Source of the DNA: Candidatus Moraniibacteriota bacterium
GTDB taxonomy: Bacteria; Patescibacteriota; Minisyncoccia; Moranbacterales; UBA1568
DNA: 64,000 nt
NCBI GenBank assembly: GCA_016699425.1
Contig: CP064975.1
Location: forward strand, 66,979 to 130,978
Direction of reading: 5' to 3'
Below the pieces are notes generated by a model. It was given only the letters and a program-made list of their open reading frames with translations, ran no database searches and was not told the origin of the DNA. Both the position numbers and the translations under genes were made by a program. Positions 1-64,000 of the stretch are shown here, one piece after another (the stretch's first letter is position 1; each line of letters starts with the position of its first letter).

Positions 1-89
1 TTCCCCTGATCCGACTCGCTCGGAAATCCACTCGGTTCACGTCTGCTGACCTCACGCTGATCGAGCGTTCCCAGGTTGCCAGTTGCCAG

Positions 90-533
90 ATGGCCGGCAA
101 TCAGCAGAAACGCTGGGCTACCCGCATTTCGGATATCGCTGCCTGTATTCGGAGGCTCCATGGCGAGCATATCCGTGAGGCCGCGACACAGTATGACTTG
201 TCCGAAAAGCTGATCATCGCCGTGATGATCAAGGAGTCCGAAGGTAATCCCAATGCGGTGTCCTCATCGCGCTGCCTCGGACTGATGCAGCTCTTGCCGT
301 CGACGGCTCGTGGCTATGGTATCGACCTAGCCCAGATCTTCGATCCCCGCACCAATATTTTGGTCGGCGCGCGCGTACTCCGTGACTACGGAGCCAGTGC
401 GAATCTCGATCGAGGTCTCGCAGCGTACAATCTTGGGCCCGGTGCCGTGAACCAGAGGATGAAGAATGAAAACTTCAATCCCTCCGCCTTCGACTATGTA
501 GTCAAGGTAAAGAATATCCTTCGTCTCCTCTAA
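90..533 (+). CDS. lytic transglycosylase (SLT domain) protein
   Basis: Motifs ESEGNPNAVSSSRCLGLMQLLPSTA and AYNLGPGAV match the catalytic-Glu SLT/GEWL fold; the start may lie upstream of the window. Confidence 0.7.
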   Translation: MAGNQQKRWATRISDIAACIRRLHGEHIREAATQYDLSEKLIIAVMIKESEGNPNAVSSSRCLGLMQLLPSTARGYGIDLAQIFDPRTNILVGARVLRDYGASANLDRGLAAYNLGPGAVNQRMKNENFNPSAFDYVVKVKNILRLL

Positions 534-673
534 GAGAGGTAAGGATTCGAGCGAGAGGCATCTGACCTCTCCTCGTAATGCCCGTCTGATCTATCACTCT
601 GATATGATCGGCGGGCTTTTGAATTTTTATACGCTTCGAGCTACGCTTTTCTGCGTGCTACACTTTTCTCTGT

Positions 674-1399
674 ATGGAATATCGATTCACGAGTATCATG
701 CTCCGGAAGCGCGAAGTGGCGGAGACCGACCGTTTCTATACATTCTTCACGCGCGAGCAGGGCAAGGTGACCGCGATCGCTAAGGGGGTGCGCAAAGCCG
801 AAGCGAAACTCGCAAGTTCGCTCGAGACAGCAACGCTCGCCGAGATCATGGTGGCCCGGACACGCGGTGTGGGCAAGATCACGGGTGCGGTCCTGGAACA
901 ATCCTATCCGGCGCTGCATCGTTCCTTTGAGCTCTTGCGTGAGACGGTCCAGTTCTTCGCCGCGGTTGATCACTTGGTCGAGCCAGAGGAGAAAGACGAG
1001 ACGCTCTTCGCCCTCCTCCGGACCTATCTCGAGACCGGCGAGCGTATTGCGACCGAAGGGAAAGATATGCACCAGGGACGGCTGCTCACTGAGGCGGCTT
1101 TCTTCCGACTTTTTGTCTTGCTCGGCTACCAATTTGAATTGAGCCGTTGCAGTATCTCGCATGAACGGCTGAAGCAAGGCGGGCGGTTCTTCCTGAGCTT
1201 CGAAACCGGCGGTGTCGTGTCAGAGTCGCATGTCCGTGAGGTGAAAGACGCCCAACCGATATCGGAGAGTGCGATCAAGGCGCTCCGGCTCATGACCGCG
1301 CAGTCGCTCGAACATATCCCGAGAATCATCCTCGATGACCGGACCAGAGATGAACTCACTCGACTCAGAACCAGTTATCAGCGCTGGATCAGGGATTGA
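674..1399 (+). CDS. recO: DNA repair protein RecO-like
   Basis: The N-terminal OB-fold signature (VLRKREVAETDRFYTFFTREQGKVTAIAKGVRKAEAK) resembles RecO, but the C-terminal zinc-finger region is degenerate. Confidence 0.55.
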   Translation: MEYRFTSIMLRKREVAETDRFYTFFTREQGKVTAIAKGVRKAEAKLASSLETATLAEIMVARTRGVGKITGAVLEQSYPALHRSFELLRETVQFFAAVDHLVEPEEKDETLFALLRTYLETGERIATEGKDMHQGRLLTEAAFFRLFVLLGYQFELSRCSISHERLKQGGRFFLSFETGGVVSESHVREVKDAQPISESAIKALRLMTAQSLEHIPRIILDDRTRDELTRLRTSYQRWIRD

Positions 1400-1494
1400 G
1401 TAGCTGTATCGATGACAGTATACTCGGTTCAGGGCGGACCTGACGTCGGCCTTCCTTGGGTCGAGTGACTCTGATAAGATGAAGGCAATACACT

Positions 1495-3438
1495 ATGTCG
1501 CTTACCGAAGTAAACGAAGAGCTTCACCGTCGCAGCCGCGAGGCTGATCCGACGCTGCCTGGAGATGCTGATTTCCAGCCGAAATCGATTCTTCCTGAAT
1601 CAACGGACGTGCCGCCCCCCGTGGTGCCTTTGGGTGATGCTTGGGGAGGGGAAGAGACGCGCAATGTACCGGTCGCTCCCGGGATGAAATTTAACAATCC
1701 TCTCGGTCACCTGCCGCGAAAAGCCGCACTACTCTTGGGTGGCATCGCCCTCACTCTCATCGCTGCGGGGGTTATCTTCAAGGTAAGCGGGTGGCTCTTC
1801 GTCCCGGAACGCGTCATTGTGAGTATCACAGGCCCGAAGCGCTCCGAAAGCAATGATCCGGTCGAGTACGTGATCCGCTATGAGAACAATAACTGGGTCG
1901 ATCTCGATGAAGCCGAACTCATCATCACGTATCCGGAATTCTTCCGCTTTGCATCCACCGATGGATTTCAGATGAGCGCGACTCGGGCCGTGCTCCCGCT
2001 CGGGACGGTGAAGAAGTCCAGTCAAAACAGCGTCACGATCAAGGGCTCCTTCCAATCATTGCAGGACCAGGTTGCGCTCTTCACAGCGACCTTGCGCGCG
2101 GCGCCGAAGGGCGTGTCGAGCCGTATCGATACGGAGTTTCAATACAGTGTTGCCGTAGAGAGCTCGGCCGTCGTCGTGGAGCTCTCGGCTCCGCAGCAGG
2201 CAGGGGACAATCAATTCGCAGACTACGTCGCGACGTATCGCAATGAGAGTGTTGAGACCATCAGTAATCTCGAGCTCGTCGTCGAGTATCCAGCTGGTTT
2301 CACATATCGCGAATCAGATCCGGCTCCCTCGCGAGCAGAGAATATCTGGCGTCTCCCGACGCTCGCACCGGGAGCCTCGGGCACAGTGACAATCCGGGGT
2401 GTGCTGACGGGACTCCAGGGCGATGTAAAGCGTGTCTGGGCCAGAGTCGGAGTACCACAAGGGGATGGTTCGCTCCTGTCTTATGCCGAGATCGAACGAC
2501 AGACTCGTATCGTGGCCTCGCCCCTCGTCATTTTTCAGAAGATTGGTGAGCATGAAGAAAAACAGGTCGTCGAACCAGGCGAGTCTCTAGCGTATCGGAT
2601 TGTATTTCGGAACGATGGTGATGTCGGACTTCGCGATCTCATCGTCACCGTCGATATCGACCCGAAGTACTTCGATGTGAACAAGATTCAGTTGAACGAA
2701 GGTGGAGGGGCCTACAACATCGCCAAACAGCAGATTGTGTTCCGAGCGGCCGATCGGGCGGTCCTCTCGCACATCGAGCCGGGTCAAAGTGGCGAAATCA
2801 CCTTCACCGTTCCGGTGCGATCGGATTTTGCCGCGTCGGGCAGGAGCAATGTGGAGATCGAATCGATCGCGCGGATTGACAGTCCGGATGTTCCGACCCC
2901 GATCGGGGCGAACAAAGTTATCGCAAGCAATCGGATCGCATTCAAGGTCAAAACAGCGCCAGTCTTCGAGCTGCTCGGATTCCATTTTGATGAGCATGGG
3001 AATACTGGTCCAGTCCCGCCGATTGTCGGTCAAGAGACAACATACACGCTGAATCTCCGCGTGGCGAGCACGCTGAATGCGCTGGAGGATGCACGAGTAG
3101 TCTTGTCTGTGCCCGGTCAGGTGCGTTACTTGAAGACCTATACGAATGGACAGGGGTCAGTCATTTACAATGATCGGACCGGTGAGATTTTCTGGAATCT
3201 GGGGACCATGGCACCGGGAGTTGGCAAGACTATCGGTTTGTCAATTCAAATCGGTTTTACACCCGACCCGAGCCAGGTTGGGACTGAAGCGAGGATTGTG
3301 AATTCGGCTGTGCTCACCGGCAAAGATATCTGGAGTGGGGCAATGGTGCAGAGTACTCTCCCAGCCAAACTCATGAATCCTATGGAGGATACTCATTTGA
3401 TAGATGAGCTGAAGTCCGGCGTGAGAGCAGCGCAGTAG
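1495..3438 (+). CDS. membrane-anchored protein with four DUF11/CARDB-like beta-sandwich repeats
   Basis: A single TM helix (AALLLGGIALTLIAAGVIF) is followed by four ~120 aa repeats, each with a Y(P/E)xxF(R/T)Y motif; function unknown. Confidence 0.6.
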   Translation: MSLTEVNEELHRRSREADPTLPGDADFQPKSILPESTDVPPPVVPLGDAWGGEETRNVPVAPGMKFNNPLGHLPRKAALLLGGIALTLIAAGVIFKVSGWLFVPERVIVSITGPKRSESNDPVEYVIRYENNNWVDLDEAELIITYPEFFRFASTDGFQMSATRAVLPLGTVKKSSQNSVTIKGSFQSLQDQVALFTATLRAAPKGVSSRIDTEFQYSVAVESSAVVVELSAPQQAGDNQFADYVATYRNESVETISNLELVVEYPAGFTYRESDPAPSRAENIWRLPTLAPGASGTVTIRGVLTGLQGDVKRVWARVGVPQGDGSLLSYAEIERQTRIVASPLVIFQKIGEHEEKQVVEPGESLAYRIVFRNDGDVGLRDLIVTVDIDPKYFDVNKIQLNEGGGAYNIAKQQIVFRAADRAVLSHIEPGQSGEITFTVPVRSDFAASGRSNVEIESIARIDSPDVPTPIGANKVIASNRIAFKVKTAPVFELLGFHFDEHGNTGPVPPIVGQETTYTLNLRVASTLNALEDARVVLSVPGQVRYLKTYTNGQGSVIYNDRTGEIFWNLGTMAPGVGKTIGLSIQIGFTPDPSQVGTEARIVNSAVLTGKDIWSGAMVQSTLPAKLMNPMEDTHLIDELKSGVRAAQ

Positions 3439-3459
3439 GCACGGACACCAGAAACAGCG

Positions 3460-4569
3460 ATGGATACAGCGGTAAAGAGAAAGCACATACTCGTCACGAG
3501 AAACGGCGCCGTCCAGACGCCGGTTTTCATGCCGATCGCGACCCGTGGCACAGTGAAGCATCTTACGACAGACGACCTTCACATGCTCGGGGCGGAGATC
3601 GTCCTCGGCAATACCTATCACCTATGGCTACGGCCAGGTGATGATCTAATCGCGCGCGCGGGTGATCTCCATCAATTCATGTGCTGGGGCAGGTCGATTC
3701 TCACAGACTCGGGCGGTTTCCAGGTGTTTTCCTTGGGGGCGCGGGCTGGTGAGCGCTTTGGGAAAAGCGGTGTGAAACTTTCGGAGGAGGGGGTGGAGTT
3801 TCAGGATCCGACGAATGGCAACACCTATTTCCTTTCGCCAGAAAAGTCGATCGATATCCAGCTCAATCTCGGCTCAGATATCATCATGGTCCTCGACGAG
3901 TGTCCGCCGTATCCGTGCACACGCGAGTATGCGCTCGCTTCGCTTGAGCGGACGACGCGTTGGGCGGCGCGAGCTAAGGCACATTTCGAAAAGCGCATTG
4001 TCGAACTCGACCTCACAGAAAACCGGCCGCTTCTTTTTGGTATCGTCCAGGGTTCCACGTATCCGAAACTCCGCGAACAATCGGTACGTGAACTGACAGC
4101 GATCGGATTTGATGGCTATGCGATCGGCGGAGTCGCAGTTGGTGAACCGCGTGAGAGCCTATCAGATATCCTAGCAGCAACTCTTCCACATCTTCCAGCG
4201 AACAAACCGCGCTACCTCATGGGACTTGGCCGCCCGGAGGAAATCGTCATGGCGGTCAGGGCCGGGGTCGATATGTTTGACTGCGTCATCCCGACACGTG
4301 AGGGACGGCACGGGCGACTTTTTTACCGGACGGGGAAGACCCTGGATACCATCGGTAGTTTTTATCAGACGGAGAATCTGACGAGCGAAGCCTTTCGCGA
4401 AGATTTCTCACCGATCGATGCCGACAGTCCGATCCCGCTCCTCCGGGAATATTCCAAAAGCTATCTCCGTCATCAGTTTGCGGCGGCCGAACCGCTCGCC
4501 GGCCGCCTCGCGACCCTGCACAATCTCGCCTTCTATCTCGGGCTCATGCGAGAGCTTCGCGAAGAGTAG
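3460..4569 (+). CDS. tgt: queuine tRNA-ribosyltransferase
   Basis: TGT hallmarks are present: LTDSGGFQVFSLG, the DCVIPTR catalytic Asp region, and LGLMRELR at the C-terminus. Confidence 0.9.
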   Translation: MDTAVKRKHILVTRNGAVQTPVFMPIATRGTVKHLTTDDLHMLGAEIVLGNTYHLWLRPGDDLIARAGDLHQFMCWGRSILTDSGGFQVFSLGARAGERFGKSGVKLSEEGVEFQDPTNGNTYFLSPEKSIDIQLNLGSDIIMVLDECPPYPCTREYALASLERTTRWAARAKAHFEKRIVELDLTENRPLLFGIVQGSTYPKLREQSVRELTAIGFDGYAIGGVAVGEPRESLSDILAATLPHLPANKPRYLMGLGRPEEIVMAVRAGVDMFDCVIPTREGRHGRLFYRTGKTLDTIGSFYQTENLTSEAFREDFSPIDADSPIPLLREYSKSYLRHQFAAAEPLAGRLATLHNLAFYLGLMRELREE

Positions 4570-4651
4570 GGACTCGCTATTTTTTCAAGATAAAAAAAAC
4601 GGCGCGGAGCAGGATGCTGCTTCGCGCTTGGTTAAGAATCGATGGCATCAA

Positions 4652-5008
4652 TCAGTCGGATGGGTATGTCTGAGGGATCCAACGCCCGATGTTGCGAGCG
4701 AGCCCTTTCATGACTATGACGAGCCGAACGTCTTGGTGGAATGCAGGATGGTCTTGGCTTGTGTATTCGGCCGCTCGATTCTTCAGCCTCCGGGATCGTT
4801 GATGAGCAGTCGCGGTGAGTTGTGTCGAGAGGCTGCGCCAATCGCGGCGTTCGAAGAGAACTTGTAGGTGGTCGAGTCCTTGCACACCGAAGAGGTTGAG
4901 ATACATGATGGTCCGGACTTCTGAGAGTGTGGCGGTATTGCCAGCGCGATTCAGGAAATTGACAGCCTGGTTAAGTGTGCGGAGTTGTTCGGGGAAGGTC
5001 TCTGTCAT
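4652..5008 (-). CDS. hypothetical protein
   Basis: The ORF-track ORF 4652..5194 was trimmed to an internal ATG (MTETFPEQL) preceded by a GGAG motif; no recognizable domain; it is the only minus-strand ORF in a + strand block. Confidence 0.3.
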   Translation of the reverse strand: MTETFPEQLRTLNQAVNFLNRAGNTATLSEVRTIMYLNLFGVQGLDHLQVLFERRDWRSLSTQLTATAHQRSRRLKNRAAEYTSQDHPAFHQDVRLVIVMKGLARNIGRWIPQTYPSD

Positions 5009-5138
5009 GGAGTGCTCCAGTGGGTTGGATCGGTTGATGGATGGAGTGAATGTTGATATATTCACTATGGTAAAGAATCTGCTGAATATAGGGAAAAAGC
5101 GCTTTTTTGTCAACCTTGGAAGAGAGGGAATGTAAAGA

Positions 5139-6581
5139 ATGATTATGACGGAAAAACAAGACGGTCTGATGGACAAGATCATCTCGCTCGCCAAGCGACG
5201 CGGCTTCGTGTTTCCGTCGTCGGAAATCTACGGCGGTTTTGCAGCGGTGTATGACTTCGGCCCGTATGGTGTCGAACTGGCCAAAAACATCCGCGAGGCC
5301 TGGTGGAAAGCGATGGTCCGCGATCACGACAATATCGTGGGGCTCGACAGTGCCATCTTCATGCATCCGAAAGTCTGGGAGGCATCGGGGCATGTCGGCG
5401 GATTTAGCGATCCACTTGCGGAATGCAAAGAGTGTCACACACGTGTTCGAGTTGATCATCTCCTTGAAGCGGTCGATGTCTTTGCTGATGAAAAGATGAC
5501 CGAAGCGGAGATCAATGCGCTTTTCACAGAAAACAAGGAAAAAGTGAAATGCCCGAAATGTGGCAAGAGTAATTTCACCGAGGCGAAGAGCTTCAATCTC
5601 CTCGTCAAATCAAACTTAGGAAACTTTACTGAGAGCTGGACCAAAGAGCCTGCCCGAGACGCTTCGCAGAGCGATGCGGGCGGGCCGACCTACCTCCGGG
5701 GTGAGACGTGTCAGGGGATCTATGTGAATTTCAAGAACGTCCTCGATTCGTCGCGGGTGAAGGTGCCATTCGGTATCGCACAGATTGGCAAAGCCTTTCG
5801 CAATGAGATCACCGCCCGCCAGTTCATCTTCCGCAAGCGCGAATTTGAACAGATGGAAATGCAGTACTTCATCCGGCCGGAAGAGGCGGCGACGGTGTAT
5901 GAAGAGTGGCGCGCCAAGCGTTTCCAGTACTATATCGATCTCGGCATCAAACCAGAGAACCTCCGTTGGCACCAGCATGAGAATCTGGTCTTCTATGCCA
6001 AGGCGGCTTGGGATATCGAGTACAATTTCCCCTTTGGCTTCAAGGAGCTTGAAGGTGTGCATAATCGGAGCGATTATGATCTGACCCAGCACTCGAAATT
6101 CTCGGGTGTCGATCTCTCATATCGCGACCCGGTGACGAATGAAAAATACATCCCATGGATCGTGGAGACGTCCGTCGGCCTCGAGCGCACCTTTCTGGCC
6201 GTCTTGACCGACGCTTATTCTGAAGAGAAGATCACTGAAGACGATACACGCATTGTGCTGAAACTCCCGAAACAGCTTGCCCCGGTACAAGTGGCGGTCT
6301 TCCCACTCATGAAGAATAAGCCGGAACTAGTGAACAAGGCACGCGAAGTGTATCAGAAGCTCAAAAAAGATTTCCGCTCGGAGTTCGATGACAATGGCAA
6401 TGTCGGCAAGCGCTATCGCCGCCAGGACGAGATCGGCACGCCGTACTGCGTCACGGTCGACTTCGACACCCTCGGCGAGAATCCGGACCTGGCTGGCACC
6501 GTCACCGTCCGTGATCGCGACAGCATGCAGCAGGAGCGGGTGAAGATAGAAGAGCTCAAGACATATCTATCAAGGGATTAA
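5139..6581 (+). CDS. glyQS: glycine--tRNA ligase (dimeric, archaeal/eukaryotic-type)
   Basis: Class II motifs and full-length similarity to GlyQS-type GlyRS (FVFPSSEIYGG, FRNEITARQFIFRKREFEQMEMQYF, anticodon-binding C-terminus). Confidence 0.9.
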   Translation: MIMTEKQDGLMDKIISLAKRRGFVFPSSEIYGGFAAVYDFGPYGVELAKNIREAWWKAMVRDHDNIVGLDSAIFMHPKVWEASGHVGGFSDPLAECKECHTRVRVDHLLEAVDVFADEKMTEAEINALFTENKEKVKCPKCGKSNFTEAKSFNLLVKSNLGNFTESWTKEPARDASQSDAGGPTYLRGETCQGIYVNFKNVLDSSRVKVPFGIAQIGKAFRNEITARQFIFRKREFEQMEMQYFIRPEEAATVYEEWRAKRFQYYIDLGIKPENLRWHQHENLVFYAKAAWDIEYNFPFGFKELEGVHNRSDYDLTQHSKFSGVDLSYRDPVTNEKYIPWIVETSVGLERTFLAVLTDAYSEEKITEDDTRIVLKLPKQLAPVQVAVFPLMKNKPELVNKAREVYQKLKKDFRSEFDDNGNVGKRYRRQDEIGTPYCVTVDFDTLGENPDLAGTVTVRDRDSMQQERVKIEELKTYLSRD

Positions 6582-6590
6582 TATAATGTT

Positions 6591-6914
6591 ATGCCGATAG
6601 TCCGTGTCGATTTTGATCAGGAGAAAGTAAATCCAGCGGATGCTCGGGCCCTCTCGGAAGCAATTCAGAAGATCGTGGCCGAAGTGACAGAAATCGAGGA
6701 TGTCATCGTGTATGCGAATGATTCGCAAATAAAAGTGAAAGCCTGGCCAGTAGAAGTTTTTGTCCAGATGAACGTAAGTCTTATCAAGGAGGAGGATAAG
6801 TTATTTGAATCATTGAAGTCGCGTATCATCGCCTGGAAGAAAGAAAGTAATTTCCCGCACCCGATCAATCTGACATTTATCCCGATGAAGTGGCGGATCG
6901 AGGTAGGACTGTAA
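6591..6914 (+). CDS. hypothetical protein, possibly tautomerase-superfamily (N-terminal Met-Pro)
   Basis: Starts MPIVRVDF, like the catalytic Pro1 of 4-oxalocrotonate tautomerase/DUF1904 proteins; the beta-alpha-beta size fits; low GC. Confidence 0.4.
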   Translation: MPIVRVDFDQEKVNPADARALSEAIQKIVAEVTEIEDVIVYANDSQIKVKAWPVEVFVQMNVSLIKEEDKLFESLKSRIIAWKKESNFPHPINLTFIPMKWRIEVGL

Positions 6915-6945
6915 CCTGAGATGATCAAATAAAGAGTAAATACGT

Positions 6946-7647
6946 ATGAGTATGTATAATCCTGAAAAAAAACAACCAGTATCTTCCCCATCCGAATCCG
7001 ATGAGCTTGAAATCGATTTGGGTACGGCAGACAAAAAAAGAGAGGGAAACGAGATCACTTTGACAGCAGGCAATACTAGCGAGTCGCTGTCTGCATCTCC
7101 TATTGATCCAGCAATTGTTGCTAGCGAGGCTGCAAATGATAGGCAAGAGAGTGGCGAGAACGCAGAGAAATTGATTTCAGCCATCAAATCAGGCGCATCC
7201 GGTGGAAAGTTGAAAGAGTTTGTAGCAGCACTCGCTGTTGGAACGGCGCTGGCTGTTGATGCTACTGCTGCCCAAGCAGAACCAGTTCCGAGTACTCTCG
7301 AGAAGATACAAACGCCCGATACGCAGGAGCAGCGAGGGTGGAAAGAAAAACCATTTTCTGGCAGCGTCGAACATCCAACACTGGGGAAAATCTCAATTGA
7401 GCTACAGGCCGTCCGGCGCTCCGACGGGTCCTTTGCTGCGGAGCAGTGTACTGCGAAAATCAATGGGAAAGACCGCAAGGTTTTGGGGGCATTGCAGTCA
7501 AGGGCGAAGAATGCGCCGGCCATGAGCTACATCATCGAGGGGGAGAAACCTGGCGCGATGGACTATATCCGTTTACATATTGATGGTAGTAGATACACCA
7601 CAAAAGATGAGGGAGGGAATGAACTCGTTTTGCCAATTACTGAGTAA
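6946..7647 (+). CDS. hypothetical protein (low-complexity acidic N-terminus)
   Basis: Long ORF in a lower-GC segment with no recognizable domain. Confidence 0.45.
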   Translation: MSMYNPEKKQPVSSPSESDELEIDLGTADKKREGNEITLTAGNTSESLSASPIDPAIVASEAANDRQESGENAEKLISAIKSGASGGKLKEFVAALAVGTALAVDATAAQAEPVPSTLEKIQTPDTQEQRGWKEKPFSGSVEHPTLGKISIELQAVRRSDGSFAAEQCTAKINGKDRKVLGALQSRAKNAPAMSYIIEGEKPGAMDYIRLHIDGSRYTTKDEGGNELVLPITE

Positions 7648-7650
7648 CTG

Positions 7651-7687
7651 TATGAACTACAAGAAACACACGTTGAAGAATGGGTGA
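7651..7687 (+). repeat. direct repeat copy 1 (duplicated 5' end of the M16 peptidase gene: ATGAACTACAAGAAACACAC(G/T)TTGAAGAATGGGT)
   Basis: 36/37 nt identical to 8159..8195; this copy encodes MNYKKHTLKNG followed by a stop. Confidence 0.8.
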
Positions 7688-7738
7688 AGACTGAGGAGTT
7701 GAGTCATCAGCTGCGACGGTAACCATTGCTTATTAATA

Positions 7739-8023
7739 ATGTATATGGAACAACAAGACCAATCTTCAGAAACGAATGAAACTTCTATGGGGACGGATAA
7801 CATAGAGGCTGATGCTGGAGAGAAGAAGATACAATATCGACCAACGGTAGTGCTTATTGCCTTGATTCCCATTTGTATTTTTGGACTATTCTGTTCAATA
7901 CTAGTTGGTGCTGGTGTTGGTGCACATCTTATGTCTGATTTCCTTATCGTCCTTGGTTTACCGGTTTTGGTTATGTCTATAGGTATTGTGGTCATCGGTC
8001 ATTTGTGGGGTCGAGCTCGTTGA
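7739..8023 (+). CDS. small two-TM membrane protein (in low-GC insert)
   Basis: 94 aa with two hydrophobic helices; lies in the ~470 bp ~40% GC segment bounded by the 37-bp direct repeats. Confidence 0.4.
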   Translation: MYMEQQDQSSETNETSMGTDNIEADAGEKKIQYRPTVVLIALIPICIFGLFCSILVGAGVGAHLMSDFLIVLGLPVLVMSIGIVVIGHLWGRAR

Positions 8024-8158
8024 ATATCTATGAAGGTTCGGTTTCTGATCTTAATGGGGATGGTGGTATTAATGCTTAGCCATCCTCGAGCTACATAGTT
8101 GTTGACTACCGTATACAAAGCAGCCTCCTAATTAATTACGCTTTACTTCTGGCATTAG

Positions 8159-8195
8159 TATGAACTACAAGAAACACACTTTGAAGAATGGGTTG
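8159..8195 (+). repeat. direct repeat copy 2 (authentic start of M16 peptidase gene)
   Basis: Matches 7651..7687. Confidence 0.8.
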
Positions 8196-9428
8196 CGCAT
8201 CATCCTCGCACCGATGCAGGACACGCAGACGGCGACGGTCTTCATCATGACGGGGGTGGGGAGTCGCTATGAGACACGTGCCGAAAATGGCCTGGCACAC
8301 TTCCTCGAGCACATGTTTTTCAAGGGGACGAAGAAGCGGCCGAATGCGATCGATATCTCCAAAGAGCTCGATGAGCTCGGTGCGGAATACAATGCGTACA
8401 CGGGCAAGGACCGGACGGCGTACTATGCCAAGGTTGAAGCGCGGCATTGGGACACGGCGCTCGATATCGTCTCGGACCTGTTCCTGAATGCCAAGATCGA
8501 ACAAGAAGAGATCGACCGCGAGAAGGGCGCGATCCTTCAAGAGCTCAACATGTACGAGGATACGCCGATGCGTCACATCAATGACTTGTGGGAGTCGCAT
8601 CTGTACGGCGATACCCCCTTGGGCTGGGAAATCATCGGGACCAAGGAGAACCTCCATGCATTCCGCCGGGCTGACTTCATCAAGTATCTCGCGCGCGGCT
8701 ACGTGGCGGAAAACGTCGTTGTCGGTGTCGCGGGCAATATCGATCCGAAGCAAGTGCTCGCGGCGGTCAAGCAGCATTTTGCCACCATCCGTACTGGGAA
8801 AAAACCGACGTTCAAAAAATTGAAAGACCAGCAGTCGAAGCCGGGGGTCTTCATCCAGAACAAAAAGACGGATCAGACCCACCTCCTCCTCGGGGTGCGA
8901 ACGTATCCGATGGGGCATCCGGACCGGTATGCGCTCTCGGTCCTCGCGACGGTCCTCGGTGGTGGGATGTCATCGCGACTGTTCCTCTCAGTTCGGGAGC
9001 GGCGCGGACTCGCCTATCGGGTCACGACGAGCAGCGACAGTTATCACGATGTCGGTTATCTCACGACTCAAAGCGGAGTGGAACATCAGAACTTGGATGA
9101 GACAGTGAAAGTCATCCTGACTGAGTATCGTCGGATCGCCGATGAACAAGTTGGCGATGAAGAATTGAAGAAAGCCAAAGAACACATGAAGGGACAGATG
9201 GCGCTCGGGTTTGAAGGATCAGACGATATCATCGAATACCTGGTCACTCAGGAAACGCTCAAGGGTGAAATCAAGTTACCGCAGGAGATCGCCAAGAAAA
9301 TCGATCAGGTGACGGCCAAGGATGTGCTCCGTGTCGCGAAAGATATCTTTCGAAACAAGAAACTCAACCTTGCGGTCATTGGACCGAAAGCCGACAAGAA
9401 GAAACTCGAGAAACTGGTGAGGCTGTAA
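8160..9428 (+). CDS. M16 family zinc peptidase (insulinase-like)
   Basis: Inverted zinc motif HFLEHMFFKGT (HxxEH) and the M16 N- and C-domain architecture. Confidence 0.9.
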   Translation: MNYKKHTLKNGLRIILAPMQDTQTATVFIMTGVGSRYETRAENGLAHFLEHMFFKGTKKRPNAIDISKELDELGAEYNAYTGKDRTAYYAKVEARHWDTALDIVSDLFLNAKIEQEEIDREKGAILQELNMYEDTPMRHINDLWESHLYGDTPLGWEIIGTKENLHAFRRADFIKYLARGYVAENVVVGVAGNIDPKQVLAAVKQHFATIRTGKKPTFKKLKDQQSKPGVFIQNKKTDQTHLLLGVRTYPMGHPDRYALSVLATVLGGGMSSRLFLSVRERRGLAYRVTTSSDSYHDVGYLTTQSGVEHQNLDETVKVILTEYRRIADEQVGDEELKKAKEHMKGQMALGFEGSDDIIEYLVTQETLKGEIKLPQEIAKKIDQVTAKDVLRVAKDIFRNKKLNLAVIGPKADKKKLEKLVRL

Positions 9429-9450
9429 GTGTTTAAGTGGAGACGCGCGT

Positions 9451-10452
9451 ATGTTCGAATCGATAAACACGAATAAAATCAAAGGTACCGCCGGTAGCAT
9501 AGAGCTTCCAAATCAAGGAGGCAGAAACGTGACACCGGAAAGTCTGTGCAAGCAGCAATTTCCGACAGTGAAGCCTGAAAATCAGGCGGGAGAAGACACG
9601 GAGAGGATTCAGGCGTTGCTGGCGGGACTCTCTCGTCCGGAGTTTCTGTCTTTGGAATCGCCAGAAGGTACTCAACGAAGAAATGAACAAGAACAAACAT
9701 TGCGGTTGCTGTTCGAGAGGTTGAGTACAGAGAATCCTATTCGAAAAGCGGAAAGAAAGGTATCCATCGGAACGGGGCGGGACAAAATATTTGAAGGTGA
9801 GAAACTTGTTCAAACCAGAGACTTCGCTGTAGGTAGTGAACAGCCACTTATGGTCAGAGAGGAAGAGTTTGTGGTAGATGGAGAAACACATACACGGGTC
9901 GCCTTATGCAGCCAAACTGGTGAAAAGCTGTATGTTGATAACTTACTCCCTGAGGGAGTCCAGTTTCGCCCAGGTATCACTGGGCAAGGCGAGGAGACAG
10001 AGAGGTATTTTCAGTATGGTAACCCAGAGAGAGGCCATAAGGAGCACGTTGTGTACTATGGGGATATCGATACGCCGGAAGGGGTGTATGCATTGTTTCA
10101 TGAGGTTGGTCATGCTTGGAACGATGCAGCAGGACTTCCTTCCGGTCCGGACGGCATGACAGTACGGGCGACATTTGGAAGGCTGGCTGACAAGATCTTC
10201 AAGACTCATTTTGAAAGAAATGATGCTGAAGCTCAGATGCTCGAAGAGAGGGACGCGAGTGCACACGCGCTGCGTGCTCTGCGCGCCCTCCGTGATGCGG
10301 GGTACCCACTACAGGAAGCGACTTCAGCCCGGGTAGGTGATTATATCCAGGAATGTCTGAAAACATATCAAGATTCAGATGAAGAGTTTGGGAATACCGA
10401 ACGACTGAAACCGCGGAGGAGCTTCGTCTCAGGTCGGAGGAAACAGCTGTAA
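9451..10452 (+). CDS. hypothetical protein with HExxH metallopeptidase-like motif
   Basis: ALFHEVGHAWND is present; no signal peptide; otherwise an orphan. Confidence 0.55.
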   Translation: MFESINTNKIKGTAGSIELPNQGGRNVTPESLCKQQFPTVKPENQAGEDTERIQALLAGLSRPEFLSLESPEGTQRRNEQEQTLRLLFERLSTENPIRKAERKVSIGTGRDKIFEGEKLVQTRDFAVGSEQPLMVREEEFVVDGETHTRVALCSQTGEKLYVDNLLPEGVQFRPGITGQGEETERYFQYGNPERGHKEHVVYYGDIDTPEGVYALFHEVGHAWNDAAGLPSGPDGMTVRATFGRLADKIFKTHFERNDAEAQMLEERDASAHALRALRALRDAGYPLQEATSARVGDYIQECLKTYQDSDEEFGNTERLKPRRSFVSGRRKQL

Positions 10453-10459
10453 CTCGCGT

Positions 10460-11143
10460 ATGGATGAAGACATGAAAGGGACGCTCTACGTCGTCGGAAC
10501 ACCGATCGGGAATCTCGGTGATATCACGCTGCGGGCGATCGAGACACTCAAGTCTGTGGATTTCGTCTTGGCGGAAGATACGCGCGTGACGAAAAAGCTC
10601 CTATTGAAGTATGAGATCGCGGTCTCGGTGTATTCGGCGCACGAACACACCGAGGTGAAGAAGCTGGAATCATTCCTCGGGCGAATCGAAGACGGCGAGA
10701 GTGCTGCGGTCGTCACTGATGCTGGGACGCCGGGGCTATCGGATCCGGGGAATGTGCTCGTGTCGCTTGCGATCGCTCGGGGTATCGCAGTCGTGCCCAT
10801 CCCGGGCGTGTCCGCGCTCGCGGCACTCGTCTCGGTCGCCGGGATTGATATGCGGGAATTCGTCTTCCTCGGTTTCCCACCGCACAAGAAAGGACGCGAG
10901 ACGTATTTCAAACGGGTGGCGGCGAGCGAGGTTCCGGTCATATACTATGAGTCACCGCATCGGTTCATGAAGAATCTGGAACTGCTCCAGTCACTTGCGC
11001 CAGAAAAGCGCCTCATCATCGGCCGTGAGCTGACAAAAGTGTATGAGGAAATCGTCCGGGGAAACGTGGCCGAGGTGATCGCTTATTTTGCCGAGCGGCC
11101 AGCAAAAGTAAAGGGGGAGTTTACCATCATCGCTTACGCTTGA
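10460..11143 (+). CDS. rsmI: 16S rRNA (cytidine1402-2'-O)-methyltransferase
   Basis: LYVVGTPIGNLGDITLRAIETLKSVDFVLAEDTR is the typical RsmI/tetrapyrrole-methylase-fold N-terminus. Confidence 0.9.
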   Translation: MDEDMKGTLYVVGTPIGNLGDITLRAIETLKSVDFVLAEDTRVTKKLLLKYEIAVSVYSAHEHTEVKKLESFLGRIEDGESAAVVTDAGTPGLSDPGNVLVSLAIARGIAVVPIPGVSALAALVSVAGIDMREFVFLGFPPHKKGRETYFKRVAASEVPVIYYESPHRFMKNLELLQSLAPEKRLIIGRELTKVYEEIVRGNVAEVIAYFAERPAKVKGEFTIIAYA

Positions 11144-11499
11144 AGCCTATGGACCTGATCAACAAAAAATGTGTACCGTGCGAAGGGGGAGTAGATCCGC
11201 TCTCTTCGGAAGTGATTGCTACGTACCTAGCGGTCGTGGAGGGGTGGACGAATGAAGCCGACAAGAAGATTCATAAGGATTATGTTTTCAAGGATTTTGC
11301 GGAAGCGCTCACCTTCGTCAATCAGGTCGGCGCTATCGCCGAAGCAGAGGGGCATCACCCGGATATTTTGCTTCACGGCTGGAAGGAAGTAAGACTCACG
11401 CTTTTCACCCATGCCATCCAGGGACTCCACCTGAACGACTTCGTGCTCGCATCCAAGATCGACGCGATGTGGAAAAAGGACTTCGAAAAGAGTGTATAA
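11140..11499 (+). CDS. pterin-4a-carbinolamine dehydratase (PCD/DCoH)
   Basis: EGHHPD active-site motif and the right size; the start overlaps the rsmI stop (ATGA). Confidence 0.85.
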   Translation: MKPMDLINKKCVPCEGGVDPLSSEVIATYLAVVEGWTNEADKKIHKDYVFKDFAEALTFVNQVGAIAEAEGHHPDILLHGWKEVRLTLFTHAIQGLHLNDFVLASKIDAMWKKDFEKSV

Positions 11500-11527
11500 A
11501 AGGGTGTGATCGGTCGGTGGAAAGTTT

Positions 11528-11559
11528 CGAAGCCCGAGTACGCAATGCGTATCGGGCTT
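11528..11559 (+). terminator. strong hairpin (near-perfect 15-bp stem) downstream of PCD gene
   Basis: GAAGCCCGAGTACGCAATGCGTATCGGGCTTC; no T-run follows, so intrinsic-terminator status is uncertain. Confidence 0.35.
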
Positions 11560-11918
11560 CGGGTTGTGGGACGACAGTCGACTACTTCCTCGGGCCGAGG
11601 ACGGCGTTCGCGAGACCGTCATTTGCCAAAGTGCAGCTCCCACCAGTGCTGCAATCAATGGACAGTAGCAGGTAGAAACTGCCCACTACGATTGCGACCC
11701 CCAGGGTGACGAACAATGTCCCCCCGTGGTCGTACCAGAACATCCTGATACGACGATATTTGATACCATGGTATCGCATTCTACACCCCTTGTGAGTTGC
11801 TAGCCGTTCAGCTAGCTGGTTGGAAATAACAACAAACCATACCAGTATACATCATAGTGACCGGAAAGTCAAGGATGCTATACTGAAAGGGTCTGAATAA
11901 GCCATTTATTGCCTCAGG

Positions 11919-12329
11919 ATGCAATTTTATCTCGCAGTAAAAGGGATTGTCCGGAATGCAGCAGGAGAAATCCTCGTTGTGAAGCGCAGTGACCAGGATG
12001 ATCATCTGCCTGGTGTCTGGGAGACCGTCGGCGGGGGCGTCGACCATGAAGAGACGCCACAGCAAGCGCTCGAGCGGGAAATCATGGAAGAAGCGGGTAT
12101 CAAGGTTAGGATAAGCGAGCCCTTCAATGTCTTCACGTTTCGCAAGGATACCGGCGAGTTCAAGGTCGGGATCACCTTCCTCTGCGACACTGATGACACG
12201 GTGGTCACGCTCTCCGAAGAGCATAGTGAATACCGGTGGATCCGGCCGTCAACATTTAAGGACCTGGAATCAATCCCGTCGCTCTATCAAGAAATCGCTC
12301 TCTACGCACAAAAATATGCCGGGAAGTGA
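11919..12329 (+). CDS. NUDIX hydrolase
   Basis: Nudix box GGGVDHEETPQQALEREIMEEAGI (Gx5Ex7REUxEExGU). Confidence 0.85.
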   Translation: MQFYLAVKGIVRNAAGEILVVKRSDQDDHLPGVWETVGGGVDHEETPQQALEREIMEEAGIKVRISEPFNVFTFRKDTGEFKVGITFLCDTDDTVVTLSEEHSEYRWIRPSTFKDLESIPSLYQEIALYAQKYAGK

Positions 12330-12603
12330 AAGTTCAAGCAGCTTCCATTATGTCTATGTGTTGAGAAATATAGCGAAGAAATTTGTTTATGTTGGTGTGA
12401 CGAGTGACTTAAGGCGTCGATTGACAGAACATAATGAAAGCAAGGTGTTTTCGACAAAGCCATACGTACCTCTGAAGCTGATATACTATGAAGCATGTTG
12501 CGAAGGAAAGGATGCGTTGCGTCGTGAAAAGTATCTCAAAACCAGTCAAGGTGCTCGCTTATTGAGAAGGCGCCTGAAAGAATATTTCTACAATAATACT
12601 TGA
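12317..12603 (+). CDS. GIY-YIG domain nuclease family protein
   Basis: YVYVLRN...FVYVGVTSDLRRRLTEHN is the canonical GIY-YIG motif; the start was set to ATG at 12317 inside ORF 12127..12603, overlapping the Nudix stop by 13 nt. Confidence 0.75.
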
Positions 12604-12619
12604 ACTTCTACTTCCCGGT

Positions 12620-14059
12620 ATGCCCAAGCCATTTTTCATCACTACCGCCATTGATTATGTGAATGCGGCACCCCATGTCGGGCATGCCGTGGAGAAAGTG
12701 CTGACCGATGTTGTAGCGCGCTATCAAGTGCTCCAACGCGGAAAAGAGGATGTGTATTTCCTCACGGGTTCGGACGAGAACAGTCTGAAGAATGTCCAAG
12801 CAGCTGAGCGAGTGGGGCGACCAGTTGCGGAGTTTGTCGCAGAGAATGCCGAGAGTTTCAAGGCACTCGCTGGTTCGCTCGATCTCTCCTTTGACCAGTT
12901 TATTCGCACAACTGAACCGCGGCATTTTGAGGGGGCGAAAAAAATGTGGAATGCGTTCAAGAAAGAAGATTTATATTTGAAGAAGTACAGTGGCCTCTAC
13001 TGTGTCGGCTGCGAAGAATTCAAAATGGAGAAGGATCTCGTTGACGGTCTCTGTCCCGATCATAAGGTTGCGCCGGAAGTAGTAGAGGAAGAGAATTGGT
13101 TTTTCAAGCTCTCAAACTACGCTGATAGATTGCTTGCACTGATTGAGAGTGGTGAACTGAAGATCTATCCCGATTATCGGAAGAACGAAGTCGTATCGTT
13201 CATCAAGATGGGACTGGAGGATTTCTCGATCTCGCGTTCGGTCGCGCGGGCTAAAGGCTGGGGCGTCCCGGTGCCGGGTGACGAGAGTCAGATCATGTAT
13301 GTGTGGGTGGATGCCCTGTCCAACTACATCACGGCGCTCGATTATGCGACAGATGGCGAACTGTACAAAAAATTCTGGACGAGTGATTCCGAGCGCGTGC
13401 ATGTCATCGGCAAAGGCATCCTCCGTTTCCATGCGATCTATTGGCCAGCGATGCTCCTGTCGGCCGGACTGCCGCTCCCGACGACGATCTATGCCCACGA
13501 GTACCTGACGATCAATGGGCAAAAGATGTCGAAGACGCTCGGTAACGTCATCTATCCCGACGAGCTCGTGGAGAAATTCGGCGTCGACGGGACGCGCTAC
13601 CTCCTCCTCACCGCGTTGCCGTACTCAAAAGATGGCGATTTGTCCTGGGAGAAAATGACCGAGAAGTATAATGCCGACCTGGCGAATGGTCTCGGCAATC
13701 TTGTCTCGCGCGTGATGAAGCTTTCTGAGAAGCTCGAGGTTTCTTTTTCTGTAGAAGATGATTTCGGAACGAAAGAAACATCGGATCTTCTTGAAGAATT
13801 TCGAGTGGCTGATGCGTTGGCGCATATCTGGACTTATATTGCCGTCCTTAACCGTTCAATAGATGAGAATAAGCCCTGGGAACTCGTTAAGACTGATTAC
13901 AAAAAGTTTGAGAGTAATCATCTCGTTTTGATGCAGGAAATCTACAAGATAGCAGTATTGCTCAGGCCATTCCTCCCATCAACATCAGAAAAAATTGAAA
14001 CTGCACTCAAGACGGGGAAAGTTGAACCGTTGTTTCAGCGGATCAAGACTGAAAAATGA
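12620..14059 (+). CDS. metG: methionine--tRNA ligase (short form)
   Basis: HIGH motif (HVGHA), KMSKS motif (QKMSKT), Cys knuckle CVGCEEF...CPDH, and the ENWFFKLS motif. Confidence 0.9.
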   Translation: MPKPFFITTAIDYVNAAPHVGHAVEKVLTDVVARYQVLQRGKEDVYFLTGSDENSLKNVQAAERVGRPVAEFVAENAESFKALAGSLDLSFDQFIRTTEPRHFEGAKKMWNAFKKEDLYLKKYSGLYCVGCEEFKMEKDLVDGLCPDHKVAPEVVEEENWFFKLSNYADRLLALIESGELKIYPDYRKNEVVSFIKMGLEDFSISRSVARAKGWGVPVPGDESQIMYVWVDALSNYITALDYATDGELYKKFWTSDSERVHVIGKGILRFHAIYWPAMLLSAGLPLPTTIYAHEYLTINGQKMSKTLGNVIYPDELVEKFGVDGTRYLLLTALPYSKDGDLSWEKMTEKYNADLANGLGNLVSRVMKLSEKLEVSFSVEDDFGTKETSDLLEEFRVADALAHIWTYIAVLNRSIDENKPWELVKTDYKKFESNHLVLMQEIYKIAVLLRPFLPSTSEKIETALKTGKVEPLFQRIKTEK

Positions 14060-14068
14060 GTATGACTA

Positions 14069-15739
14069 TTGTCGCGACGGATATCGAGAATATCGACAAG
14101 GAGCTGCGGGAAGCCGTGGCTGAATTCCGGCGCGACATGGGTGCACTGCGAAAACAGCGCGCAGATCTCGAACACGAGTGGACGAGCGCAGTCGATGAGA
14201 GAGCGGCAACGGATATCTTACAAAAAATACATGGAACGACAGAAGCCTGAGAATAGTTCTTCTCAGGAACAATTAAGCCCAAGGCTGGAAATAGCATCGA
14301 AGGAGATATCCGCTATCGAGACGGTCCGGCGGGTGAATGCTGCTTTCAAAGATGCAGAGGGGTCAGCGGATTTGCATGATTCGCAAGCGGCAGAGGAGGA
14401 GATGCTGCGGAATACGCGGGAATACGGCGCACGGGCCGGAGTATCGAAAGAGACGCTGAGAAGTGTCGACGAAGAAATCGGTCTCGTAGGGAAGCTTGCG
14501 GAGATCAGGAAGCAGGAAGAAGGTGCCCTCGCTCGTTTCCGTCAGAAGCTGCAGAAGCTCGCTGGCCCGCTCGCTGGTATGGCGATGATGATGCCCAATG
14601 CTGCTGGTGCTGGTGAGAGGGTCGAGGCGCCGAGTGCGTATGTGCAACTCGAACCGGAGAGGCAGCCTGATATACCTGATCGAGGGACTGAGTCAGTAGT
14701 GGCGGGTGACTCTGGCAATGAGGTAGTCCTACCAAATGAGTTCGCTCCGGTTGGTAAGGATGTTGAAGAGACGAAGGGGGAGGGGAAGACAGCCGTGGTC
14801 CTGGGGGGAGAACAAGAAACGGAGGCTCTGGAGTCGAGACAGCGCGATGCAAAGTACGCATTTGAACAGGAGTTTCGTGATGGAACGTTTTCCAACGAAG
14901 AGGAAGTGCTAGCACTTCTCCACAAGGCAGCCCGTGAGTTTGATAACGAGTTTTTTTCTATGTATGCGATCAAACCGGATGGAAGGGTTGAAATCGTATC
15001 AGCAACATTCATAGGGAAATACGGTGGTACACTCCCGGATCGGAATGAAAACATGAGAATGTCGAGGACAAAGAATCAAAAAATACTGTTGGCACATACG
15101 CATCCGATCAGTTCGGCCGAGTCTCTCGATCTTGAGAAGTCGCACGAAAAGGCATTTCAGCGCATGCCTCCCAGTCTGGTGGATATTCGGGCAGCCTCCG
15201 AATTGTCTTGGCTTGATAGATATGATGACCCTCGGGCGTCAGAGGGAATAGAAAGGGGTGGGCAGATCTCGGATCCGACGGAAGGGGTGGTTGTCGATGG
15301 GGAAGGTGTCTGGAAGTATCGAGTTGATTTTTTCCATCCGTATCTGCAGGAACAGCGGAAAGCAGCGGTTGAAGAGGCGGTAAAAATGAATGCGGTACAG
15401 CAAACAATATCACAAGAGAGGGGAGGTGCTGCGGTTGATGCAGAAAGGGTGAGGAAGTACTATGCACAGATTGTTATTCCTGATGAAACGATTGCTCGGA
15501 GACTCCTAAAAGATATCCCAAAAAATATCCAAAGAGATTTCGCTTCCGTGTCGCACGCGAGAATGGCGGGGACAGGTTCCGATGAAGGTTTCGGATATGA
15601 ATATACCAATGAACAGGTCAAGGTCGGCAACGCGAAACCGGAAGAGAGAGAAAAGGCAACGGAGGATTTTATTCTCTGGTGTCGGGAAAGAGGTATAGAG
15701 ATAACGTTCACCCCCTTTGAAAAGAAAGTAACAGAATAA
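14069..15739 (+). CDS. hypothetical protein (coiled-coil N-terminal half, His-rich motif in C-terminal half)
   Basis: Long ORF whose start is uncertain (see finding on 14056..14250); the C-terminal half contains LLAHTHPISSAESLD. Confidence 0.55.
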   Translation: MSRRISRISTRSCGKPWLNSGATWVHCENSAQISNTSGRAQSMRERQRISYKKYMERQKPENSSSQEQLSPRLEIASKEISAIETVRRVNAAFKDAEGSADLHDSQAAEEEMLRNTREYGARAGVSKETLRSVDEEIGLVGKLAEIRKQEEGALARFRQKLQKLAGPLAGMAMMMPNAAGAGERVEAPSAYVQLEPERQPDIPDRGTESVVAGDSGNEVVLPNEFAPVGKDVEETKGEGKTAVVLGGEQETEALESRQRDAKYAFEQEFRDGTFSNEEEVLALLHKAAREFDNEFFSMYAIKPDGRVEIVSATFIGKYGGTLPDRNENMRMSRTKNQKILLAHTHPISSAESLDLEKSHEKAFQRMPPSLVDIRAASELSWLDRYDDPRASEGIERGGQISDPTEGVVVDGEGVWKYRVDFFHPYLQEQRKAAVEEAVKMNAVQQTISQERGGAAVDAERVRKYYAQIVIPDETIARRLLKDIPKNIQRDFASVSHARMAGTGSDEGFGYEYTNEQVKVGNAKPEEREKATEDFILWCRERGIEITFTPFEKKVTE

Positions 15740-15759
15740 GTTGCAGCGGAGGTAACTAT

Positions 15760-16608
15760 ATGTACGATATCCACACTCATCTCTACATGCCGCAGTATGA
15801 CGTGGATCGCGACGCGGTGATCGCACGCGCCCGGGCGGCGGGGATTGATGGCATGTTTGCGATCGGCTGTACGGTCGAGGAAAGCCGGCAGTGTGTCGCG
15901 CTGGCCGAGGAACACCCCGAGATCTTTGCCTCTGTCGGTATCCATCCGCATGAGTTTCTTGCAGATGAATCAAGAATGAAGAATCAGGAATTTTGGTTAC
16001 CAGAGCTGAGAGAATTGGCCCGACATCCAAAAGTGATAGCAATCGGGGAGTGCGGGTTGGATTATTTCGGGCGTGAAAACCCGGTAACGGAGGAGGTGAA
16101 GGGGAGACAGAGGGACGGGTTTCTGTTGCAGCTTGATCTGGCGCAGGAATGCAAACTACCTGTCATCATCCATTGTCGCGATGCCTATGGTGATCTTTTT
16201 GATATTCTTTCCGATTCGAAATTTCAGAATCAAGATTTGAGATTCATCCTGCACTGCTACATGGGCGATACCGAAGCGACAAAGCAGTTCCTGGAGCTGC
16301 CCAATGTCTACTTTTCTTTTACGGGGAATATCACCTATCCAGTAAAAGCGATTGTGGCTGGGACGAAAGACGATCTCCGTGAGACGGTGAAGCTTATCCC
16401 GCTCGACCGGCTACTCATCGAGACGGATTGCCCATTTCTCGCGCCGCAGACGAAACGCGGGGAGCGCAATGAGCCGGCGTATGTGTCGTATGTCAGTGAA
16501 GCAGTGGCGAAACTGCATGGCGAGGACCAGACTGTCGTAGAGATGAAGACCCGAGAGAATGTAAGGTGCGTTTTCGGAAAGATGACTGACCAGGTATACT
16601 ACAAATAG
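15760..16608 (+). CDS. tatD: TatD family metal-dependent hydrolase
   Basis: HTHL at the N-terminus, GECGLDY, HCRDA and DCPFLAP motifs. Confidence 0.85.
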   Translation: MYDIHTHLYMPQYDVDRDAVIARARAAGIDGMFAIGCTVEESRQCVALAEEHPEIFASVGIHPHEFLADESRMKNQEFWLPELRELARHPKVIAIGECGLDYFGRENPVTEEVKGRQRDGFLLQLDLAQECKLPVIIHCRDAYGDLFDILSDSKFQNQDLRFILHCYMGDTEATKQFLELPNVYFSFTGNITYPVKAIVAGTKDDLRETVKLIPLDRLLIETDCPFLAPQTKRGERNEPAYVSYVSEAVAKLHGEDQTVVEMKTRENVRCVFGKMTDQVYYK

Positions 16609-16621
16609 TTAACGCAACGCT

Positions 16622-17179
16622 ATGAGCTTGTTTGAGTCTGTTTTCGGTAAGGAGAAAGTGGTTGAGGTAGGAGGGTTGGAGGGTCAGGTCTTGGAGGATC
16701 GGACCGCTACGGACGAAACAAAACCAGAGGACCCAGTAGTCCTCGGTTTGCCGCTTGTGACGGTTGAGGCTTCGTTGAATGAGGATGGTTTCCGGGCGGA
16801 TGCGCCGATCAGTTATGGTACGAATCATGTAGGATCGGGTAGGATCACTCCGGATGATGAATCTGCTCACGCGGGCGATGGTCCGGGAGCGCTCCATCTC
16901 AATTTGCCGCCTCTCAGCGCATCAGCTGGGGCACCAGCGGTTGATCCGAATCAGCCCCCCAATGGCAGTATCGATGGCCCCCTGGACGATTTGTACATCA
17001 CTAAGGGGAGGGGAACTATGGGTACCGAGAGTCCGAATCATTTCCAGCAGATGTTGCGGGCGGAAGAGCTCGGGGAAGTGTATCGGGGTACGTCCGATGA
17101 GCTCCAGCTTCCATTGCCGTCTGCGAAAGAGATGATTCATCTGAGAGGTCGAGATACGGGAGTAACTCATTCAGCTTGA
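16622..17179 (+). CDS. hypothetical protein (Gly/Pro-rich, likely disordered)
   Basis: ORF only; no recognizable domain. Confidence 0.4.
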   Translation: MSLFESVFGKEKVVEVGGLEGQVLEDRTATDETKPEDPVVLGLPLVTVEASLNEDGFRADAPISYGTNHVGSGRITPDDESAHAGDGPGALHLNLPPLSASAGAPAVDPNQPPNGSIDGPLDDLYITKGRGTMGTESPNHFQQMLRAEELGEVYRGTSDELQLPLPSAKEMIHLRGRDTGVTHSA

Positions 17180-17226
17180 AGGAGCCGTGATACGGTGAGA
17201 GTGCATAATTTGTTGAAAAAAATCGT

Positions 17227-17634
17227 ATGTTCAAAGAATGGTTCAAAAAATCCGATACATCTGTAATAGCGCCGCAGACAGAGCTACCACCGGAATTATC
17301 GCGAGCGCAGGGAGCAGTGGAAGAAGGGATCTATCGGGGGGACCTGTCAGCCCCTACTGGAAAAGGCTTCGACGCGACACCTCTTACACAACAGGCAGAA
17401 CGGGAGTCGCAGACGGGTGGTTCGATATATGCGCTTCCCAATGCATCGCATGATGATTGGCAGGGTGGGAGGGTGGAGCAAGTCTCTGCCGCACCCGGGA
17501 CCGCGGAGGAAGACGCGACCGCTGAACAAGAGAAACTCCTCCACAGTATCAAACAGATGCAGACCGATCATCCAGAGAGTTTCGAGAAACCTGCGGCGCG
17601 TCCGGGAGAGTCTGACGAGCGACAGGCTGCGTAA
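17227..17634 (+). CDS. hypothetical acidic protein
   Basis: ORF only; no recognizable domain. Confidence 0.4.
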   Translation: MFKEWFKKSDTSVIAPQTELPPELSRAQGAVEEGIYRGDLSAPTGKGFDATPLTQQAERESQTGGSIYALPNASHDDWQGGRVEQVSAAPGTAEEDATAEQEKLLHSIKQMQTDHPESFEKPAARPGESDERQAA

Positions 17635-17743
17635 CTTAGAAACACCATCTCGGACCTTTTCTCGCTTTGAGGACGACTTACCCGGCGGTGCGGAGATGAG
17701 CTAATTGACGTATCGCTCGTTCGCCATTAGACTAGAAGCGCTT

Positions 17744-17768
17744 AAAAAGAAGGGCAATCCTTCTTTTT
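17744..17768. terminator. bidirectional intrinsic-terminator-like hairpin
   Basis: AAAAAGAAGG-gcaat-CCTTCTTTTT is a perfect 10-bp stem flanked by an A-run and a T-run, 19 nt upstream of atpB. Confidence 0.55.
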
Positions 17769-17786
17769 GCGTATCCAATTCAGATT

Positions 17787-18539
17787 ATGGAAATCTCTAT
17801 TGCCGCGGAAAAACTTTTCTCGTTTGGCACCTTTCCGGTGACGAATGCTTTTCTCATCGGAGCGATTGTCTCAGGGGCGCTTATGCTCTTCACTCGTCGT
17901 ATCGTCGAACACTGGAAAGAGGTCCCGCGGGGTGCACAAAATGTCCTCGAGATCATCGTCGAATCACTCCTCGACCTGGTTCAGTCGGTGACTGTTGACC
18001 GGAAACAGGCGCTACAGTTCTTTCCGTTGATCGCGACCATTTTCCTGTTTGTGCTGTGTTCGAATTGGGCGGGACTCCTCCCGGGGCTCGGCACAGTCGG
18101 TCTCACTCATGGCGAGGCTGGCCATGCGACTATCATCCCGTTTCTCCGGAGCACATCGGCAGACCTGAACTTCACTCTCGCTCTCTCGCTCATCACCGTC
18201 CTCACAATCCAATTCACCGGTATCGCAGCGATGGGTATCGTGAAATATGGTCAGAAGTTTTTCGTTAGTCCGCTTCACAAGCCATACGGTATCGGGACCG
18301 CTGTCGGTATCCTGGAGCTCGTGTCGGAAGTCGGCAAGACCATTTCGTTTACCTTTCGTCTCTTTGGCAATGTGTTTGCGGGTGAAGTGCTTCTGACTGT
18401 CATGCTCCACCTGGTGCCGTATTTTCTGCCGCTCCCATTCCTTTTCCTCGAGATTTTCGTCGGCTTCATCCAGGCGGTCGTGTTCGCGATGCTCACGCTT
18501 GTCTTCTTGAAGATGGCGACGATTCCACCGGAGCACTGA
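17787..18539 (+). CDS. atpB: F0F1 ATP synthase subunit a
   Basis: RLFGNVFAGE motif and multi-TM topology. Confidence 0.9.
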   Translation: MEISIAAEKLFSFGTFPVTNAFLIGAIVSGALMLFTRRIVEHWKEVPRGAQNVLEIIVESLLDLVQSVTVDRKQALQFFPLIATIFLFVLCSNWAGLLPGLGTVGLTHGEAGHATIIPFLRSTSADLNFTLALSLITVLTIQFTGIAAMGIVKYGQKFFVSPLHKPYGIGTAVGILELVSEVGKTISFTFRLFGNVFAGEVLLTVMLHLVPYFLPLPFLFLEIFVGFIQAVVFAMLTLVFLKMATIPPEH

Positions 18540-18629
18540 AAATAATTGAGATTGGACAAGGTGTTTACTTTGGGGTAGACTGGAGGCGTTTTATTTCGTG
18601 TTTCACCCGAGGAAGATAACTCGTATTAA

Positions 18630-18869
<240 letters not shown>

Positions 18870-19037
18870 AATGTTTGTTTCGGCGCGCTGCCTCGTTCTG
18901 GTCTCCAGTGCTCGCCGCGGTACCTTTCTGTACCGCTTACTCTGCTCTTCGACCACGCCTTGCATCGCATCCGAAACACTCCATTTTTTCCCGGATTGAA
19001 AGTTATTGGGAGTGGGCCCTAAGTCGTCAGCTACTCT

Positions 19038-19532
19038 ATGGAAGTTCTCGCAAAACTCGGCATTGATTGGAAGCTCCTCATCGCTCAGGCGGTGAACTTC
19101 ATTGTGCTGCTTTGGGTCTTGCGTCGGTACGCGTATCGGCCGATCCTCCTCGCGCTCGAGGCACGGACGAAAAAGATTGAGCAGGGGCTTTCGGACGCAG
19201 CCCAGTCTCAGGTGAAACTTCAGGAGATTGTCGAAGAAGAGAAACGAGTCATGGCGGCTGCCCGGGAAGAGGCACGGGATATCCTCTCGAAGGCCGAAAC
19301 GAGTGCCAAAGAGCGCGATGCCCACATGCTCCGCGAGACGAAGGGTAAGATCGACAAAATGATCACTGAGGCGGATTCACATCTAGCCGAAGAAAAGGCA
19401 CGGCTCGTCCGAGAGGCAAAGGCCGAGATTTCTGATCTCGTTATCAAGGTAACGGAACGTGTCCTCGGAGATGTGGTGGATACTAAGATCGATACTCAAC
19501 TTGTCGAGCGATCCTTGAAGTCAGCTGAATAA
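19038..19532 (+). CDS. atpF: F0F1 ATP synthase subunit b
   Basis: N-terminal TM helix followed by a long charged coiled-coil, in the expected operon position. Confidence 0.85.
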   Translation: MEVLAKLGIDWKLLIAQAVNFIVLLWVLRRYAYRPILLALEARTKKIEQGLSDAAQSQVKLQEIVEEEKRVMAAAREEARDILSKAETSAKERDAHMLRETKGKIDKMITEADSHLAEEKARLVREAKAEISDLVIKVTERVLGDVVDTKIDTQLVERSLKSAE

Positions 19533-19537
19533 TACCT

Positions 19538-19936
19538 ATGCGAATTGTCGACGCACAACTTGCTCGGGCCGTCGGTGAACTCCACACTTCGGGACAGCTG
19601 AAGGGGAGTGACCTCGCCGCGGCCCTCGCTCAGTTCCTCCGTCGCCATCGGCTCGGTCGCCGGGCGGGCAAGATCAGTCGCACCCTCGAGGCACATGTCG
19701 CTGCTATGTCTGGCAATCTCTCTATCAAAGCGACCACCGCCCATCCATTGGATGCCTTGTGGCGGAAGCGTGTTACCGAAGAAGCGGCTCGCCTCTTGGG
19801 GAAGTCAGGGCAAGGTGTCGCGATCGAATTCCACGAAAATCCCGCGCTTATCGGCGGCCTTCGGTTAGAGACCGGCGATACACGCTATGACGGCTCAGTC
19901 TCCCGGGCGCTCAGAGAACTCCATAAATCATTGTGA
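19538..19936 (+). CDS. atpH: F0F1 ATP synthase subunit delta (short)
   Basis: C-terminal [21 protein letters not shown] matches the delta/OSCP signature; 132 aa is shorter than usual. Confidence 0.7.
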
Positions 19937-19946
19937 CTTGCTTGCT

Positions 19947-21446
19947 ATGTCCAATCCGCTTATCGAAGAACTGAAAAAGGAACTCGCGCAATTCCATCAT
20001 GCAGTGGAACGAGAATCGATCGGTACCGTCCTTGAGGTCGGTGACGGCGTCGCACGCGTGGCGGGACTGTCCGAGGTCATGGCGTCGGAGATGGTGGAAT
20101 TCGAAAACGGGGCGCTCGGTGTCGCACTCAACCTCGAAGAGAGCGAAGTCGGTGTGATGATTATGAGTGAGATGGGTGACCTCTCCGAAGGTACGAAAGT
20201 TAAAGCAACGGGTCGTATTCTGTCAGTCCCAGTCGGTGAGGGGCTGGTCGGCCGTGTCGTGAATGCCCTCGGCAAAGCCATCGATGGCAAGGGCGAGATC
20301 AAGAGTGATATATTCTATCCTGTTGAAAAGATCGCGCCGGGTGTCATCACGCGCCAGTCGGTGCATCAACCGCTCCAGACGGGTATCAAGGCGATCGACG
20401 CGCTCATCCCAGTGGGTCGCGGCCAGCGCGAGCTCATCATCGGTGACCGACAGACGGGCAAGACCGCCGTCGCGATCGACACGATCATCAACCAAAAGGG
20501 ACAAGGTGTGCTCTGTATCTATGTCGCTATCGGCCAGAAGGCATCTAAAGTCGCTCGGATCAGAGCCGAGCTTGAGAAAGCCGGAGCGATGGAGTATACG
20601 ACAATCGTCGTCGCGGGTGTTTCCGAGTCTGCCGCGCTGTCCTATATCGCGCCCTATGCCGGTTGTGCCATGGGCGAATACTTCATGGATCAGGGGAAAG
20701 ACGTACTGGTCATCTATGATGATCTCTCCAAGCACGCGGTGGCGTATCGCCAGATCTCGCTCATCCTCCGTCGTCCGCCGGGTCGTGAAGCGTATCCCGG
20801 AGATGTCTTTTATGTCCACTCGCGGCTCTTGGAGCGCAGCGCAAAATTGAATGCCGAGAATGGCGGTGGATCGCTCACGGCGCTTCCTATCATCGAGACA
20901 CAGGCGGGTGATGTCTCGGCCTATATCCCGACCAATGTCATCTCGATCACAGACGGCCAGATCTATCTCGAGTCCGATCTTTTTTACAAGGGCATTCGTC
21001 CAGCCTTGAATGTCGGTATCTCGGTCTCACGCGTCGGATCAGCCGCTCAGATCAAGGCGATGAAACAGGTGGCGGGGACGCTTCGTCTCGACCTCGCCCA
21101 GTTCCGTGAGATGGAGGCTTTCGCACAGTTCGGCTCCGACCTCGATGAGAATACTCGTTCACTGATCGAGCGCGGTCGTCGAGCGGTGGAACTCTTGAAG
21201 CAGCCGCAGTATGCGCCGCTCACGGTCGAGAAAGAAGTCGCCCTCCTCTATGCACTCTCGCGGGGACACCTCGATGACATCGCGGTCGACGTACTGGGCC
21301 GATTTGAACAGGAGTTCCTCACATCACTCGAGTCAGATGGGGCAACAGTATTGGAAGCAATCCGTACCGAAAAAGCACTGACGGAAAATGTCGAAAGCCT
21401 CCTCAAGGAACATCTCCTCTCATTCAAGAAAGGTTTTGTTGCCTAA
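19947..21446 (+). CDS. atpA: F0F1 ATP synthase subunit alpha
   Basis: Walker A GDRQTGKT and high overall conservation; the start was moved to ATG at 19947 (MSNPLIEEL) just after the atpH stop. Confidence 0.95.
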
Positions 21447-21455
21447 GAGATTTTT

Positions 21456-22349
21456 ATGCCATCCGGGAAAGACATTCGCCGACGTATCAAGGGCGTAAAG
21501 AGTACAGGAAAGATCACTCGAGCGATGGAGATGATTTCGGCTGTCAAAATGCGCCGGGCGGTCGAACGGGCACTGGCGATGCGGCCCTATGCGCAGGCAG
21601 TACTCTCCGTCCTCCATCGGGTGACGGTCGCCGTGAAACACGAACGGCATCCGCTCCTCCTCGAACGGCCGGTCAAGCGGGAGCTGTATGTGGTCATCAC
21701 GTCCAATCGTGGGCTGTGTGGTTCTTTCAATACCCAAGTCTTGAGAAAACTGCGTGAAGCACGGGCCGAAGACAAGGATCGGACGGCGGCATTTATCACA
21801 CTCGGCAAGAAAGGTGAACAGGCGGTTCGTCGGATGCAAGGTGATATCATCGCATCCTTTCCAGAAGTTTTCGAGTATCCACGAGTGACCGATATGCAGC
21901 CTATCGTGCGCATCATCCTGGACGAATTCCTCGCGGGCCGGGTGGACCGGGTGGTCATGGTCTACACGGACTATGTCTCGGCCCTGGTCCAAAAGGTGAA
22001 GGTCCGGGCGCTTCTCCCGGCGACCGAAAAGGACGCCAAGAAAATGCTCGACGAAATCGGACTGGAAACCAACGGAGACATGGGTGGTGGTGACTTCCTC
22101 ATCGAGCCGTTTCCCGAGACGGTGCTCGAGACGATCATCCCGCGGCTCATCGAAGCCGAGCTGTATCATGCCGTGCTCGAGTCCAATGCTTCACAGGAAG
22201 CCGCGCGCATGGTCGCGATGCGCAGTGCCACCGATGCCGCCCAAGAGATGACCGCTGACCTCACTCTTGCCTACAATCAGCTCCGTCAAGGCAAGATCAC
22301 TCAGGAGATCGCCGAGCTCAGTGCGGGCATGGCCGCGGTGCAGGGGTAG
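21456..22349 (+). CDS. atpG: F0F1 ATP synthase subunit gamma
   Basis: Conserved N-terminus IKGVKSTGKITRAMEMISAVKMRRA and C-terminal helix ITQEIAELSAG. Confidence 0.9.
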   Translation: MPSGKDIRRRIKGVKSTGKITRAMEMISAVKMRRAVERALAMRPYAQAVLSVLHRVTVAVKHERHPLLLERPVKRELYVVITSNRGLCGSFNTQVLRKLREARAEDKDRTAAFITLGKKGEQAVRRMQGDIIASFPEVFEYPRVTDMQPIVRIILDEFLAGRVDRVVMVYTDYVSALVQKVKVRALLPATEKDAKKMLDEIGLETNGDMGGGDFLIEPFPETVLETIIPRLIEAELYHAVLESNASQEAARMVAMRSATDAAQEMTADLTLAYNQLRQGKITQEIAELSAGMAAVQG

Positions 22350-22360
22350 GGACTGGGATG
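22345..22360 (+). repeat. 16-bp direct repeat copy 1 (GGTAGGGACTGGGATG), contains atpG stop codon
   Basis: Identical to 22958..22973. Confidence 0.8.
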
Positions 22361-22377
22361 CATGATGTACGAGTACT

Positions 22378-22962
22378 ATGAAGAAGACGATGAAAAACCT
22401 GGTAGCGGTTCCGAGCGAACATATCATCAAGCAGATTTTCTGGCTGCGTGGTGAGAAAGTGATGCTGGACTCCGATCTAGCAGAAATGTATGCTGTTGAA
22501 GTTAAGGTTCTGAATCAGGCGATCAAGCGAAATATCGAGCGCTTTCCGAAGGACTTTATGTTTCAGCTGACGTTCGAAGAGGCGAATCTGATGCTTGGTT
22601 CAAGGTCACAGTCTGTGACCTTGAACGAGGAAGGAGATAGCCGGATGCAGCCACAAACTGTGACTCCAAAGAGAGGTAAGAACATCAAATATGCCCCCTA
22701 TGCTTTCACCGAACAGGGAGTGGCGATGCTGTCGAGTGTGCTCAAGAGCGAGCGAGCGGTCCAGGTGAATATCCAGATCATCCGGACCTTCGTCGAGCTA
22801 CGGAAGATGCTTGTCACGCACGAGGCGTTGCGGAAGAAGATCGAGGCGATGGAACGAAAATACGATAAGCGGTTCCGAGCGGTGTTTGATGTATTGCGGC
22901 AGCTTTTGAAGGAAGAGGCAGAGCCGAAAAAGAAAATCGGATTCGAGGAAAAGAAAAGGTAG
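22378..22962 (+). CDS. ORF6N-domain (KilA-N-like) DNA-binding protein
   Basis: FWLRGEKVMLDSDLAEMYAVEVKVLNQAIKRNIERFPKDFMFQL is the ORF6N signature; the gene interrupts the atp operon between atpG and atpD. Confidence 0.8.
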   Translation: MKKTMKNLVAVPSEHIIKQIFWLRGEKVMLDSDLAEMYAVEVKVLNQAIKRNIERFPKDFMFQLTFEEANLMLGSRSQSVTLNEEGDSRMQPQTVTPKRGKNIKYAPYAFTEQGVAMLSSVLKSERAVQVNIQIIRTFVELRKMLVTHEALRKKIEAMERKYDKRFRAVFDVLRQLLKEEAEPKKKIGFEEKKR

Positions 22963-22973
22963 GGACTGGGATG
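22958..22973 (+). repeat. 16-bp direct repeat copy 2 (GGTAGGGACTGGGATG), contains ORF6N stop codon
   Basis: Identical to 22345..22360; immediately followed by the TGGAATCTGGAATCTTGG mini-repeat. Confidence 0.8.
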
Positions 22974-23116
22974 TGGAATCTGGAATCTTGGGGTGAAGAC
23001 CAAAATTCTAGATTCTAAATTCGAGACTCGGGTTTAGACAGTTGTTTGGAAAAAAGAAAAAAGACATACTATTGCGGTATGTCAGCGCGTAGTGTTGCTG
23101 ATGTGGCAGCCTATCA

Positions 23117-23383
23117 TCACTTAGGAAGTGTGGTGGCCCAGGCTACCAGCTCTTGAGAACGACACCGTATGCGTTCTCGAGAACCTGGAAACATTACTTC
23201 ATGCGCCGCCATTCTTTCTTCTTCGCTCATGCCGGCAAAAAGCTCATCATACGCTTCAAGGTATGTCCTATCAAGCTCATGAATTGCTTCTTCGTTGAGA
23301 GCAGCCAGTCTTTTTTCAAGATCAGCCTGGTTTAACGAATCCAATGCTTCTTCCAGTGTATGATACTTGGGGATTGACCGCAT
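23117..23383 (-). CDS. hypothetical small protein (88 aa), antisense to atp operon orientation
   Basis: A strong AGGAGG RBS lies 8 nt upstream of ATG (MRSIPKYHTLEEALDSL...), so the ORF-track GTG start was trimmed; no known domain. Confidence 0.55.
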   Translation of the reverse strand: MRSIPKYHTLEEALDSLNQADLEKRLAALNEEAIHELDRTYLEAYDELFAGMSEEERMAAHEVMFPGSRERIRCRSQELVAWATTLPK

Positions 23384-23444
23384 TTCCACTTCCTCCTATG
23401 TTGAAGTTCAAGGTAAAGGACTAGAAAAATAGTGTAGTATAAAA

Positions 23445-23476
23445 TTGAAAAAAAGTCAATCTCATTTACTATAACT
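23445..23476 (+). promoter_or_regulatory. candidate sigma70-like promoter for atpD (TTGAAA ... TATAAC) in AT-rich spacer
   Basis: Pattern match only in a 120-bp AT-rich gap; spacing is 16-19 nt depending on which -10 is chosen. Confidence 0.25.
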
Positions 23477-23495
23477 AATCAAGATTTCCCCCTAA

Positions 23496-24911
<1,416 letters not shown>

Positions 24912-24913
24912 CC

Positions 24914-25360
24914 ATGATCTCTCTCACTCTCAAATTGGTCACACCCGAACGCGCCGTTGCTCTGATGGAGGCGGCGGCAGTGACGCTCCCCATTGCGGAT
25001 GGAGATGTGACTATCCTCCCCACGCACACGCCGTATATCGGTGCGCTCAAGGCGGGCGAAGTCATCATTCGTTTGACGGATGGTAAGACGGAAAGCTTGG
25101 CGGTTTCTGGTGGATTTGTGGAGTTTGATACTAATACGCTCTCTATCTTAGCGGATACTGCCGAACGAGCTGAGGAGATTGATATGGAACGAGCCGAAGC
25201 GGCACGCGCACGGGCCGAAGCTATTCAGCTCAAGCAAGGAGCGATGGGCGAGGAAGAATACGCGCGTGTGGCGGCAGCTCTGGAAAAGGAAATGATTCGC
25301 ATCAGGGTAGTCCGCAAGCATCGGAGTCGCGTCGGACCGAATGTCATATCGCAGGAATAA
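24914..25360 (+). CDS. atpC: F0F1 ATP synthase subunit epsilon
   Basis: Beta-sandwich N-domain plus a helical C-terminus, in the expected position after atpD. Confidence 0.85.
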   Translation: MISLTLKLVTPERAVALMEAAAVTLPIADGDVTILPTHTPYIGALKAGEVIIRLTDGKTESLAVSGGFVEFDTNTLSILADTAERAEEIDMERAEAARARAEAIQLKQGAMGEEEYARVAAALEKEMIRIRVVRKHRSRVGPNVISQE

Positions 25361-25437
25361 TACTGTTCTGAACGGAAGAACGGGGAGGAGTGTTTATTGT
25401 TTCGGTACTGGTGCAATTTGCTGACAGGGAGTAGACT

Positions 25438-25465
25438 GAAGAGGTAGTCGGCCTCTTCGGTTTTT
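25438..25465 (+). terminator. intrinsic terminator of atp operon
   Basis: GAAGAGG-tagtcgg-CCTCTTC followed by GGTTTTT. Confidence 0.6.
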
Positions 25466-25487
25466 CGTAACACATAAACAAAATCAT

Positions 25488-26504
25488 ATGGCAGTGCGAC
25501 GCTCAGAGTGGCGGAAGCATGTGCGGGTGGGCGGATTCCTTCTTGTGTTTGTGCTTTTCGCTCCGGTACTTGGTATTTTCCTCGTGCAGACGCTTTCGCT
25601 GATTCCAAAACGGATACATGTCTCGATGCCGTCTCCGAGCTATCAGGACCAGTCGATGGTGTACAAGGGAGGGGTGATGATGGATCAACCGGGCGTGGCG
25701 GCAGCTGGTATAGATGGCGATATGCTGTGGCGCGGCGAACGGGATATCGTCCCGATGCCGATGGATGCAGTGACCATCCCGAGTTGGGGAACGACGACAC
25801 CAGTTTCGGCGGTTGACCAGAAAATGGTGAAAAGCGCCTCGCTTGATCTACGCGCTCAGAGTTTGGTATGGACAAGTAATCAGATTCAGGCATCGGCGAA
25901 GAATGTCGGCGGATATGTCGAGAGCGCCAATGTCTCGCAGCCGAAGAATGATGTCCAGACCGCATGGCTCGTCGTCCGAGTCCCCGTAGACCGTCTCGAC
26001 GTAGTGATCGAAGAAGCGAAGAAGGTGGCATCGTCGGTCATCAACGAGAACCTGAGCGCCGGAGACGTTACTGATCAGAGTATCGATCTCACGGCCCGGC
26101 TGAATGCGAAGCGAGCCGAAGAAACAGCGCTCGTCTCCCTCCTCGACAAGGCGACCAAAGTGAGTGATGTCATCGAGGTGACGGATCGTTTGGCGTTCGT
26201 TCGGAGTGAGATAGAGGGACTCGATGCGCAGCAGCGCCGGCTAGAAGGGCAGGTCGCCATGTCGTCGCTCTCGATATCGATTACCGAAGATCCGCGCGTC
26301 GTAATCAATGGCGATTCGGTGCGTGACGGCAATGTGATAAAGCAGTCAGTCAATGACCTCACTCGATGGTTGATCGCCCTGGGGAGTGCCCTCGGAGCTA
26401 TCATCATCAGCGGTCTCCCGGTGGTTCTGGTGTACGGATTTTTCCTCTGGGTTTTCTACCGGATCGGTGTCTTTGTCGCCGAGCGTGTCGTCGGACGGAA
26501 ATAG
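25488..26504 (+). CDS. DUF4349-like membrane-anchored protein
   Basis: N-terminal TM, central coiled-coil (LEGQVAMSSLSISI), C-terminal TM; this architecture is typical of the DUF4349 family. Confidence 0.55.
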   Translation: MAVRRSEWRKHVRVGGFLLVFVLFAPVLGIFLVQTLSLIPKRIHVSMPSPSYQDQSMVYKGGVMMDQPGVAAAGIDGDMLWRGERDIVPMPMDAVTIPSWGTTTPVSAVDQKMVKSASLDLRAQSLVWTSNQIQASAKNVGGYVESANVSQPKNDVQTAWLVVRVPVDRLDVVIEEAKKVASSVINENLSAGDVTDQSIDLTARLNAKRAEETALVSLLDKATKVSDVIEVTDRLAFVRSEIEGLDAQQRRLEGQVAMSSLSISITEDPRVVINGDSVRDGNVIKQSVNDLTRWLIALGSALGAIIISGLPVVLVYGFFLWVFYRIGVFVAERVVGRK

Positions 26505-26522
26505 TCTTGTACCCTAAAACTG

Positions 26523-26556
26523 AAAAAGCCCGACTCCTTGAGCCGGGCTTTTTGTC
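26523..26556 (+). terminator. intrinsic terminator
   Basis: AAAAAGCCCGACTCCTTGAGCCGGGCTTTTTGT. Confidence 0.6.
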
Positions 26557-26612
26557 CGCTTTCTTTTTCGGGTGATATACTGCAATCAAATATACTCAAA
26601 CCAAATTCTACC

Positions 26613-28853
26613 ATGCCCCGCTCTCTTCTCATCTTCCTCGCTCTCTTCATTCTCGCTACCACGACCCTCTCCCTCGTCCCCACCACGTCTCTCCACGCAG
26701 GCCTCATTCCCTGCGGCCTCTCCACCCCGGATCCCGATATCCTCGCTAGTACGGATCCTACTCAAGGCACATCCCGTTGCACCCTCTGCCACCTGTTAGT
26801 TGGCTTAAGTCGCATCGTCGTCTTCCTCCGAAACATCATGGCCGCAGTCGCGGTCGCCGTCTTGGTCGCGATGGCCATCATCTACCTCACCTCAGGGGGG
26901 AATGAAGGTCGCATGACCTTTGCCAAAGGAGGCATGTTCGCGGCTTTGATTGGACTCGGTGTCGTCCTCTTAGCCTGGGTCACGGTCAACTTCATCTTGA
27001 CGCTTCCCATCATCAATACTACAACCGGTCTCATCCGTACCGGTTGGGATACGGTGAGCTGTAGTACCACATCCCTCTCGACGGGAGCGGTGGCTACAAC
27101 CACCCCCACCCCTAGTACGGGCGGAGGTGGAGCAGGTGGCACGGGTGGAGGCCTGGGAGGTGGAGGTGATCTCGTCACCTTGCCCAGAGATACATCCGGC
27201 GCGGTCATTGTTGCTCCCATCGCTTCGCCAGCGAGCCTTGGTGTGACGGCTCCGTCTGCTTCGAGTGCAATCCTCTCATGGGGAGCAGTGCCTGGAGCGA
27301 CCGGGTATGAGGTGGAACGCTGTACGGGACTGACCTGTACCGTCTTTACCTCCCTGGGTACGTCCAATACCACGAGTTTTACCGACACCACCCTCACTCC
27401 CGGTACCAGCTATTCCTACCATGTCCGTGCGATCACCTCAGCTGGAGTCTCAACCTGGTCGAATGTGGTGGGAGTGACGACACCTGCCAATCCTGGGAGT
27501 ACGCCCGGGACCGGGGCGATGTGTCCCGATCCGGGGTCTCTCCAATTCCTGTATGGCAAGAGCTGGGTGAGTGATTTCACCCAAGCCGGCAACAACCTGC
27601 CCGTCCGTTGGGAAGTGAGTGTCGATGCCAACAACCAGCTCACCTATCGAGTCACCTGTCGGATGAGTCTCCTCGGCTGGGGAGCTGATCTGTCCCCTCA
27701 GATCACCGTCCCCATTGGGAGTGTCACAGGCAGCTCCTTCCAGGTCTTGAGTCCGGGGACCCAACGCCTGACGAATGCTCAGGGCAACTACTGTGAAGTG
27801 ACCCTCAATGCTTCGATCCTTTCCTACACCCCAAGGACGAGTGCCACGATGACCTTCCAGGGGCAGAACTTTGTCACGGGGGCGTGTTCGGGAGGGAGTG
27901 GGAGTGATGGGGGTGGAGGGAGTGGGGGGACGGATGGAGGAGGGGTGGTGTTGCCTGGGACGGGTGGCGAAGGGGCTTCTCGCTGGCTTGATCCTGCCGG
28001 TGGTGTCACTGTAAATGGTGAGCACTTCAATACGACAGCAGATATCACACGGGGATTGAATGCATATTATACCGGAGTCAATCAACTTGTCAGGAACCGA
28101 TGTGATGCAAGGCATTTGGGCAATCTGGGTGGGCATACGATTTGGATATACGATGATACTGGTACCGAATGTACCGCATACCGGGAGACGATGTCTGATT
28201 ACCAGGAAGCTTCCTATGCACTTCAGCGTGCCGAGAATCCTGATATGGTTACAATCAATGAGCAGCCCAGGTCCTGTAGCTTTGCGCAATACGCACCCGG
28301 CCCAGATATAAAAAGCACCGCATGGAATTGTAGCGCCGATGGGTTCACCTGCGGTTCCCTCGATCCTGGACAGTGGCGCCGGACAGAAGGGATTTTGATC
28401 CAGCTCTCGCCTGGTATCGCGTATACTATTCCCTACACCTATAATCCTGCCACTGATGGTGGTTTGGGATTTAATCTGTCCGTTCATCACTGGTTTGGTG
28501 ATGCCCCCTACAATAATGTTGATCTCTGGCTGTCGGCATCGCCGGGACAGGCTGCTGATACGGATTGTACATCCGCACTTGCTGGCGGAAGTGGAGGAAC
28601 TCCCTCGATCACCGTGAAGACAGGTTATTGCGAGCCGCCGCGTACCGGATACATCAATATCAAGGCGACATCGTGCCAGTATTTCAACACGAACGAACCC
28701 TACCAATTTAGGAGAGGGGGTGGAGACACTTGTTTGGTTAGGATTTTCGGCCCGGATGAGCTTGGCAGTTCCCCGATGCAAATCACCCTGAGTAACGGAA
28801 CAACCGGCGGTCGATCCTACACCTGCCCAGCAGATGTGAATAGCCCCAGGTAA
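26613..28853 (+). CDS. secreted TrbC/VirB2-like pilin domain fused to fibronectin type III and large C-terminal domain
   Basis: Signal peptide, then a two-TM segment with YLTSGGNEG between the helices (the same architecture as the 62-63.7 kb pilins), then a Gly-rich linker, an FN3-like module (SWGAVPGATGYEVERC...YSYHVRAITSAGVS) and ~400 aa of Cys-containing domain; the start was set to ATG at 26613 (the ORF-track start is TTG). Confidence 0.7.
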   Translation: MPRSLLIFLALFILATTTLSLVPTTSLHAGLIPCGLSTPDPDILASTDPTQGTSRCTLCHLLVGLSRIVVFLRNIMAAVAVAVLVAMAIIYLTSGGNEGRMTFAKGGMFAALIGLGVVLLAWVTVNFILTLPIINTTTGLIRTGWDTVSCSTTSLSTGAVATTTPTPSTGGGGAGGTGGGLGGGGDLVTLPRDTSGAVIVAPIASPASLGVTAPSASSAILSWGAVPGATGYEVERCTGLTCTVFTSLGTSNTTSFTDTTLTPGTSYSYHVRAITSAGVSTWSNVVGVTTPANPGSTPGTGAMCPDPGSLQFLYGKSWVSDFTQAGNNLPVRWEVSVDANNQLTYRVTCRMSLLGWGADLSPQITVPIGSVTGSSFQVLSPGTQRLTNAQGNYCEVTLNASILSYTPRTSATMTFQGQNFVTGACSGGSGSDGGGGSGGTDGGGVVLPGTGGEGASRWLDPAGGVTVNGEHFNTTADITRGLNAYYTGVNQLVRNRCDARHLGNLGGHTIWIYDDTGTECTAYRETMSDYQEASYALQRAENPDMVTINEQPRSCSFAQYAPGPDIKSTAWNCSADGFTCGSLDPGQWRRTEGILIQLSPGIAYTIPYTYNPATDGGLGFNLSVHHWFGDAPYNNVDLWLSASPGQAADTDCTSALAGGSGGTPSITVKTGYCEPPRTGYINIKATSCQYFNTNEPYQFRRGGGDTCLVRIFGPDELGSSPMQITLSNGTTGGRSYTCPADVNSPR

Positions 28854-29051
28854 TGTCAGTGGTTCTATTCTGTTGCTGTTGTCTGACTGAGCTGTTTACC
28901 AGGAGGACTGCAAACTTGTATTGTTTTTCTTGCAAATTGAATGGGATGGTGCAGGAGGAGAATCTGAGGATTTGATTTTGGGAGACCAGTTTATCCTTGA
29001 AAAGAGCCCCATTTCCCGCTAGAATGGGCGAGTAATCGTCCGTCTTTGCCT

Positions 29052-31910
29052 ATGAAATACGACCCGAAAAAGATTGAAAAGAAGTGGCAGGGATATTGGG
29101 CTGCCCAGGGGACATTTCGCCAGTATCGGCGTCCCAAGAAGCAGTATGTTCTGGATATGTTTCCGTACCCATCCGGGGCCGGGCTGCATGTTGGGCATCC
29201 CAAAGGCTACATCGCAACGGACGTTTACTCGCGTTTCAAGCAGCTCCAAGGCTATGGCGTGCTGCACCCGATGGGGTGGGATGCATTCGGTTTGCCGGCC
29301 GAGCAGTATGCGATCAAGAACCAGGTCCATCCGGCTGTGGCGGTCAAGAAAAATATCGCAACCTTCAAGAAGCAACTGGAAAGAATTGGCTTCACCTACG
29401 ATTGGGAACGCGAGATCAACACGACCGATCCGGAATATTATAAGTGGACACAGTGGATATTCCTCCAGATGTTCAAGAAAGGATTGGCGTATCAATCTTT
29501 CGATCCCATCAATTGGTGTCCGTCGTGTCAGACAGGGCTGGCCAATGAAGACTTGGAAGAAGGGCGCTGCGAGCGCTGCAACAGTCTGGTGGAAAAGCGG
29601 CCGATGCGCCAGTGGGTGCTCCGGATTACGGCGTACGCTGACAAAATGCTGCGAGATTTGAAGAAGCTCGACTGGCCGGATGGTGTGAAAGAGGCACAAA
29701 AAAATTGGATTGGTCGTTCGGAAGGGGTGGAGGTTACTTTTTATGTTGCGGATTCCGAAGAAGAAGTCTGCGTATTTACGACGCGTATCGACACGATCTA
29801 TGGCTGTACCTATGTGGTGGTGGCGCCAGAACATGAATTACTGAAGAAGCTCGAAGAACGAGTTACGAATTACGATGAGGTAAAAAAATACTTAGAGCAG
29901 ACGAAGAAGAAAACTGATCTGGAGCGGACGGAACTCAATAAGGAGAAGACTGGCGTGAAGCTCGATGGCATCGAGGCGGTCAATCCGTTCACAGGCGAGA
30001 AGGTGCCGGTGTATACAGCGGACTATGTGCTTGGATCGTATGGGACGGGGGCGGTGATGGCAGTGCCAGGGCACGATGAACGTGATTTTGAGTTTGCGAA
30101 AAAGCATGATTTGCCGTCAAAATCTGTCATAGCCCCGTATATCAAACTGACGGGAGACTTTGCGCCGAGAAAAAATAAGACAACGACGACGCGCGAATGC
30201 GTAACGGGAATAGTCTTGAGTGAGAACGGAGATAAAGTTCTTATGCTGAGACGGAAGAAAGACAGCATGCATGTGTTTCCTGGCGGAGGAGTAGAAGCGG
30301 GGGAATCGTCAGAGGCAGCCATGATGCGAGAAATCCGAGAGGAAACTGGTTACACGGATTTTGAGATTATTCGAGTGATTACACCGCGTCTGTATGGACT
30401 TGGGTATAAGGCACACAAGGATGTGAACTGTTTCGATCCGGACACGGTATTCGAGATTCGTCTGAAATCAGAAAAGGGAGAAGAGATGGCCGAAGAGGAA
30501 CATCAGACACATGAGGTACTCTGGGTAGAAAAGGAAAAGGTAGGCGATTTGCCGCGATTTGCTGATCATCATGAATACATGTGGAAAATGTTCCATGGAG
30601 GTAAAGAATCATTCTGCAATGACGGTATCGTTTTTGATTCGGGTGAATTTACCGGGTTGGAGTCTACTGAAGCGCGGAAAAAGATGACAGCGTGGCTCGT
30701 GAAGGAGAAGCTTGGGAAGAAAAAGGTGAATTACAAGATGCGGGATTGGGTGTTCAGCCGGCAGCGCTATTGGGGCGAGCCGATCCCACTCATTCATTGT
30801 GAACGCTGTGGTGTCGTGCCGGTGCCGGAAAAAGAACTTCCGGTGAGGCTTCCGAATGTAAAGAGTTATGAGCCGACAGGAACCGGAGAGTCTCCGCTCG
30901 CCGGTATCGCATCATGGGTGAATGTGAAGTGTCCGAAATGTACGGGGCCAGCCAAGCGCGAGACCAACACGATGCCGCAGTGGGCGGGATCGTCGTGGTA
31001 CTATCTCCGATTTCTCGATCCGCACAATCAGAGAGCCTTGGTGAGTAAGCAGAAGGAAAAACAGTGGATGCCCGTCGATGTTTATGTCGGTGGCGATCAC
31101 GCGACGCGGCATCTCATCTATGCACGTTTCTGGCACAAATTTCTCTATGATCAGGGCGTGGTGAGTACGCCGGAACCGTTCAAACGCCTGGAATTTCTGG
31201 GACTGATCCTCGCCTCCGATGGACGAAAGATGTCGAAGCGGTGGGGAAATGTCATCAATCCGGACGATGTCGTGGCTTTGTTCGGAGCGGACGCCTTCCG
31301 TCTGTACGAGATGTTCATGGGGCCCTTTACCCAGTCGATCGCCTGGAATACGGATGGGGTCGTCGGCACGCGGCGATTTCTCGAAAAGATCTGGAAGCTT
31401 CAAGGAAAACTTACAACCAACAACCAACAACCAACAACCAGAGATAGAATAATCGAGAGTCTATTGCACAAAACCACGAAAAAAGTGACCGAGGACATCG
31501 AAGCGTTCAAGTTCAATACGGCGATCAGTAGCCTGATGATATTGGTCAACGAAATGGAGAAAACTCCTGCGTTACCGGTCACCAGCTATCGATCGCTCCT
31601 GATTCTCCTCGCTCCGTTCGCGCCGCATATCGCCGAAGAACTCTGGAGCGGGCTCGGTGAAAAGAAGTCTGTCTTCCTCGCGGCGTGGCCAAAGTATGAT
31701 CCGAGGCAAATCCGCGAGGAGACGAAGATCATCGGTGTGCAGGTGAATGGGAAAGTCCGCGGCACGATCGAGCTGGCCGTCGATGCGACCGAAGCTGAGG
31801 CGAGAGCACTCGCACTCGCTGATCCAAAGGTGCAGGCTTTCACCGAAGGAAAATCAATCCGGAAATGTATCTATGTCCCGGGCCGCATCCTCAATTTTGT
31901 CATCGTCTGA
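29052..31910 (+). CDS. leuS: leucine--tRNA ligase with internal Nudix-domain insertion
   Basis: HIGH (HVGHPKGY), editing-site TTRIDT, KMSKR motif; an extra ~130 aa block with a Nudix box sits between AVPGHDERDFEFAKKH and DSGEFTGL. Confidence 0.95.
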   Translation: MKYDPKKIEKKWQGYWAAQGTFRQYRRPKKQYVLDMFPYPSGAGLHVGHPKGYIATDVYSRFKQLQGYGVLHPMGWDAFGLPAEQYAIKNQVHPAVAVKKNIATFKKQLERIGFTYDWEREINTTDPEYYKWTQWIFLQMFKKGLAYQSFDPINWCPSCQTGLANEDLEEGRCERCNSLVEKRPMRQWVLRITAYADKMLRDLKKLDWPDGVKEAQKNWIGRSEGVEVTFYVADSEEEVCVFTTRIDTIYGCTYVVVAPEHELLKKLEERVTNYDEVKKYLEQTKKKTDLERTELNKEKTGVKLDGIEAVNPFTGEKVPVYTADYVLGSYGTGAVMAVPGHDERDFEFAKKHDLPSKSVIAPYIKLTGDFAPRKNKTTTTRECVTGIVLSENGDKVLMLRRKKDSMHVFPGGGVEAGESSEAAMMREIREETGYTDFEIIRVITPRLYGLGYKAHKDVNCFDPDTVFEIRLKSEKGEEMAEEEHQTHEVLWVEKEKVGDLPRFADHHEYMWKMFHGGKESFCNDGIVFDSGEFTGLESTEARKKMTAWLVKEKLGKKKVNYKMRDWVFSRQRYWGEPIPLIHCERCGVVPVPEKELPVRLPNVKSYEPTGTGESPLAGIASWVNVKCPKCTGPAKRETNTMPQWAGSSWYYLRFLDPHNQRALVSKQKEKQWMPVDVYVGGDHATRHLIYARFWHKFLYDQGVVSTPEPFKRLEFLGLILASDGRKMSKRWGNVINPDDVVALFGADAFRLYEMFMGPFTQSIAWNTDGVVGTRRFLEKIWKLQGKLTTNNQQPTTRDRIIESLLHKTTKKVTEDIEAFKFNTAISSLMILVNEMEKTPALPVTSYRSLLILLAPFAPHIAEELWSGLGEKKSVFLAAWPKYDPRQIREETKIIGVQVNGKVRGTIELAVDATEAEARALALADPKVQAFTEGKSIRKCIYVPGRILNFVIV

Positions 31911-31959
31911 GAGTAGCGTAGTCCTGACACGGCCTCGGCTTTGCGATATACTTGACCCT

Positions 31960-32631
31960 ATGCACTCCATTATCCCAGAACTGTTACCACTCGATCGGCC
32001 GCTGATTGTCTTCGATCTCGAGACGACCGGGTTGTCTGCGGGCGAGGACAAGATCATCGAGCTCGCGTATGAGAAGATCATGCCGAATGGCAGCGTCACG
32101 GCGCATGTCCACCGAATCAACCCTGGCCGGCCGATCCCGCCGGAAGCGAGCGCGATAAATGGCATCTCAGACGCAGATGTGGCGGATGCACCGAGCTTTG
32201 CCAAGCTTTCGTATGCACTGTGGAGCGCCTTCGAGGGGGCGGATGTCGGCGGTTTCAATATCACTGGCTTTGACCTCCCTTTCCTGAAGACGGAATTCGC
32301 TTCAGTCGGGAAAAGCTTCGATTATCTCTCGAAAAAAATTCTCGATGCCAAGATTCTTTACCACAAGATGGAACGGCGTGACATGTTCGCGCCGCGCAAC
32401 CTGAGTGCAGCCTACAAGCTTTACTGCGGCAAAGAGCATACGACCGCGCATACCGGAGCGGGTGATGTGCGGGTGACGGTCGAGGTGCTCGAAGAGGAAT
32501 TGCGTCGGTATCCGGAATTCCGCGATTGGAAGTATCTCGCCGAGCTCCATGGGAATAAAGATCTCCTTGAATCGGCCAAGACTGAACACGCGAGCCTCGA
32601 GGACACGCTGCGCGCCAATACGCTCTTTTGA
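31960..32631 (+). CDS. DnaQ-like 3'-5' exonuclease (DEDDh family)
   Basis: Exo I motif FDLETTGL, a later HTAHTGAGD Exo III-like motif; the start was set to ATG at 31960, avoiding overlap with leuS. Confidence 0.8.
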   Translation: MHSIIPELLPLDRPLIVFDLETTGLSAGEDKIIELAYEKIMPNGSVTAHVHRINPGRPIPPEASAINGISDADVADAPSFAKLSYALWSAFEGADVGGFNITGFDLPFLKTEFASVGKSFDYLSKKILDAKILYHKMERRDMFAPRNLSAAYKLYCGKEHTTAHTGAGDVRVTVEVLEEELRRYPEFRDWKYLAELHGNKDLLESAKTEHASLEDTLRANTLF

Positions 32632-32640
32632 TCAAATCAT

Positions 32641-33405
32641 ATGGATAGTCTCGATGCGATCATTCTCGGCGTCGTCGAAGGTCTGACGGAATTTTTGCCG
32701 ATTTCCTCGACCGGTCATCTCGTGCTCGTCTCGCATCTCCTCGGATTGTCGGAAACGGATTTCTTGAAGTCATTTGAGGTGGTCATTCAACTTGGGGCCA
32801 TCCTCGCGGTGGTCACACTCTATTGGCGGAAACTTCTCTTTGATCGGGCAGTGATGCAGCGTATTGTGGTCGCGCTCCTCCCGGCGCTTGGCGTGGGGTA
32901 TCTCTTCTACGCGACGATCCGCTCACTGCTCGTGTCACAGCTGACCGTGGTCATAGCGCTGTTTGTCGGCGGCGTAATCCTCATACTGTTTGAACGGTAT
33001 CGCCAGGAACCGACGAATCCGGCCGCGGTGGAAACGTTGACATACAAGCAAGCCCTCCTGATAGGACTCGCTCAGGCGCTCTCGGTCGTGCCGGGCGTGT
33101 CGCGCGCCGGAGCGACGATTGTCGGTGGGCTCGCGACCGGACTTTCTCGGTCAGCGGCAGTGGAGTTCTCGTTTCTCCTTGGCGTACCGACGATGGTCGC
33201 AGCCACGACCTTGGATGTTGTGAAACATCATGCTGATTTCTCGCTCGCAGATATTCAATCACTCGCCATCGGTCTCATTGTTTCCTTCCTCGTGGCTCTC
33301 GTCGCGATCAAATTCCTGCTTCGCTATGTCGAGACCCATTCCTTTGTTGCTTTCGGTGTGTATCGTATCCTCGTCGCGGTCCTCTTTACCCTCATCATCC
33401 TCTAG
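32641..33405 (+). CDS. uppP: undecaprenyl-diphosphatase
   Basis: VEGLTEFLPISSTGHL signature and 8 TM helices. Confidence 0.9.
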   Translation: MDSLDAIILGVVEGLTEFLPISSTGHLVLVSHLLGLSETDFLKSFEVVIQLGAILAVVTLYWRKLLFDRAVMQRIVVALLPALGVGYLFYATIRSLLVSQLTVVIALFVGGVILILFERYRQEPTNPAAVETLTYKQALLIGLAQALSVVPGVSRAGATIVGGLATGLSRSAAVEFSFLLGVPTMVAATTLDVVKHHADFSLADIQSLAIGLIVSFLVALVAIKFLLRYVETHSFVAFGVYRILVAVLFTLIIL

Positions 33406-33410
33406 GGCTT

Positions 33411-34262
33411 ATGCAACCGATTCTCGGAAAACCAATTGCCGAGCAGTTACTGCAGACGGCCGCCGAACGTATCCGTTCACAGAGCGTGACGCCAGGCCTC
33501 GCAGCTATCCTCGTGGGAGGAAACCCGGCTTCACAGATTTATGTCGGACTGAAGGCTAAGGCGGCTCAATCGGTCGGGGTGTATTTCGAGAAACAGGTAC
33601 TCCCGGTGACCGCAACGACCACTGAAGTCCAGGCAGTGGTACGCTCGCTCAATGGACGACCAGACATCCATGGCATCATCGTCCAATTGCCACTCCCTGA
33701 GTCGATTGATGCGGACAGAGTGATCGCGACTATCCAACCGACGAAAGACGTAGATGGGTTTCATCCAGAGACAGTGGCGCGGTTCCTGACTGGCACATCA
33801 TCGGTGCCACCGGTTTTCCCACGGGCTATCCTCGCCCTGCTCCAGAATACGGGCGTGCCGCTTGAGGGGAAACGAGCATGTGTTTTCGCGAACTCGCCTT
33901 TGTTTGCTCGTGTCATGGCGATAGCTCTCGGCCGTCTAGGTGTCCAGGCCGATGACAATCTCAGTCACACCCCGACCGAGATGGCAGCGAAGCTCGGCCT
34001 GGCCGATATCATCATCACTGCCACGGGCAACCCACATTCCATCACCGGGAGTATGGTCCGTCCAGGAGCGATCATCATCGATGGTGGGATCACACGAACC
34101 GGCGAGCAAGTGATGGGGGATACGGATCCTGAGAGTTTCGTCCGGCTTGAGGGGTATCTCACCCCTGTCCCGGGTGGCGTGGGTCCAGTGACAGTCGCGC
34201 TCCTCATCGCGCGCGTGACCGAACTCGCATTGGGCGATAGTCACGAGGAGAGTATACTGTAG
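33411..34262 (+). CDS. folD: bifunctional methylenetetrahydrofolate dehydrogenase/cyclohydrolase
   Basis: Conserved GKPIAEQL...AAILVGGNPASQIYVGLKAKA and the TPVPGGVGPVTVA Rossmann region. Confidence 0.9.
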   Translation: MQPILGKPIAEQLLQTAAERIRSQSVTPGLAAILVGGNPASQIYVGLKAKAAQSVGVYFEKQVLPVTATTTEVQAVVRSLNGRPDIHGIIVQLPLPESIDADRVIATIQPTKDVDGFHPETVARFLTGTSSVPPVFPRAILALLQNTGVPLEGKRACVFANSPLFARVMAIALGRLGVQADDNLSHTPTEMAAKLGLADIIITATGNPHSITGSMVRPGAIIIDGGITRTGEQVMGDTDPESFVRLEGYLTPVPGGVGPVTVALLIARVTELALGDSHEESIL

Positions 34263-34266
34263 CTGT

Positions 34267-34782
34267 ATGACAGTCAGGAAAACAAATCTTAAAGGATCAA
34301 CGCTCGGTTTTTCTCTCATGCTGCTTTCGCTGCTCCTGTTTTCGGGGATCACGCTCCTCAGCGTTTCGGTTTTGGAGCGGAAAGCGAGTTTCGCGACGCA
34401 GAAGTCCGTCATCGCGTTTCAGGCGGCGGATAGCGGCGCGGAACGTGTCTTGAAACGCATCTATATCGATAATTCGCCGCTGATCGCTTCTGTGCCAATC
34501 AATGGTCCGATGCCGGATAGCACACTAAACACCCTGGCTGGCAACCTGTCTTCTGTATCTAGTGCGAGCTGTTCGAGCGGTGTGATCAGTGCAACCAATA
34601 CCAACAGTCCCGCATCGTCAAGTCCGAATTACACCTTTCAGGTCACGTTCTTTGATAGCACTGGTACGGCCATCACTTGTTCGGCGACCGACTGGCGCGA
34701 CAAAGTGGTCCGAATCCGATCGGAAGGATTCTTTCAACGGACTTCGCGGGCGATCGAAGTCGGAATCCGCGCCCGAAAATAA
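34267..34782 (+). CDS. type IV pilus minor pilin-like protein (PilX-N-like)
   Basis: N-terminus LKGSTLGFSLMLLSLLLFSGITLLSVSVLERKAS resembles the prepilin hydrophobic segment; the Glu at +5 is replaced. Confidence 0.45.
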   Translation: MTVRKTNLKGSTLGFSLMLLSLLLFSGITLLSVSVLERKASFATQKSVIAFQAADSGAERVLKRIYIDNSPLIASVPINGPMPDSTLNTLAGNLSSVSSASCSSGVISATNTNSPASSSPNYTFQVTFFDSTGTAITCSATDWRDKVVRIRSEGFFQRTSRAIEVGIRARK

Positions 34783-34938
34783 ACGAGCACTTTGCTTCGG
34801 ATAGATAAACAGGTTTCAATTGTATTTGTGCCGCGGGAGACCCTCCGCCGCTCTTCGAGCCTTGGACGGGCAGGGACTCTCCAACTTGAAACCGTCTGCT
34901 TGGAGTGAAAGTTTTTTGTGGGCGAGGAGGGACTTGAA

Positions 34939-35020
34939 CCCTCACAGTATTGCTACTATTGGATTTTGCCCTCCCAAGGCGGGTAAAAGTCCAACATTTC
35001 TTCGGTGCCGCGGGAGAGAC
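34939..35020 (-). tRNA. tRNA-like 3' fragment / degenerate type-II tRNA (T-arm + acceptor 3' strand intact, 5' half does not fold)
   Basis: The reverse complement reads ...AATAGTAGCAATACTGT GAGGG TTCAAGT CCCTC CTCGCCC A; no matching 5' acceptor strand or canonical anticodon arm could be found. Confidence 0.35.
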
Positions 35021-35025
35021 TCGAA

Positions 35026-35108
35026 CTCTCATGATATTGCTATCGCGGGATTTTGAGTCCCGTGTGTCTACCATTCCACCACCGCGGCATGTGTCTGGAG
35101 CATTGCCA
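35026..35108 (-). tRNA. tRNA-Leu (anticodon CAA), type II
   Basis: Hand fold: GCCGCGG-TG-GTGG AATGGTAGA CAC-A-CGGGA CTCAAAA TCCCG-CGATAGCAATATCATGA-GAGAG TTCGAGT CTCTC-CCGCGGC-A. The acceptor stem is perfect, the long variable arm has a GCAA loop, and CCA is not fully encoded. Confidence 0.8.
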
Positions 35109-35260
35109 GAAAAGGCTCTCTTTAGGGAAGAGTAGGCAATTGATAGAGTGTTGTCAATGGAATATAATGGAACCAACAACCCACGACTCACAACCTACAA
35201 TCGGAAAGGGTGAGGATTATTTTTTTGTTGGTTATCGGATATAAGTTGTAGGTTAATTTC

Positions 35261-36052
35261 ATGGCCAAAGTCATCGCGTTTGTGAACCAGAAAGGCGGGG
35301 TGGGGAAGACCACGACCACCATCAATGTCGCTCGCTATCTCGCGGAGGCGGGGAAGCGCGTCCTGTTGGTCGACCTCGATCCACAGGGCAATGCCTCGTC
35401 GGGCCTGGGGGTGCATATCCGGAATCTGGAAAAGAATCTGTACCATTCGATGATTATGGGGCTGCCCACCACTGAGATCATCCTCGATATCGGTATCCCG
35501 AATCTCTACCTCATCCCGGCGGCGCAGGACTTGGCAGGGGCTGAGATCGAGATGGTCCATATCGCTGAACGCGAGTTTCGTCTCTACCAGGTCATTCGTC
35601 AGATCCGTTCGGAGTTTGACTATATCCTCATCGACTCTCCGCCGTCCCTCGGTCTCCTCACGGTGAACGGGCTCGTCGCGAGTGATGGCGTCATCGTGCC
35701 GGTGCAGACCGAGTACTACGCGCTCGAAGGTTTGTCCCAACTTCTCGGCACGATCGAGCTCGTCCGGGAACACCTGCAGCCGAATCTGAAGATCTTCGGT
35801 GCGCTCCTCACCCTCTTCGACCGTCGGAATCGGCTGGCGCGACAGGTCGTCGAAGAAGTCAGGCGTCATTTTCCTGGTCCCGTTTTCGACTCGGTCATCC
35901 CGCGCTCCGTTCGTCTCGCCGAGGCGCCGAGTTTCGGCAAGTCCATCCTCGACTTCGATGCGTTTTCCAAAGGTGCCCGAGCCTACAAATCCGTCGCGCG
36001 TGAGATCATCGCCCGCGAAGAAGCCGAACACGACAGCGCTAAAGTGGTATAG
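35261..36052 (+). CDS. parA: chromosome partitioning ATPase ParA/Soj
   Basis: Deviant Walker A KGGVGKTTT. Confidence 0.9.
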   Translation: MAKVIAFVNQKGGVGKTTTTINVARYLAEAGKRVLLVDLDPQGNASSGLGVHIRNLEKNLYHSMIMGLPTTEIILDIGIPNLYLIPAAQDLAGAEIEMVHIAEREFRLYQVIRQIRSEFDYILIDSPPSLGLLTVNGLVASDGVIVPVQTEYYALEGLSQLLGTIELVREHLQPNLKIFGALLTLFDRRNRLARQVVEEVRRHFPGPVFDSVIPRSVRLAEAPSFGKSILDFDAFSKGARAYKSVAREIIAREEAEHDSAKVV

Positions 36053-36104
36053 TAGAGAGGATCACGTGTTTGATTATTGAGATTTTCATTTTACATTGAC
36101 CGAT

Positions 36105-37025
36105 ATGGCCCAGCAGTATGGACTCGGACGGGGATTGGCATCGCTCATCCCGCCGAAGCGAAATCCAGTATCTGACCCCGCTCAGCCAGTGGCGATTGGT
36201 GACATCCCGGTTTCGGCACTTCCACCGACCACTGTCTCACATCCCGATGTCCCGCTGACGCGAGAGGTCGCCATCGGTGATATCATCCCGAACCCGCATC
36301 AGCCCAGGCTGCATTTCGACGAAGCCAAACTCACCGAACTCGCTGACTCTATCAGGGAACACGGTGTCCTGCAGCCACTGGTCGTATCGGCCCTCGGTGA
36401 TGGGAAGTACGAGCTCATCGCGGGGGAACGACGGCTGCAGGCGGCCAAGCGAGTCGGCCTCGCCACGGTCCCGGTCGTCATCCGCGAGACGTCGGGTGAT
36501 CAGGAAAAGCTTGAGCTCGCCATCATCGAGAATATCCAGCGGCATGACCTGAACCCGATCGAAGAGGCGAAGGCCTACTTGCGGCTCACGGATGAATTTG
36601 GCCTGCATCAGGATGCCGTCGCGAAGAAAATGGGCAAGAGCCGACCGAATATCTCCAACACACTCCGGCTCTTGACTCTCCCGGTTGAAATTCAACGGGC
36701 CATTATCGAAGGCAAGATCAGTGAAGGTCATGCCAAGGCGCTCCTCTCCATCGACAATCCGGAAAAACAGCGCGCCCTCTTTGATCTCATCATCAAGGAA
36801 GAACTGACCGTCCGTGAGACTGAGGAAAAAGCCCGTGAAGTGTCGGTCCGTTCGCATCTGCGTACGGCGCGTGAGCCAGCCCCTGAGCTCGCTGCCAAAG
36901 AGGAGTGGCTGACCGAGCAGCTCGGGACGAAGGTGAAGATCCAGCCCAAGGGCAAGGGTGGCAAGATTACGATCGAATTCTACTCGAACGAAGAACTGAA
37001 TGGCATCCTCGGAAGACTCGCGTAG
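36105..37025 (+). CDS. parB: chromosome partitioning protein ParB/Spo0J
   Basis: ParB box LIAGERRLQAAKRVGL, an HTH region, and a C-terminal dimerization domain; the start was set to ATG at 36105. Confidence 0.9.
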   Translation: MAQQYGLGRGLASLIPPKRNPVSDPAQPVAIGDIPVSALPPTTVSHPDVPLTREVAIGDIIPNPHQPRLHFDEAKLTELADSIREHGVLQPLVVSALGDGKYELIAGERRLQAAKRVGLATVPVVIRETSGDQEKLELAIIENIQRHDLNPIEEAKAYLRLTDEFGLHQDAVAKKMGKSRPNISNTLRLLTLPVEIQRAIIEGKISEGHAKALLSIDNPEKQRALFDLIIKEELTVRETEEKAREVSVRSHLRTAREPAPELAAKEEWLTEQLGTKVKIQPKGKGGKITIEFYSNEELNGILGRLA

Positions 37026-37094
37026 TTATTAGTAATTAGTTTTTAGTTGTTAGCCGCGACCGTATCTGCTAGAAACTAGCAACTAATAACTAGC
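37023..37094. repeat. AT-rich imperfect inverted repeat (~30-bp arms, 13-bp spacer) between parB and the LamG gene
   Basis: TAGTTATTAGTAATTAGTTTTTAGTTGTTAGC ... GCTAGAAACTAGCAACTAATAACTAGC; could be a terminator or a protein-binding site. Confidence 0.5.
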
Positions 37095-37108
37095 GAGTTG
37101 TAGCTGCC

Positions 37109-38287
37109 ATGTCCTCTTACTCTCTTACCAAATCTCGAGCGTTCCAGTATGTTGGGATATTGTTGGCGCTGGCCACCCTCGCGGCGGGTTATTGGTATTT
37201 CTCCGTTCGCGCGAGTACGCTCAATAAGTCGCCCACCAGCTCCCTCACGAGTGGTCTGGTCGGTTACTGGACCTTCGATGGAGCGGACATCAGTGGCACT
37301 ACGGCGACGGACCGGAGCGGCAATGCAAACAATGGCACCCTCACCAATGGCCCGACGAAGACCGAAGGCAAACTTGGCCAGGCTTTGTCCTTTGATGGAG
37401 TGGATTCAACGGGTGGCTACATCGGATTACCCGGAGTGGTGATGACGAACACAAACACCATTTCGATGTGGGTCAGAAAAACAAGCAGTTATTATAAAGC
37501 ATTATTCACTCAGAATGTCAGTGTAGGAATAAACTGGTTAGGAGCAAGCGGAATCTGTGGTTGGGATGGCGATCGAATTAGTTTTACATATTCGGGTTCT
37601 GAACATTGCAGCACTGGGACGGTTGTAGCGAACGAATGGACACACATCGTGATTACGAATAACGCAGGGACGGCAACGTTCTACATCAACGGCGCCCAAA
37701 GTGGAACGACAACAAGCGCCCCAGGCTTAACAGCGAATTTTATTGCGTCGGATGATGGACTGTACAATAGATTTGACGGCTCCCTCGACGAAGTCCGCAT
37801 CTACAACCGCGCGCTGTCGGCCGGCGAAGTGAAGTCGCTCTATGACCTGGGTGCATCCGACAAAGTAAACACGAGTGTCTCCCAGCTCCAAGGCACTGGC
37901 CGATTGGACTCTGGCCTCGCTGGCTACTGGAAGCTGGACGAAAACACGGGCACGAGCGCCGGCGATGCCAGTACCAATGGCAATAGTGGCACTCTGACCA
38001 ACGGCCCCACCTGGACGACGGGACAGATCAAAACAGGGGTGGACTTTGACGGCACCGATGACTACATCACGGTCGCTGATCCGGCGAGCGGGGGTGCTCG
38101 ATGCGGTGGGGGACCAATACTACACGCTGTCGGGCTGGTTCAACCGCGACACCGCCACGACGACCGACACCATCCTCGCCAAGAGCAATGGGACAGCGGA
38201 CGCCATGGGCTATCTGGTCTATCTCGATGCCACGACGGACAAGCTCGTCTTCGCTACCCGCAGTGCGTTAGGAGACAATACCCTTGA
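37109..38287 (+). CDS. LamG/concanavalin-A-like lectin repeat surface protein, N-terminal part (frame breaks near 38090)
   Basis: TM anchor followed by LamG modules (LDEVRIYNRALSAGEV); sense is lost after DYITVADPAS at a G-run. Confidence 0.6.
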   Translation: MSSYSLTKSRAFQYVGILLALATLAAGYWYFSVRASTLNKSPTSSLTSGLVGYWTFDGADISGTTATDRSGNANNGTLTNGPTKTEGKLGQALSFDGVDSTGGYIGLPGVVMTNTNTISMWVRKTSSYYKALFTQNVSVGINWLGASGICGWDGDRISFTYSGSEHCSTGTVVANEWTHIVITNNAGTATFYINGAQSGTTTSAPGLTANFIASDDGLYNRFDGSLDEVRIYNRALSAGEVKSLYDLGASDKVNTSVSQLQGTGRLDSGLAGYWKLDENTGTSAGDASTNGNSGTLTNGPTWTTGQIKTGVDFDGTDDYITVADPASGGARCGGGPILHAVGLVQPRHRHDDRHHPRQEQWDSGRHGLSGLSRCHDGQARLRYPQCVRRQYP

Positions 38288-40586
38288 AACGACGAGTGCG
38301 TATACCGCGCCGGGTTGGCACCATTTCGCTATCATCTTCAATATCCCGCGGACGGGGGGCAACTTTGGTCAGATATATATCGATGGCGGTATTCAAAATG
38401 ACAATTCTATCGGTGGTGGGTATGCTGGCTCGATCGAGAGTACACGCGCTTTCGTCATCGGGGCGGAGAGCGATGGCGGCAATCCCTTCGACGGCAAGCT
38501 TGACGAAATCCGCCTGTACAATCGCGCCTTGTCCGCCGATGAAGTCGCCCAGCTGTACCGTCTCACCATGCCCACCGGTGTCGACACGAGTCTGAAGGGC
38601 TACTGGAGTTTCAATGGGAGTGATACCACCGGTACGACGGCCTATGATCGCAGCGGCGCGGGGAACAACGGGACGCTCACCAATGGCCCAACCATCGCGG
38701 AAGGCAAGCTCGGCCAGGCGCTGAACTTTGATGGAGTGGATGATAGTGTTGGAATCACCGGACTCTCGTTTCCCGACTGGCAGTCAGCGAGCGGATATAC
38801 CATATCATTGTGGGTGAAGGATTTCCCTGATGATCTCCAGGATATAGTCTTGTTTGAGATGTGGAATTCTGGAGATAATGATGAACGGATCCGTCTCGGA
38901 AGCAATAACTATCCTCCATACCAGCGGTTGCAAGTGATGGCCGGCCGGCAATATTCCCAGTCGGAGGCGTATATCCCGGAGTACGTATATCCATCTCTTG
39001 ACGACACCCGGATATGGCATCAATTAGTTGTGACGGCGAATAGTTCAAAGCTGGCGTTATTCCACAACGGAGTGGAAGTGGCAAGCGATACCGCGTTCAC
39101 GACTTTCGGATCGTTTTCATTTGATTCCATCCGTATCGGTGGCGGCGCGAGTGACTACAACGGCAACCCGAGCAACAGCTACGCCGGGGCCTTGGTCGAC
39201 GAAGTCCGTATTTACAACCGGACGCTCACGACGTCGGAAATTACCGCACTCTATAATCTGGGTGCATCCGACAAAGTAAACACGAGTGTCTCCCAGCTCC
39301 AAGGCACTGGCCGATTGGACTCTGGCCTCGCTGGCTACTGGAAGCTGGACGAAAACACGGGCACAAGCGCGGCTGATACCAGTACCAATGCGAGTACCGG
39401 GACCCTCACTAATGGCCCCACCTGGACCACGGGCCGCATCGGGAGCGCGGTGAACTTTGATGGGGTGAATGATGAAATAGGAGTAAGTGATGCGCCGGCT
39501 TTAGATTTCGGGGTCGGCGAAGCATTTTCGTATGCTGGGTGGTTCAATCTTAGTGCTGTGGACGGCAATGAACCACTTGTTATGAAGAGTACGAACGATG
39601 CCTCACAGGGGTATGGTCTTTTTATTCATACTACCGACCTATTCAATATAATGCTGAATGATGCAACGGATGATTGTAGTGATTATGTTGACCTAAATAC
39701 CACCCTCACCGGTGCCTGGCATCACTACGTGTGGTCCGTCGACACGAGCCACATCTCGCGCCTCTATGTTGATGGTACGCTACGCCTCACGACCGACTGT
39801 TCTGTCTCCGGTGATCTCTCTAATGCGGATGCCCTGTCTTTGGGGTGGATGTATGCCGGTACTTCCCAGTATTTTAGTGGCAAACAGGACGACGTTCGCC
39901 TCTACAACCGAGCGCTGTCCGCCGATGAAGTCGCTCAGCTGTACCGACTGACATCACCGACTGGCGTCGACACGAGTCTGAAGGGCTACTGGTCCTTCAA
40001 TGGGCCGGATGTCTCGGGCACGACCGCCTCTGACAGGAGCGGCGCGGGCAACAATGGCACCCTCACCAACGGCCCAACCATCACCGAAGGCAAACTCGGC
40101 CAGGCTTTGTCCTTTGACGGGACAAATGACACTGTTAGTATCTCTCCGACCGGCTTACCCACCGGATCACGTACTATCTCTGTGTGGGCAAAGGCGCCTC
40201 TGCTTGATGGTTCCTATCGTGGTGTTATCGGATATGGAAATCAGAATAATGGGGAGGCATTTGCAATCCAGATTAATTCCTCAAACGAATGGGTAATCAC
40301 TGGGTGGGGCGCTCCCAATGCTGTTAGTGGAGGTGCAGTGGTGCTGAATCAGTGGACTCATATCGTTGGTACGTATAGTGGCGGAAACGCGAGTATCTAT
40401 GTAAATGGTGTCCTTGTTGGTGGTCCGGCGGCCATTACTAGTGCTCCGAATCTTAACTATTCTGCCATTGGGTCTCGTCTGGATGGAGGAGGAGATTATT
40501 TCCCCGGTCAGATAGACGAAGTCCGCATCTACAATCGCGTGTTGTCGGATACCGAAGTGAAAGCGCTCTACAATAGTGGCCGCTAG
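38046..40586 (+). CDS. LamG/concanavalin-A-like lectin repeat surface protein, continuation (5 further LamG modules)
   Basis: Repeated (L/V)DE(I/V)R(I/L)YNRALSA(D/G)EV motifs; sense begins at GVLDAVGDQYYTLSGWFN, which continues the 37109 ORF in another frame. Confidence 0.8.
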   Translation: MTAPMTTSRSLIRRAGVLDAVGDQYYTLSGWFNRDTATTTDTILAKSNGTADAMGYLVYLDATTDKLVFATRSALGDNTLETTSAYTAPGWHHFAIIFNIPRTGGNFGQIYIDGGIQNDNSIGGGYAGSIESTRAFVIGAESDGGNPFDGKLDEIRLYNRALSADEVAQLYRLTMPTGVDTSLKGYWSFNGSDTTGTTAYDRSGAGNNGTLTNGPTIAEGKLGQALNFDGVDDSVGITGLSFPDWQSASGYTISLWVKDFPDDLQDIVLFEMWNSGDNDERIRLGSNNYPPYQRLQVMAGRQYSQSEAYIPEYVYPSLDDTRIWHQLVVTANSSKLALFHNGVEVASDTAFTTFGSFSFDSIRIGGGASDYNGNPSNSYAGALVDEVRIYNRTLTTSEITALYNLGASDKVNTSVSQLQGTGRLDSGLAGYWKLDENTGTSAADTSTNASTGTLTNGPTWTTGRIGSAVNFDGVNDEIGVSDAPALDFGVGEAFSYAGWFNLSAVDGNEPLVMKSTNDASQGYGLFIHTTDLFNIMLNDATDDCSDYVDLNTTLTGAWHHYVWSVDTSHISRLYVDGTLRLTTDCSVSGDLSNADALSLGWMYAGTSQYFSGKQDDVRLYNRALSADEVAQLYRLTSPTGVDTSLKGYWSFNGPDVSGTTASDRSGAGNNGTLTNGPTITEGKLGQALSFDGTNDTVSISPTGLPTGSRTISVWAKAPLLDGSYRGVIGYGNQNNGEAFAIQINSSNEWVITGWGAPNAVSGGAVVLNQWTHIVGTYSGGNASIYVNGVLVGGPAAITSAPNLNYSAIGSRLDGGGDYFPGQIDEVRIYNRVLSDTEVKALYNSGR

Positions 40587-40668
40587 AAACAGTGATAGAC
40601 GGAGCAAATGCTGACACCACCCCCTCCGCTGCTTCGACGGGTGTGGGGGTACACTGAGTGCGGCAGCG

Positions 40669-40693
40669 TCATTTGGAGGTCGAACCTCCAAAT
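40669..40693 (+). terminator. 11-bp perfect hairpin downstream of LamG gene
   Basis: CATTTGGAGGT-cga-ACCTCCAAATG; lies within a ~100 nt GC-rich structured spacer. Confidence 0.45.
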
Positions 40694-40728
40694 GGGTTTG
40701 AGGCTTGAAAGAGGGGTTTTGCCAGAAA

Positions 40729-40758
40729 TTTTTGTTGGTGGTATGATAGTTTTGCTAT
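40729..40758 (+). promoter_or_regulatory. candidate sigma70-like promoter (TTGCCA-17 nt-TGgTATGAT)
   Basis: Extended -10 match directly upstream of the 40757 ORF. Confidence 0.35.
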
Positions 40759-41017
40759 GAAAAAGAAGCTGAAGAAAGTCACGACGATCGAAGACTTGGC
40801 GACCCTGATGCAGGGAGAGTTTTTGGTGATTCATGAGAAGATGGATTCAGGCTTCCAGCGTGTCGATGAGCGATTGGATGAGATGCAACAAGAGATGAGG
40901 GAGTTGAAAAGGGATGTTGAGGATCTTAAACTCCGGATGGTCGAAGTGGCGTATCGTTTCGAAGTGCGTGAGTTGGAGAAAAGAATTCACAAACTCGAAC
41001 TCCGTCTTGCAAAATAG
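40757..41017 (+). CDS. small coiled-coil protein (86 aa)
   Basis: Heptad-rich charged sequence; a terminator hairpin follows. Confidence 0.5.
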   Translation: MKKKLKKVTTIEDLATLMQGEFLVIHEKMDSGFQRVDERLDEMQQEMRELKRDVEDLKLRMVEVAYRFEVRELEKRIHKLELRLAK

Positions 41018-41045
41018 TTTCCAGTAGTCGAATATTTGAGCTAAG

Positions 41046-41071
41046 AGCGATCAGAAAGGTCGCTTTTTTTC
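41046..41071 (+). terminator. intrinsic terminator (AGCGA-tcagaaagg-TCGCT + T7)
   Basis: Short stem followed by a run of 7 T. Confidence 0.5.
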
Positions 41072-41221
41072 AGTCTTGTTTACGTTGTCTCGGTACGGTC
41101 CGAGTATGTGCGAAGATGCTCGGAAATATATGGGGAAAACAGTGTCGGGACGCGTGAAAGCGTGGTACAATAATACCGATATAGAGCCATGTCTTGACCA
41201 CGAACCGTCACTCCTTTGCGT

Positions 41222-42058
41222 ATGGCACAGCCGCCATCACCCCTCAATCCTTTTCTCGGCAGTCAGTCTCCCCCGATACCGGAAAAGCCAGTCGTCTCGG
41301 CCACGGTGAAAGCTCCCGCCGCGTCTTCGGCGGTGCCGAGAATCGTCCCTGCCTCAAGACCATCCGAACCGAGTCCAGCTGTGAGTGATGTCGCTACGCC
41401 GGCGAGTAAGTGGCGGCATCGGGTAGTGCGACGCAGTCTGATCACTCTCGTCCTCGTCGTGATCATCGCGGGGATCATGTACTGGTGGTTCCGCGATACC
41501 GGGAGTGCACCGATAGTCGATGAGCCAAAGTCGGTCACAGAAGTGAAGGAAGCGACACCGCCCGCACTCATACCAGAGCAAGGGACGCTCGCCCTGCCGG
41601 ATGACAATGCGAATTTCGAAAGTGAGAATTTCAAGGCGGGGGAGATCGTGATCGGAGGCGAGCTGCAGTTCCTTGTCGATGAGGATGAAGTCGGAGCACT
41701 CACGGTAGAGGATATCCGCGGCGAAGCCTTCACTGAGAAAAATAAGCAGGATGTGAAGCTGGTCGTGACTTGGACGACCAACAAGCTCGCTCAGGCATCA
41801 GTCCGCTACTCCAAGGGTATTGGTCAGACCGAGCGGGGAATTGACGAGGAAGACTACAGCTACAACCACAGCGTCATCATCTCGGGTCTCGATCCAGCTT
41901 CGACATATCTCTACACAATCGACGCGAGTGACCGCTATGGCAACCGGGTGAAAAGCGAGCCGCATGCAGTCTTCACCGGCGCGCGGACCGTATCGCTCTT
42001 TGACCTCATCGCGGGGGCGATCGGCGAGGTATTCGGTTGGGCAGTGACGTCTCGTTAG
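41222..42058 (+). CDS. membrane-anchored protein with C-terminal FN3/PAP-N-like beta-sandwich
   Basis: Pro/Ser-rich N-terminus, one TM (LITLVLVVIIAGIMYWWF), and a C-terminal SGLDPASTYLYTIDASDRYGN motif. Confidence 0.6.
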   Translation: MAQPPSPLNPFLGSQSPPIPEKPVVSATVKAPAASSAVPRIVPASRPSEPSPAVSDVATPASKWRHRVVRRSLITLVLVVIIAGIMYWWFRDTGSAPIVDEPKSVTEVKEATPPALIPEQGTLALPDDNANFESENFKAGEIVIGGELQFLVDEDEVGALTVEDIRGEAFTEKNKQDVKLVVTWTTNKLAQASVRYSKGIGQTERGIDEEDYSYNHSVIISGLDPASTYLYTIDASDRYGNRVKSEPHAVFTGARTVSLFDLIAGAIGEVFGWAVTSR

Positions 42059-42231
42059 AGATGCGTATGATACGTTTGCCTGTGAAAAATATCTCAATCC
42101 AGAGTCAGAAAAAATTACCTGAAAAATCGGATGGAACTTCGCCCTCGCTCTAACCGGATGAACAACAAATACCCTCTTGCCAAGATAGTGAAAATGACTG
42201 TATTCCGTGGTATAATTCTCCTATGGCATGA

Positions 42232-44643
42232 ATGTCCGCCATGCACTGGTATGTAAAAAATAAAAACCTAAAAACGCATATATTTCTCCTAGCGATCGCA
42301 TTGGCGACGGGGAGTCTCATTGGTTGGGGATACACTTCCCAATCGGTTTTGGCGCAATCAATAAACCAGATTTCAGTCGCTGTTTCGCTCTTTGACGCCG
42401 AAAGCAAGATAATCACCAACGGCGAGTACGATGTGCGGTTCGCTCTGTACCGGACCGACCGGACGACAGCGGATGCCTATCCCTCGAATGCGGATAATCG
42501 GCTTTGGGAGGAAACCCAGAAAGTGATCGTGAAAAATGGTGTGTTGCGGGCCTTCCTCGGATCAGCGACAGCGCTGCCGGCGAGCCTGAGTTTTGAAAGC
42601 GGGGATTATTATCTCGGTATCCGGGTCGGCACTGATTCGGAAATGGTGCCGCGCAAGAAACTCGGCGCGGTCCCATCTGCTCTCAATTCCCAATTCCTGC
42701 GCGGCAAGACATTCGGCACGAGCGAAGGCAATCTGCTCGTGCTCGACAAGAACGGCAAGGTGAATCTTAAACAGCTGCCCGTGGGGACTGGCAATAACCA
42801 GCTCGTGCGTGGTGACGATGCACGCTTCGGCGATATCCACCAGCAGAACACGGACACAGGGACAGACTCCGAAGTCTTTACGATCGGGAGCGGTACTGGA
42901 CCAACGGGTGCAAACTTCGATCTCGCGGTTTCGAGTTCGAGCACACCGCCCGCAATCCGTTACAATGGGTCGACGCAGAGCTGGCAGGTCTCCAACGATG
43001 GTTCAGCTTTCTCCGACATTTCGACCACGGCCTCCGGCAGTTTCCTCCCGCTGTCGGGTGGGACGATGACGGGGGACATCACCTTCGCTGGGACACAGGC
43101 GTTCACCAATCTCATCGATCTCGGCGCGGATACTGTCGGGAATTATGTCGCGACGATCGCAGGCGGCAATGGTGTCTCGGGTTCGGCCTCGGGCGAAGGT
43201 GTGGCAGCCACGCTCGATATCGACCTCCTCGACAGCACGGATGGGGCGGGTGCGACGTCATCGAACAGCGGCTTGGAATTTAGCGGCGCGGGCTCGGACG
43301 AACTTTCGCTCCTGCAGGGTTGCGCCAATGGTCAGGGCATCTCTTGGAATGATGCGACCAATGTGTGGGAATGTGCGAGCTTTTCCTCGGGTCTCTCGGG
43401 GACAGGGACAGCAGGGAATGTTGCGTACTGGAGCGGGGCGAGTTCACTCGGGAGTGAAGCGCAGCTCAACGTCTCGCGCGGTGGAACTGGAGTAAGTGGA
43501 TCAGCCGCCAGCAATGGATCATTGCTCATCGGCAACGGTACTGGCTATACACTCAATACCCTCGCGGTGGGCAACGGTGTCACGGTCACGAACGGCGCCG
43601 GCACGATCACGCTTGGTCTCGATGTGACGACGACGGGTACGACGATCAATGCTTCATCGAATTCCGGCCTTGAACTCACTGCTGACGGCCTACGGTTGCT
43701 CGGTGGCTGCAGCAACGACCAAGTGTTGTCATGGAACTCGACGCTTGAGACATGGGGTTGCTCCAACAAGACCGGCGGCACGAGCGATTGGACGAGTGCT
43801 GGCTCATTCACATACCTGACGGATACGGCGGATGACCTCGTTGTCGGCGGCTCGACCACGGACACGGGATTTTTCTTTGATGTGTCAGCTTCAACGCTCG
43901 CGTTTGAGGGGACAGCGGCTGATGGTTTCGAAACGACATTGGCGGTCACGAATCCGACCGCTGATCGGACCGTGACGCTGCCGAATGTCACAGGCACGGT
44001 CATCACGACTGGCAACCTGACCGATATCACGGCGGTCGGGACGATTGCTTCGGGCGTGTGGAATGGCACGACGCTCGCGGTGGCAAATGGTGGGACGGGG
44101 GCAACGAGCCTGAACAATCTCATCGCCCTCACCACCGACACCACCGGTAACTACGTCCAGTCCATCACCAACGGTAACGGTCTCACTGGGGGTGCCGCCG
44201 GCAGCGAAGGAGCGACCCTCACCCTCGGCCTCGACCTCCTCGACAGTGCGGATGGCACTGGTTCCACCGCTTCTAACTCTGGTCTCGAATTCCAAGGTGC
44301 TTCATCCAATGAACTCGCCTTGCTTCAGGGGTGTGCAGACAATGAGATTCTCTCCTGGAACAATGCGACCAATGTCTGGCAGTGTGCCACGGTCTCTGGT
44401 GTCGGCGGTATCACGGGAAGCGGAACAAATGGCCAAGTCACCTACTGGACTGGGACGAGTACGCTCGCCGGTGAGAATCAACTCTCTGTCACACGAGGTG
44501 GGACCGGTATCGGTAGCTACACCATCGGTGATCTCCTCTATGCGACGGGTGCCACCACACTCGCTGCTCTCCCCCGATGTCGCGACAGGCAATGTCCTCC
44601 TCTCAGGTGGTATCGGTGTCGCTCCATCTTGGGGCAAAGGTGA
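42232..44643 (+). CDS. giant Gly/Thr/Ser-rich repetitive surface protein, fragment 1 of 4 (N-terminal signal anchor)
   Basis: N-terminal TM, then tail-fibre-like repeats (GTGATSLN..., LLQGCA.N..LSWN...W.C); it ends where two +1 homopolymer insertions occur. Confidence 0.75.
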   Translation: MSAMHWYVKNKNLKTHIFLLAIALATGSLIGWGYTSQSVLAQSINQISVAVSLFDAESKIITNGEYDVRFALYRTDRTTADAYPSNADNRLWEETQKVIVKNGVLRAFLGSATALPASLSFESGDYYLGIRVGTDSEMVPRKKLGAVPSALNSQFLRGKTFGTSEGNLLVLDKNGKVNLKQLPVGTGNNQLVRGDDARFGDIHQQNTDTGTDSEVFTIGSGTGPTGANFDLAVSSSSTPPAIRYNGSTQSWQVSNDGSAFSDISTTASGSFLPLSGGTMTGDITFAGTQAFTNLIDLGADTVGNYVATIAGGNGVSGSASGEGVAATLDIDLLDSTDGAGATSSNSGLEFSGAGSDELSLLQGCANGQGISWNDATNVWECASFSSGLSGTGTAGNVAYWSGASSLGSEAQLNVSRGGTGVSGSAASNGSLLIGNGTGYTLNTLAVGNGVTVTNGAGTITLGLDVTTTGTTINASSNSGLELTADGLRLLGGCSNDQVLSWNSTLETWGCSNKTGGTSDWTSAGSFTYLTDTADDLVVGGSTTDTGFFFDVSASTLAFEGTAADGFETTLAVTNPTADRTVTLPNVTGTVITTGNLTDITAVGTIASGVWNGTTLAVANGGTGATSLNNLIALTTDTTGNYVQSITNGNGLTGGAAGSEGATLTLGLDLLDSADGTGSTASNSGLEFQGASSNELALLQGCADNEILSWNNATNVWQCATVSGVGGITGSGTNGQVTYWTGTSTLAGENQLSVTRGGTGIGSYTIGDLLYATGATTLAALPRCRDRQCPPLRWYRCRSILGQR

Positions 44644-47600
44644 ATCTCACGACTGCGGTCACGGGGACGCTCCCGGTAGCCAACGGTGGAACAGGGGCGA
44701 GCAGTCTCACCGATCTCATCGCTCTCACCACTCATACGACCGGGAACTATGTCGCCACGATTACCAGTGGCAATGGTCTCACGGGTGGCAATGGTGGTTC
44801 GGAAGGGGCAGCATTGACGCTGGGACTTGATCTCCTCGATGCCGATGACTCGACCGGTGCTATCGCGAGCAACTCCGGTCTTGAATTTCAAGGTGCCGGG
44901 AATAATGAACTCACGCTCCTGCAGGGCTGTGCCGATCTCGAAATCTTGGCATGGGACAACACGACCAATGAATGGGAATGTGCCACTGTCTCTGGTGTCG
45001 GTGGACTTTCTGGTTCCGGAATCAATGGCCAGGTCACGTATTGGACCGGTACTTCGACATTATCCTCCGAAGCCCAACTGCATGTCTCCCGAGGGGGTAC
45101 CGGCGTGAATGGTTCGGCCGCCGTCAACGGCTCACTCCTCATCGGTAATGGCACCGGCTATACCCTGACAACATTGACGGATGGTACCGGTGTCTCTATC
45201 ACGGAAGGGTCAGGCACCATCACTATCGCGTCCACACTCGGTACGGATATCAATCTCGCCTCAGCTGAAGTCACGGGGACGCTCCCGGTCGCCAATGGCG
45301 GCACCGGGGCAGCCACCCTCGCGAGTAATGGCGTCCTCTACGGCAATGGTACGGGCATCGTCCAGGTCACCACTGCGGGCACCACCGGTCAATTCCTCGT
45401 CGCCAATGGTTCGGGTGTCCCCACCTTCGTCTCCATGGGTACGGATGCGACACTCGCGGCTTCGGGGGCAATCACGATCGCCGCCAATGCGGTCGCCCTC
45501 ACCACCGACACCACCGGTAACTACGTCCAGTCCATCACCAATGGTAACGGCCTCACCGGGGGTGCCGCTGGCAGTGAAGGGGCGACTCTCACTCTCGGCC
45601 TCGACCTCCTCGACTCCGCCGATGGCACTGGTTCAACCGCTTCTAACTCTGGTCTCGAGTTCCAAGGCGCTTCATCCAATGAACTCACCTTGCTCCAGGG
45701 GTGTGCGAACAATGATGTCTTGGCTTGGGTGGATGCTTCGAATTCGTGGGCCTGCACCTCCGTTGGTGGCGTCGGTGCAGGTGATATCACTGCCATCGGT
45801 GACGCGGTGTCGGGGGATGCGTTTACGGCGAGTGGCACGGCTGGGACGTCGCTCTACTTCTATGATGCGAGCGGTCGCGGGCAACTGACCATTGCGGATC
45901 TGTCTGCTCCGCACACGTATACGCTGCCTGACACAACTGGCACACTTATCACCAATGGTGATACGGGGACGGTGACTGGGACGATGATCACTGACAATAC
46001 CATCGAAGAAGTCGACCTCGAAGCGACGAATGCGGCGACGAATGGCTACATTCTCTCCTATGATTCCGGCACGGGTGGTTTCACCTGGATTTCGAATACC
46101 GGAGGGACGGGATCATCGAAGTGGACAGATTCGGGAGCGATTACCTATCTGACGGATACAACAGATAGTCTCGCCATCGGTGGATCGACATCGAACGCTT
46201 CCAAGTTTTACTTCGATGTCGCGACGGGTAATCAGATTATCTTCGAGGGGACGGGTGCGGATGATGCGAATGAGACATCTCTCATCATCGCCAACCCGAG
46301 CACTGACCGGACGATAACACTCGCTGATCTCTCAGGAACGGTAATCTTGTCGGGACATTCGTTTACGGGCGATGTGACAGCGACCCTTGATTCCGATAAT
46401 TCGACGGCGCTCACTATCGCTGCTGACGCCGTTGCTCTCGGCACCGACACCACCGGCGACTATGTTTCCTCTGCCACCGCCTCGGGTGGTCTCACCCTGA
46501 CTGGGACCGAAGGAGCAAGCTTGGGCATTCTCCTTCAACCCTCAGCTGATGCCCTCTCCGCTACCACGAGCTCAGGCTCCGGTCTCCAACTCCTCGCGAC
46601 GGGACTCACCTTGCTTCAGGGCTGTGCCAACAATGAAGTGCTCTCGTGGAATGAAACCTCGGATACATGGGGGTGTTCATCCGTCTCTGGTGTTGGTGGT
46701 GTGACGGGGAGTGGCGCCAACAATCAGGTGGCGTATTGGACAGGAACATCGTCTCTTGCTGGTGAGAATCAACTGAATGTCTCCCGCGGGGGGACGGGCG
46801 TCAATGGCAGCGCTGCCGCCAATGGTTCGCTCCTCATCGGTAATGGTACCGGCTATACGCTTGCCACGCTGACCGATGGCACCGGTATCAATATCACTGA
46901 GGCTGCGGGATCGATTACGGTTGCGGTAACTTCTGCTGTTCCGACTTCTATCGTCAATGATACGAACGTGACTGGATCCATCTCCAGCAATGTCCTCACG
47001 CTCGGGTGGACAGGGCAATTGTCAGTCGCTCGGGGTGGCACAGGCGCTTCTACTTTGACGAGTAACGGCGTTCTCTACGGCAATGGATCGAGCGCGGTCG
47101 CTGCGACGGCGGCTGGTACTAGTGCTCAGTTGCTCGTCGCCAATGGTTCGGGTGTCCCCACCTTCGTCTCCATGTCAGGCGATGTCACTATCACGAACGC
47201 TGGTGTTTCCGCAATCGGTGCAAATACCGTCGCCCTCACCACCGACACCACCGGTAACTACGTCCAGTCCATCACCAACGGTAACGGTCTCACTGGGGGT
47301 GCCGCCGGCAGCGAAGGAGCGACCCTCACCCTCGGCCTCGACCTCCTCGACAGTGCGGATGGCACTGGTTCCACCGCTTCTAACTCTGGTCTCGAATTCC
47401 AAGGTGCTTCATCCAATGAACTCGCCTTGCTTCAGGGGTGTGCAGACAATGAGATTCTCTCCTGGAACAATGCGACCAATGTCTGGCAGTGTGCCACGGT
47501 CTCTGGTGTCGGCGGTATCACGGGAAGCGGAACAAATGGCCAAGTCACCTACTGGACTGGGACGAGTACGCTCGCCGGTGAGAATCAACTCTCTGTCACA

Positions 47601-50600
47601 CGAGGTGGGACCGGACTCGGTAGCTACACTATCGGTGATCTCCTCTATGCGACGGGTGCCACCACACTCGCTGCTCTCCCCGATGTCGCGACAGGCAATG
47701 TCCTCCTCTCAGGTGGTATCGGTGTCGCTCCATCTTGGGGCAAGGTGAATCTCACGACTGCGGTCACGGGGACGCTCCCGGTAGCCAACGGTGGAACAGG
47801 GGCGAGCAGTCTCACCGATCTCATCGCTCTCACCACTCATACGACCGGGAACTATGTCGCCACGATTACCAGTGGCAATGGTCTCAATGGTTCCGCGAGT
47901 AGCGAAGGCGCCACTCCCACCCTCGCCCTCGGAGCTTTGACCGCCGACTGGAATCAGACCGGAGCATTTGATTTCTCCCTCAACAATGCTTCATCAGAAC
48001 TGAAGATCCTTGAATCAGCCGGGGCGGCGTTTTACGGCGTGCTAGATGTGGGGGACTTGTCGGGAAGTGACAAGACATATACTTTCCCCAATGCAAGTGG
48101 GACAGTCGCATTGCTCGATGGTGGGCAGACATTCACGAATGCGACGTGGAATGGAACAACGATTGGAGTCGCCAATGGCGGCACCGGCGCCACTACCCTC
48201 ACCCCGAATGGCGTCCTCTACGGCAATGGTACGGGCATCGTCCAGGTCACCACCGCGGGCACCACCGGTCAATTCCTCGTCGCCAATGGCAGTGGAGTCC
48301 CCACCTTTGTTTCCATGAGTAGTGATGCTACGCTCGCTGCTTCCGGTGCCGTGACGATCGCCGCCAATGCGGTCGCCCTTGGTACCGACACCACCGGCGA
48401 CTATGTTTCCTCCGCCACCGCTTCGGGTGGTCTCACCCTGACCGGGACCGAAGGCGGCTCGCTGGGCATTCTCCTCCAACCCTCCGCTGATGCCCTCTCC
48501 GCTACCACGAGCTCAGGCTCTGGCCTCCAACTCCTCGCGACGGGTCTCACCTTGCTTCAGGGCTGTGCCAACAATGAGGTCTTAGCCTGGAATGAAACGA
48601 CGGATGTCTGGAGTTGTGCCAGTATTGCCGGTACGGGTGGAGTCACCGGCACCGGAGCCACAGGTCAAGTCACCTACTGGACGGGCACGAGTACGGTCGC
48701 AGGGGAGAATCAACTCTCAGTGAGTAGAGGAGGGACGGGAATCGGGAGTTATGCTGTTGGTGACGTGATCTATGCCAGCGGGACAAGTACTTTGTCGAAG
48801 CTCACAGCTGGTTCAGATGGCCAGGTCCTCATCCTCGCTGGTGGCGTCCCGACATGGAATACCATCGGGGGCGGAGGCGGGGGTGGCGTGACCGCCGACT
48901 CTCTCGACTTCACCGAGTTCCAAGACACCCTCGATCTCGATGCTGCTCTCACCTTGAATCAAACCACCAATACTTGGAGCCAGTCCTTCACCGGGACCAC
49001 GACTACAGGCTTTGCGTATACGGCGACGTCTCTCACTACGGGAAGTGCTCTCAACCTCACCACGACCAATACCGCCACGACCAATACCGCTCTCTCGGCA
49101 GCTCAGTTCAATCTGACCAATGCTCAAGCCACCAATGCCAACACCAATGGTGTTACTGGTCTGGCGGTGAACTTCACCAACAATCCGTCTGCCGCGGGCA
49201 ATAGTGAGTACGCCGTCCGGATCCAGAATCAATCAACAAGTAATACCACGGACAATGCGCTCGCCGCTCTCCTCCTCCTCGACAACGCCGATACCACCGC
49301 GACTGGTACAACTATTGTCACCGATGCCATCGCCATCACCAATAGTGGAGGATCAAACTTCACTAACTTCCTCAATACCCCAACGCTCGACATCAGTGCC
49401 GCTGGCGCGATCACTGGAGCCACCGGCATCACTTCCTCCGGCAACATCACCTTCTCTGGTCTCACGCCAAACTCTTTCCTCTACTCGGGCACCGGGGGTC
49501 TCCTCACCACGACCACGGCTCCCACCAATGGCCAACTTCTCATCGGTTCCACTGGTGTGGCACCCGTAGCTGCAGCTCTGACCCAAGGGACGGGCATCAC
49601 GGTCACCAATGGCGCGGGGAGTATCACGGTGGCGAGTACCCTCGGCACCAGTGTTGACCTCACCACCGAAGTCACGGGGACGCTCCCGGTCGCCAATGGC
49701 GGCACCGGCGCCACTACCCTCACCCCGAATGGCGTCCTCTACGGCAATGGTACGGGCATCGTCCAGGTCACCACCGCGGGCACCACCGGTCAATTCCTCG
49801 TCGCCAATGGCAGTGGAGTCCCCACCTTTGTTTCCATGAGTAGTGATGCTACGCTCGCTGCTTCCGGTGCCGTGACGATCGCCGCCAATGCGGTCGCCCT
49901 TGGTACCGACACCACCGGCGACTATGTTTCCTCCGCCACCGCTTCGGGTGGTCTCACCCTGACCGGGACCGAAGGCGGCTCGCTGGGCATTCTCCTCCAA
50001 CCCTCCGCTGATGCCCTCTCCGCTACCACGAGCTCAGGCTCTGGCCTCCAACTCCTCGCGACGGGTCTCACCTTGCTTCAGGGCTGTGCGAACAATGAGG
50101 TCTTAGCCTGGAATGAAACGACGGATGTCTGGAGTTGTGCCAGTATTGCCGGTACGGGTGGAGTCACCGGCACCGGAGCCACAGGTCAAGTCACCTACTG
50201 GACGGGCACGAGTACGGTCGCGGGTGAGAATCAATTGAATGTCTCTCGGGGCGGCACCGGGGTGGATGGCTCAGCCGTCACCAATGGGCAGCTCCTCATC
50301 GGGCACGATGCGAACAACAACTTCTCCCTCGCGGCTCTGACCCAAGGGACGGGTATCACCGTCACCAATGGCGCGGGGAGTATCACGGTGGCGTCCACCC
50401 TCGGCACCAGTGTTGACCTCACCACCGAAGTCACCGGGACGCTCCCGGTCGGAAACGGCGGCACCGGGGCAGCCACCCTCGCGAGTAATGGCGTCCTCTA
50501 CGGCAATGGTACGGGCATCGTCCAGGTCACCACCGCGGGCACCACCGGTCAATTCCTCGTCGCCAATGGCAGTGGAGTCCCCACTTTTGTTTCCATGAGT

Positions 50601-51098
50601 AGTGATGCCACGCTCGCTGCTTCCGGTGCCGTGACGATCGCCGCCAATGCGGTCGCCCTTGGTACCGACACCACCGGCGACTATGTTTCCTCCGCCACCG
50701 CTTCGGGTGGTCTCACCCTGACCGGGACCGAAGGCGGCTCGCTGGGCATTCTCCTCCAACCCTCCGCTGATGCCCTCTCCGCTACCACGAGCTCAGGCTC
50801 TGGCCTCCAACTCCTCGCGACGGGTCTCACCTTGCTTCAGGGCTGTGCGAACAATGAGGTCTTAGCCTGGAATGAAACGACGGATGTCTGGAGTTGTGCC
50901 AGTATTGCCGGTACGGGTGGAGTCACCGGCACCGGAGCCACAGGTCAAGTCACCTACTGGACGGGCACGAGTACGGTCGCGGGTGAGAATCAATTGAATG
51001 TCTCTCGGGGCGGCACCGGGGTGGATGGCTCAGCCGTCACCAATGGGCAGCTCCTCATCGGGCACGATGCGAACAACAACTTCTCCTCGCGGCTCTGA
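44577..51098 (+). CDS. giant repetitive surface protein, fragment 2 of 4
   Basis: Continuous with fragment 1 once the C5 and A3 run lengths are set to those of the identical downstream copy; it ends at a 1-nt-short C-run in a repeat junction. Confidence 0.8.
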   Translation: MSRQAMSSSQVVSVSLHLGAKVNLTTAVTGTLPVANGGTGASSLTDLIALTTHTTGNYVATITSGNGLTGGNGGSEGAALTLGLDLLDADDSTGAIASNSGLEFQGAGNNELTLLQGCADLEILAWDNTTNEWECATVSGVGGLSGSGINGQVTYWTGTSTLSSEAQLHVSRGGTGVNGSAAVNGSLLIGNGTGYTLTTLTDGTGVSITEGSGTITIASTLGTDINLASAEVTGTLPVANGGTGAATLASNGVLYGNGTGIVQVTTAGTTGQFLVANGSGVPTFVSMGTDATLAASGAITIAANAVALTTDTTGNYVQSITNGNGLTGGAAGSEGATLTLGLDLLDSADGTGSTASNSGLEFQGASSNELTLLQGCANNDVLAWVDASNSWACTSVGGVGAGDITAIGDAVSGDAFTASGTAGTSLYFYDASGRGQLTIADLSAPHTYTLPDTTGTLITNGDTGTVTGTMITDNTIEEVDLEATNAATNGYILSYDSGTGGFTWISNTGGTGSSKWTDSGAITYLTDTTDSLAIGGSTSNASKFYFDVATGNQIIFEGTGADDANETSLIIANPSTDRTITLADLSGTVILSGHSFTGDVTATLDSDNSTALTIAADAVALGTDTTGDYVSSATASGGLTLTGTEGASLGILLQPSADALSATTSSGSGLQLLATGLTLLQGCANNEVLSWNETSDTWGCSSVSGVGGVTGSGANNQVAYWTGTSSLAGENQLNVSRGGTGVNGSAAANGSLLIGNGTGYTLATLTDGTGINITEAAGSITVAVTSAVPTSIVNDTNVTGSISSNVLTLGWTGQLSVARGGTGASTLTSNGVLYGNGSSAVAATAAGTSAQLLVANGSGVPTFVSMSGDVTITNAGVSAIGANTVALTTDTTGNYVQSITNGNGLTGGAAGSEGATLTLGLDLLDSADGTGSTASNSGLEFQGASSNELALLQGCADNEILSWNNATNVWQCATVSGVGGITGSGTNGQVTYWTGTSTLAGENQLSVTRGGTGLGSYTIGDLLYATGATTLAALPDVATGNVLLSGGIGVAPSWGKVNLTTAVTGTLPVANGGTGASSLTDLIALTTHTTGNYVATITSGNGLNGSASSEGATPTLALGALTADWNQTGAFDFSLNNASSELKILESAGAAFYGVLDVGDLSGSDKTYTFPNASGTVALLDGGQTFTNATWNGTTIGVANGGTGATTLTPNGVLYGNGTGIVQVTTAGTTGQFLVANGSGVPTFVSMSSDATLAASGAVTIAANAVALGTDTTGDYVSSATASGGLTLTGTEGGSLGILLQPSADALSATTSSGSGLQLLATGLTLLQGCANNEVLAWNETTDVWSCASIAGTGGVTGTGATGQVTYWTGTSTVAGENQLSVSRGGTGIGSYAVGDVIYASGTSTLSKLTAGSDGQVLILAGGVPTWNTIGGGGGGGVTADSLDFTEFQDTLDLDAALTLNQTTNTWSQSFTGTTTTGFAYTATSLTTGSALNLTTTNTATTNTALSAAQFNLTNAQATNANTNGVTGLAVNFTNNPSAAGNSEYAVRIQNQSTSNTTDNALAALLLLDNADTTATGTTIVTDAIAITNSGGSNFTNFLNTPTLDISAAGAITGATGITSSGNITFSGLTPNSFLYSGTGGLLTTTTAPTNGQLLIGSTGVAPVAAALTQGTGITVTNGAGSITVASTLGTSVDLTTEVTGTLPVANGGTGATTLTPNGVLYGNGTGIVQVTTAGTTGQFLVANGSGVPTFVSMSSDATLAASGAVTIAANAVALGTDTTGDYVSSATASGGLTLTGTEGGSLGILLQPSADALSATTSSGSGLQLLATGLTLLQGCANNEVLAWNETTDVWSCASIAGTGGVTGTGATGQVTYWTGTSTVAGENQLNVSRGGTGVDGSAVTNGQLLIGHDANNNFSLAALTQGTGITVTNGAGSITVASTLGTSVDLTTEVTGTLPVGNGGTGAATLASNGVLYGNGTGIVQVTTAGTTGQFLVANGSGVPTFVSMSSDATLAASGAVTIAANAVALGTDTTGDYVSSATASGGLTLTGTEGGSLGILLQPSADALSATTSSGSGLQLLATGLTLLQGCANNEVLAWNETTDVWSCASIAGTGGVTGTGATGQVTYWTGTSTVAGENQLNVSRGGTGVDGSAVTNGQLLIGHDANNNFSSRL

Positions 51099-52040
51099 CC
51101 CAAGGGACGGGTATCACCGTCACCAATGGCGCGGGGAGTATCACGGTGGCGTCCACCCTCGGCACCAGTGTTGACCTCACCACCGAAGTCACCGGGACGC
51201 TCCCGGTCGGAAACGGCGGCACCGGGGCAGCCACCCTCGCGAGTAATGGCGTCCTCTACGGCAATGGTACGGGCATCGTCCAGGTCACCACCGCGGGCAC
51301 CACCGGTCAATTCCTCGTCGCCAATGGCAGTGGAGTCCCCACTTTTGTTTCCATGAGTAGTGATGCCACGCTCGCTGCTTCCGGTGCCGTGACGATCGCC
51401 GCCAATGCGGTCGCCCTTGGTACCGACACCACCGGCGACTATGTTTCCTCCGCCACCGCTTCGGGTGGTCTCACCCTGACCGGGACCGAAGGCGGCTCGC
51501 TGGGCATCCTCCTCCAACCCTCCGCTGATGCCCTCTCCGCTACCACGAGCTCAGGCTCTGGCCTCCAACTCCTCGCGACGGGTCTCACCTTGCTTCAGGG
51601 CTGTGCGAACAATGAGGTCTTAGCCTGGAATGAAACGACGGATGTCTGGAGTTGTGCCAGTATTGCCGGTACGGGTGGAGTCACCGGCACCGGAGCCACA
51701 GGTCAAGTCACCTACTGGACGGGCACGAGTACGGTCGCGGGTGAGAATCAATTGAATGTCTCTCGGGGCGGCACCGGGGTGGATGGCTCAGCCGTCACCA
51801 ATGGGCAGCTTCTCATCGGTCACGATGCCAACAACAATTTCTCCTCGCGGCTCTGACCCAAGGGACGGGTATCACCGTCACCAATGGCGCGGGGAGTATC
51901 ACGGTGGCGTCCACCCTCGGCACCAGTGTTGACCTCACCACCGAAGTCACCGGGACGCTCCCGGTCGGAAACGGCGGCACCGGGGCAGCCACCCTCGCGA
52001 GTAATGGCGTCCTCTACGGCAATGGTACGGGCATCGTCCA
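49577..52040 (+). repeat. tandem near-identical ~758-bp coding repeats (3 full units + partial 4th)
   Basis: Units start at ~49577, 50335, 51093 and 51851 (GCTCTGACCCAAGGGACGGG...). Confidence 0.85.
51146..51856 (+). CDS. giant repetitive surface protein, fragment 3 of 4 (one repeat unit)
   Basis: Identical to the previous unit; bounded by the same CC-versus-CCC junction defect on both sides. Confidence 0.7.
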   Translation: MASTLGTSVDLTTEVTGTLPVGNGGTGAATLASNGVLYGNGTGIVQVTTAGTTGQFLVANGSGVPTFVSMSSDATLAASGAVTIAANAVALGTDTTGDYVSSATASGGLTLTGTEGGSLGILLQPSADALSATTSSGSGLQLLATGLTLLQGCANNEVLAWNETTDVWSCASIAGTGGVTGTGATGQVTYWTGTSTVAGENQLNVSRGGTGVDGSAVTNGQLLIGHDANNNFSSRL

Positions 52041-55000
52041 GGTCACCACCGCGGGCACCACCGGTCAATTCCTCGTCGCCAATGGTTCCGGGGTCCCGAC
52101 CTTTGTCTCGCTGAGTAGCGATGTCACGATCAGTAATGCAGGGGTTGCCACCATCGCCGCCGATGCCGTCGCTCTCACCACCGACACGACGGGGAACTAT
52201 GTCGCCAATGTTGCGAATGGCAACGGCATCACTGGAGGCAGTGCTGGATCTGAAGGGGCTTCCCTCACCCTCACCCTTGATCTCCTCGACTCCGCCGATG
52301 GCACGGGTTCTACCTCCTCTAACTCTGGCCTCGAGTTCCAAGGTGCGTCCTCCAATGAGCTCGCCCTCCTTCAGGGGTGTGCCGACAATGAAATCCTCTC
52401 TTGGAACAATACGACCAATGTCTGGCAGTGTGCCACCGTCAGTGGTGTCGGAGGCATCTCAGGCACCGGCACATCGGGTCACGTCGCCTTCTGGACTGGC
52501 ACCTCTTCCCTTTCCTCGGAAGCCCAACTCTCAGTCAGTCGGGGTGGCACCGGCCTCGACGGCTCAGCGGCGGCCAATGGCACCCTCCTCATCGGTAATG
52601 GTACAGGCTACACGCTCGCTACCTTGACCGACGGCACCGGCATCAGTATCACCGAAGGCGCGGGCACGATCACGGTCGCGAGTACCCTCGGCACTTCCAT
52701 CGCTGCGGGCGAAGTCGACGCCGACTCCCTCGACTTCACCGAATTCCAAGACACCCTCGACCTCGATGCGGCTCTCACCTTGAACCAAACCACCAATACC
52801 TGGGCACAGACCTTCACCGGCACAACGACCACGGGCTTTGCGTATACGGCCACCTCGCTCACCACCGGGAGTGCCCTCAACCTGACGACGACGAATACCG
52901 CCACCGCCAACACCGCCCTCACTCCGGTCAGCTTCAACCTGACCAATGCCCAATCCACCCTCGCCAACACCAATGGTGTCACGGGCCTGGCGGTCAACTT
53001 CACCAACAATCCATCTGTCGCCGGCAACAGCGAGTACGCCGTCCGCATCCAGAATCAAGACACAAACAATACGACCGACAATGCTCTCTCTGCCCTCCTC
53101 CTCCTCGACAATGCGGATACGACGACATCCGGCACGACCATCGTCACCGATGCCATCGCTATCACCAACAGTGGGGGATCAAACTTCACCACTTTCCTCA
53201 ATACCCCAACCCTCGACATCAGTGCCGCCGGAGCGATCACGGGCGCGACTGGCATCACCTCCTCCGGCAATATCACCTTCTCTAGTCTCACGGCCAACAG
53301 CTTCCTCTACTCCGGTACGGGTGGCCTCCTCACCACGACCAGTGCTCCCACCAATGGTCAACTCCTCATCGGCAGTACGGGTGTGGCTCCCGTAGCGGCC
53401 GCTCTGACTCAAGGCGCTGGCATCACCGTCACGAATGGCGCCGGGAGTATCACCATCGCCTCGACTTTGGGGACGAGTGTGGACGGGAGTGAGATCACCG
53501 ATAACACCGTCGAGGAAGTCGATCTCGAGGTAACCAATGCGCCGACGGGCGGCTATGTGCTGACCTATGATGCCGGTACGGGCGGCTTCACCTGGGTCGA
53601 TGCGGGCGGTCTCGGCAATTCGAAGTGGACCGATTCGGGTACGCTCACGTATCTCACGCAGACATCTGACGATGTTGCTTTCGGCGGCTCGACCACGACC
53701 TCGGCGCGTTTCGTTTTCGATGTCACCACCGGCAATCAAATCCTCTTTGAGGGCACCGGCGCGGATGATGCGAATGAAACGACACTCGTCATCACCAATC
53801 CGACTGCCGACCGGACGATCACCCTGCCGAATCTGACTGGTACCGTCGCCACCATCGATGGGGGACAGACGTTCACAAGCGCGACCTGGAACGGCACAGC
53901 TATCAGCGCTCAATACGGTGGCACGGGTCTCGACGGTTCAGCCGCGGCCAATGGCACGCTTCTCATCGGTAATGGCTCAGGCTACACCCTCGCCACCCTC
54001 ACCGACGGTACCGGTATCACTATTTCTGAAGGCGCAGGGAGTATCACCATCGCCTCGACCCTCGGTACCTCGGTTGATCTCGCCAGTGAAGTCACCGGGA
54101 CACTCCCTGTCGGGAATGGCGGCACCGGCGCCACCACCTTCACGAGTAACGGCGTCCTCTATGGCAATGGCACCGGTGCCGTCCAAGTCACTGCCGCTGG
54201 CACCAGTGCTCAACTTCTCGTGGCCAATGGCTCCGGGGTCCCGACCTTTGTCACCCTCTCGAGTGATGCAACCATCTCCAATGCCGGTGTCCTTACCGTG
54301 GCGGCCGATGCCGTCGCCCTCACCACCGACACCACCGGCAACTATGTCGCCAATGCCCAGACGAGTGTACTGACTGGTCTCACGGGCGGCTCCGCGGGGA
54401 GTGAAGGGGCGTCCCTCACCCTCGGCCTCGATTACTCGCAAGCCCTCACCGGCGATGTCGGCCTCGCGGCCAATGCCGGTGTCTTCGGTCAATCTGGCTT
54501 TGCCTTTGAGGGGAGTACAGCCAATACGATTGAGACCTACCTCGTCATCAGCGACCCGACGACGACGGACAAAACGATCACTTTCCCGGACGCTTCAGGC
54601 ACGGTTGCGGTCTCGGGATCGGGTGGTCTCTCTGTCTCGGCGCTTGGGGACATTACTTGTTCCACCTGTGTCGTATCAGGAGGAACATTGTTCACAGCGG
54701 CGGGCACTTCAGGTTCCAATCAGACCATCGCTCAAGGCGACACCCTGACGATCGCTGCGGGCACGGGTATCACCACAACGGGTGGAGCAACGGATACGAT
54801 TACTATTGCGAGTACGCTCGGGACTTCTATCTCCGCTGGAGAAGTCGACGCCGACTCCCTCGACTTCACCGAGTTCCAAGACACCCTCGACCTCGATGCG
54901 GCCCTCACCCTGAACCAAACCACCAATACCTGGGCACAGACCTTCACCGGCACAACGACCACGGGCTTTGCGTATACGGCTGACGCTCTCACCTCTGGCT

Positions 55001-58000
55001 CTGCCCTCACCCTCGCTTCTGCCGCCGCCGCCCTCACCGGGAGCCTGGAGACCATCACTCTCTCCGGTAGTAACGCTGCCAATACCGGCTCCCTCCTCGA
55101 CCTCCAGAACACGGGTACCGCCAATGCCAACACCTCCCTCCTCATCCAGCACAATGCCACCGGCACCGGCAACCTCGCCTTCCGCGTGAATGATGTGGCG
55201 AGTGACACCTCCCCCTTCGTCATTGATGGGACAGGGAATGTGGGGATCGGGACGGCGGCACCGAGTCTTCCGCTGCACGTCTCACGAAGCACGGGGGGTA
55301 CGTATAACAAGTTAGCCGGATTGTATGTTCCAGACATAACGACGGGTCAGTATGTGGAAGCCCCAATCGGTAGGAGCGAGACGGTACGCAATAGGGCAAG
55401 TTGGTCATTTCTCTATGATGGAGATGGCAGTGCGAATAATGCGATGGGGCTGCTTTTCTACGGGGATTCGTCTGCACGTATTACTGCGCTCGCCTCGGGG
55501 AATTTCGGTATCGGCGATACCTCTCCTGCTTCACTCTTTACGGTCGGAGATGGAGATGCCTTCCAAGTGAATTCAACCGGCGCGATTGTGGCTGCCACCG
55601 GCATCATCTCGAGCGGCACCATCACCTTCAGCGGGTTCACGAGTAATGGCGGTGTCTTATATACCAACGGTTCCGGTACTTTGGCTCAGGCGACGGCAGG
55701 GACGAGCACCCAGGTGCTTCTCGGTGGCGCGACCCCGAGTTTCGGTACTATCGGCGCCTCCTCCGTCACCGCCGACTCCCTCGACTTCACCGAATTCCAA
55801 GACACCCTCGACCTCGATGCCAACCTCACCCTGAATCAAACGACCAATACCTGGGCACAGTCGTTCACGGGCACAACGACCACAGGCTTTGCGTATACGG
55901 CGGATGCACTGACTTCGGGATATGCTGAGACGCTCAATGTGAACGGTGCAGCCGTTCTCACCACTGGCGGTGCTCTCAACATCGATGGTCCGACCGGGGC
56001 GGCGACGATGAATACCACTACGGGCCTCCTTAATATCTCCTCGACCGGGGCCATCACGAACTCCACCACGGGCGCGGGGTCCGGCTCCCTCTTCCAGGTG
56101 ACCGGCAACGGAGCCATCACCCCGACCCTCGCCTCGATCTCAGATACCTCGGTCATGACGACGACCGGCAAGCTCCTCGATCTAACGGCTGATGCGGCCA
56201 CCACTACAACTGGCCTCCTCACTATGAATGCGGCTGGTTTGACCACTGGCTACGCTCAGAATATTAACGTGAATGGCGCCGCGGTCCTCACCTCGGGCGG
56301 GGCGATCAATATCGTCGGTCCGACGGGAGCAGCAGCTCAGGCGGCAGGCGCGCTCCTCAAGATCACTACGACGGGCGCAGTCACAGGAACAGCCGGTACG
56401 GGCAACTCGCTCCAGGTGACGAGTGGCACGGTTACGGGAACAGTGGCTTCCATCACAGATGCTGCTGTGATGACGACGACGGGCTCTCTCCTCACTCTTA
56501 CAGGTAACTCCGCGACGACCACAACGGGTCTCTTGCAAGTGAATGCCAATGCCCTCACCTCCGGCTCGGCCGTGAACATCGCCTCCTCCTCCGTCGCCTT
56601 CACCGGCTCCCTCGAATCCATCACCCTCTCTGGCTCCAATGCCGCCAATACCGGCAACCTCCTCCTCATCGCCGATACCGGGGCCCTCAATACCACCACC
56701 TCCTTCAAAGTCACCGCCAATGGTGCGGCTACTCAAGTTGCCGCCCTGATCGAAAACACCGGCTCCGGTACGAGTTTCCGCGTCAATGATGTCGCTAGTG
56801 ACACCGACCCCTTCCTCATTGATGCCTCGGGTCAGGTCGGGATCGGGGACGCCACCCCCAACACAATTCTGGATGTCCTCTCCTCTGGAGCAGCGGACAC
56901 TATCTTTACTCTCGCCAATACCAATGCCGGTGACTATGACCCCGTCGTCAAGTTTGAACTGACTGAAGGCACCCCCCTCTTCACCCTCGGCATCGATGAC
57001 TCTGACTCGGACAAGTTCAAGATCTACTCGGGTGATGGCCTCGCCAGTGGGGATGAGTTTGTCATTGACGCGAGCGGCACCACCACCATCGCTAACCTCA
57101 ACCTGGGCGCTACCTCCTTTGATGAGAACGCGGGAGCAGTGACCTGGATCGATATGCCGGTGACGAGTGCGGCGACTTCCGGGACCGTCGAGAGCTACAC
57201 CGCGGCCATCGATGGGACGAGCTTCCTCACGGTGTACGCGCAGTCGAACGGTTCGGGCGGTCTTGATACAGCGCAGTCCGCAGTGAAATCCGACGTCGAG
57301 CTCGATGCTACTGTCGACGGCTTGGCTACCAAGGTCAATGCTGGAGCCTGCAGCGATACGACTTTCACGCGTGACACCAACGGTACGATCTGTGTCGATT
57401 CCACCAACGGTCGCATCTATTTCCGCTACGGTGGCGCTTGGCACTACTCTGCCCAGACGGCTGGCTTTCAGATCCCGAGCTATGAAACGGCCCCTTTGAG
57501 TAAACTTACCAGTGACGCTGAGACCGAGTTAGAAAACGCGCTGCCCTTCGATACGACCAATCATCCAGAGTACCTCACTCAAAGACTTCAGGCGGGTGAA
57601 TTCCTCATCCCGTATGTGGATGAGTATCTCGAGGATGGTGCGGTCCACGGCCTGTACGCTCGCTTCGGTGATGTGAAGAGCAAGCTTTTCGGTGAGGAAC
57701 AGCAGCAGATCGCTGATCTCTCCCTCCAGACAACAGCGAATATCACGACGCTTTCCGAACTCCAGACGAGTGTCGACGAACAGCTCTTGCTCGCGAGTAC
57801 AAACCTGACGGCTTTCGCCACAAAGGATACCGAGATCGATGCGAAGCTCGCCGAACACGATACGTACTTCGCTCGTGACCTCGCCCGGCTCGATACACTC
57901 GATACATTGACTGCACAAATCGCACTCGACCAGAACACGCTCGCGGCCAATCTTACCAGTATCCAGTCCGATATGGTGACGCTCACGGCACAGGTGGGGA

Positions 58001-58461
58001 CGCTGACCGAATTCTTCAACGCCTTCGATCTCGGCAATATGATCGCCAAGGATGAGCTCGGTAATGTTGATCTCCTCGGTGGGGCACTCCGTGCTAAGTC
58101 GCTGGCGACTGGCGGAATTACGATTGAAGTATCAGATGCAGAGGCACCAACTATCGGGACGGCGACGGTATTGCCTGTGGTGACGGATACGGATGGTGAT
58201 GGCAAAGATGATGAGACCGGTTCGGACGGACGAAGTATCGAGATCCGGACCAAGGCGATGATCCCGATGGTGAACGGCTCGCGTATCTTCACGAGTTTCA
58301 AAGGCAATCCGAATGCCTTTAGCTGGGTCGAAAAGGTGCGTGACGGGGACGGGGACTATGTTGGGTTCAAGATTCGGCTCTCGGAAAAGGTCGATGAGGC
58401 GGTAAAAGTTGACTGGTGGCTAATCGAACAAAAAGATACATTCTCCGCAGCGACACCATAG
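51904..58461 (+). CDS. giant repetitive surface protein, fragment 4 of 4 (C-terminal, includes non-repetitive C-terminal domain)
   Basis: Repeats continue to ~57.2 kb, followed by a unique ~400 aa C-terminal domain. Confidence 0.8.
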   Translation: MASTLGTSVDLTTEVTGTLPVGNGGTGAATLASNGVLYGNGTGIVQVTTAGTTGQFLVANGSGVPTFVSLSSDVTISNAGVATIAADAVALTTDTTGNYVANVANGNGITGGSAGSEGASLTLTLDLLDSADGTGSTSSNSGLEFQGASSNELALLQGCADNEILSWNNTTNVWQCATVSGVGGISGTGTSGHVAFWTGTSSLSSEAQLSVSRGGTGLDGSAAANGTLLIGNGTGYTLATLTDGTGISITEGAGTITVASTLGTSIAAGEVDADSLDFTEFQDTLDLDAALTLNQTTNTWAQTFTGTTTTGFAYTATSLTTGSALNLTTTNTATANTALTPVSFNLTNAQSTLANTNGVTGLAVNFTNNPSVAGNSEYAVRIQNQDTNNTTDNALSALLLLDNADTTTSGTTIVTDAIAITNSGGSNFTTFLNTPTLDISAAGAITGATGITSSGNITFSSLTANSFLYSGTGGLLTTTSAPTNGQLLIGSTGVAPVAAALTQGAGITVTNGAGSITIASTLGTSVDGSEITDNTVEEVDLEVTNAPTGGYVLTYDAGTGGFTWVDAGGLGNSKWTDSGTLTYLTQTSDDVAFGGSTTTSARFVFDVTTGNQILFEGTGADDANETTLVITNPTADRTITLPNLTGTVATIDGGQTFTSATWNGTAISAQYGGTGLDGSAAANGTLLIGNGSGYTLATLTDGTGITISEGAGSITIASTLGTSVDLASEVTGTLPVGNGGTGATTFTSNGVLYGNGTGAVQVTAAGTSAQLLVANGSGVPTFVTLSSDATISNAGVLTVAADAVALTTDTTGNYVANAQTSVLTGLTGGSAGSEGASLTLGLDYSQALTGDVGLAANAGVFGQSGFAFEGSTANTIETYLVISDPTTTDKTITFPDASGTVAVSGSGGLSVSALGDITCSTCVVSGGTLFTAAGTSGSNQTIAQGDTLTIAAGTGITTTGGATDTITIASTLGTSISAGEVDADSLDFTEFQDTLDLDAALTLNQTTNTWAQTFTGTTTTGFAYTADALTSGSALTLASAAAALTGSLETITLSGSNAANTGSLLDLQNTGTANANTSLLIQHNATGTGNLAFRVNDVASDTSPFVIDGTGNVGIGTAAPSLPLHVSRSTGGTYNKLAGLYVPDITTGQYVEAPIGRSETVRNRASWSFLYDGDGSANNAMGLLFYGDSSARITALASGNFGIGDTSPASLFTVGDGDAFQVNSTGAIVAATGIISSGTITFSGFTSNGGVLYTNGSGTLAQATAGTSTQVLLGGATPSFGTIGASSVTADSLDFTEFQDTLDLDANLTLNQTTNTWAQSFTGTTTTGFAYTADALTSGYAETLNVNGAAVLTTGGALNIDGPTGAATMNTTTGLLNISSTGAITNSTTGAGSGSLFQVTGNGAITPTLASISDTSVMTTTGKLLDLTADAATTTTGLLTMNAAGLTTGYAQNINVNGAAVLTSGGAINIVGPTGAAAQAAGALLKITTTGAVTGTAGTGNSLQVTSGTVTGTVASITDAAVMTTTGSLLTLTGNSATTTTGLLQVNANALTSGSAVNIASSSVAFTGSLESITLSGSNAANTGNLLLIADTGALNTTTSFKVTANGAATQVAALIENTGSGTSFRVNDVASDTDPFLIDASGQVGIGDATPNTILDVLSSGAADTIFTLANTNAGDYDPVVKFELTEGTPLFTLGIDDSDSDKFKIYSGDGLASGDEFVIDASGTTTIANLNLGATSFDENAGAVTWIDMPVTSAATSGTVESYTAAIDGTSFLTVYAQSNGSGGLDTAQSAVKSDVELDATVDGLATKVNAGACSDTTFTRDTNGTICVDSTNGRIYFRYGGAWHYSAQTAGFQIPSYETAPLSKLTSDAETELENALPFDTTNHPEYLTQRLQAGEFLIPYVDEYLEDGAVHGLYARFGDVKSKLFGEEQQQIADLSLQTTANITTLSELQTSVDEQLLLASTNLTAFATKDTEIDAKLAEHDTYFARDLARLDTLDTLTAQIALDQNTLAANLTSIQSDMVTLTAQVGTLTEFFNAFDLGNMIAKDELGNVDLLGGALRAKSLATGGITIEVSDAEAPTIGTATVLPVVTDTDGDGKDDETGSDGRSIEIRTKAMIPMVNGSRIFTSFKGNPNAFSWVEKVRDGDGDYVGFKIRLSEKVDEAVKVDWWLIEQKDTFSAATP

Positions 58462-58921
58462 GAAAATATATATGGATCAAATCAATCGATCACCGTAAAG
58501 AAAAAAAGCAAGCCGAGCTCTCGGGAGGGCTCGGCCAGGCGCGGGATAGTCATGTCTTGGGAAGGGGTGGAAGCACGAACACTCCTCCTCTCCCAAGACA
58601 GGATCATACCACCTGTCTAAACTTCAGGAAGTATAGTCATTAAAACTCCTCCTGAAGTGAACCGACATTCCGCACGAAGCGCTTTTTGAGAAGCGCTTTT
58701 TGCGTTACACCGTATGATAGAGGAAGTGGTCACCCTTTGGCAAACGCGCTGCGGATTTTCTGACGAGAAACACAGTCGATCGGTGGCCGTACGATGGGCG
58801 TATATTCGATGGCACCTGACGATCATGATCGAGGGCTCTTTTGGTGATTTTGGCTTTCTTGCGTCGTCATTTGGGGTGGCGTATAATAGCGTCATTACCG
58901 TATAACCTAAACTATTGCGCT

Positions 58922-61495
58922 ATGCAGGCATCAGAAAAGCCATCCTTTGCGCGTTTTGGGAGTCAGGCGAATTTTTCCAATAACCCTAACGAGAGACCGA
59001 ATGATGTCGTCCCCCGTGCCGATGCCGTGATCCGACCGGGCGCTGTCGGCGGACAAGTCACGAAGGCGCGCACTTCGAAAGCGTTCGACTTTATTATCAC
59101 CGCGGTGCTCGTGCTTCTCTTCTTCGGTGTACCGGTATTCTTCACAGGCCTGACATTCCAGGGCATCGCCTTCGAGAAACAAATCTTTTTCTACTTCTGT
59201 CTCCTCATCGGCCTCGTCGCGTGGGTGTCCAAGGGCGTCATGACTGGTGAGATGCGGGTTCGCCGTACCCCACTCGATATCCCGATCCTCCTGTTTTGGT
59301 TATTTGCGATCGTGGCGACGGTCTTTTCGGTTGACCGATGGCATAGTTTCTGGGGCTTCTTCGGTGATCCGTCCCGTGGTTTCATCAGCCTGACCGCGCT
59401 CGTCTTGGCCTATTTCTTCATCCTGAGTCACTTCACCGAAAGGCGGCGCAACCTCATGCTGACGGCATTTCTCGCCTCGGGTGTCTTGGTCATCGTCTGG
59501 AGCTTCCTCGTCGTTATGAAGATTCACTTCATTCCAGCGAGCTTTGAAGCGATCGCTCCGCTCTCCCTGATTGGTTCCATGTCGACTTTGACCCTCTACC
59601 TCGCCCTGCTCGTACCACTCATGGTGACGGCACTTTTCCTCCTCTTCCGTGACGGCTCAGGCGCCTCACGTGGGCTGCGGATTTCAGGTGCGGTGGTGCT
59701 TGGTGTGGCGCTCCTCTTGGACTTGTTCCTCCTCATCGCGCTCTACCCGTTTGTGACGTGGGCGGTGGTGCTCGGTGGACTCGGGTTCTTCCTGATCTAT
59801 ATCTTGGCTCAGATCGTCCGGCCGGTGCAGGAATTGACGTGGATGCCGATGGTCATCTTCGTCATCGTCCTTGCCTTCCTCATGATTGGGAGGAATAACC
59901 TGGCTCAGGCGACGCTCCCGGTTGAAGTGACACCGAATATGAAGCTTTCCTGGCAGGTGGTTCAGGAATCGCTCAGTGCCAATTTCCTCTCAGGTTCCGG
60001 TCTGGCGACCTATGGATATGACTTCTCGCTCTTCCGTCCGCAGGAATTCAATGGTAATGCACTCTACACCCTCCGGTTCTATCAAGGGACTGGCCTCGTC
60101 GCCGAAGCCCTTGCCACGATAGGTGTTGTCGGGACGATACTCATGCTCATCGTCTGGTTCTCGCTCCTCTCTATCGGTCTCTATCTCCTGACCATGGACA
60201 AGGCCAAGAATAAAATCGCCTCACTGGGCTTGTGGTCAGTCACGGTGATGCTCTTCGTCGCGGGTTTCGTCTCGCCGATAAATGCGACGATACTCATCCT
60301 CGGCGTCATCCTCTCGGCTCTTGCCCTCGCGACGCTCCTCCAAGAAAGTGGCTCAGAGGAACGCTATTGGGAATTGTCATTCCGTGCGACGCCCAAGTTC
60401 GCCCTCGCTCTCGCGTTCGTCTTCATGGTGGTCTCGGCGGGTGTGGCCTTCATCTTTGTCTTCATGGGTAAGGTCTTCCTCGCGGATGTCTCGGCGGGTG
60501 TGGCTACCCGACAGCCGGCCTCGATTGACGGTACGATTCCAAAGTACGTGCGAGCGATCCAGCTTTACCCGCAGGAGGGGCGGTACTATACGCGCATCGC
60601 ACAGGAATACATGGCCGTCGCCAATGCCGAAGGTGGTAAGAACGCTGATGAGCGCGATGTGAACCGGATCGCCTTCACGGTACGTGAGTCGGTCGCAGCC
60701 GGACTCCGAGCCAAGGACCTGATGCCAAACGACGTCCTAGCGACCGAAGCTCTCGGCCTCGTCTATGAAAACGCCAGTATCTTTGCGACTGATGCCCTGC
60801 CCAAAGCCGAAGAGATGTATACCCGAGCGCTCGAGCTTGAGCCTCAGAACCCACTCTTCGCGATCAAGCTCGGCCAGATCAAGCGCCTCTCGGCTGATGG
60901 GAAGCCGGATGGAGCTGAAAAGACGGCACTCTTGAACGAAGCGAAGGGGCTCTTTGAGCAGGCGATTGAGAAGAAAGCTGACCTCGCCATCGGTCACTAC
61001 AACCTCGCAGTTATCCACTCGCGATTGAAGGACTACGATGCAGCGATAAGCGCGACTTCGCAAGCTATCCGACTGGCGCCCACTAACCTCTCATTCCGGT
61101 ACAACCTCGGCCTCCTCTATCAGGAGCGCAATGCCGAAGGGGACCGAACTCAGGCGGAAAACCTCTACAAGCAGGTGCTCGATGCCAATGACCGGCTGAT
61201 CGACGTCCGTCTCTCGCTCGGCCTCCTCTATGAGGCCCAAAACAAGCGTGAAGCTGCGATGGCGGAATATGAGAAAATCCTCACACTTATTCCGGAAGAC
61301 GAGCGAACTTCGGCCAATGTGAAACAGACCCGTGCCCAGATCACTCAGGTGATCGACAACCTCCGCTCGGGCAAGGGCAATATTCCCGCTGGCAATAGTC
61401 TCGCTGAGCCCGGTCCGGTCACGCCGGCGACCGCTGCTCCGACCAACCCCGCCGCGAGCCAAGGTGAATCTCTCTTGAATGGCCCGACACCATAA
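58922..61495 (+). CDS. polytopic membrane protein (O-antigen ligase/Wzy-like) with C-terminal TPR repeats
   Basis: At least 10 TM helices, then TPR-like repeats (AIGHYNLAVIHSRLKDYDAAI..., FRYNLGLLYQERN...); the start was set to ATG at 58922. Confidence 0.6.
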   Translation: MQASEKPSFARFGSQANFSNNPNERPNDVVPRADAVIRPGAVGGQVTKARTSKAFDFIITAVLVLLFFGVPVFFTGLTFQGIAFEKQIFFYFCLLIGLVAWVSKGVMTGEMRVRRTPLDIPILLFWLFAIVATVFSVDRWHSFWGFFGDPSRGFISLTALVLAYFFILSHFTERRRNLMLTAFLASGVLVIVWSFLVVMKIHFIPASFEAIAPLSLIGSMSTLTLYLALLVPLMVTALFLLFRDGSGASRGLRISGAVVLGVALLLDLFLLIALYPFVTWAVVLGGLGFFLIYILAQIVRPVQELTWMPMVIFVIVLAFLMIGRNNLAQATLPVEVTPNMKLSWQVVQESLSANFLSGSGLATYGYDFSLFRPQEFNGNALYTLRFYQGTGLVAEALATIGVVGTILMLIVWFSLLSIGLYLLTMDKAKNKIASLGLWSVTVMLFVAGFVSPINATILILGVILSALALATLLQESGSEERYWELSFRATPKFALALAFVFMVVSAGVAFIFVFMGKVFLADVSAGVATRQPASIDGTIPKYVRAIQLYPQEGRYYTRIAQEYMAVANAEGGKNADERDVNRIAFTVRESVAAGLRAKDLMPNDVLATEALGLVYENASIFATDALPKAEEMYTRALELEPQNPLFAIKLGQIKRLSADGKPDGAEKTALLNEAKGLFEQAIEKKADLAIGHYNLAVIHSRLKDYDAAISATSQAIRLAPTNLSFRYNLGLLYQERNAEGDRTQAENLYKQVLDANDRLIDVRLSLGLLYEAQNKREAAMAEYEKILTLIPEDERTSANVKQTRAQITQVIDNLRSGKGNIPAGNSLAEPGPVTPATAAPTNPAASQGESLLNGPTP

Positions 61496-61940
61496 GGTGG
61501 GGTAAAGCGGAGAGGGGAGAATGAGGAAAATGCTATGCCCACCTCTAGCCTCTTTCGAAGAGCTTATCGTCTGGCAACGATCGATGGAACTTGCTGGGGC
61601 CGTTTATTTGGGTACAGAAGCACTGCCAAAATCGGAACAGTATGGTTTGATGAAGTCAGATGTGCCGTTCTGCAGTTTCTATATCCTTCCAATATTGCTG
61701 AAGGCTATATAAAGGAAGGGACTGGGTGAGTATGTCTACTTCTTGTCTGTCGCCGATGCTTCGGCAGCGGAACTTGAAACTCAAATACGCCTGGTCTGTG
61801 GTATTTATCCGGATATGAGTCTGAAGCGATCACTTGCCCTTCTGGATGAGGTACAGAAACTGTTAACAGTTATGATCAAAAAACTGAAAGCGAAATCAGC
61901 TCACCCCTAAACGTTCGCCGCTCTGCATTTTCCGACCAAT

Positions 61941-62255
61941 ATGTTCAGACCTATCATAGGCAGTATCATTTTCAGTAGCACTCTCTTTCCGAGGAGCGTC
62001 TTCGCCGGCGTGATCGATGAAGCCCAACCTCTGTCGGTTGGGTTGGCCAAGATCCTTGACTTTTTATTGTCAATCATCGGTGTAGTTGCTATCATTGGAT
62101 TAGTGATTGCGGGGCTCTTGTATTTCTTCGCGGCGGGTGACATGCGTCAGATCGCCCTCGCCAAGAAAGCGACGCTCGCGGCCATCACCGGCATCGTCAT
62201 CGCGCTCGGGGGCTATGTCCTCATCCGGACGATTGCGACGTTTGTCGCTGGTTGA
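61941..62255 (+). CDS. TrbC/VirB2-like pilin family protein (paralog 1)
   Basis: Signal peptide plus two TM helices separated by LLYFFAAGDMRQIALAKKA. Confidence 0.6.
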   Translation: MFRPIIGSIIFSSTLFPRSVFAGVIDEAQPLSVGLAKILDFLLSIIGVVAIIGLVIAGLLYFFAAGDMRQIALAKKATLAAITGIVIALGGYVLIRTIATFVAG

Positions 62256-62318
62256 ACACAAAAATAAAAAATCCTTGTCAGTCAGACTGACGAGAGAAAA
62301 GAAAGGGGGTGAGAGGTT

Positions 62319-62699
62319 ATGCAAAAATTCAAAAAATTGGCTATCGGTGCGGTGAACGGTCTCGTGCTGCTCGCCCCAGCCACAGCGTTAGCGCTGACAA
62401 ATGGTAGCTGGGCTGATCGGGGGACGACGAACTATCAGTCATCCGGACTGCCGACAGGAACGATTTACCAGATTATCTCGTCAACCCTGTCCTGGCTCCT
62501 GGCCATCCTCGGTTTCATCGCGGTCATCGGTTTCGTGATATCGGGCATTCTCTATCTCACCGCTGCTGGCAACGAGACACAGATCGAGAAGGCGAAGAGC
62601 GCCATGACGTACTCCATCATTGGCGTCATCGTCGCCCTCATGGGCTACGTGATCATCCAAGCTGTCAACGCTTGGCTCGGGACATCAGCGAACTTCTAG
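62319..62699 (+). CDS. TrbC/VirB2-like pilin family protein (paralog 2)
   Basis: GGGGGTGAG RBS; signal peptide ending AxA; ILYLTAAGNETQIEKAKSAMTYSIIGVIVALMGYVIIQAVNAWL. Confidence 0.7.
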   Translation: MQKFKKLAIGAVNGLVLLAPATALALTNGSWADRGTTNYQSSGLPTGTIYQIISSTLSWLLAILGFIAVIGFVISGILYLTAAGNETQIEKAKSAMTYSIIGVIVALMGYVIIQAVNAWLGTSANF

Positions 62700-62835
62700 T
62701 GTTCTTTTCGATCGAAAAGAGAAAGGCAATCCCGCCAGAGCGGGGTTGTTTTCTTTTCATCCGGACTGGGGGTGTACAGACGATGCTCATGTAGTGGTAT
62801 ACTAGAAGGGAGGCTAAATAAGCTAACCGTATTCG

Positions 62836-63207
62836 GTGAGTATGTTGCACAAAAAACTGGTTTTTATTGTACTCGGGGCGGCCATCACGTTTCTTCCGAA
62901 CATCGTCACAGCGACGGGTTGGATAGCAGGACAAACCAATGTCGCGAATTCCAATCTTCCTGTTTCGAGTGTGTACGGCATCATCTCCAATACTCTGTCC
63001 TGGCTTCTCGCCGTTCTTGGTTTCATCGCGGTCATGGGCTTTGTTCTTTCAGGAATCCAATACCTCTTGGCGGCGGGGGATGAAGGTATGGCTGAGCGGG
63101 CGAAAAATGCTATGAAGTACTCCATTATCGGCGTCATCGTCGCTCTCGGTGGGTATGTGGCTATTTTTGCCATCAATAACTGGCTCAACGCCGGAACAAA
63201 TTTCTAA
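62836..63207 (+). CDS. TrbC/VirB2-like pilin family protein (paralog 3)
   Basis: IQYLLAAGDEGMAERAKNAMKYSIIGVIVALGGYVAIFAINNWL; the start may be the ATG at 62842. Confidence 0.7.
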   Translation: MSMLHKKLVFIVLGAAITFLPNIVTATGWIAGQTNVANSNLPVSSVYGIISNTLSWLLAVLGFIAVMGFVLSGIQYLLAAGDEGMAERAKNAMKYSIIGVIVALGGYVAIFAINNWLNAGTNF

Positions 63208-63282
63208 GAGCGTGGTTTCAGGATTTTTCTGACGGGTGCGTAACATAAATACAAAAATCAGCGTATGTCGGTATCTGTGAGT

Positions 63283-63669
63283 ATGAAAAAAATTCTTCCC
63301 GCTTTTGTGGTTGCGGTCTTTCTTCTGGTGACGTGGATTCAACCAGTGGCAGCGACTGGCTGTCCCACTGGGTATGCTATGACGGCTGGAGTATGTTTTC
63401 CAACTGGTACCGGTCTCTCTAGTCAGCCATTGGCGACTATCATCATGGGAGTGATGAACTGGATGCTCGCCGTCCTGGGCTTTATCGCCGTCCTGGGATT
63501 TGTCATCTCGGGGATGCAGTACCTGTTATCAGCCGGGGATGAAGGAATGGTCGAGACCGCCAAACGCAACATGAAATACTCTATCATCGGTGTCGTCGTC
63601 GCCCTCTCGGGCCGTGTCCTCATCATGGCGATCAATAATTTGCTGAACGCCAGCACGACACCATTTTAA
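63283..63669 (+). CDS. TrbC/VirB2-like pilin family protein (paralog 4)
   Basis: MQYLLSAGDEGMVETAKRNMKYSIIGVVVALSGRVLIMAINNLL; the start was trimmed to MKKILPAFVV. Confidence 0.7.
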   Translation: MKKILPAFVVAVFLLVTWIQPVAATGCPTGYAMTAGVCFPTGTGLSSQPLATIIMGVMNWMLAVLGFIAVLGFVISGMQYLLSAGDEGMVETAKRNMKYSIIGVVVALSGRVLIMAINNLLNASTTPF

Positions 63670-63693
63670 TCCCCAAGGCCGATTATCTTTCGT

Positions 63694-64000
63694 ATGAAAA
63701 AAGGACTTCTGCTGCCAGTACTCGGATTCTTTCTCTGCTTCAGTTTCCTTGGCCTGCTCTCCACCGAAACAGTATCAGCCCAGACCTGTGTCGGAACTGG
63801 TTTGAGCTGTGTACCGATCGGATCGTGTACAGGTACTACCAACTCGTCACTTACTTGTGCCGGTTCGAATCTTTGTTGCCAAGCAACGGGGACAGGCGTC
63901 GGTGGTCCGACTGGCGGGACGGGGACAGGTGTCGGCGGTCCGACTGGTGGGACCATCTCCGTGAGTATTTCCAACCCACTCTCGTACAATACGGTGAACG
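63694..64000 (+). CDS. secreted Cys-rich, Gly/Thr-rich protein (3' end beyond window)
   Basis: Begins ATG MKKGLLLPVLGFFLCFSFLGLLSTETVSA (signal peptide), then CVGTGLSCVPIGSCTG...CAGSNLCC; the ORF runs open to the window end and the competing antisense ORF is ignored. Confidence 0.5.
   Translation, partial: MKKGLLLPVLGFFLCFSFLGLLSTETVSAQTCVGTGLSCVPIGSCTGTTNSSLTCAGSNLCCQATGTGVGGPTGGTGTGVGGPTGGTISVSISNPLSYNTVN

Follow-up and report, generated by a model that had tools for sequence, protein, structure and literature searches.

The analyzed window, a stretch of 64,000 nt, belongs to the circular MAG EsbW_18-Q3-R4-48_MAXAC.278 (CP064975, 1,217,328 bp) of the Moranbacterales, and its source within Patescibacteria bears out the episymbiotic type of host that had been predicted from the DNA. 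On the + strand of region 42232–58461, ORF calls recovered the four consecutive ORFs of the original prediction in the frames it described: ORF1 (42232–44643; frame 0; 803 aa), ORF2 (44577–51098; frame 2, open from 44532; 2,173 aa), ORF3 (51146–51856; frame 1, open from 50987; 236 aa), and ORF4 (51904–58461; frame 0, open from 51745; 2,185 aa). GenBank treats the region as four hypothetical proteins unrelated to one another (IPJ68_00530 to 00545), in which ORF1 is IPJ68_00530 (annotated from Met4), ORF3 is IPJ68_00540, and ORF4 is IPJ68_00545. ORF1 contains a signal anchor (aa ~10–33, nt ~42259–42330), a conserved N-terminal domain, and the first repeat modules, its final 22 codons being an out-of-frame read-through, and ORF2 comprises mosaic repeat modules and the tandem units U1–U2. 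ORF3 consists of one tandem unit, cut off on either side by a −1 site, and ORF4 carries further repeat modules followed by a unique C-terminal region. Just 5′ of the start codon lies a promoter-like site (42188–42216, + strand; GTGAAA, 17-nt spacer, TATAAT, extended −10 TG), which is the sole + strand site of this type immediately upstream of any candidate start codon, the other + strand match (42044–42071) falling at the 3′ end of the upstream gene; no promoter-like site was found on the + strand upstream of ORF2–4, and no start context ahead of ORF2.

Four single-base corrections (two deletions and two restored Cs) convert the region into 16,230 nt that comprise 5,409 codons and a final stop and are free of internal stops, in agreement with the expectation of one continuous ORF, and an open run of this length cannot arise by chance. 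The first two sites lie in repeat copy A (44123–44781, + strand, ~659 nt), which has a clean, in-frame sister in copy B (47230–47886, + strand). Site 1 is a C5 run with an extra C (44571–44575), and site 2 an A3 run with an extra A (44636–44638); they read C4 (47678) and A2, respectively, in copy B, as they do in the related locus L004. The two +1 insertions reported between 44131–44770 and 47241–47880, as C5 versus C4 and A3 versus A2, thus stand, whereas their positions of 44578 and 44631 had to be revised, and the stretches are not otherwise identical, since copies A and B are also separated by three substitutions (44508, 44509, and 44523) besides the two 1-nt insertions. After correction, the spacing between A and B is 3,108 nt, or 1,036 codons. 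The remaining two sites are found in a + strand tandem array of four ~253-codon units (49567–52600; U1 49567–50325, U2 50326–51084, U3 51085–51842, and U4 51843–52600). Site 3 (51085–51086) reads CC, as compared with CCC at the U1/U2 junction (50326–50328), with flanks identical over 475 nt upstream and 421 nt downstream, and site 4 (51843–51844), at the U3/U4 junction, also has CC instead of CCC; the junction sequence is TTCTCCCTCG at 50326–50328 versus TTCTCCTCG at 51085–86 and 51843–44. Here the anticipated C2-versus-C3 difference was found, but not uniform 758-bp units, as the periods between the junction C runs are 759, 758, and 758 nt. U2 and U3 differ by five substitutions and one indel, and U4 is diverged. 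Each of the four breaks alters the length of a short homopolymer (a run of 2–5 nt) by ±1, and all are located inside ~3.6 kb of at least 99% identical repeat in the 64-kb window. One clean copy is kept per repeat family, namely copy B and the U1/U2 junction with its ~900 nt of identical flanks, and the sister copies are identical for 47–475 nt on either side of the break sites.

CP064975 was assembled with CANU on Nanopore reads, followed by Racon, two rounds of medaka 0.6.5, and one Racon round with Illumina reads, at coverages of 18.4× (Nanopore) and 9.8× (Illumina), and is consequently a long-read consensus with limited, low-coverage short-read polishing. Homopolymer errors in repeats are a known residue of hybrid-polished Nanopore assemblies (PMC8812927). 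With that pattern the present case shares the ±1 homopolymer changes confined to near-identical repeats, the one clean copy per family, and the low short-read depth, and at the level of sequence it appears to have no distinguishing feature. The erroneous copy would have stayed unpolished because each broken site has a near-identical, correct sister, to which correct short reads would align best. We regard it as most likely that the locus contains one intact giant gene and that its breaks are ordinary artefacts, that is, unpolished Nanopore homopolymer errors. The original prediction had likewise preferred an intact gene with artefactual breaks in near-identical repeats, and this preference is supported by the low-coverage Nanopore source, the clean sister copies, the in-frame Illumina-built relatives, and the single-ORF orthologues; the mis-assembly it invoked is not retained, as we favour homopolymer consensus errors over mis-joined repeats. 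Some observations count against an artefact. The U1/U2 junction is correct in the same context, so the error is not strictly systematic, and the breaks cluster in genes for surface proteins, the housekeeping genes in the remaining ~48 kb of the window having shown no frameshifts. A fifth frameshift, a +1 in a G5 run, was observed in a neighboring LamG gene; its removal yields an ORF of 1,158 aa, and at the same position the related locus L003 has a LamG gene that is a single ORF (1,043 aa).

Comparison with relatives bears directly on the reconstructed frame. Locus L004, a MEGAHIT/Illumina MAG judging from its accession series, aligned to 42164–44781 at 93%. The alignment contains two gaps and no others, one for each extra base, so that L004 carries C4 and A2 and stays in frame through sites 1 and 2. 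The proteins P0244 and P0002 also read through both of these sites in frame, P0026 has ...IGHDANNNFSLATL... where its sequence corresponds to the tandem-unit junction, and relatives with the same N- and C-terminal domains exist as single ORFs (P0139, 2,908 aa; P0114, 2,923 aa; P0157, 3,186 aa; and P0126, 4,205 aa). Omega was 0.036 for ORF2 sequence against L004 (33 synonymous and four non-synonymous changes), 0.107 for the final 250 codons against L005, and 0.056 for ORF1; as estimated from these alignments, the segments 3′ of the breaks show the signature of purifying selection (omega 0.04–0.11). The deposited sequence does have four frame breaks, which would fit a giant gene very recently inactivated by real, fixed frameshifts, with an ~800-aa anchored stub still made and the rest decaying. 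The two identical CC junctions could stem from the duplication of an already broken unit, the nearby LamG surface gene is also broken in a region dispensable in relatives, and large surface genes are often lost or varied in reduced genomes. Such an inactivation is nevertheless unlikely: no further stop, larger deletion, or other lesion was found in the 5,409 corrected codons (4,600 of them after the first break), four independent indels free of substitution decay are unparsimonious, and the 2:3 ratio of indels to substitutions between copies A and B is too high, being far above normal mutational spectra. Furthermore, Nanopore consensus error in a 9.8×/18× assembly would be expected to produce changes of just this type and in such places, and the relatives are in frame and under strong purifying selection. 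A pseudogene is accordingly disfavoured by the lack of accumulated lesions and by the omega values of 0.036 and 0.107 after the breaks. Sites 3 and 4 carry the same deletion, and duplication of a truly frameshifted unit would look alike.

P0244 and P0002 are without, or collapsed for, the in-frame segment of 3,108 nt that separates copy A from copy B, which hints, from the sequences compared, at real copy-number variation; the apparent deletion variant could equally be a short-read collapse of the 650-nt repeat. The number of modules probably differs between strains, because the repeats make the gene recombinogenic. The repeat-number variation suggested beforehand thus receives a hint in the A–B segment, whereas the frame variation suggested with it finds no support. 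Slippage and repeat recombination within the population might still switch the fibre on and off or alter its length, with the consensus capturing an off-phase or mixed set of alleles. The missing or collapsed A–B segment, the CheckM strain heterogeneity of 100 for the MAG, and the zero net shift to which the four indels sum would be compatible with this, but we hold it to be quite improbable, given that the four sites would have to be coordinated, that the deletion variant may be the collapse just mentioned, and that the runs are so short. Contingency tracts are usually at least 7 nt long (homopolymers or short tandem repeats in the 5′ coding region or promoter), and the runs of 2–5 nt at all four sites speak against a phase-variable locus. 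The net-zero sum has no functional meaning, because stops follow each shift within 7–70 nt.

A further reading, to which we give slightly less credence still, takes some or all of the breaks as real parts of a modular system, in which an anchored N-terminal product is made and module recombination reshuffles or restores the long distal fibre; if true, it would let the episymbiont change its host-attachment specificity rapidly. Such variation would fit the A–B segment possibly having been lost in relatives, as well as the observation that the 5′ part of the gene is less diverged than most of its flanks relative to the L004/L006 lineage. Least credible of all is that the four ORFs are expressed as they stand, either by programmed −1 ribosomal frameshifting or as four separately translated proteins. 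In its favour, each of the three overlaps between the ORFs measures 112 nt and every junction is formally equivalent to a −1 shift, yet inspection of the first overlap sequence found no X XXY YYZ slippery heptamer, the overlaps at junctions 1 and 2 are not homologous in sequence, homologues match the corrected reading residue for residue rather than the shifted one, and ORF2–4 have neither signal peptides nor promoters.

Read as one intact gene, the locus is better described as encoding one surface protein of ~5,400 aa, and the corrected gene is among the largest of the 1.2-Mb genome, of which it occupies ~1.3%. The layout of the product consists of a signal anchor, ~4,700 aa of mosaic Gly/Thr-rich repeats, a helix of 90 residues, and a beta tip domain, so both the signal anchor and the unique C-terminal domain that had been proposed are present. 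The N-terminus combines a K-rich and a hydrophobic segment (aa 10–33) in a predicted signal anchor reading MSAMHWYVKNKNLKTHIFLLAIALATGSLIGWG..VLAQS, by which the protein qualifies as a putative secreted or membrane-anchored surface protein. All 28 Cys residues occur in local pairs, including 12 C-x16-C pairs. A continuous alpha-helix of ~90 residues (57751–58023, + strand; pLDDT ~90) is predicted and conserved in relatives, and we interpret this model as a coiled-coil stalk. It is followed by a predicted C-terminal beta-sandwich tip domain (58087–58431, + strand; pLDDT ~88–92), whose structure weakly resembles H-type lectins and the C-terminal domains found in tail fibres and tailspikes of phages. 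The best Foldseek values were E 1.7e-3 (BFVD, a K1-lyase C-terminal domain protein) and 4.4e-2 (PDB 7eea, a tailspike RBD), H-type lectins gave a TMt of 0.41–0.49, and every fold-search match was above E 1e-3. No Pfam or NCBIfam models cover the repeats, and structure prediction on the repeat unit, for which a beta-helix or tail-fibre fold had been expected, returned a poor monomer model (pLDDT 56.8).

Based on this anatomy, the 5,409-residue protein would be a Sec export substrate that stays in the membrane through its N-terminal signal anchor, from which a long, beta-rich, and probably oligomeric fibre of shuffled Gly/Thr/Ser/Asn-rich modules would extend, each module presumably stapled by one C-x16-C disulfide. 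The fibre would terminate in the coiled-coil stalk and the small beta-sandwich tip, and the ligand of the tip would be a structure on the surface of a host or partner cell, probably a glycan. We infer the architecture, oligomeric state, and ligand of the fibre, because the fold matches all exceed E 1e-3 and the repeat-unit model is poor. It is plausible that the protein is a host-attachment fibre made of phage-tail-fibre-like parts, and such a fibre bears on partner recognition by ultra-small episymbionts. Directly upstream, also in the related loci L002, L003, and L004, lies p277 (41216–42058, + strand). Its product, membrane-anchored and ~277 aa long, contains an fn3/Pur_ac_phosph_N-like domain and is a possible partner of the giant protein.

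A total of 4,108 representative proteins contain the 253-aa unit, and among them are single ORFs of 4,000–7,185 aa. A scan of GTDB genomes found nine species-representative loci, in all of which the gene was cut off by a contig end. Frameshifts break it up in three long-read-style assemblies. The giant-fibre gene family is thus systematically mis-represented in assemblies, and surveys of protein length or adhesins in Patescibacteria therefore under-count these genes.

Among known systems, phage tail fibres and tailspikes share with the window protein the short beta-strand modules (...LPVANGGTGA..L..NG.LYGNGTG...) as well as the coiled-coil stalk and small C-terminal beta domain, the fold matches for which are not significant. 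The tail-fibre-like character assigned to the repeats from the start is upheld by these fold-search matches and by PHROG 31660 ('tail fiber protein'), which matched three stretches of ORF4 aa 1–999 at E 8.3e-14 and ORF1 at E 6.8e-07, a similarity at the level of modules, as it spans only ~80 aa of the 182-position profile. Peptidase_S74 (PF13884) occurs in the relatives P0263 and P0269 and at the orthologous loci L001 and L002, and the homologue P0269 weakly matches PF24146 (K1-lyase_C; E 0.0096, below the cut-off). Unlike phage fibres that carry the Peptidase_S74 intramolecular chaperone, the window protein had no match to this domain at E ≤ 0.1 and shows no conservation where it aligns with the S74 segment of P0263. 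It also differs from phage fibres in being chromosomal and cellular, with no phage genes nearby and a conserved synteny (FolD, ParAB, p277, the giant gene, TPR, and pilins), in having an N-terminal signal anchor rather than a baseplate-attachment domain, and in being ~5–10 times longer. Further counterparts are the giant, repeat-rich surface proteins that occur in CPR/Patescibacteria and in other bacteria of ultra-small or predatory type, uncharacterized and annotated as 'hypothetical' or 'beta strand repeat-containing', which share the 253-aa unit; the C-x16-C module 'LLxGC...W...W.C' is common to the window protein, P0116, P0124, P0120, and others. In Ca. 'H. crystalense', an ultra-small putative symbiont, large surface proteins, some of them Cys-rich, were proposed for symbiont–host contact (PMC6792436). 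Many other giants (P0124, P0116, P0128, and P0138) have a cytoplasmic HTH domain of MerR type at their start and a TM helix behind it, whereas the window protein has the signal anchor only and belongs to a subfamily with its own N- and C-terminal domains, common to P0139, P0114, P0126, and P0157. No feature is unexpected for the group; proteins of this kind are already known, and the locus adds a member to them.

Four long plus-strand ORFs, lying in frames 0, 2, 1 and 0, extend across 42232–58461, and consecutive ORFs share stop-free plus-strand overlaps of 112 nt each (ORF1/ORF2, 44532–44643; ORF2/ORF3, 50987–51098; ORF3/ORF4, 51745–51856). GenBank records ORF1 as QQR78760.1 (IPJ68_00530), ORF3 as IPJ68_00540 and ORF4 as IPJ68_00545. 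Two of the frame breaks were found in copy A (44123–44781) of a repeat pair, the alignment of which with copy B (47230–47886) revealed three substitutions and two 1-nt insertions, both in A: a C in the plus-strand run 44571–44575 (C5 versus C4 in copy B) and an A in the run 44636–44638 (A3 versus A2). The original prediction had recognized these insertions, which are real, but placed the runs a few bases off, and its 640-bp pair, described as identical outside the insertions, is near-identical owing to the three substitutions. The remaining breaks were located in tandem units of ~253 codons (U1–U4, 49567–52600) with periods of 759, 758 and 758 nt, an array to which Tandem Repeats Finder was blind at its maximum period of 500. 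On the plus strand, the clean U1/U2 junction (50326-28) reads TTCTCCCTCG, and the U2/U3 and U3/U4 junctions (51085-86 and 51843-44) both read TTCTCCTCG. Upon deletion of the two extra bases and restoration of two Cs, we obtained a single ORF of 16,230 nt, its 5,409 codons uninterrupted by any stop, bearing out the prediction that run correction would join the four ORFs. The corrected frame encodes ...LAALPDVATGNVLL... in copy A and ...NNNFSLAALTQG... at all unit junctions.

Several independent lines of evidence agree that the four frame breaks are most likely consensus errors in an intact gene, and in all likelihood the breaks themselves are not biology. All four lesions are single-base gains or losses in short homopolymers, and all fall within the ~3.6 kb of the 64-kb window that is at least 99% identical repeat. 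Each repeat family retains at least one clean copy, namely copy B and the U1/U2 junction, the latter matching the broken U2/U3 junction perfectly over 475 nt on its upstream side and 421 nt on its downstream side; around the break sites, identical flanks span 47–475 nt, a length at which k-mer contigs from public assemblies carry no information on these sites. The contig CP064975 is a circular Candidatus Moraniibacteriota MAG of 1,217,328 bp, EsbW_18-Q3-R4-48_MAXAC.278 (Patescibacteria; Paceibacteria_A; Moranbacterales; UBA1568), covered 9.79x by Illumina and 18.38x by Nanopore reads, for which a CANU assembly of the Nanopore data was corrected with Racon, then twice with medaka 0.6.5 and finally in a single Racon pass on the Illumina reads (Singleton et al. 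2021, Supplementary Data 3, PMC8012365). The errors remaining in long-read assemblies mainly concern homopolymer length, and short-read polishers miss those in repeats because read alignment is unreliable there (Polypolish paper, PMC8812927). Accurate short reads would prefer the clean copy in alignment, leaving the remaining copies unpolished. Moreover, the ratio of two indels to three substitutions between copies A and B corresponds to a sequencing-error spectrum rather than a mutational one. A very recent real pseudogene, in which a single genuine deletion, duplicated afterwards, could account for both CC junctions, appears unlikely: the corrected codons exhibited no further damage. The housekeeping genes in the window are unbroken, which counts against an artefact.

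Comparison with relatives addressed the same question from outside the assembly. The locus L004, which we infer to come from an independent, Illumina-built MAG because its accession falls in the same series as MEGAHIT 'ilm_asm' assemblies, aligned with 42164–44781 at 93.2% identity with exactly two gaps, namely the two extra bases, and reads CTCTCCCCGATG and GGGGCAAGGTG at the first two break sites. Both P0244, the protein of this locus, and P0002, 83% identical to it, carry ...TTLAALPDVATGNVLLSGGIGVAPSWGKVNLTTAVTG... in frame, and another homolog, P0026, reads ...LIGHDANNNFSLATLT... across the counterpart of the tandem-unit junction. Population-level variation at the break sites is given only a slight probability. 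Programmed frameshifting, raised by the three 112-nt overlaps, is hardly credible and was rejected, since no slippery heptamer was found in the first overlap, the overlaps at the first two junctions are non-homologous and the homologs agree with the corrected reading. Strong purifying selection is indicated by sequence comparison wherever a relative's DNA was at hand, with omega at 0.056 across 777 codons of ORF1, at 0.036 in the ORF2 sequence past copy B (33 synonymous and 4 non-synonymous changes) and at 0.107 in the final 250 codons of ORF4. Single ORFs bearing both the N- and C-terminal domains occur in P0139 (2,908 aa), P0114 (2,923 aa), P0157 (3,186 aa) and P0126 (4,205 aa). In two long-contig assemblies of long-read style, the orthologous giant locus consists of 5–9 overlapping ORFs in alternating frames (L001, 8014–18249; L002, 819–24065), and in all nine short-read species representatives a contig ends within the giant gene. 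L001 also contains further fragmented genes besides this locus.

P0244 and P0002 pass from the left flank of copy A through the repeat to the right flank of copy B, omitting a 3,108-nt segment (window 44782–47229); this in-frame difference of 1,036 codons represents either real variation in module number or a short-read collapse of the repeat. The first 2.6 kb of the giant gene (42164–44781) is 92–93% identical to the L004/L006 lineage and the flanking genes 77–81%, the switch in identity being located in the intergenic region 42049–42164. Against this lineage, the giant gene has a dS of 0.27 and ParB one of 0.32, compared with 0.86 in the gene next upstream and 1.0–1.2 in FolD and BacA. The contrast in identity and dS suggests that the adhesin gene was recently exchanged between lineages.

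A split gene was also detected for a multi-domain LamG (Laminin_G_3) surface protein (37109–38287 and 38046–40586), with an extra base in the G5 run 38090–38094. Removal of one G yielded an ORF of 1,158 aa, and at the same position L003, another related locus, harbors an unbroken LamG ORF of 1,043 aa. Judged from these ORFs, the lesion is presumably another assembly error of the type affecting the giant gene; unlike those breaks, the G5 run lies outside near-identical repeats. In L004 and L006, the entire LamG region (window 37027–40673) is absent between ParB and the gene upstream of the giant gene. In L003 (1921–8314), the LamG gene adjoins a diversity-generating retroelement comprising bAvd, an RVT_1 reverse transcriptase and Lcl_C-domain targets; no such retroelement was detected in the window.

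In Moranbacterales, the giant gene is chromosomal and keeps its place in a syntenic order of FolD, tRNA-Leu, ParA, ParB, variable LamG region, p277, giant gene, TPR protein and T4SS-pilin-like small genes. Prophage origin, raised by the tail-fibre similarity, was rejected on this synteny and the housekeeping-gene context; no phage genes were found near the giant gene. Directly upstream, p277 (41216–42058) encodes a protein of ~277 aa that is anchored in the membrane and bears an fn3/Pur_ac_phosph_N-like domain, and as the arrangement recurs in L002, L003 and L004, it may be a conserved partner of the giant protein. Of the plus-strand promoter-like sites, only the one at 42188–42216, just before ORF1, directly precedes a candidate start codon; none lies ahead of ORF2–ORF4, and the other match falls at the 3' end of the gene upstream. 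Downstream, an 884-aa TPR protein gene and several small T4SS_pilin-like genes in a row (58841–63700), a stretch syntenic with L005 (2299–7554), form together with a T4SS_pilin plus fn3 protein (26538–28853) a cell-surface gene neighborhood. Elsewhere in the window, the 954-aa ORF of leucyl-tRNA synthetase (29046–31910) has a NUDIX hydrolase domain at aa 387–510, inserted past the editing domain, and an ORF6N/Rha-like gene of phage-regulator type (22378–22962) separates the gamma and beta subunit genes of the ATP synthase operon.

The corrected protein is rich in Thr (16.7%), Gly (14.7%), Ala (11.8%) and Ser (9.7%). Its N-terminus is Lys-rich and then hydrophobic (MSAMHWYVKNKNLKTHIFLLAIALATGSLIGWG...VLAQS), followed by a domain (aa ~43–300) sharing 48–68% identity among relatives and by mosaic modules spanning ~4,700 residues, in which we counted GGTG 23 times, TDTTGNYV 12, SNSGLE/SGSGLQ 12, LLxGC...W...W.C 12 and DSLDFTEFQDTLDLDA 4. 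The 28 cysteines all fall into local pairs, 12 of these pairs being C-x16-C, a pattern that points to an extracellular protein stapled by disulfides. When all segments were scanned with Pfam and NCBIfam, no model was placed over the repeats and only spurious sub-threshold matches emerged (TGF_beta_GS, Kelch_2, Phage_TTP_2, Gryzun and YgdI); PHROG 31660 'tail fiber protein' matched with an E of 8e-14. A search with the 253-aa unit returned 4,108 representative proteins, of which 104 reached E <= 1e-30; among the proteins are single ORFs as long as 7,185 aa. In PDB sequence searches, the repeat unit had no match and the C-terminus a sole, coiled-coil-type one (reovirus sigma-1, E 0.04). AlphaFold modelled the 253-aa unit poorly as a monomer (pLDDT 56.8), an outcome that an obligate oligomer could produce but that is no proof of one; in the last 499 residues (29-sequence alignment), only a ~90-residue continuous helix and a terminal beta domain of ~115 residues (the tip, aa ~5285–5400; pLDDT about 90) were confident. 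Foldseek found nothing at E <= 1e-3 for this C-terminal model, both lists being led by phage tailspike/tail-fibre C-termini, K1-lyase C-terminal domains and H-type lectins, and the homolog P0269 weakly matches PF24146 K1-lyase_C. A Peptidase_S74 chaperone domain precedes the helix in relatives and is lacking in the window protein as well as in the homologs closest to it at the C-terminus; membership of the giant protein in the S74 family was tested and rejected. From this anatomy and known tail-fibre biology, the protein would leave the cell by Sec and stay anchored at its N-terminus, forming a long beta-rich, probably trimeric fibre whose coiled-coil stalk would carry a lectin-like tip binding the surface of a partner cell.

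The finding allows the annotation of the locus to be corrected and, while no surprise to the specialist, warns of how this family of giant fibre genes is sampled. The product belongs to a poorly described class, the giant repeat proteins of Patescibacteria, and a literature search brought up no specific account of a giant fibre in Moranbacteria. Many giants sharing its repeat modules oddly join a DNA-binding domain to an extracellular fibre of several thousand residues: P0116, P0124, P0128 and P0138, all from outside the window, have a cytoplasmic MerR-type HTH domain at the N-terminus and, after it, a transmembrane segment. Among known systems, the giant locus would work like a phage tail fibre, here fused to a membrane anchor.

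Follow-up and report, generated by a model that had tools for sequence, protein, structure and literature searches.

Organisation of the locus

The array analysed here lies at the end of the window (the whole stretch of DNA studied, 64,000 nucleotides) and is a real chromosomal cluster of genes for small pilin-like membrane proteins in Candidatus Moranbacteria, ultrasmall bacteria of the Patescibacteria/CPR. Five consecutive genes on the forward strand run from position 61941 to position 64000 and beyond, separated by intergenic gaps of 27-136 nt; four of them (p1-p4) are complete, and the fifth (p5) is cut by the window end (Table 1). The complete reading frames p1-p4 coincide with the four adjacent genes of 104, 126, 123 and 128 aa listed in a preliminary description of this DNA. 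Judging from relatives, where the corresponding gene is called as 121 aa, the ATG at 62842 is a likelier start of p3 than the GTG, and an alternative start of p4 at 63265 would yield 134 aa.

Table 1. Features of the pilin array and related features elsewhere in the window
Feature	Coordinates	Strand	Characteristics
Unlinked sixth pilin-family member (p0-type)	26613..28853	+	T4SS_pilin 30.1 bits; fn3
Weak PilX_N-like ORF	34267..34782		
Polytopic membrane protein	58922..61495	+	857 aa; WaaL/Wzy_C-like N-terminal domain (fold and remote homology), C-terminal TPR
23S-rRNA-IVP pseudogene	61521..61910	+	four-helix-bundle family, frameshifted; partial match to PF05635
p1	61941..62255	+	104-aa VirB2/TrbC-like pilin; signal peptide and two-helix hairpin; T4SS_pilin 31.7 bits
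p2	62319..62699	+	126-aa pilin paralog; T4SS_pilin 41.2 bits; exact product on record
Intrinsic-terminator-like hairpin and U-tract, p2-p3 gap	62723..62762	+	consensus scan; -26.4 kcal/mol, z -3.8
p3	62836..63207	+	123-aa pilin paralog (from GTG); T4SS_pilin 43.9 bits
p4	63283..63669	+	128-aa pilin paralog; T4SS_pilin 49.4 bits; exact 128-aa product on record
p5	63697..64000 (window end)	+	first 101 codons: signal peptide, 6-Cys module, Gly/Thr repeat
33-nt tandem repeat within p5	63886..63951		

The array is preceded by a gene for a polytopic membrane protein, which had been described as Wzy-like with TPR repeats. The TPR part of this assignment stands, while the Wzy likeness is seen through the fold and distant homologs and not through a direct match: the protein has no match to Wzy_C (PF04932, cutoff 31.7 bits) at E<=1 in Pfam, where it matches TPR families only, as do its homologs from Moranbacteria (58-90% identical). 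Among 10 distant homologs, one scores above the Wzy_C cutoff (34.3 vs 31.7 bits) and two below it. The top PDB match in a Foldseek search with the AF2 model (pLDDT 74.5) is WaaL (7tpg_B; E 4.9e-5, probability 1.00, TM 0.54 on the target, 441 columns), so that the N-terminal 640 aa have a WaaL-like polytopic fold; the protein differs from WaaL and Wzy_C proteins in its long C-terminal TPR domain and in its host organism, which has no LPS. As this gene adjoins the array in 15 of 81 loci, only in the closest clade, its product is probably a neighbour and not an obligate part of the array.

The 23S-rRNA-IVP pseudogene separates the TPR gene from p1 as an insertion; a related locus (L004) keeps an intact 118-aa copy, relative to which the copy in the window has five single-base insertions. 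The surroundings of the array also contain giant surface proteins and LamG proteins.

Relation to known pilin families

All four complete paralogs belong to the T4SS_pilin family (PF18895), membership being assigned when the whole-protein score reaches the curated gathering score of 26.6 bits. The same holds for the p5 ortholog from strain L001 (61.0 bits) and for the unlinked fn3 fusion, and all 120 homologs listed carry this domain, several of them being named 'pilin [Ca. Moraniibacteriota]' by NCBI. This profile search bears out the TrbC/VirB2-like pilin reading of the preliminary description. Its structural part holds as well, since in each of the four proteins a signal peptide at the N-terminus precedes two hydrophobic helices, which form a hairpin around a short polar loop (AAGDE...AK), and the paralog alignment contains the shared inter-helix motif Y-(L/F)-x-(A/S)-(A/G)-G-(D/N/E)-E...AK...YSIIGV(I/V)VAL.G in all of them. 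A fold search and a PDB sequence search yielded nothing specific, because a helical hairpin resembles many structures.

Assembly as type IV pilus (T4P/T2SS-type) pilins or pseudopilins by a PilB-type ATPase is hardly credible. Patescibacteria do rely on type IV pili, 2 of 80 related loci encode a PilB/T2SSE ATPase no farther than 10 kb from the array, and the window holds the weak PilX_N-like ORF (Table 1); however, two loci in 80 do not amount to linkage, and no T4P family of Pfam matches the array pilins. The sequences themselves contradict this reading, since they lack the prepilin peptidase site (class III signal, G followed across the cleavage point by F/M-x-x-x-E) and have two transmembrane helices instead of one N-terminal helix with a globular head. 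The signal peptides terminate in the usual AxA-type motifs for signal peptidase I, which are conserved among orthologs, the predicted cleavage being SVFA/GVIDE in p1 and ALA/LTNGSW in p2.

The connection to TrbC/VirB2 (PF04956) is provided by p1, the shortest and most TrbC-like paralog. It scores 26.3 bits (E 8.9e-6, model positions 16-97 of 98), which is 1.6 bits short of the gathering score of 27.9, while p2-p4 have no match to this family in the Pfam profile search. All 55 p1 orthologs from related genomes match T4SS_pilin, and 35 of them also reach E<=1e-3 (best 4.4e-8) with TrbC/VirB2. Moreover, the p1 type aligns with the p4 type in hhalign with a probability of 99.8% (E 1e-27), so that the p1 type is clearly homologous to the other paralogs. 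The array pilins share with RP4 TrbC and Agrobacterium VirB2 the signal peptide, two hydrophobic helices, the short charged loop and a size of 90-130 aa, p1 aligning to nearly the whole TrbC model. Unlike these diderm systems, the array belongs to a monoderm host, has several paralogs and no adjacent virB operon, and some of its members are fused to extracellular domains or duplicated within one chain. Scores of p2-p4 against NF045849 of NCBIfam are sub-threshold (24.7-33.6 bits, cutoff 40); this family includes the ICE proteins Mbov_0395 and ICE_MMCAP2_0565 of Mycoplasma, which are also small pilin-like hairpins of wall-less or monoderm bacteria, but the array has no ICE context.

Tandem arrays of this kind have been catalogued in 2023-2025 (PMC12102498, PMC10633639), and the present locus adds a well-behaved example to them rather than a system of a new kind. 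The published survey lists 441 VirB2-like arrays, each with 2-11 genes, from 383 assemblies of Patescibacteria, most abundantly in Microgenomatia and Saccharimonadia; for VirB4-type T4SSs in the same genome, it gives a location near virB4 in 1135 of 1948 assemblies (Quinonero-Coronel et al. 2025, PMC12102498). Its definition of an array (at least two pilin genes, in tandem or with one non-pilin gene between them) covers the five genes described here. Common features are PF18895 with or without PF04956, the tandem arrangement, low identity of paralogs, the chromosomal location in a CPR genome and the lack of a relaxase context; the differences are that here virB4 is not adjacent, the array lies in a housekeeping synteny, and the host belongs to Moranbacteria (class Paceibacteria), not to Microgenomatia or Saccharimonadia. 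Southlakia epibionticum ML1 also has a series of pilin genes within its T4SS cluster, which is essential (Wang et al. 2023, PMC10633639), and Patescibacterial T4SSs have been reviewed (PMC12857230).

Pili have not been observed for any T4SS of Patescibacteria, and T4SSs of monoderms generally lack them (PMC12102498, PMC12857230). Together with the two transmembrane helices and short loop also present in VirB3-like proteins, this would suit a role of the hairpins as non-polymerising components of the T4SS translocon, integral to the inner membrane like the small hairpin subunits VirB3/PrgI. We consider this quite improbable, as the Pfam matches are to pilin families and not to VirB3/PrgI (PF12666), published Moranbacteria T4SS clusters already hold a separate PrgI-like VirB3, and 5-9 copies would be excessive for a stoichiometric channel component; cleavable signal peptides and exposed variable N-termini also suit secreted or exposed subunits.

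Divergence and conservation of the paralogs

The paralogs were described previously as divergent at the DNA level and as an old, maintained multigene family, and both statements hold. The cores are just 65-70% identical over 198 nt, and the paralog cores are 34-72% identical to one another, while for every paralog separate orthologs occur in other species, their cores being about 88-100% identical despite dS of about 0.4-2.8 (omega 0-0.17). Hence the paralogy is old, each paralog forms a separate ortholog group, and the hairpins are under strong purifying selection. The corresponding core identities are 79-99% for p1 (omega 0.06-0.17), 94-100% for p2 (at dS 0.25-0.69) and 88-100% for p3 (at dS up to 2.9, omega 0.03-0.04).

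Outside the hairpins, the exposed N-terminal segments are variable and look recombined among strains. In p2 this segment is rich in Ser, Thr, Asn and Gly and has indels, while the hairpin is invariant. The AF2 model of p4 (pLDDT 79, 85-90 over the hairpin) places helices at 50-82 and 87-121, about 33 aa each, and strands at 31-34 and 37-40, so that a small beta-hairpin with two nearly invariant Cys residues (Cys27 and Cys38, conserved at >=90%) precedes the helical one. Compared with L004, p4 is a mosaic, with dS of 0.02 in the core and dS of 1.5 and dN of 0.31 in the N-terminal segment. In strain L001, the p3 allele is highly diverged (dS 1.8), while the adjoining p4 is almost identical (dS 0.04). 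The orthology of individual paralogs, the strong purifying selection on the hairpins and the mosaic N-termini extend the published survey (PMC12102498).

Several divergent tandem copies are also known for virB2 of Bartonella and Anaplasma, intracellular animal pathogens with diderm VirB systems, where a role in host interaction or immune evasion is ascribed to the exposed variability (cited in PMC12102498). Here, each paralog is conserved in its own right across species, which argues against an antigenic-variation repertoire and points to fixed, non-redundant roles rather than interchangeable isoforms. A variable filament composition, which the preliminary description suggested from the multiple isoforms, is an inference.

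The protein downstream of p4 had been described as a secreted Cys-rich, Gly/Thr-rich protein running off the window. It does run off the window, but it is related to the pilins: in L001 and L004 the orthologous proteins have 265 aa and two tandem T4SS_pilin hairpins (in L001, two stretches together scoring 61 bits), and by this homology p5 is assigned as a fifth member of the family. The unlinked sixth member, an fn3 fusion 33 kb from the array, consists of a signal peptide, a Cys-containing segment, the pilin hairpin, a Gly/Thr linker, fn3 and a Cys-rich C-terminal region of about 400 aa. In many other Moranbacteria loci, the first gene of the array is 35-44% identical to the N-terminal 150 aa of this fusion.

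Arrays in relatives and possible assembly

The host lineage is the Parcubacteria group within the Patescibacteria group. The closest relatives of the array come almost all from MAGs titled Candidatus Moranbacteria or Moraniibacteriota (best match 75-79% identical). In all 80 related genome loci, 3-9 genes with a pilin domain stand in tandem and keep one order of size; nearly every array has a long multi-domain member at its end or start, and the loci are embedded in housekeeping genes (NusA, IF2, trigger factor, ClpP, TypA, PPase). As stated previously, the 64-kb window encodes no VirB4, VirB6 or VirD4 among its ORFs of at least 450 aa; the array is flanked by the WaaL-like TPR protein and giant surface proteins and not by a virB/trb-type operon. 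In the 80 related loci, too, no gene for a T4SS ATPase (VirB4, VirD4) or channel is found within 10 kb on either side of the array, the two PilB/T2SSE genes being the sole secretion ATPases there. In the rows of Table S1 of PMC12102498 covered here, VirB4 is marked as present in 13 of 15 Moranbacteria assemblies, and one Moranbacteria genome has VirB4 and a pilin array 14 genes apart.

The housekeeping neighbourhoods without VirB4, the long member ending or starting nearly every array, the fn3 fusion and the surface and LamG proteins around the locus would all agree with surface display independent of VirB4, where the hairpin would serve chiefly to anchor the proteins in the membrane or to let them oligomerise, the short paralogs would form a membrane-embedded scaffold and the long ones (double hairpin with a Cys knot, fn3 fusion, members of 200-770 aa in relatives) would present adhesin-like domains, with no filament built by a T4SS. 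This reading is rather unlikely. The four short members offer hardly any extracellular domain for display, and both helices are near-invariant across species, which suits tight packing in a polymer better than simple anchoring; the TrbC/VirB2 homology, the essential pilin series of S. epibionticum and the proximity to virB4 in at least one Moranbacteria genome favour a link to the T4SS.

The five genes encode VirB2/TrbC-like pilins, and it is fairly likely that these are subunits of a filament or conduit assembled by a T4SS in Candidatus Moranbacteria, a role proposed because VirB2/TraA and the essential array of pilins in Southlakia epibionticum offer analogies. What speaks against it is the lack of T4SS ATPase and channel genes in the window and within 10 kb of the arrays of 80 relatives, the fact that pili have not been observed for T4SSs of Patescibacteria, the unspecific fold and PDB searches, and the TrbC score of p1 just below the gathering score. 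Each pilin would be exported by Sec, lose its signal peptide and reside in the membrane so that its two termini face outwards and its loop inwards, a topology that fits the domain fusions (a Cys-rich module after the signal peptide, fn3 after helix 2). A VirB4-powered T4SS of monoderm type, encoded elsewhere in the genome, could then extract the pilins, which would polymerise into an extracellular filament or conduit directed towards a host cell. Exposed N-terminal segments may diversify under interaction with the host or phages. The paralogs would be distinct, non-redundant structural parts, the longer ones (double-hairpin p5, fn3 fusion) possibly displaying extra domains. Abundant subunits may be p1 and p2, as a conserved terminator follows them: equivalents of the hairpin in the p2-p3 gap, with a different stem sequence, occur in L001 (z -4.1) and L009 (z -5.0).

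Tandem genes of the T4SS_pilin family

The four adjacent genes p1-p4, identified in the preliminary description as TrbC/VirB2-like pilin paralogs, are real plus-strand ORFs (see the table). Each of them opens with a hydrophobic signal peptide with an AxA-type site at its end, followed by a short polar segment and two long hydrophobic helices, and the alignment of the paralogs gives the inter-helix loop as Y-L-x-A-A-G-D/N-E...A-K. The 128-aa form of p4 is on record in public assemblies, while an exact-sequence look-up of public records with the 134-aa form gave no match, which settles the start codon of this gene.

Coordinates of the pilin genes and other features of the window
Feature	Position	Strand	Length or remark
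SLT lytic transglycosylase, small	90-533	+	83.5 bits
Sixth pilin-family member (p0-type, fused to fn3)	26613-28853	+	33 kb upstream of the array
Leucyl-tRNA synthetase	29046-31910	+	NUDIX domain at residues 387-510, 65.8 bits
Protein with weakly PilX_N-like N-terminus	34267-34782	+	171 aa
Two adjacent LamG/concanavalin-like lectin proteins	37109-40586	+	
First giant repeat protein, with the shorter ORF before it	42232-51098	+	2173 aa
Second giant repeat protein, with the shorter ORF before it	51146-58461	+	2185 aa
TPR membrane protein	58922-61495		857 aa
23S-rRNA-IVP-type gene	61521-61910	+	two ORFs
p1	61941-62255	+	104 aa
p2	62319-62699	+	126 aa
Hairpin and U-tract	62723-62762	+	strong; directly after p2
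p3	62836-63207	+	123 aa, or 121 aa from ATG at 62842
p4	63265/63283-63669	+	134/128 aa
Mature N-terminal segments of p2-p4	62394-62468, 62914-62976, 63355-63435		mosaic divergence between strains
p5	63697 to window end	+	cut by window end

In the profile search for TrbC/VirB2-type families, all four proteins exceeded the gathering score (26.6 bits) of Pfam family PF18895, T4SS_pilin (p1 31.7, p2 41.2, p3 43.9, p4 49.4 bits), and the membership of the array proteins in this family is near-certain. Against the TrbC/VirB2 model PF04956, p1 scores 26.3 bits (gathering score 27.9 bits), with nearly the full model length aligned. The relationship to TrbC/VirB2 was tested by running this model on 55 p1-type orthologs (short, first-in-array proteins of related genomes): every one of them hits T4SS_pilin; at E<=1e-3, 35 also hit TrbC/VirB2, the best at 4.4e-8. 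The p1-type and p4-type profiles align with each other with a probability of 99.8% (E 1e-27). NCBIfam yields sub-threshold matches only, to the Mycoplasma ICE pilin-like family NF045849, and NCBI names the homologs "pilin [Candidatus Moraniibacteriota]".

The AlphaFold model of p4 (pLDDT 79) contains helices 50-82 and 87-121 and a small beta-hairpin bearing two conserved cysteines. A Foldseek search of the PDB with this model returned nothing at E<=1e-3, just generic helical hairpins (chemoreceptors, ATP synthase c), and is uninformative, a fold of two helices being too simple to be diagnostic. Among all PDB sequences, a profile built from 46 homologs matched none below E 0.5.

The signal peptides rule out type IV pilins, since none is of class III. 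Chance ORFs were rejected because omega is far below 1 and orthologs occur in 80 genomes. Recent duplication, already doubted in the preliminary description, was rejected as well: the paralog cores are only 65-70% identical in DNA over 198 nt and fall into separate ortholog groups.

That such arrays exist, that they belong to this family and that their genes stand in tandem has been published before. Using PF18895 and PF04956, Quinonero-Coronel et al. (2025) screened 3,035 Patescibacteria genomes and found VirB2-like pilins in 1,948 VirB4-positive assemblies, in 1,135 of them near virB4; of tandem arrays, with 2-11 pilin genes each, they counted 441, whose paralogs share about 25% identity on average (PMC12102498). 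Wang et al. (2023) described a predicted pilin series that Tn-seq shows to be essential and that lies within the Southlakia epibionticum T4SS cluster (PMC10633639); a 2025 review flags this as a possible pilus-forming T4SS in monoderms (PMC12857230). The present locus is a further Moranbacteria example and by itself opens no new question.

Fused members and neighbouring genes

The gene following p4, p5, was initially described as encoding a separate Cys-rich, Gly/Thr-rich secreted protein. The signal peptide and the composition stand, but the protein is a member of the pilin family rather than a separate neighbour: the full gene, visible in L001 (a near-identical strain) and L004 (a 91%-identical relative), encodes 265 aa, in which the signal peptide is followed by a six-Cys module, a Gly/Thr repeat and two tandem hairpins, which match T4SS_pilin in two stretches (61 bits).

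In the sixth, p0-type member, the signal peptide is followed by a Cys-containing segment and then by a pilin hairpin, which a Gly/Thr linker joins to an fn3 domain; a large Cys-rich region (about 400 aa) makes up the C-terminal part. At 35-44% identity, its pilin module corresponds to the array-opening gene of many other Moranbacteria; such a gene opens the array there, and in the window it stands apart. The domain order of all fusions fits a hairpin whose two termini lie outside and whose inter-helix loop lies inside.

The TPR membrane protein upstream of the array directly matches TPR families only, as do its close Moranbacteria homologs (58-90% identical). The exhaustive search for its homologs gave 2501 representatives, and of ten distant ones a single protein exceeds the Wzy_C threshold, while two others nearly reach it. 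In addition, the only significant PDB match of the AlphaFold model of its N-terminal 643 aa (pLDDT 74.5) is the WaaL O-antigen ligase 7tpg (E 4.9e-5). Thus, both fold and transitive homology back the original assignment of this neighbour as Wzy/WaaL-like plus TPR. Of 81 loci, only 15, all of the closest clade, have this gene next to the array; in one of the related loci (L008) it comes after a block of glycosyltransferase and sugar-nucleotide genes. The protein might be tied functionally to the pilins, for instance by O-glycosylating their Ser/Thr-rich N-termini in analogy with PglL, which is possible but unsupported.

The 23S-rRNA-IVP-type (four-helix-bundle) gene between the TPR gene and p1 contains five inserted single bases that are absent from the intact 118-aa copy in L004, and it appears to be a pseudogene; the pilin genes beside it are intact.

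The window is ordinary chromosome, encoding LeuRS, MetRS, a class II aaRS, TGT, the alpha and beta subunits of ATP synthase, ParA/ParB, FolD, RecO, an SLT transglycosylase, LamG proteins and two giant repeat proteins. The latter, Gly/Thr/Ser-rich and without a solid Pfam match, carry a recurring GGTG-containing motif and are presumably surface adhesins; each is preceded by a shorter ORF with the same repeats (803 and 236 aa), which looks like its N-terminal part split off by a frameshift or stop. One of the two LamG proteins has four LamG_3 repeats (312 bits), the pair being consistent with a surface or host-glycan-binding gene neighbourhood. The SLT transglycosylase could be a VirB1-like wall-opening enzyme. 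The protein with the PilX_N-like N-terminus resembles minor pilins of type IV pili, and the leucyl-tRNA synthetase has an unusual architecture, with the NUDIX domain inserted after the editing domain.

The array in related genomes and the search for T4SS genes

An HMM built from the window paralogs detected 3-9 tandem pilin-domain genes in each of 80 related loci (80/80). The order recurs: the first member often has about 150 aa or more, the next is of the TrbC-like type (90-104 aa), then two to four members of 120-135 aa follow, and the last one has 200-770 aa. These loci all come from species-representative genomes, and most bear the title Moranbacteria or Moraniibacteriota. Among the others, many are titled "uncultured Bdellovibrionales" (e.g. 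L010, L011, L014, L015; up to 79% identity to p4), yet carry the same array, and their titles are probably a taxonomic mislabel in those TPA assemblies. The representatives do not include the window's own species, as their best match is 75-79% identical. A tblastn search of 72,556 plasmids with p1 gave zero matches.

Clustering of all neighbouring ORFs has shown that the conserved neighbours of the array are housekeeping genes: NusA (43 loci), trigger factor (39), ClpP (38), ABC substrate-binding protein (37), methyltransferase (36), pyrophosphatase (32), phosphoglycerate mutase (26) and TypA (20). The same picture emerges from the Pfam-annotated contexts of three further relatives. Immediately downstream of the array and outside the window, L004 has a convergently oriented gene pair (8397-9830 and 9857-10867, minus strand), kept also in L006, L008, L010 and L089-L091. 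One gene encodes a polytopic membrane protein (276-533 aa). The product of the other, about 336 aa long, is a coiled-coil protein with a TM helix at the C-terminus; in some loci it gives a weak Band_7 match. Neither has a solid Pfam match, and both are candidate array-associated factors.

No relatives of VirB4, VirD4 or VirB6 were found among the window ORFs of at least 450 aa. Among the ORFs of at least 400 aa in the 80 loci, four contain Walker A, namely two ABC ATPases and two PilB/T2SSE ATPases, and thus VirB4/VirD4 are absent within 10 kb of any array. This flank is compatible with looser linkage, since one Moranbacteria genome in the published table has its VirB2 genes at 752-756 and VirB4 at gene 770, 14 genes apart. 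Among the Table S1 rows listed, 13 of 15 Moranbacteria assemblies carry VirB4 (PMC12102498).

Homology and the Saccharibacteria precedent make it fairly probable that the pilins would be exported by Sec, sit as hairpins in the membrane, and be extracted and polymerised by a VirB4-type T4SS encoded elsewhere in the genome. The main alternative, a T4SS-independent membrane scaffold or anchor displaying adhesin domains, agrees with the array lacking virB4 linkage and with the frequent fusions; set beside the same homology and precedent, it seems unlikely. A role of the hairpins as translocon subunits is improbable.

Conservation and variation of the paralogs

Each paralog was aligned with its counterparts in five relatives. 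The hairpins are nearly invariant between orthologs (core identity 88-100% for p2-p4 and 79-99% for p1), with synonymous divergence of 0.4-2.9 and omega of 0-0.17, while within the window the paralog cores are just 34-72% identical. Hence each paralog is an old, separately maintained lineage, in line with the multigene family proposed at first reading. Such paralog-specific conservation favours fixed roles, with diversification confined to exposed N-termini, and argues against a reading purely as interchangeable isoforms or as antigenic variation.

Orthologs differ mainly in the stretch of 11-27 residues that separates the cleavage site from helix 1, which shows both substitutions and indels, and over a few residues at the C-terminal end. 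The comparison of p4 with L004 is mosaic (core dS 0.02; N-terminal dS 1.5, dN 0.31), and p3 differs from L001 over the whole allele (dS 1.8), next to a p4 with dS 0.04. These patterns suggest that strains have exchanged exposed segments or whole alleles by recombination.

A joint reading, to which we give little weight as a whole, would have the VirB2-like hairpins of Moranbacteria turned into a surface module that is inherited vertically and without linkage to virB4. As a heteromeric filament or scaffold of fixed composition (p0-p5, each with its own conserved role), this module would bear adhesin-like domains (Cys knot, fn3) and recombination-swapped Ser/Thr/Asn-rich N-termini, possibly O-glycosylated by the adjacent WaaL/PglL-like TPR enzyme. 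If true, this pilin system would be built or decorated unlike any characterised T4SS pilus. Patescibacteria, which live attached to host cells, form a large share of uncultured bacterial diversity, and in the only species tested their T4SS with its pilin series is essential. The comparison suggests that the paralogs are non-interchangeable, each being conserved separately, and that variation and recombination are limited to short exposed N-terminal segments; both features could guide experiments.

Promoter scanning gave sites no more frequent than in shuffles. The hairpin with a U-tract after p2 recurs in L001 (about 757-800) and in L009, another related locus (about 8196-8245), with different stem sequences (compensatory changes), which suggests a conserved terminator or attenuator between p1-p2 and p3-p5, probably setting the expression ratio within the array.
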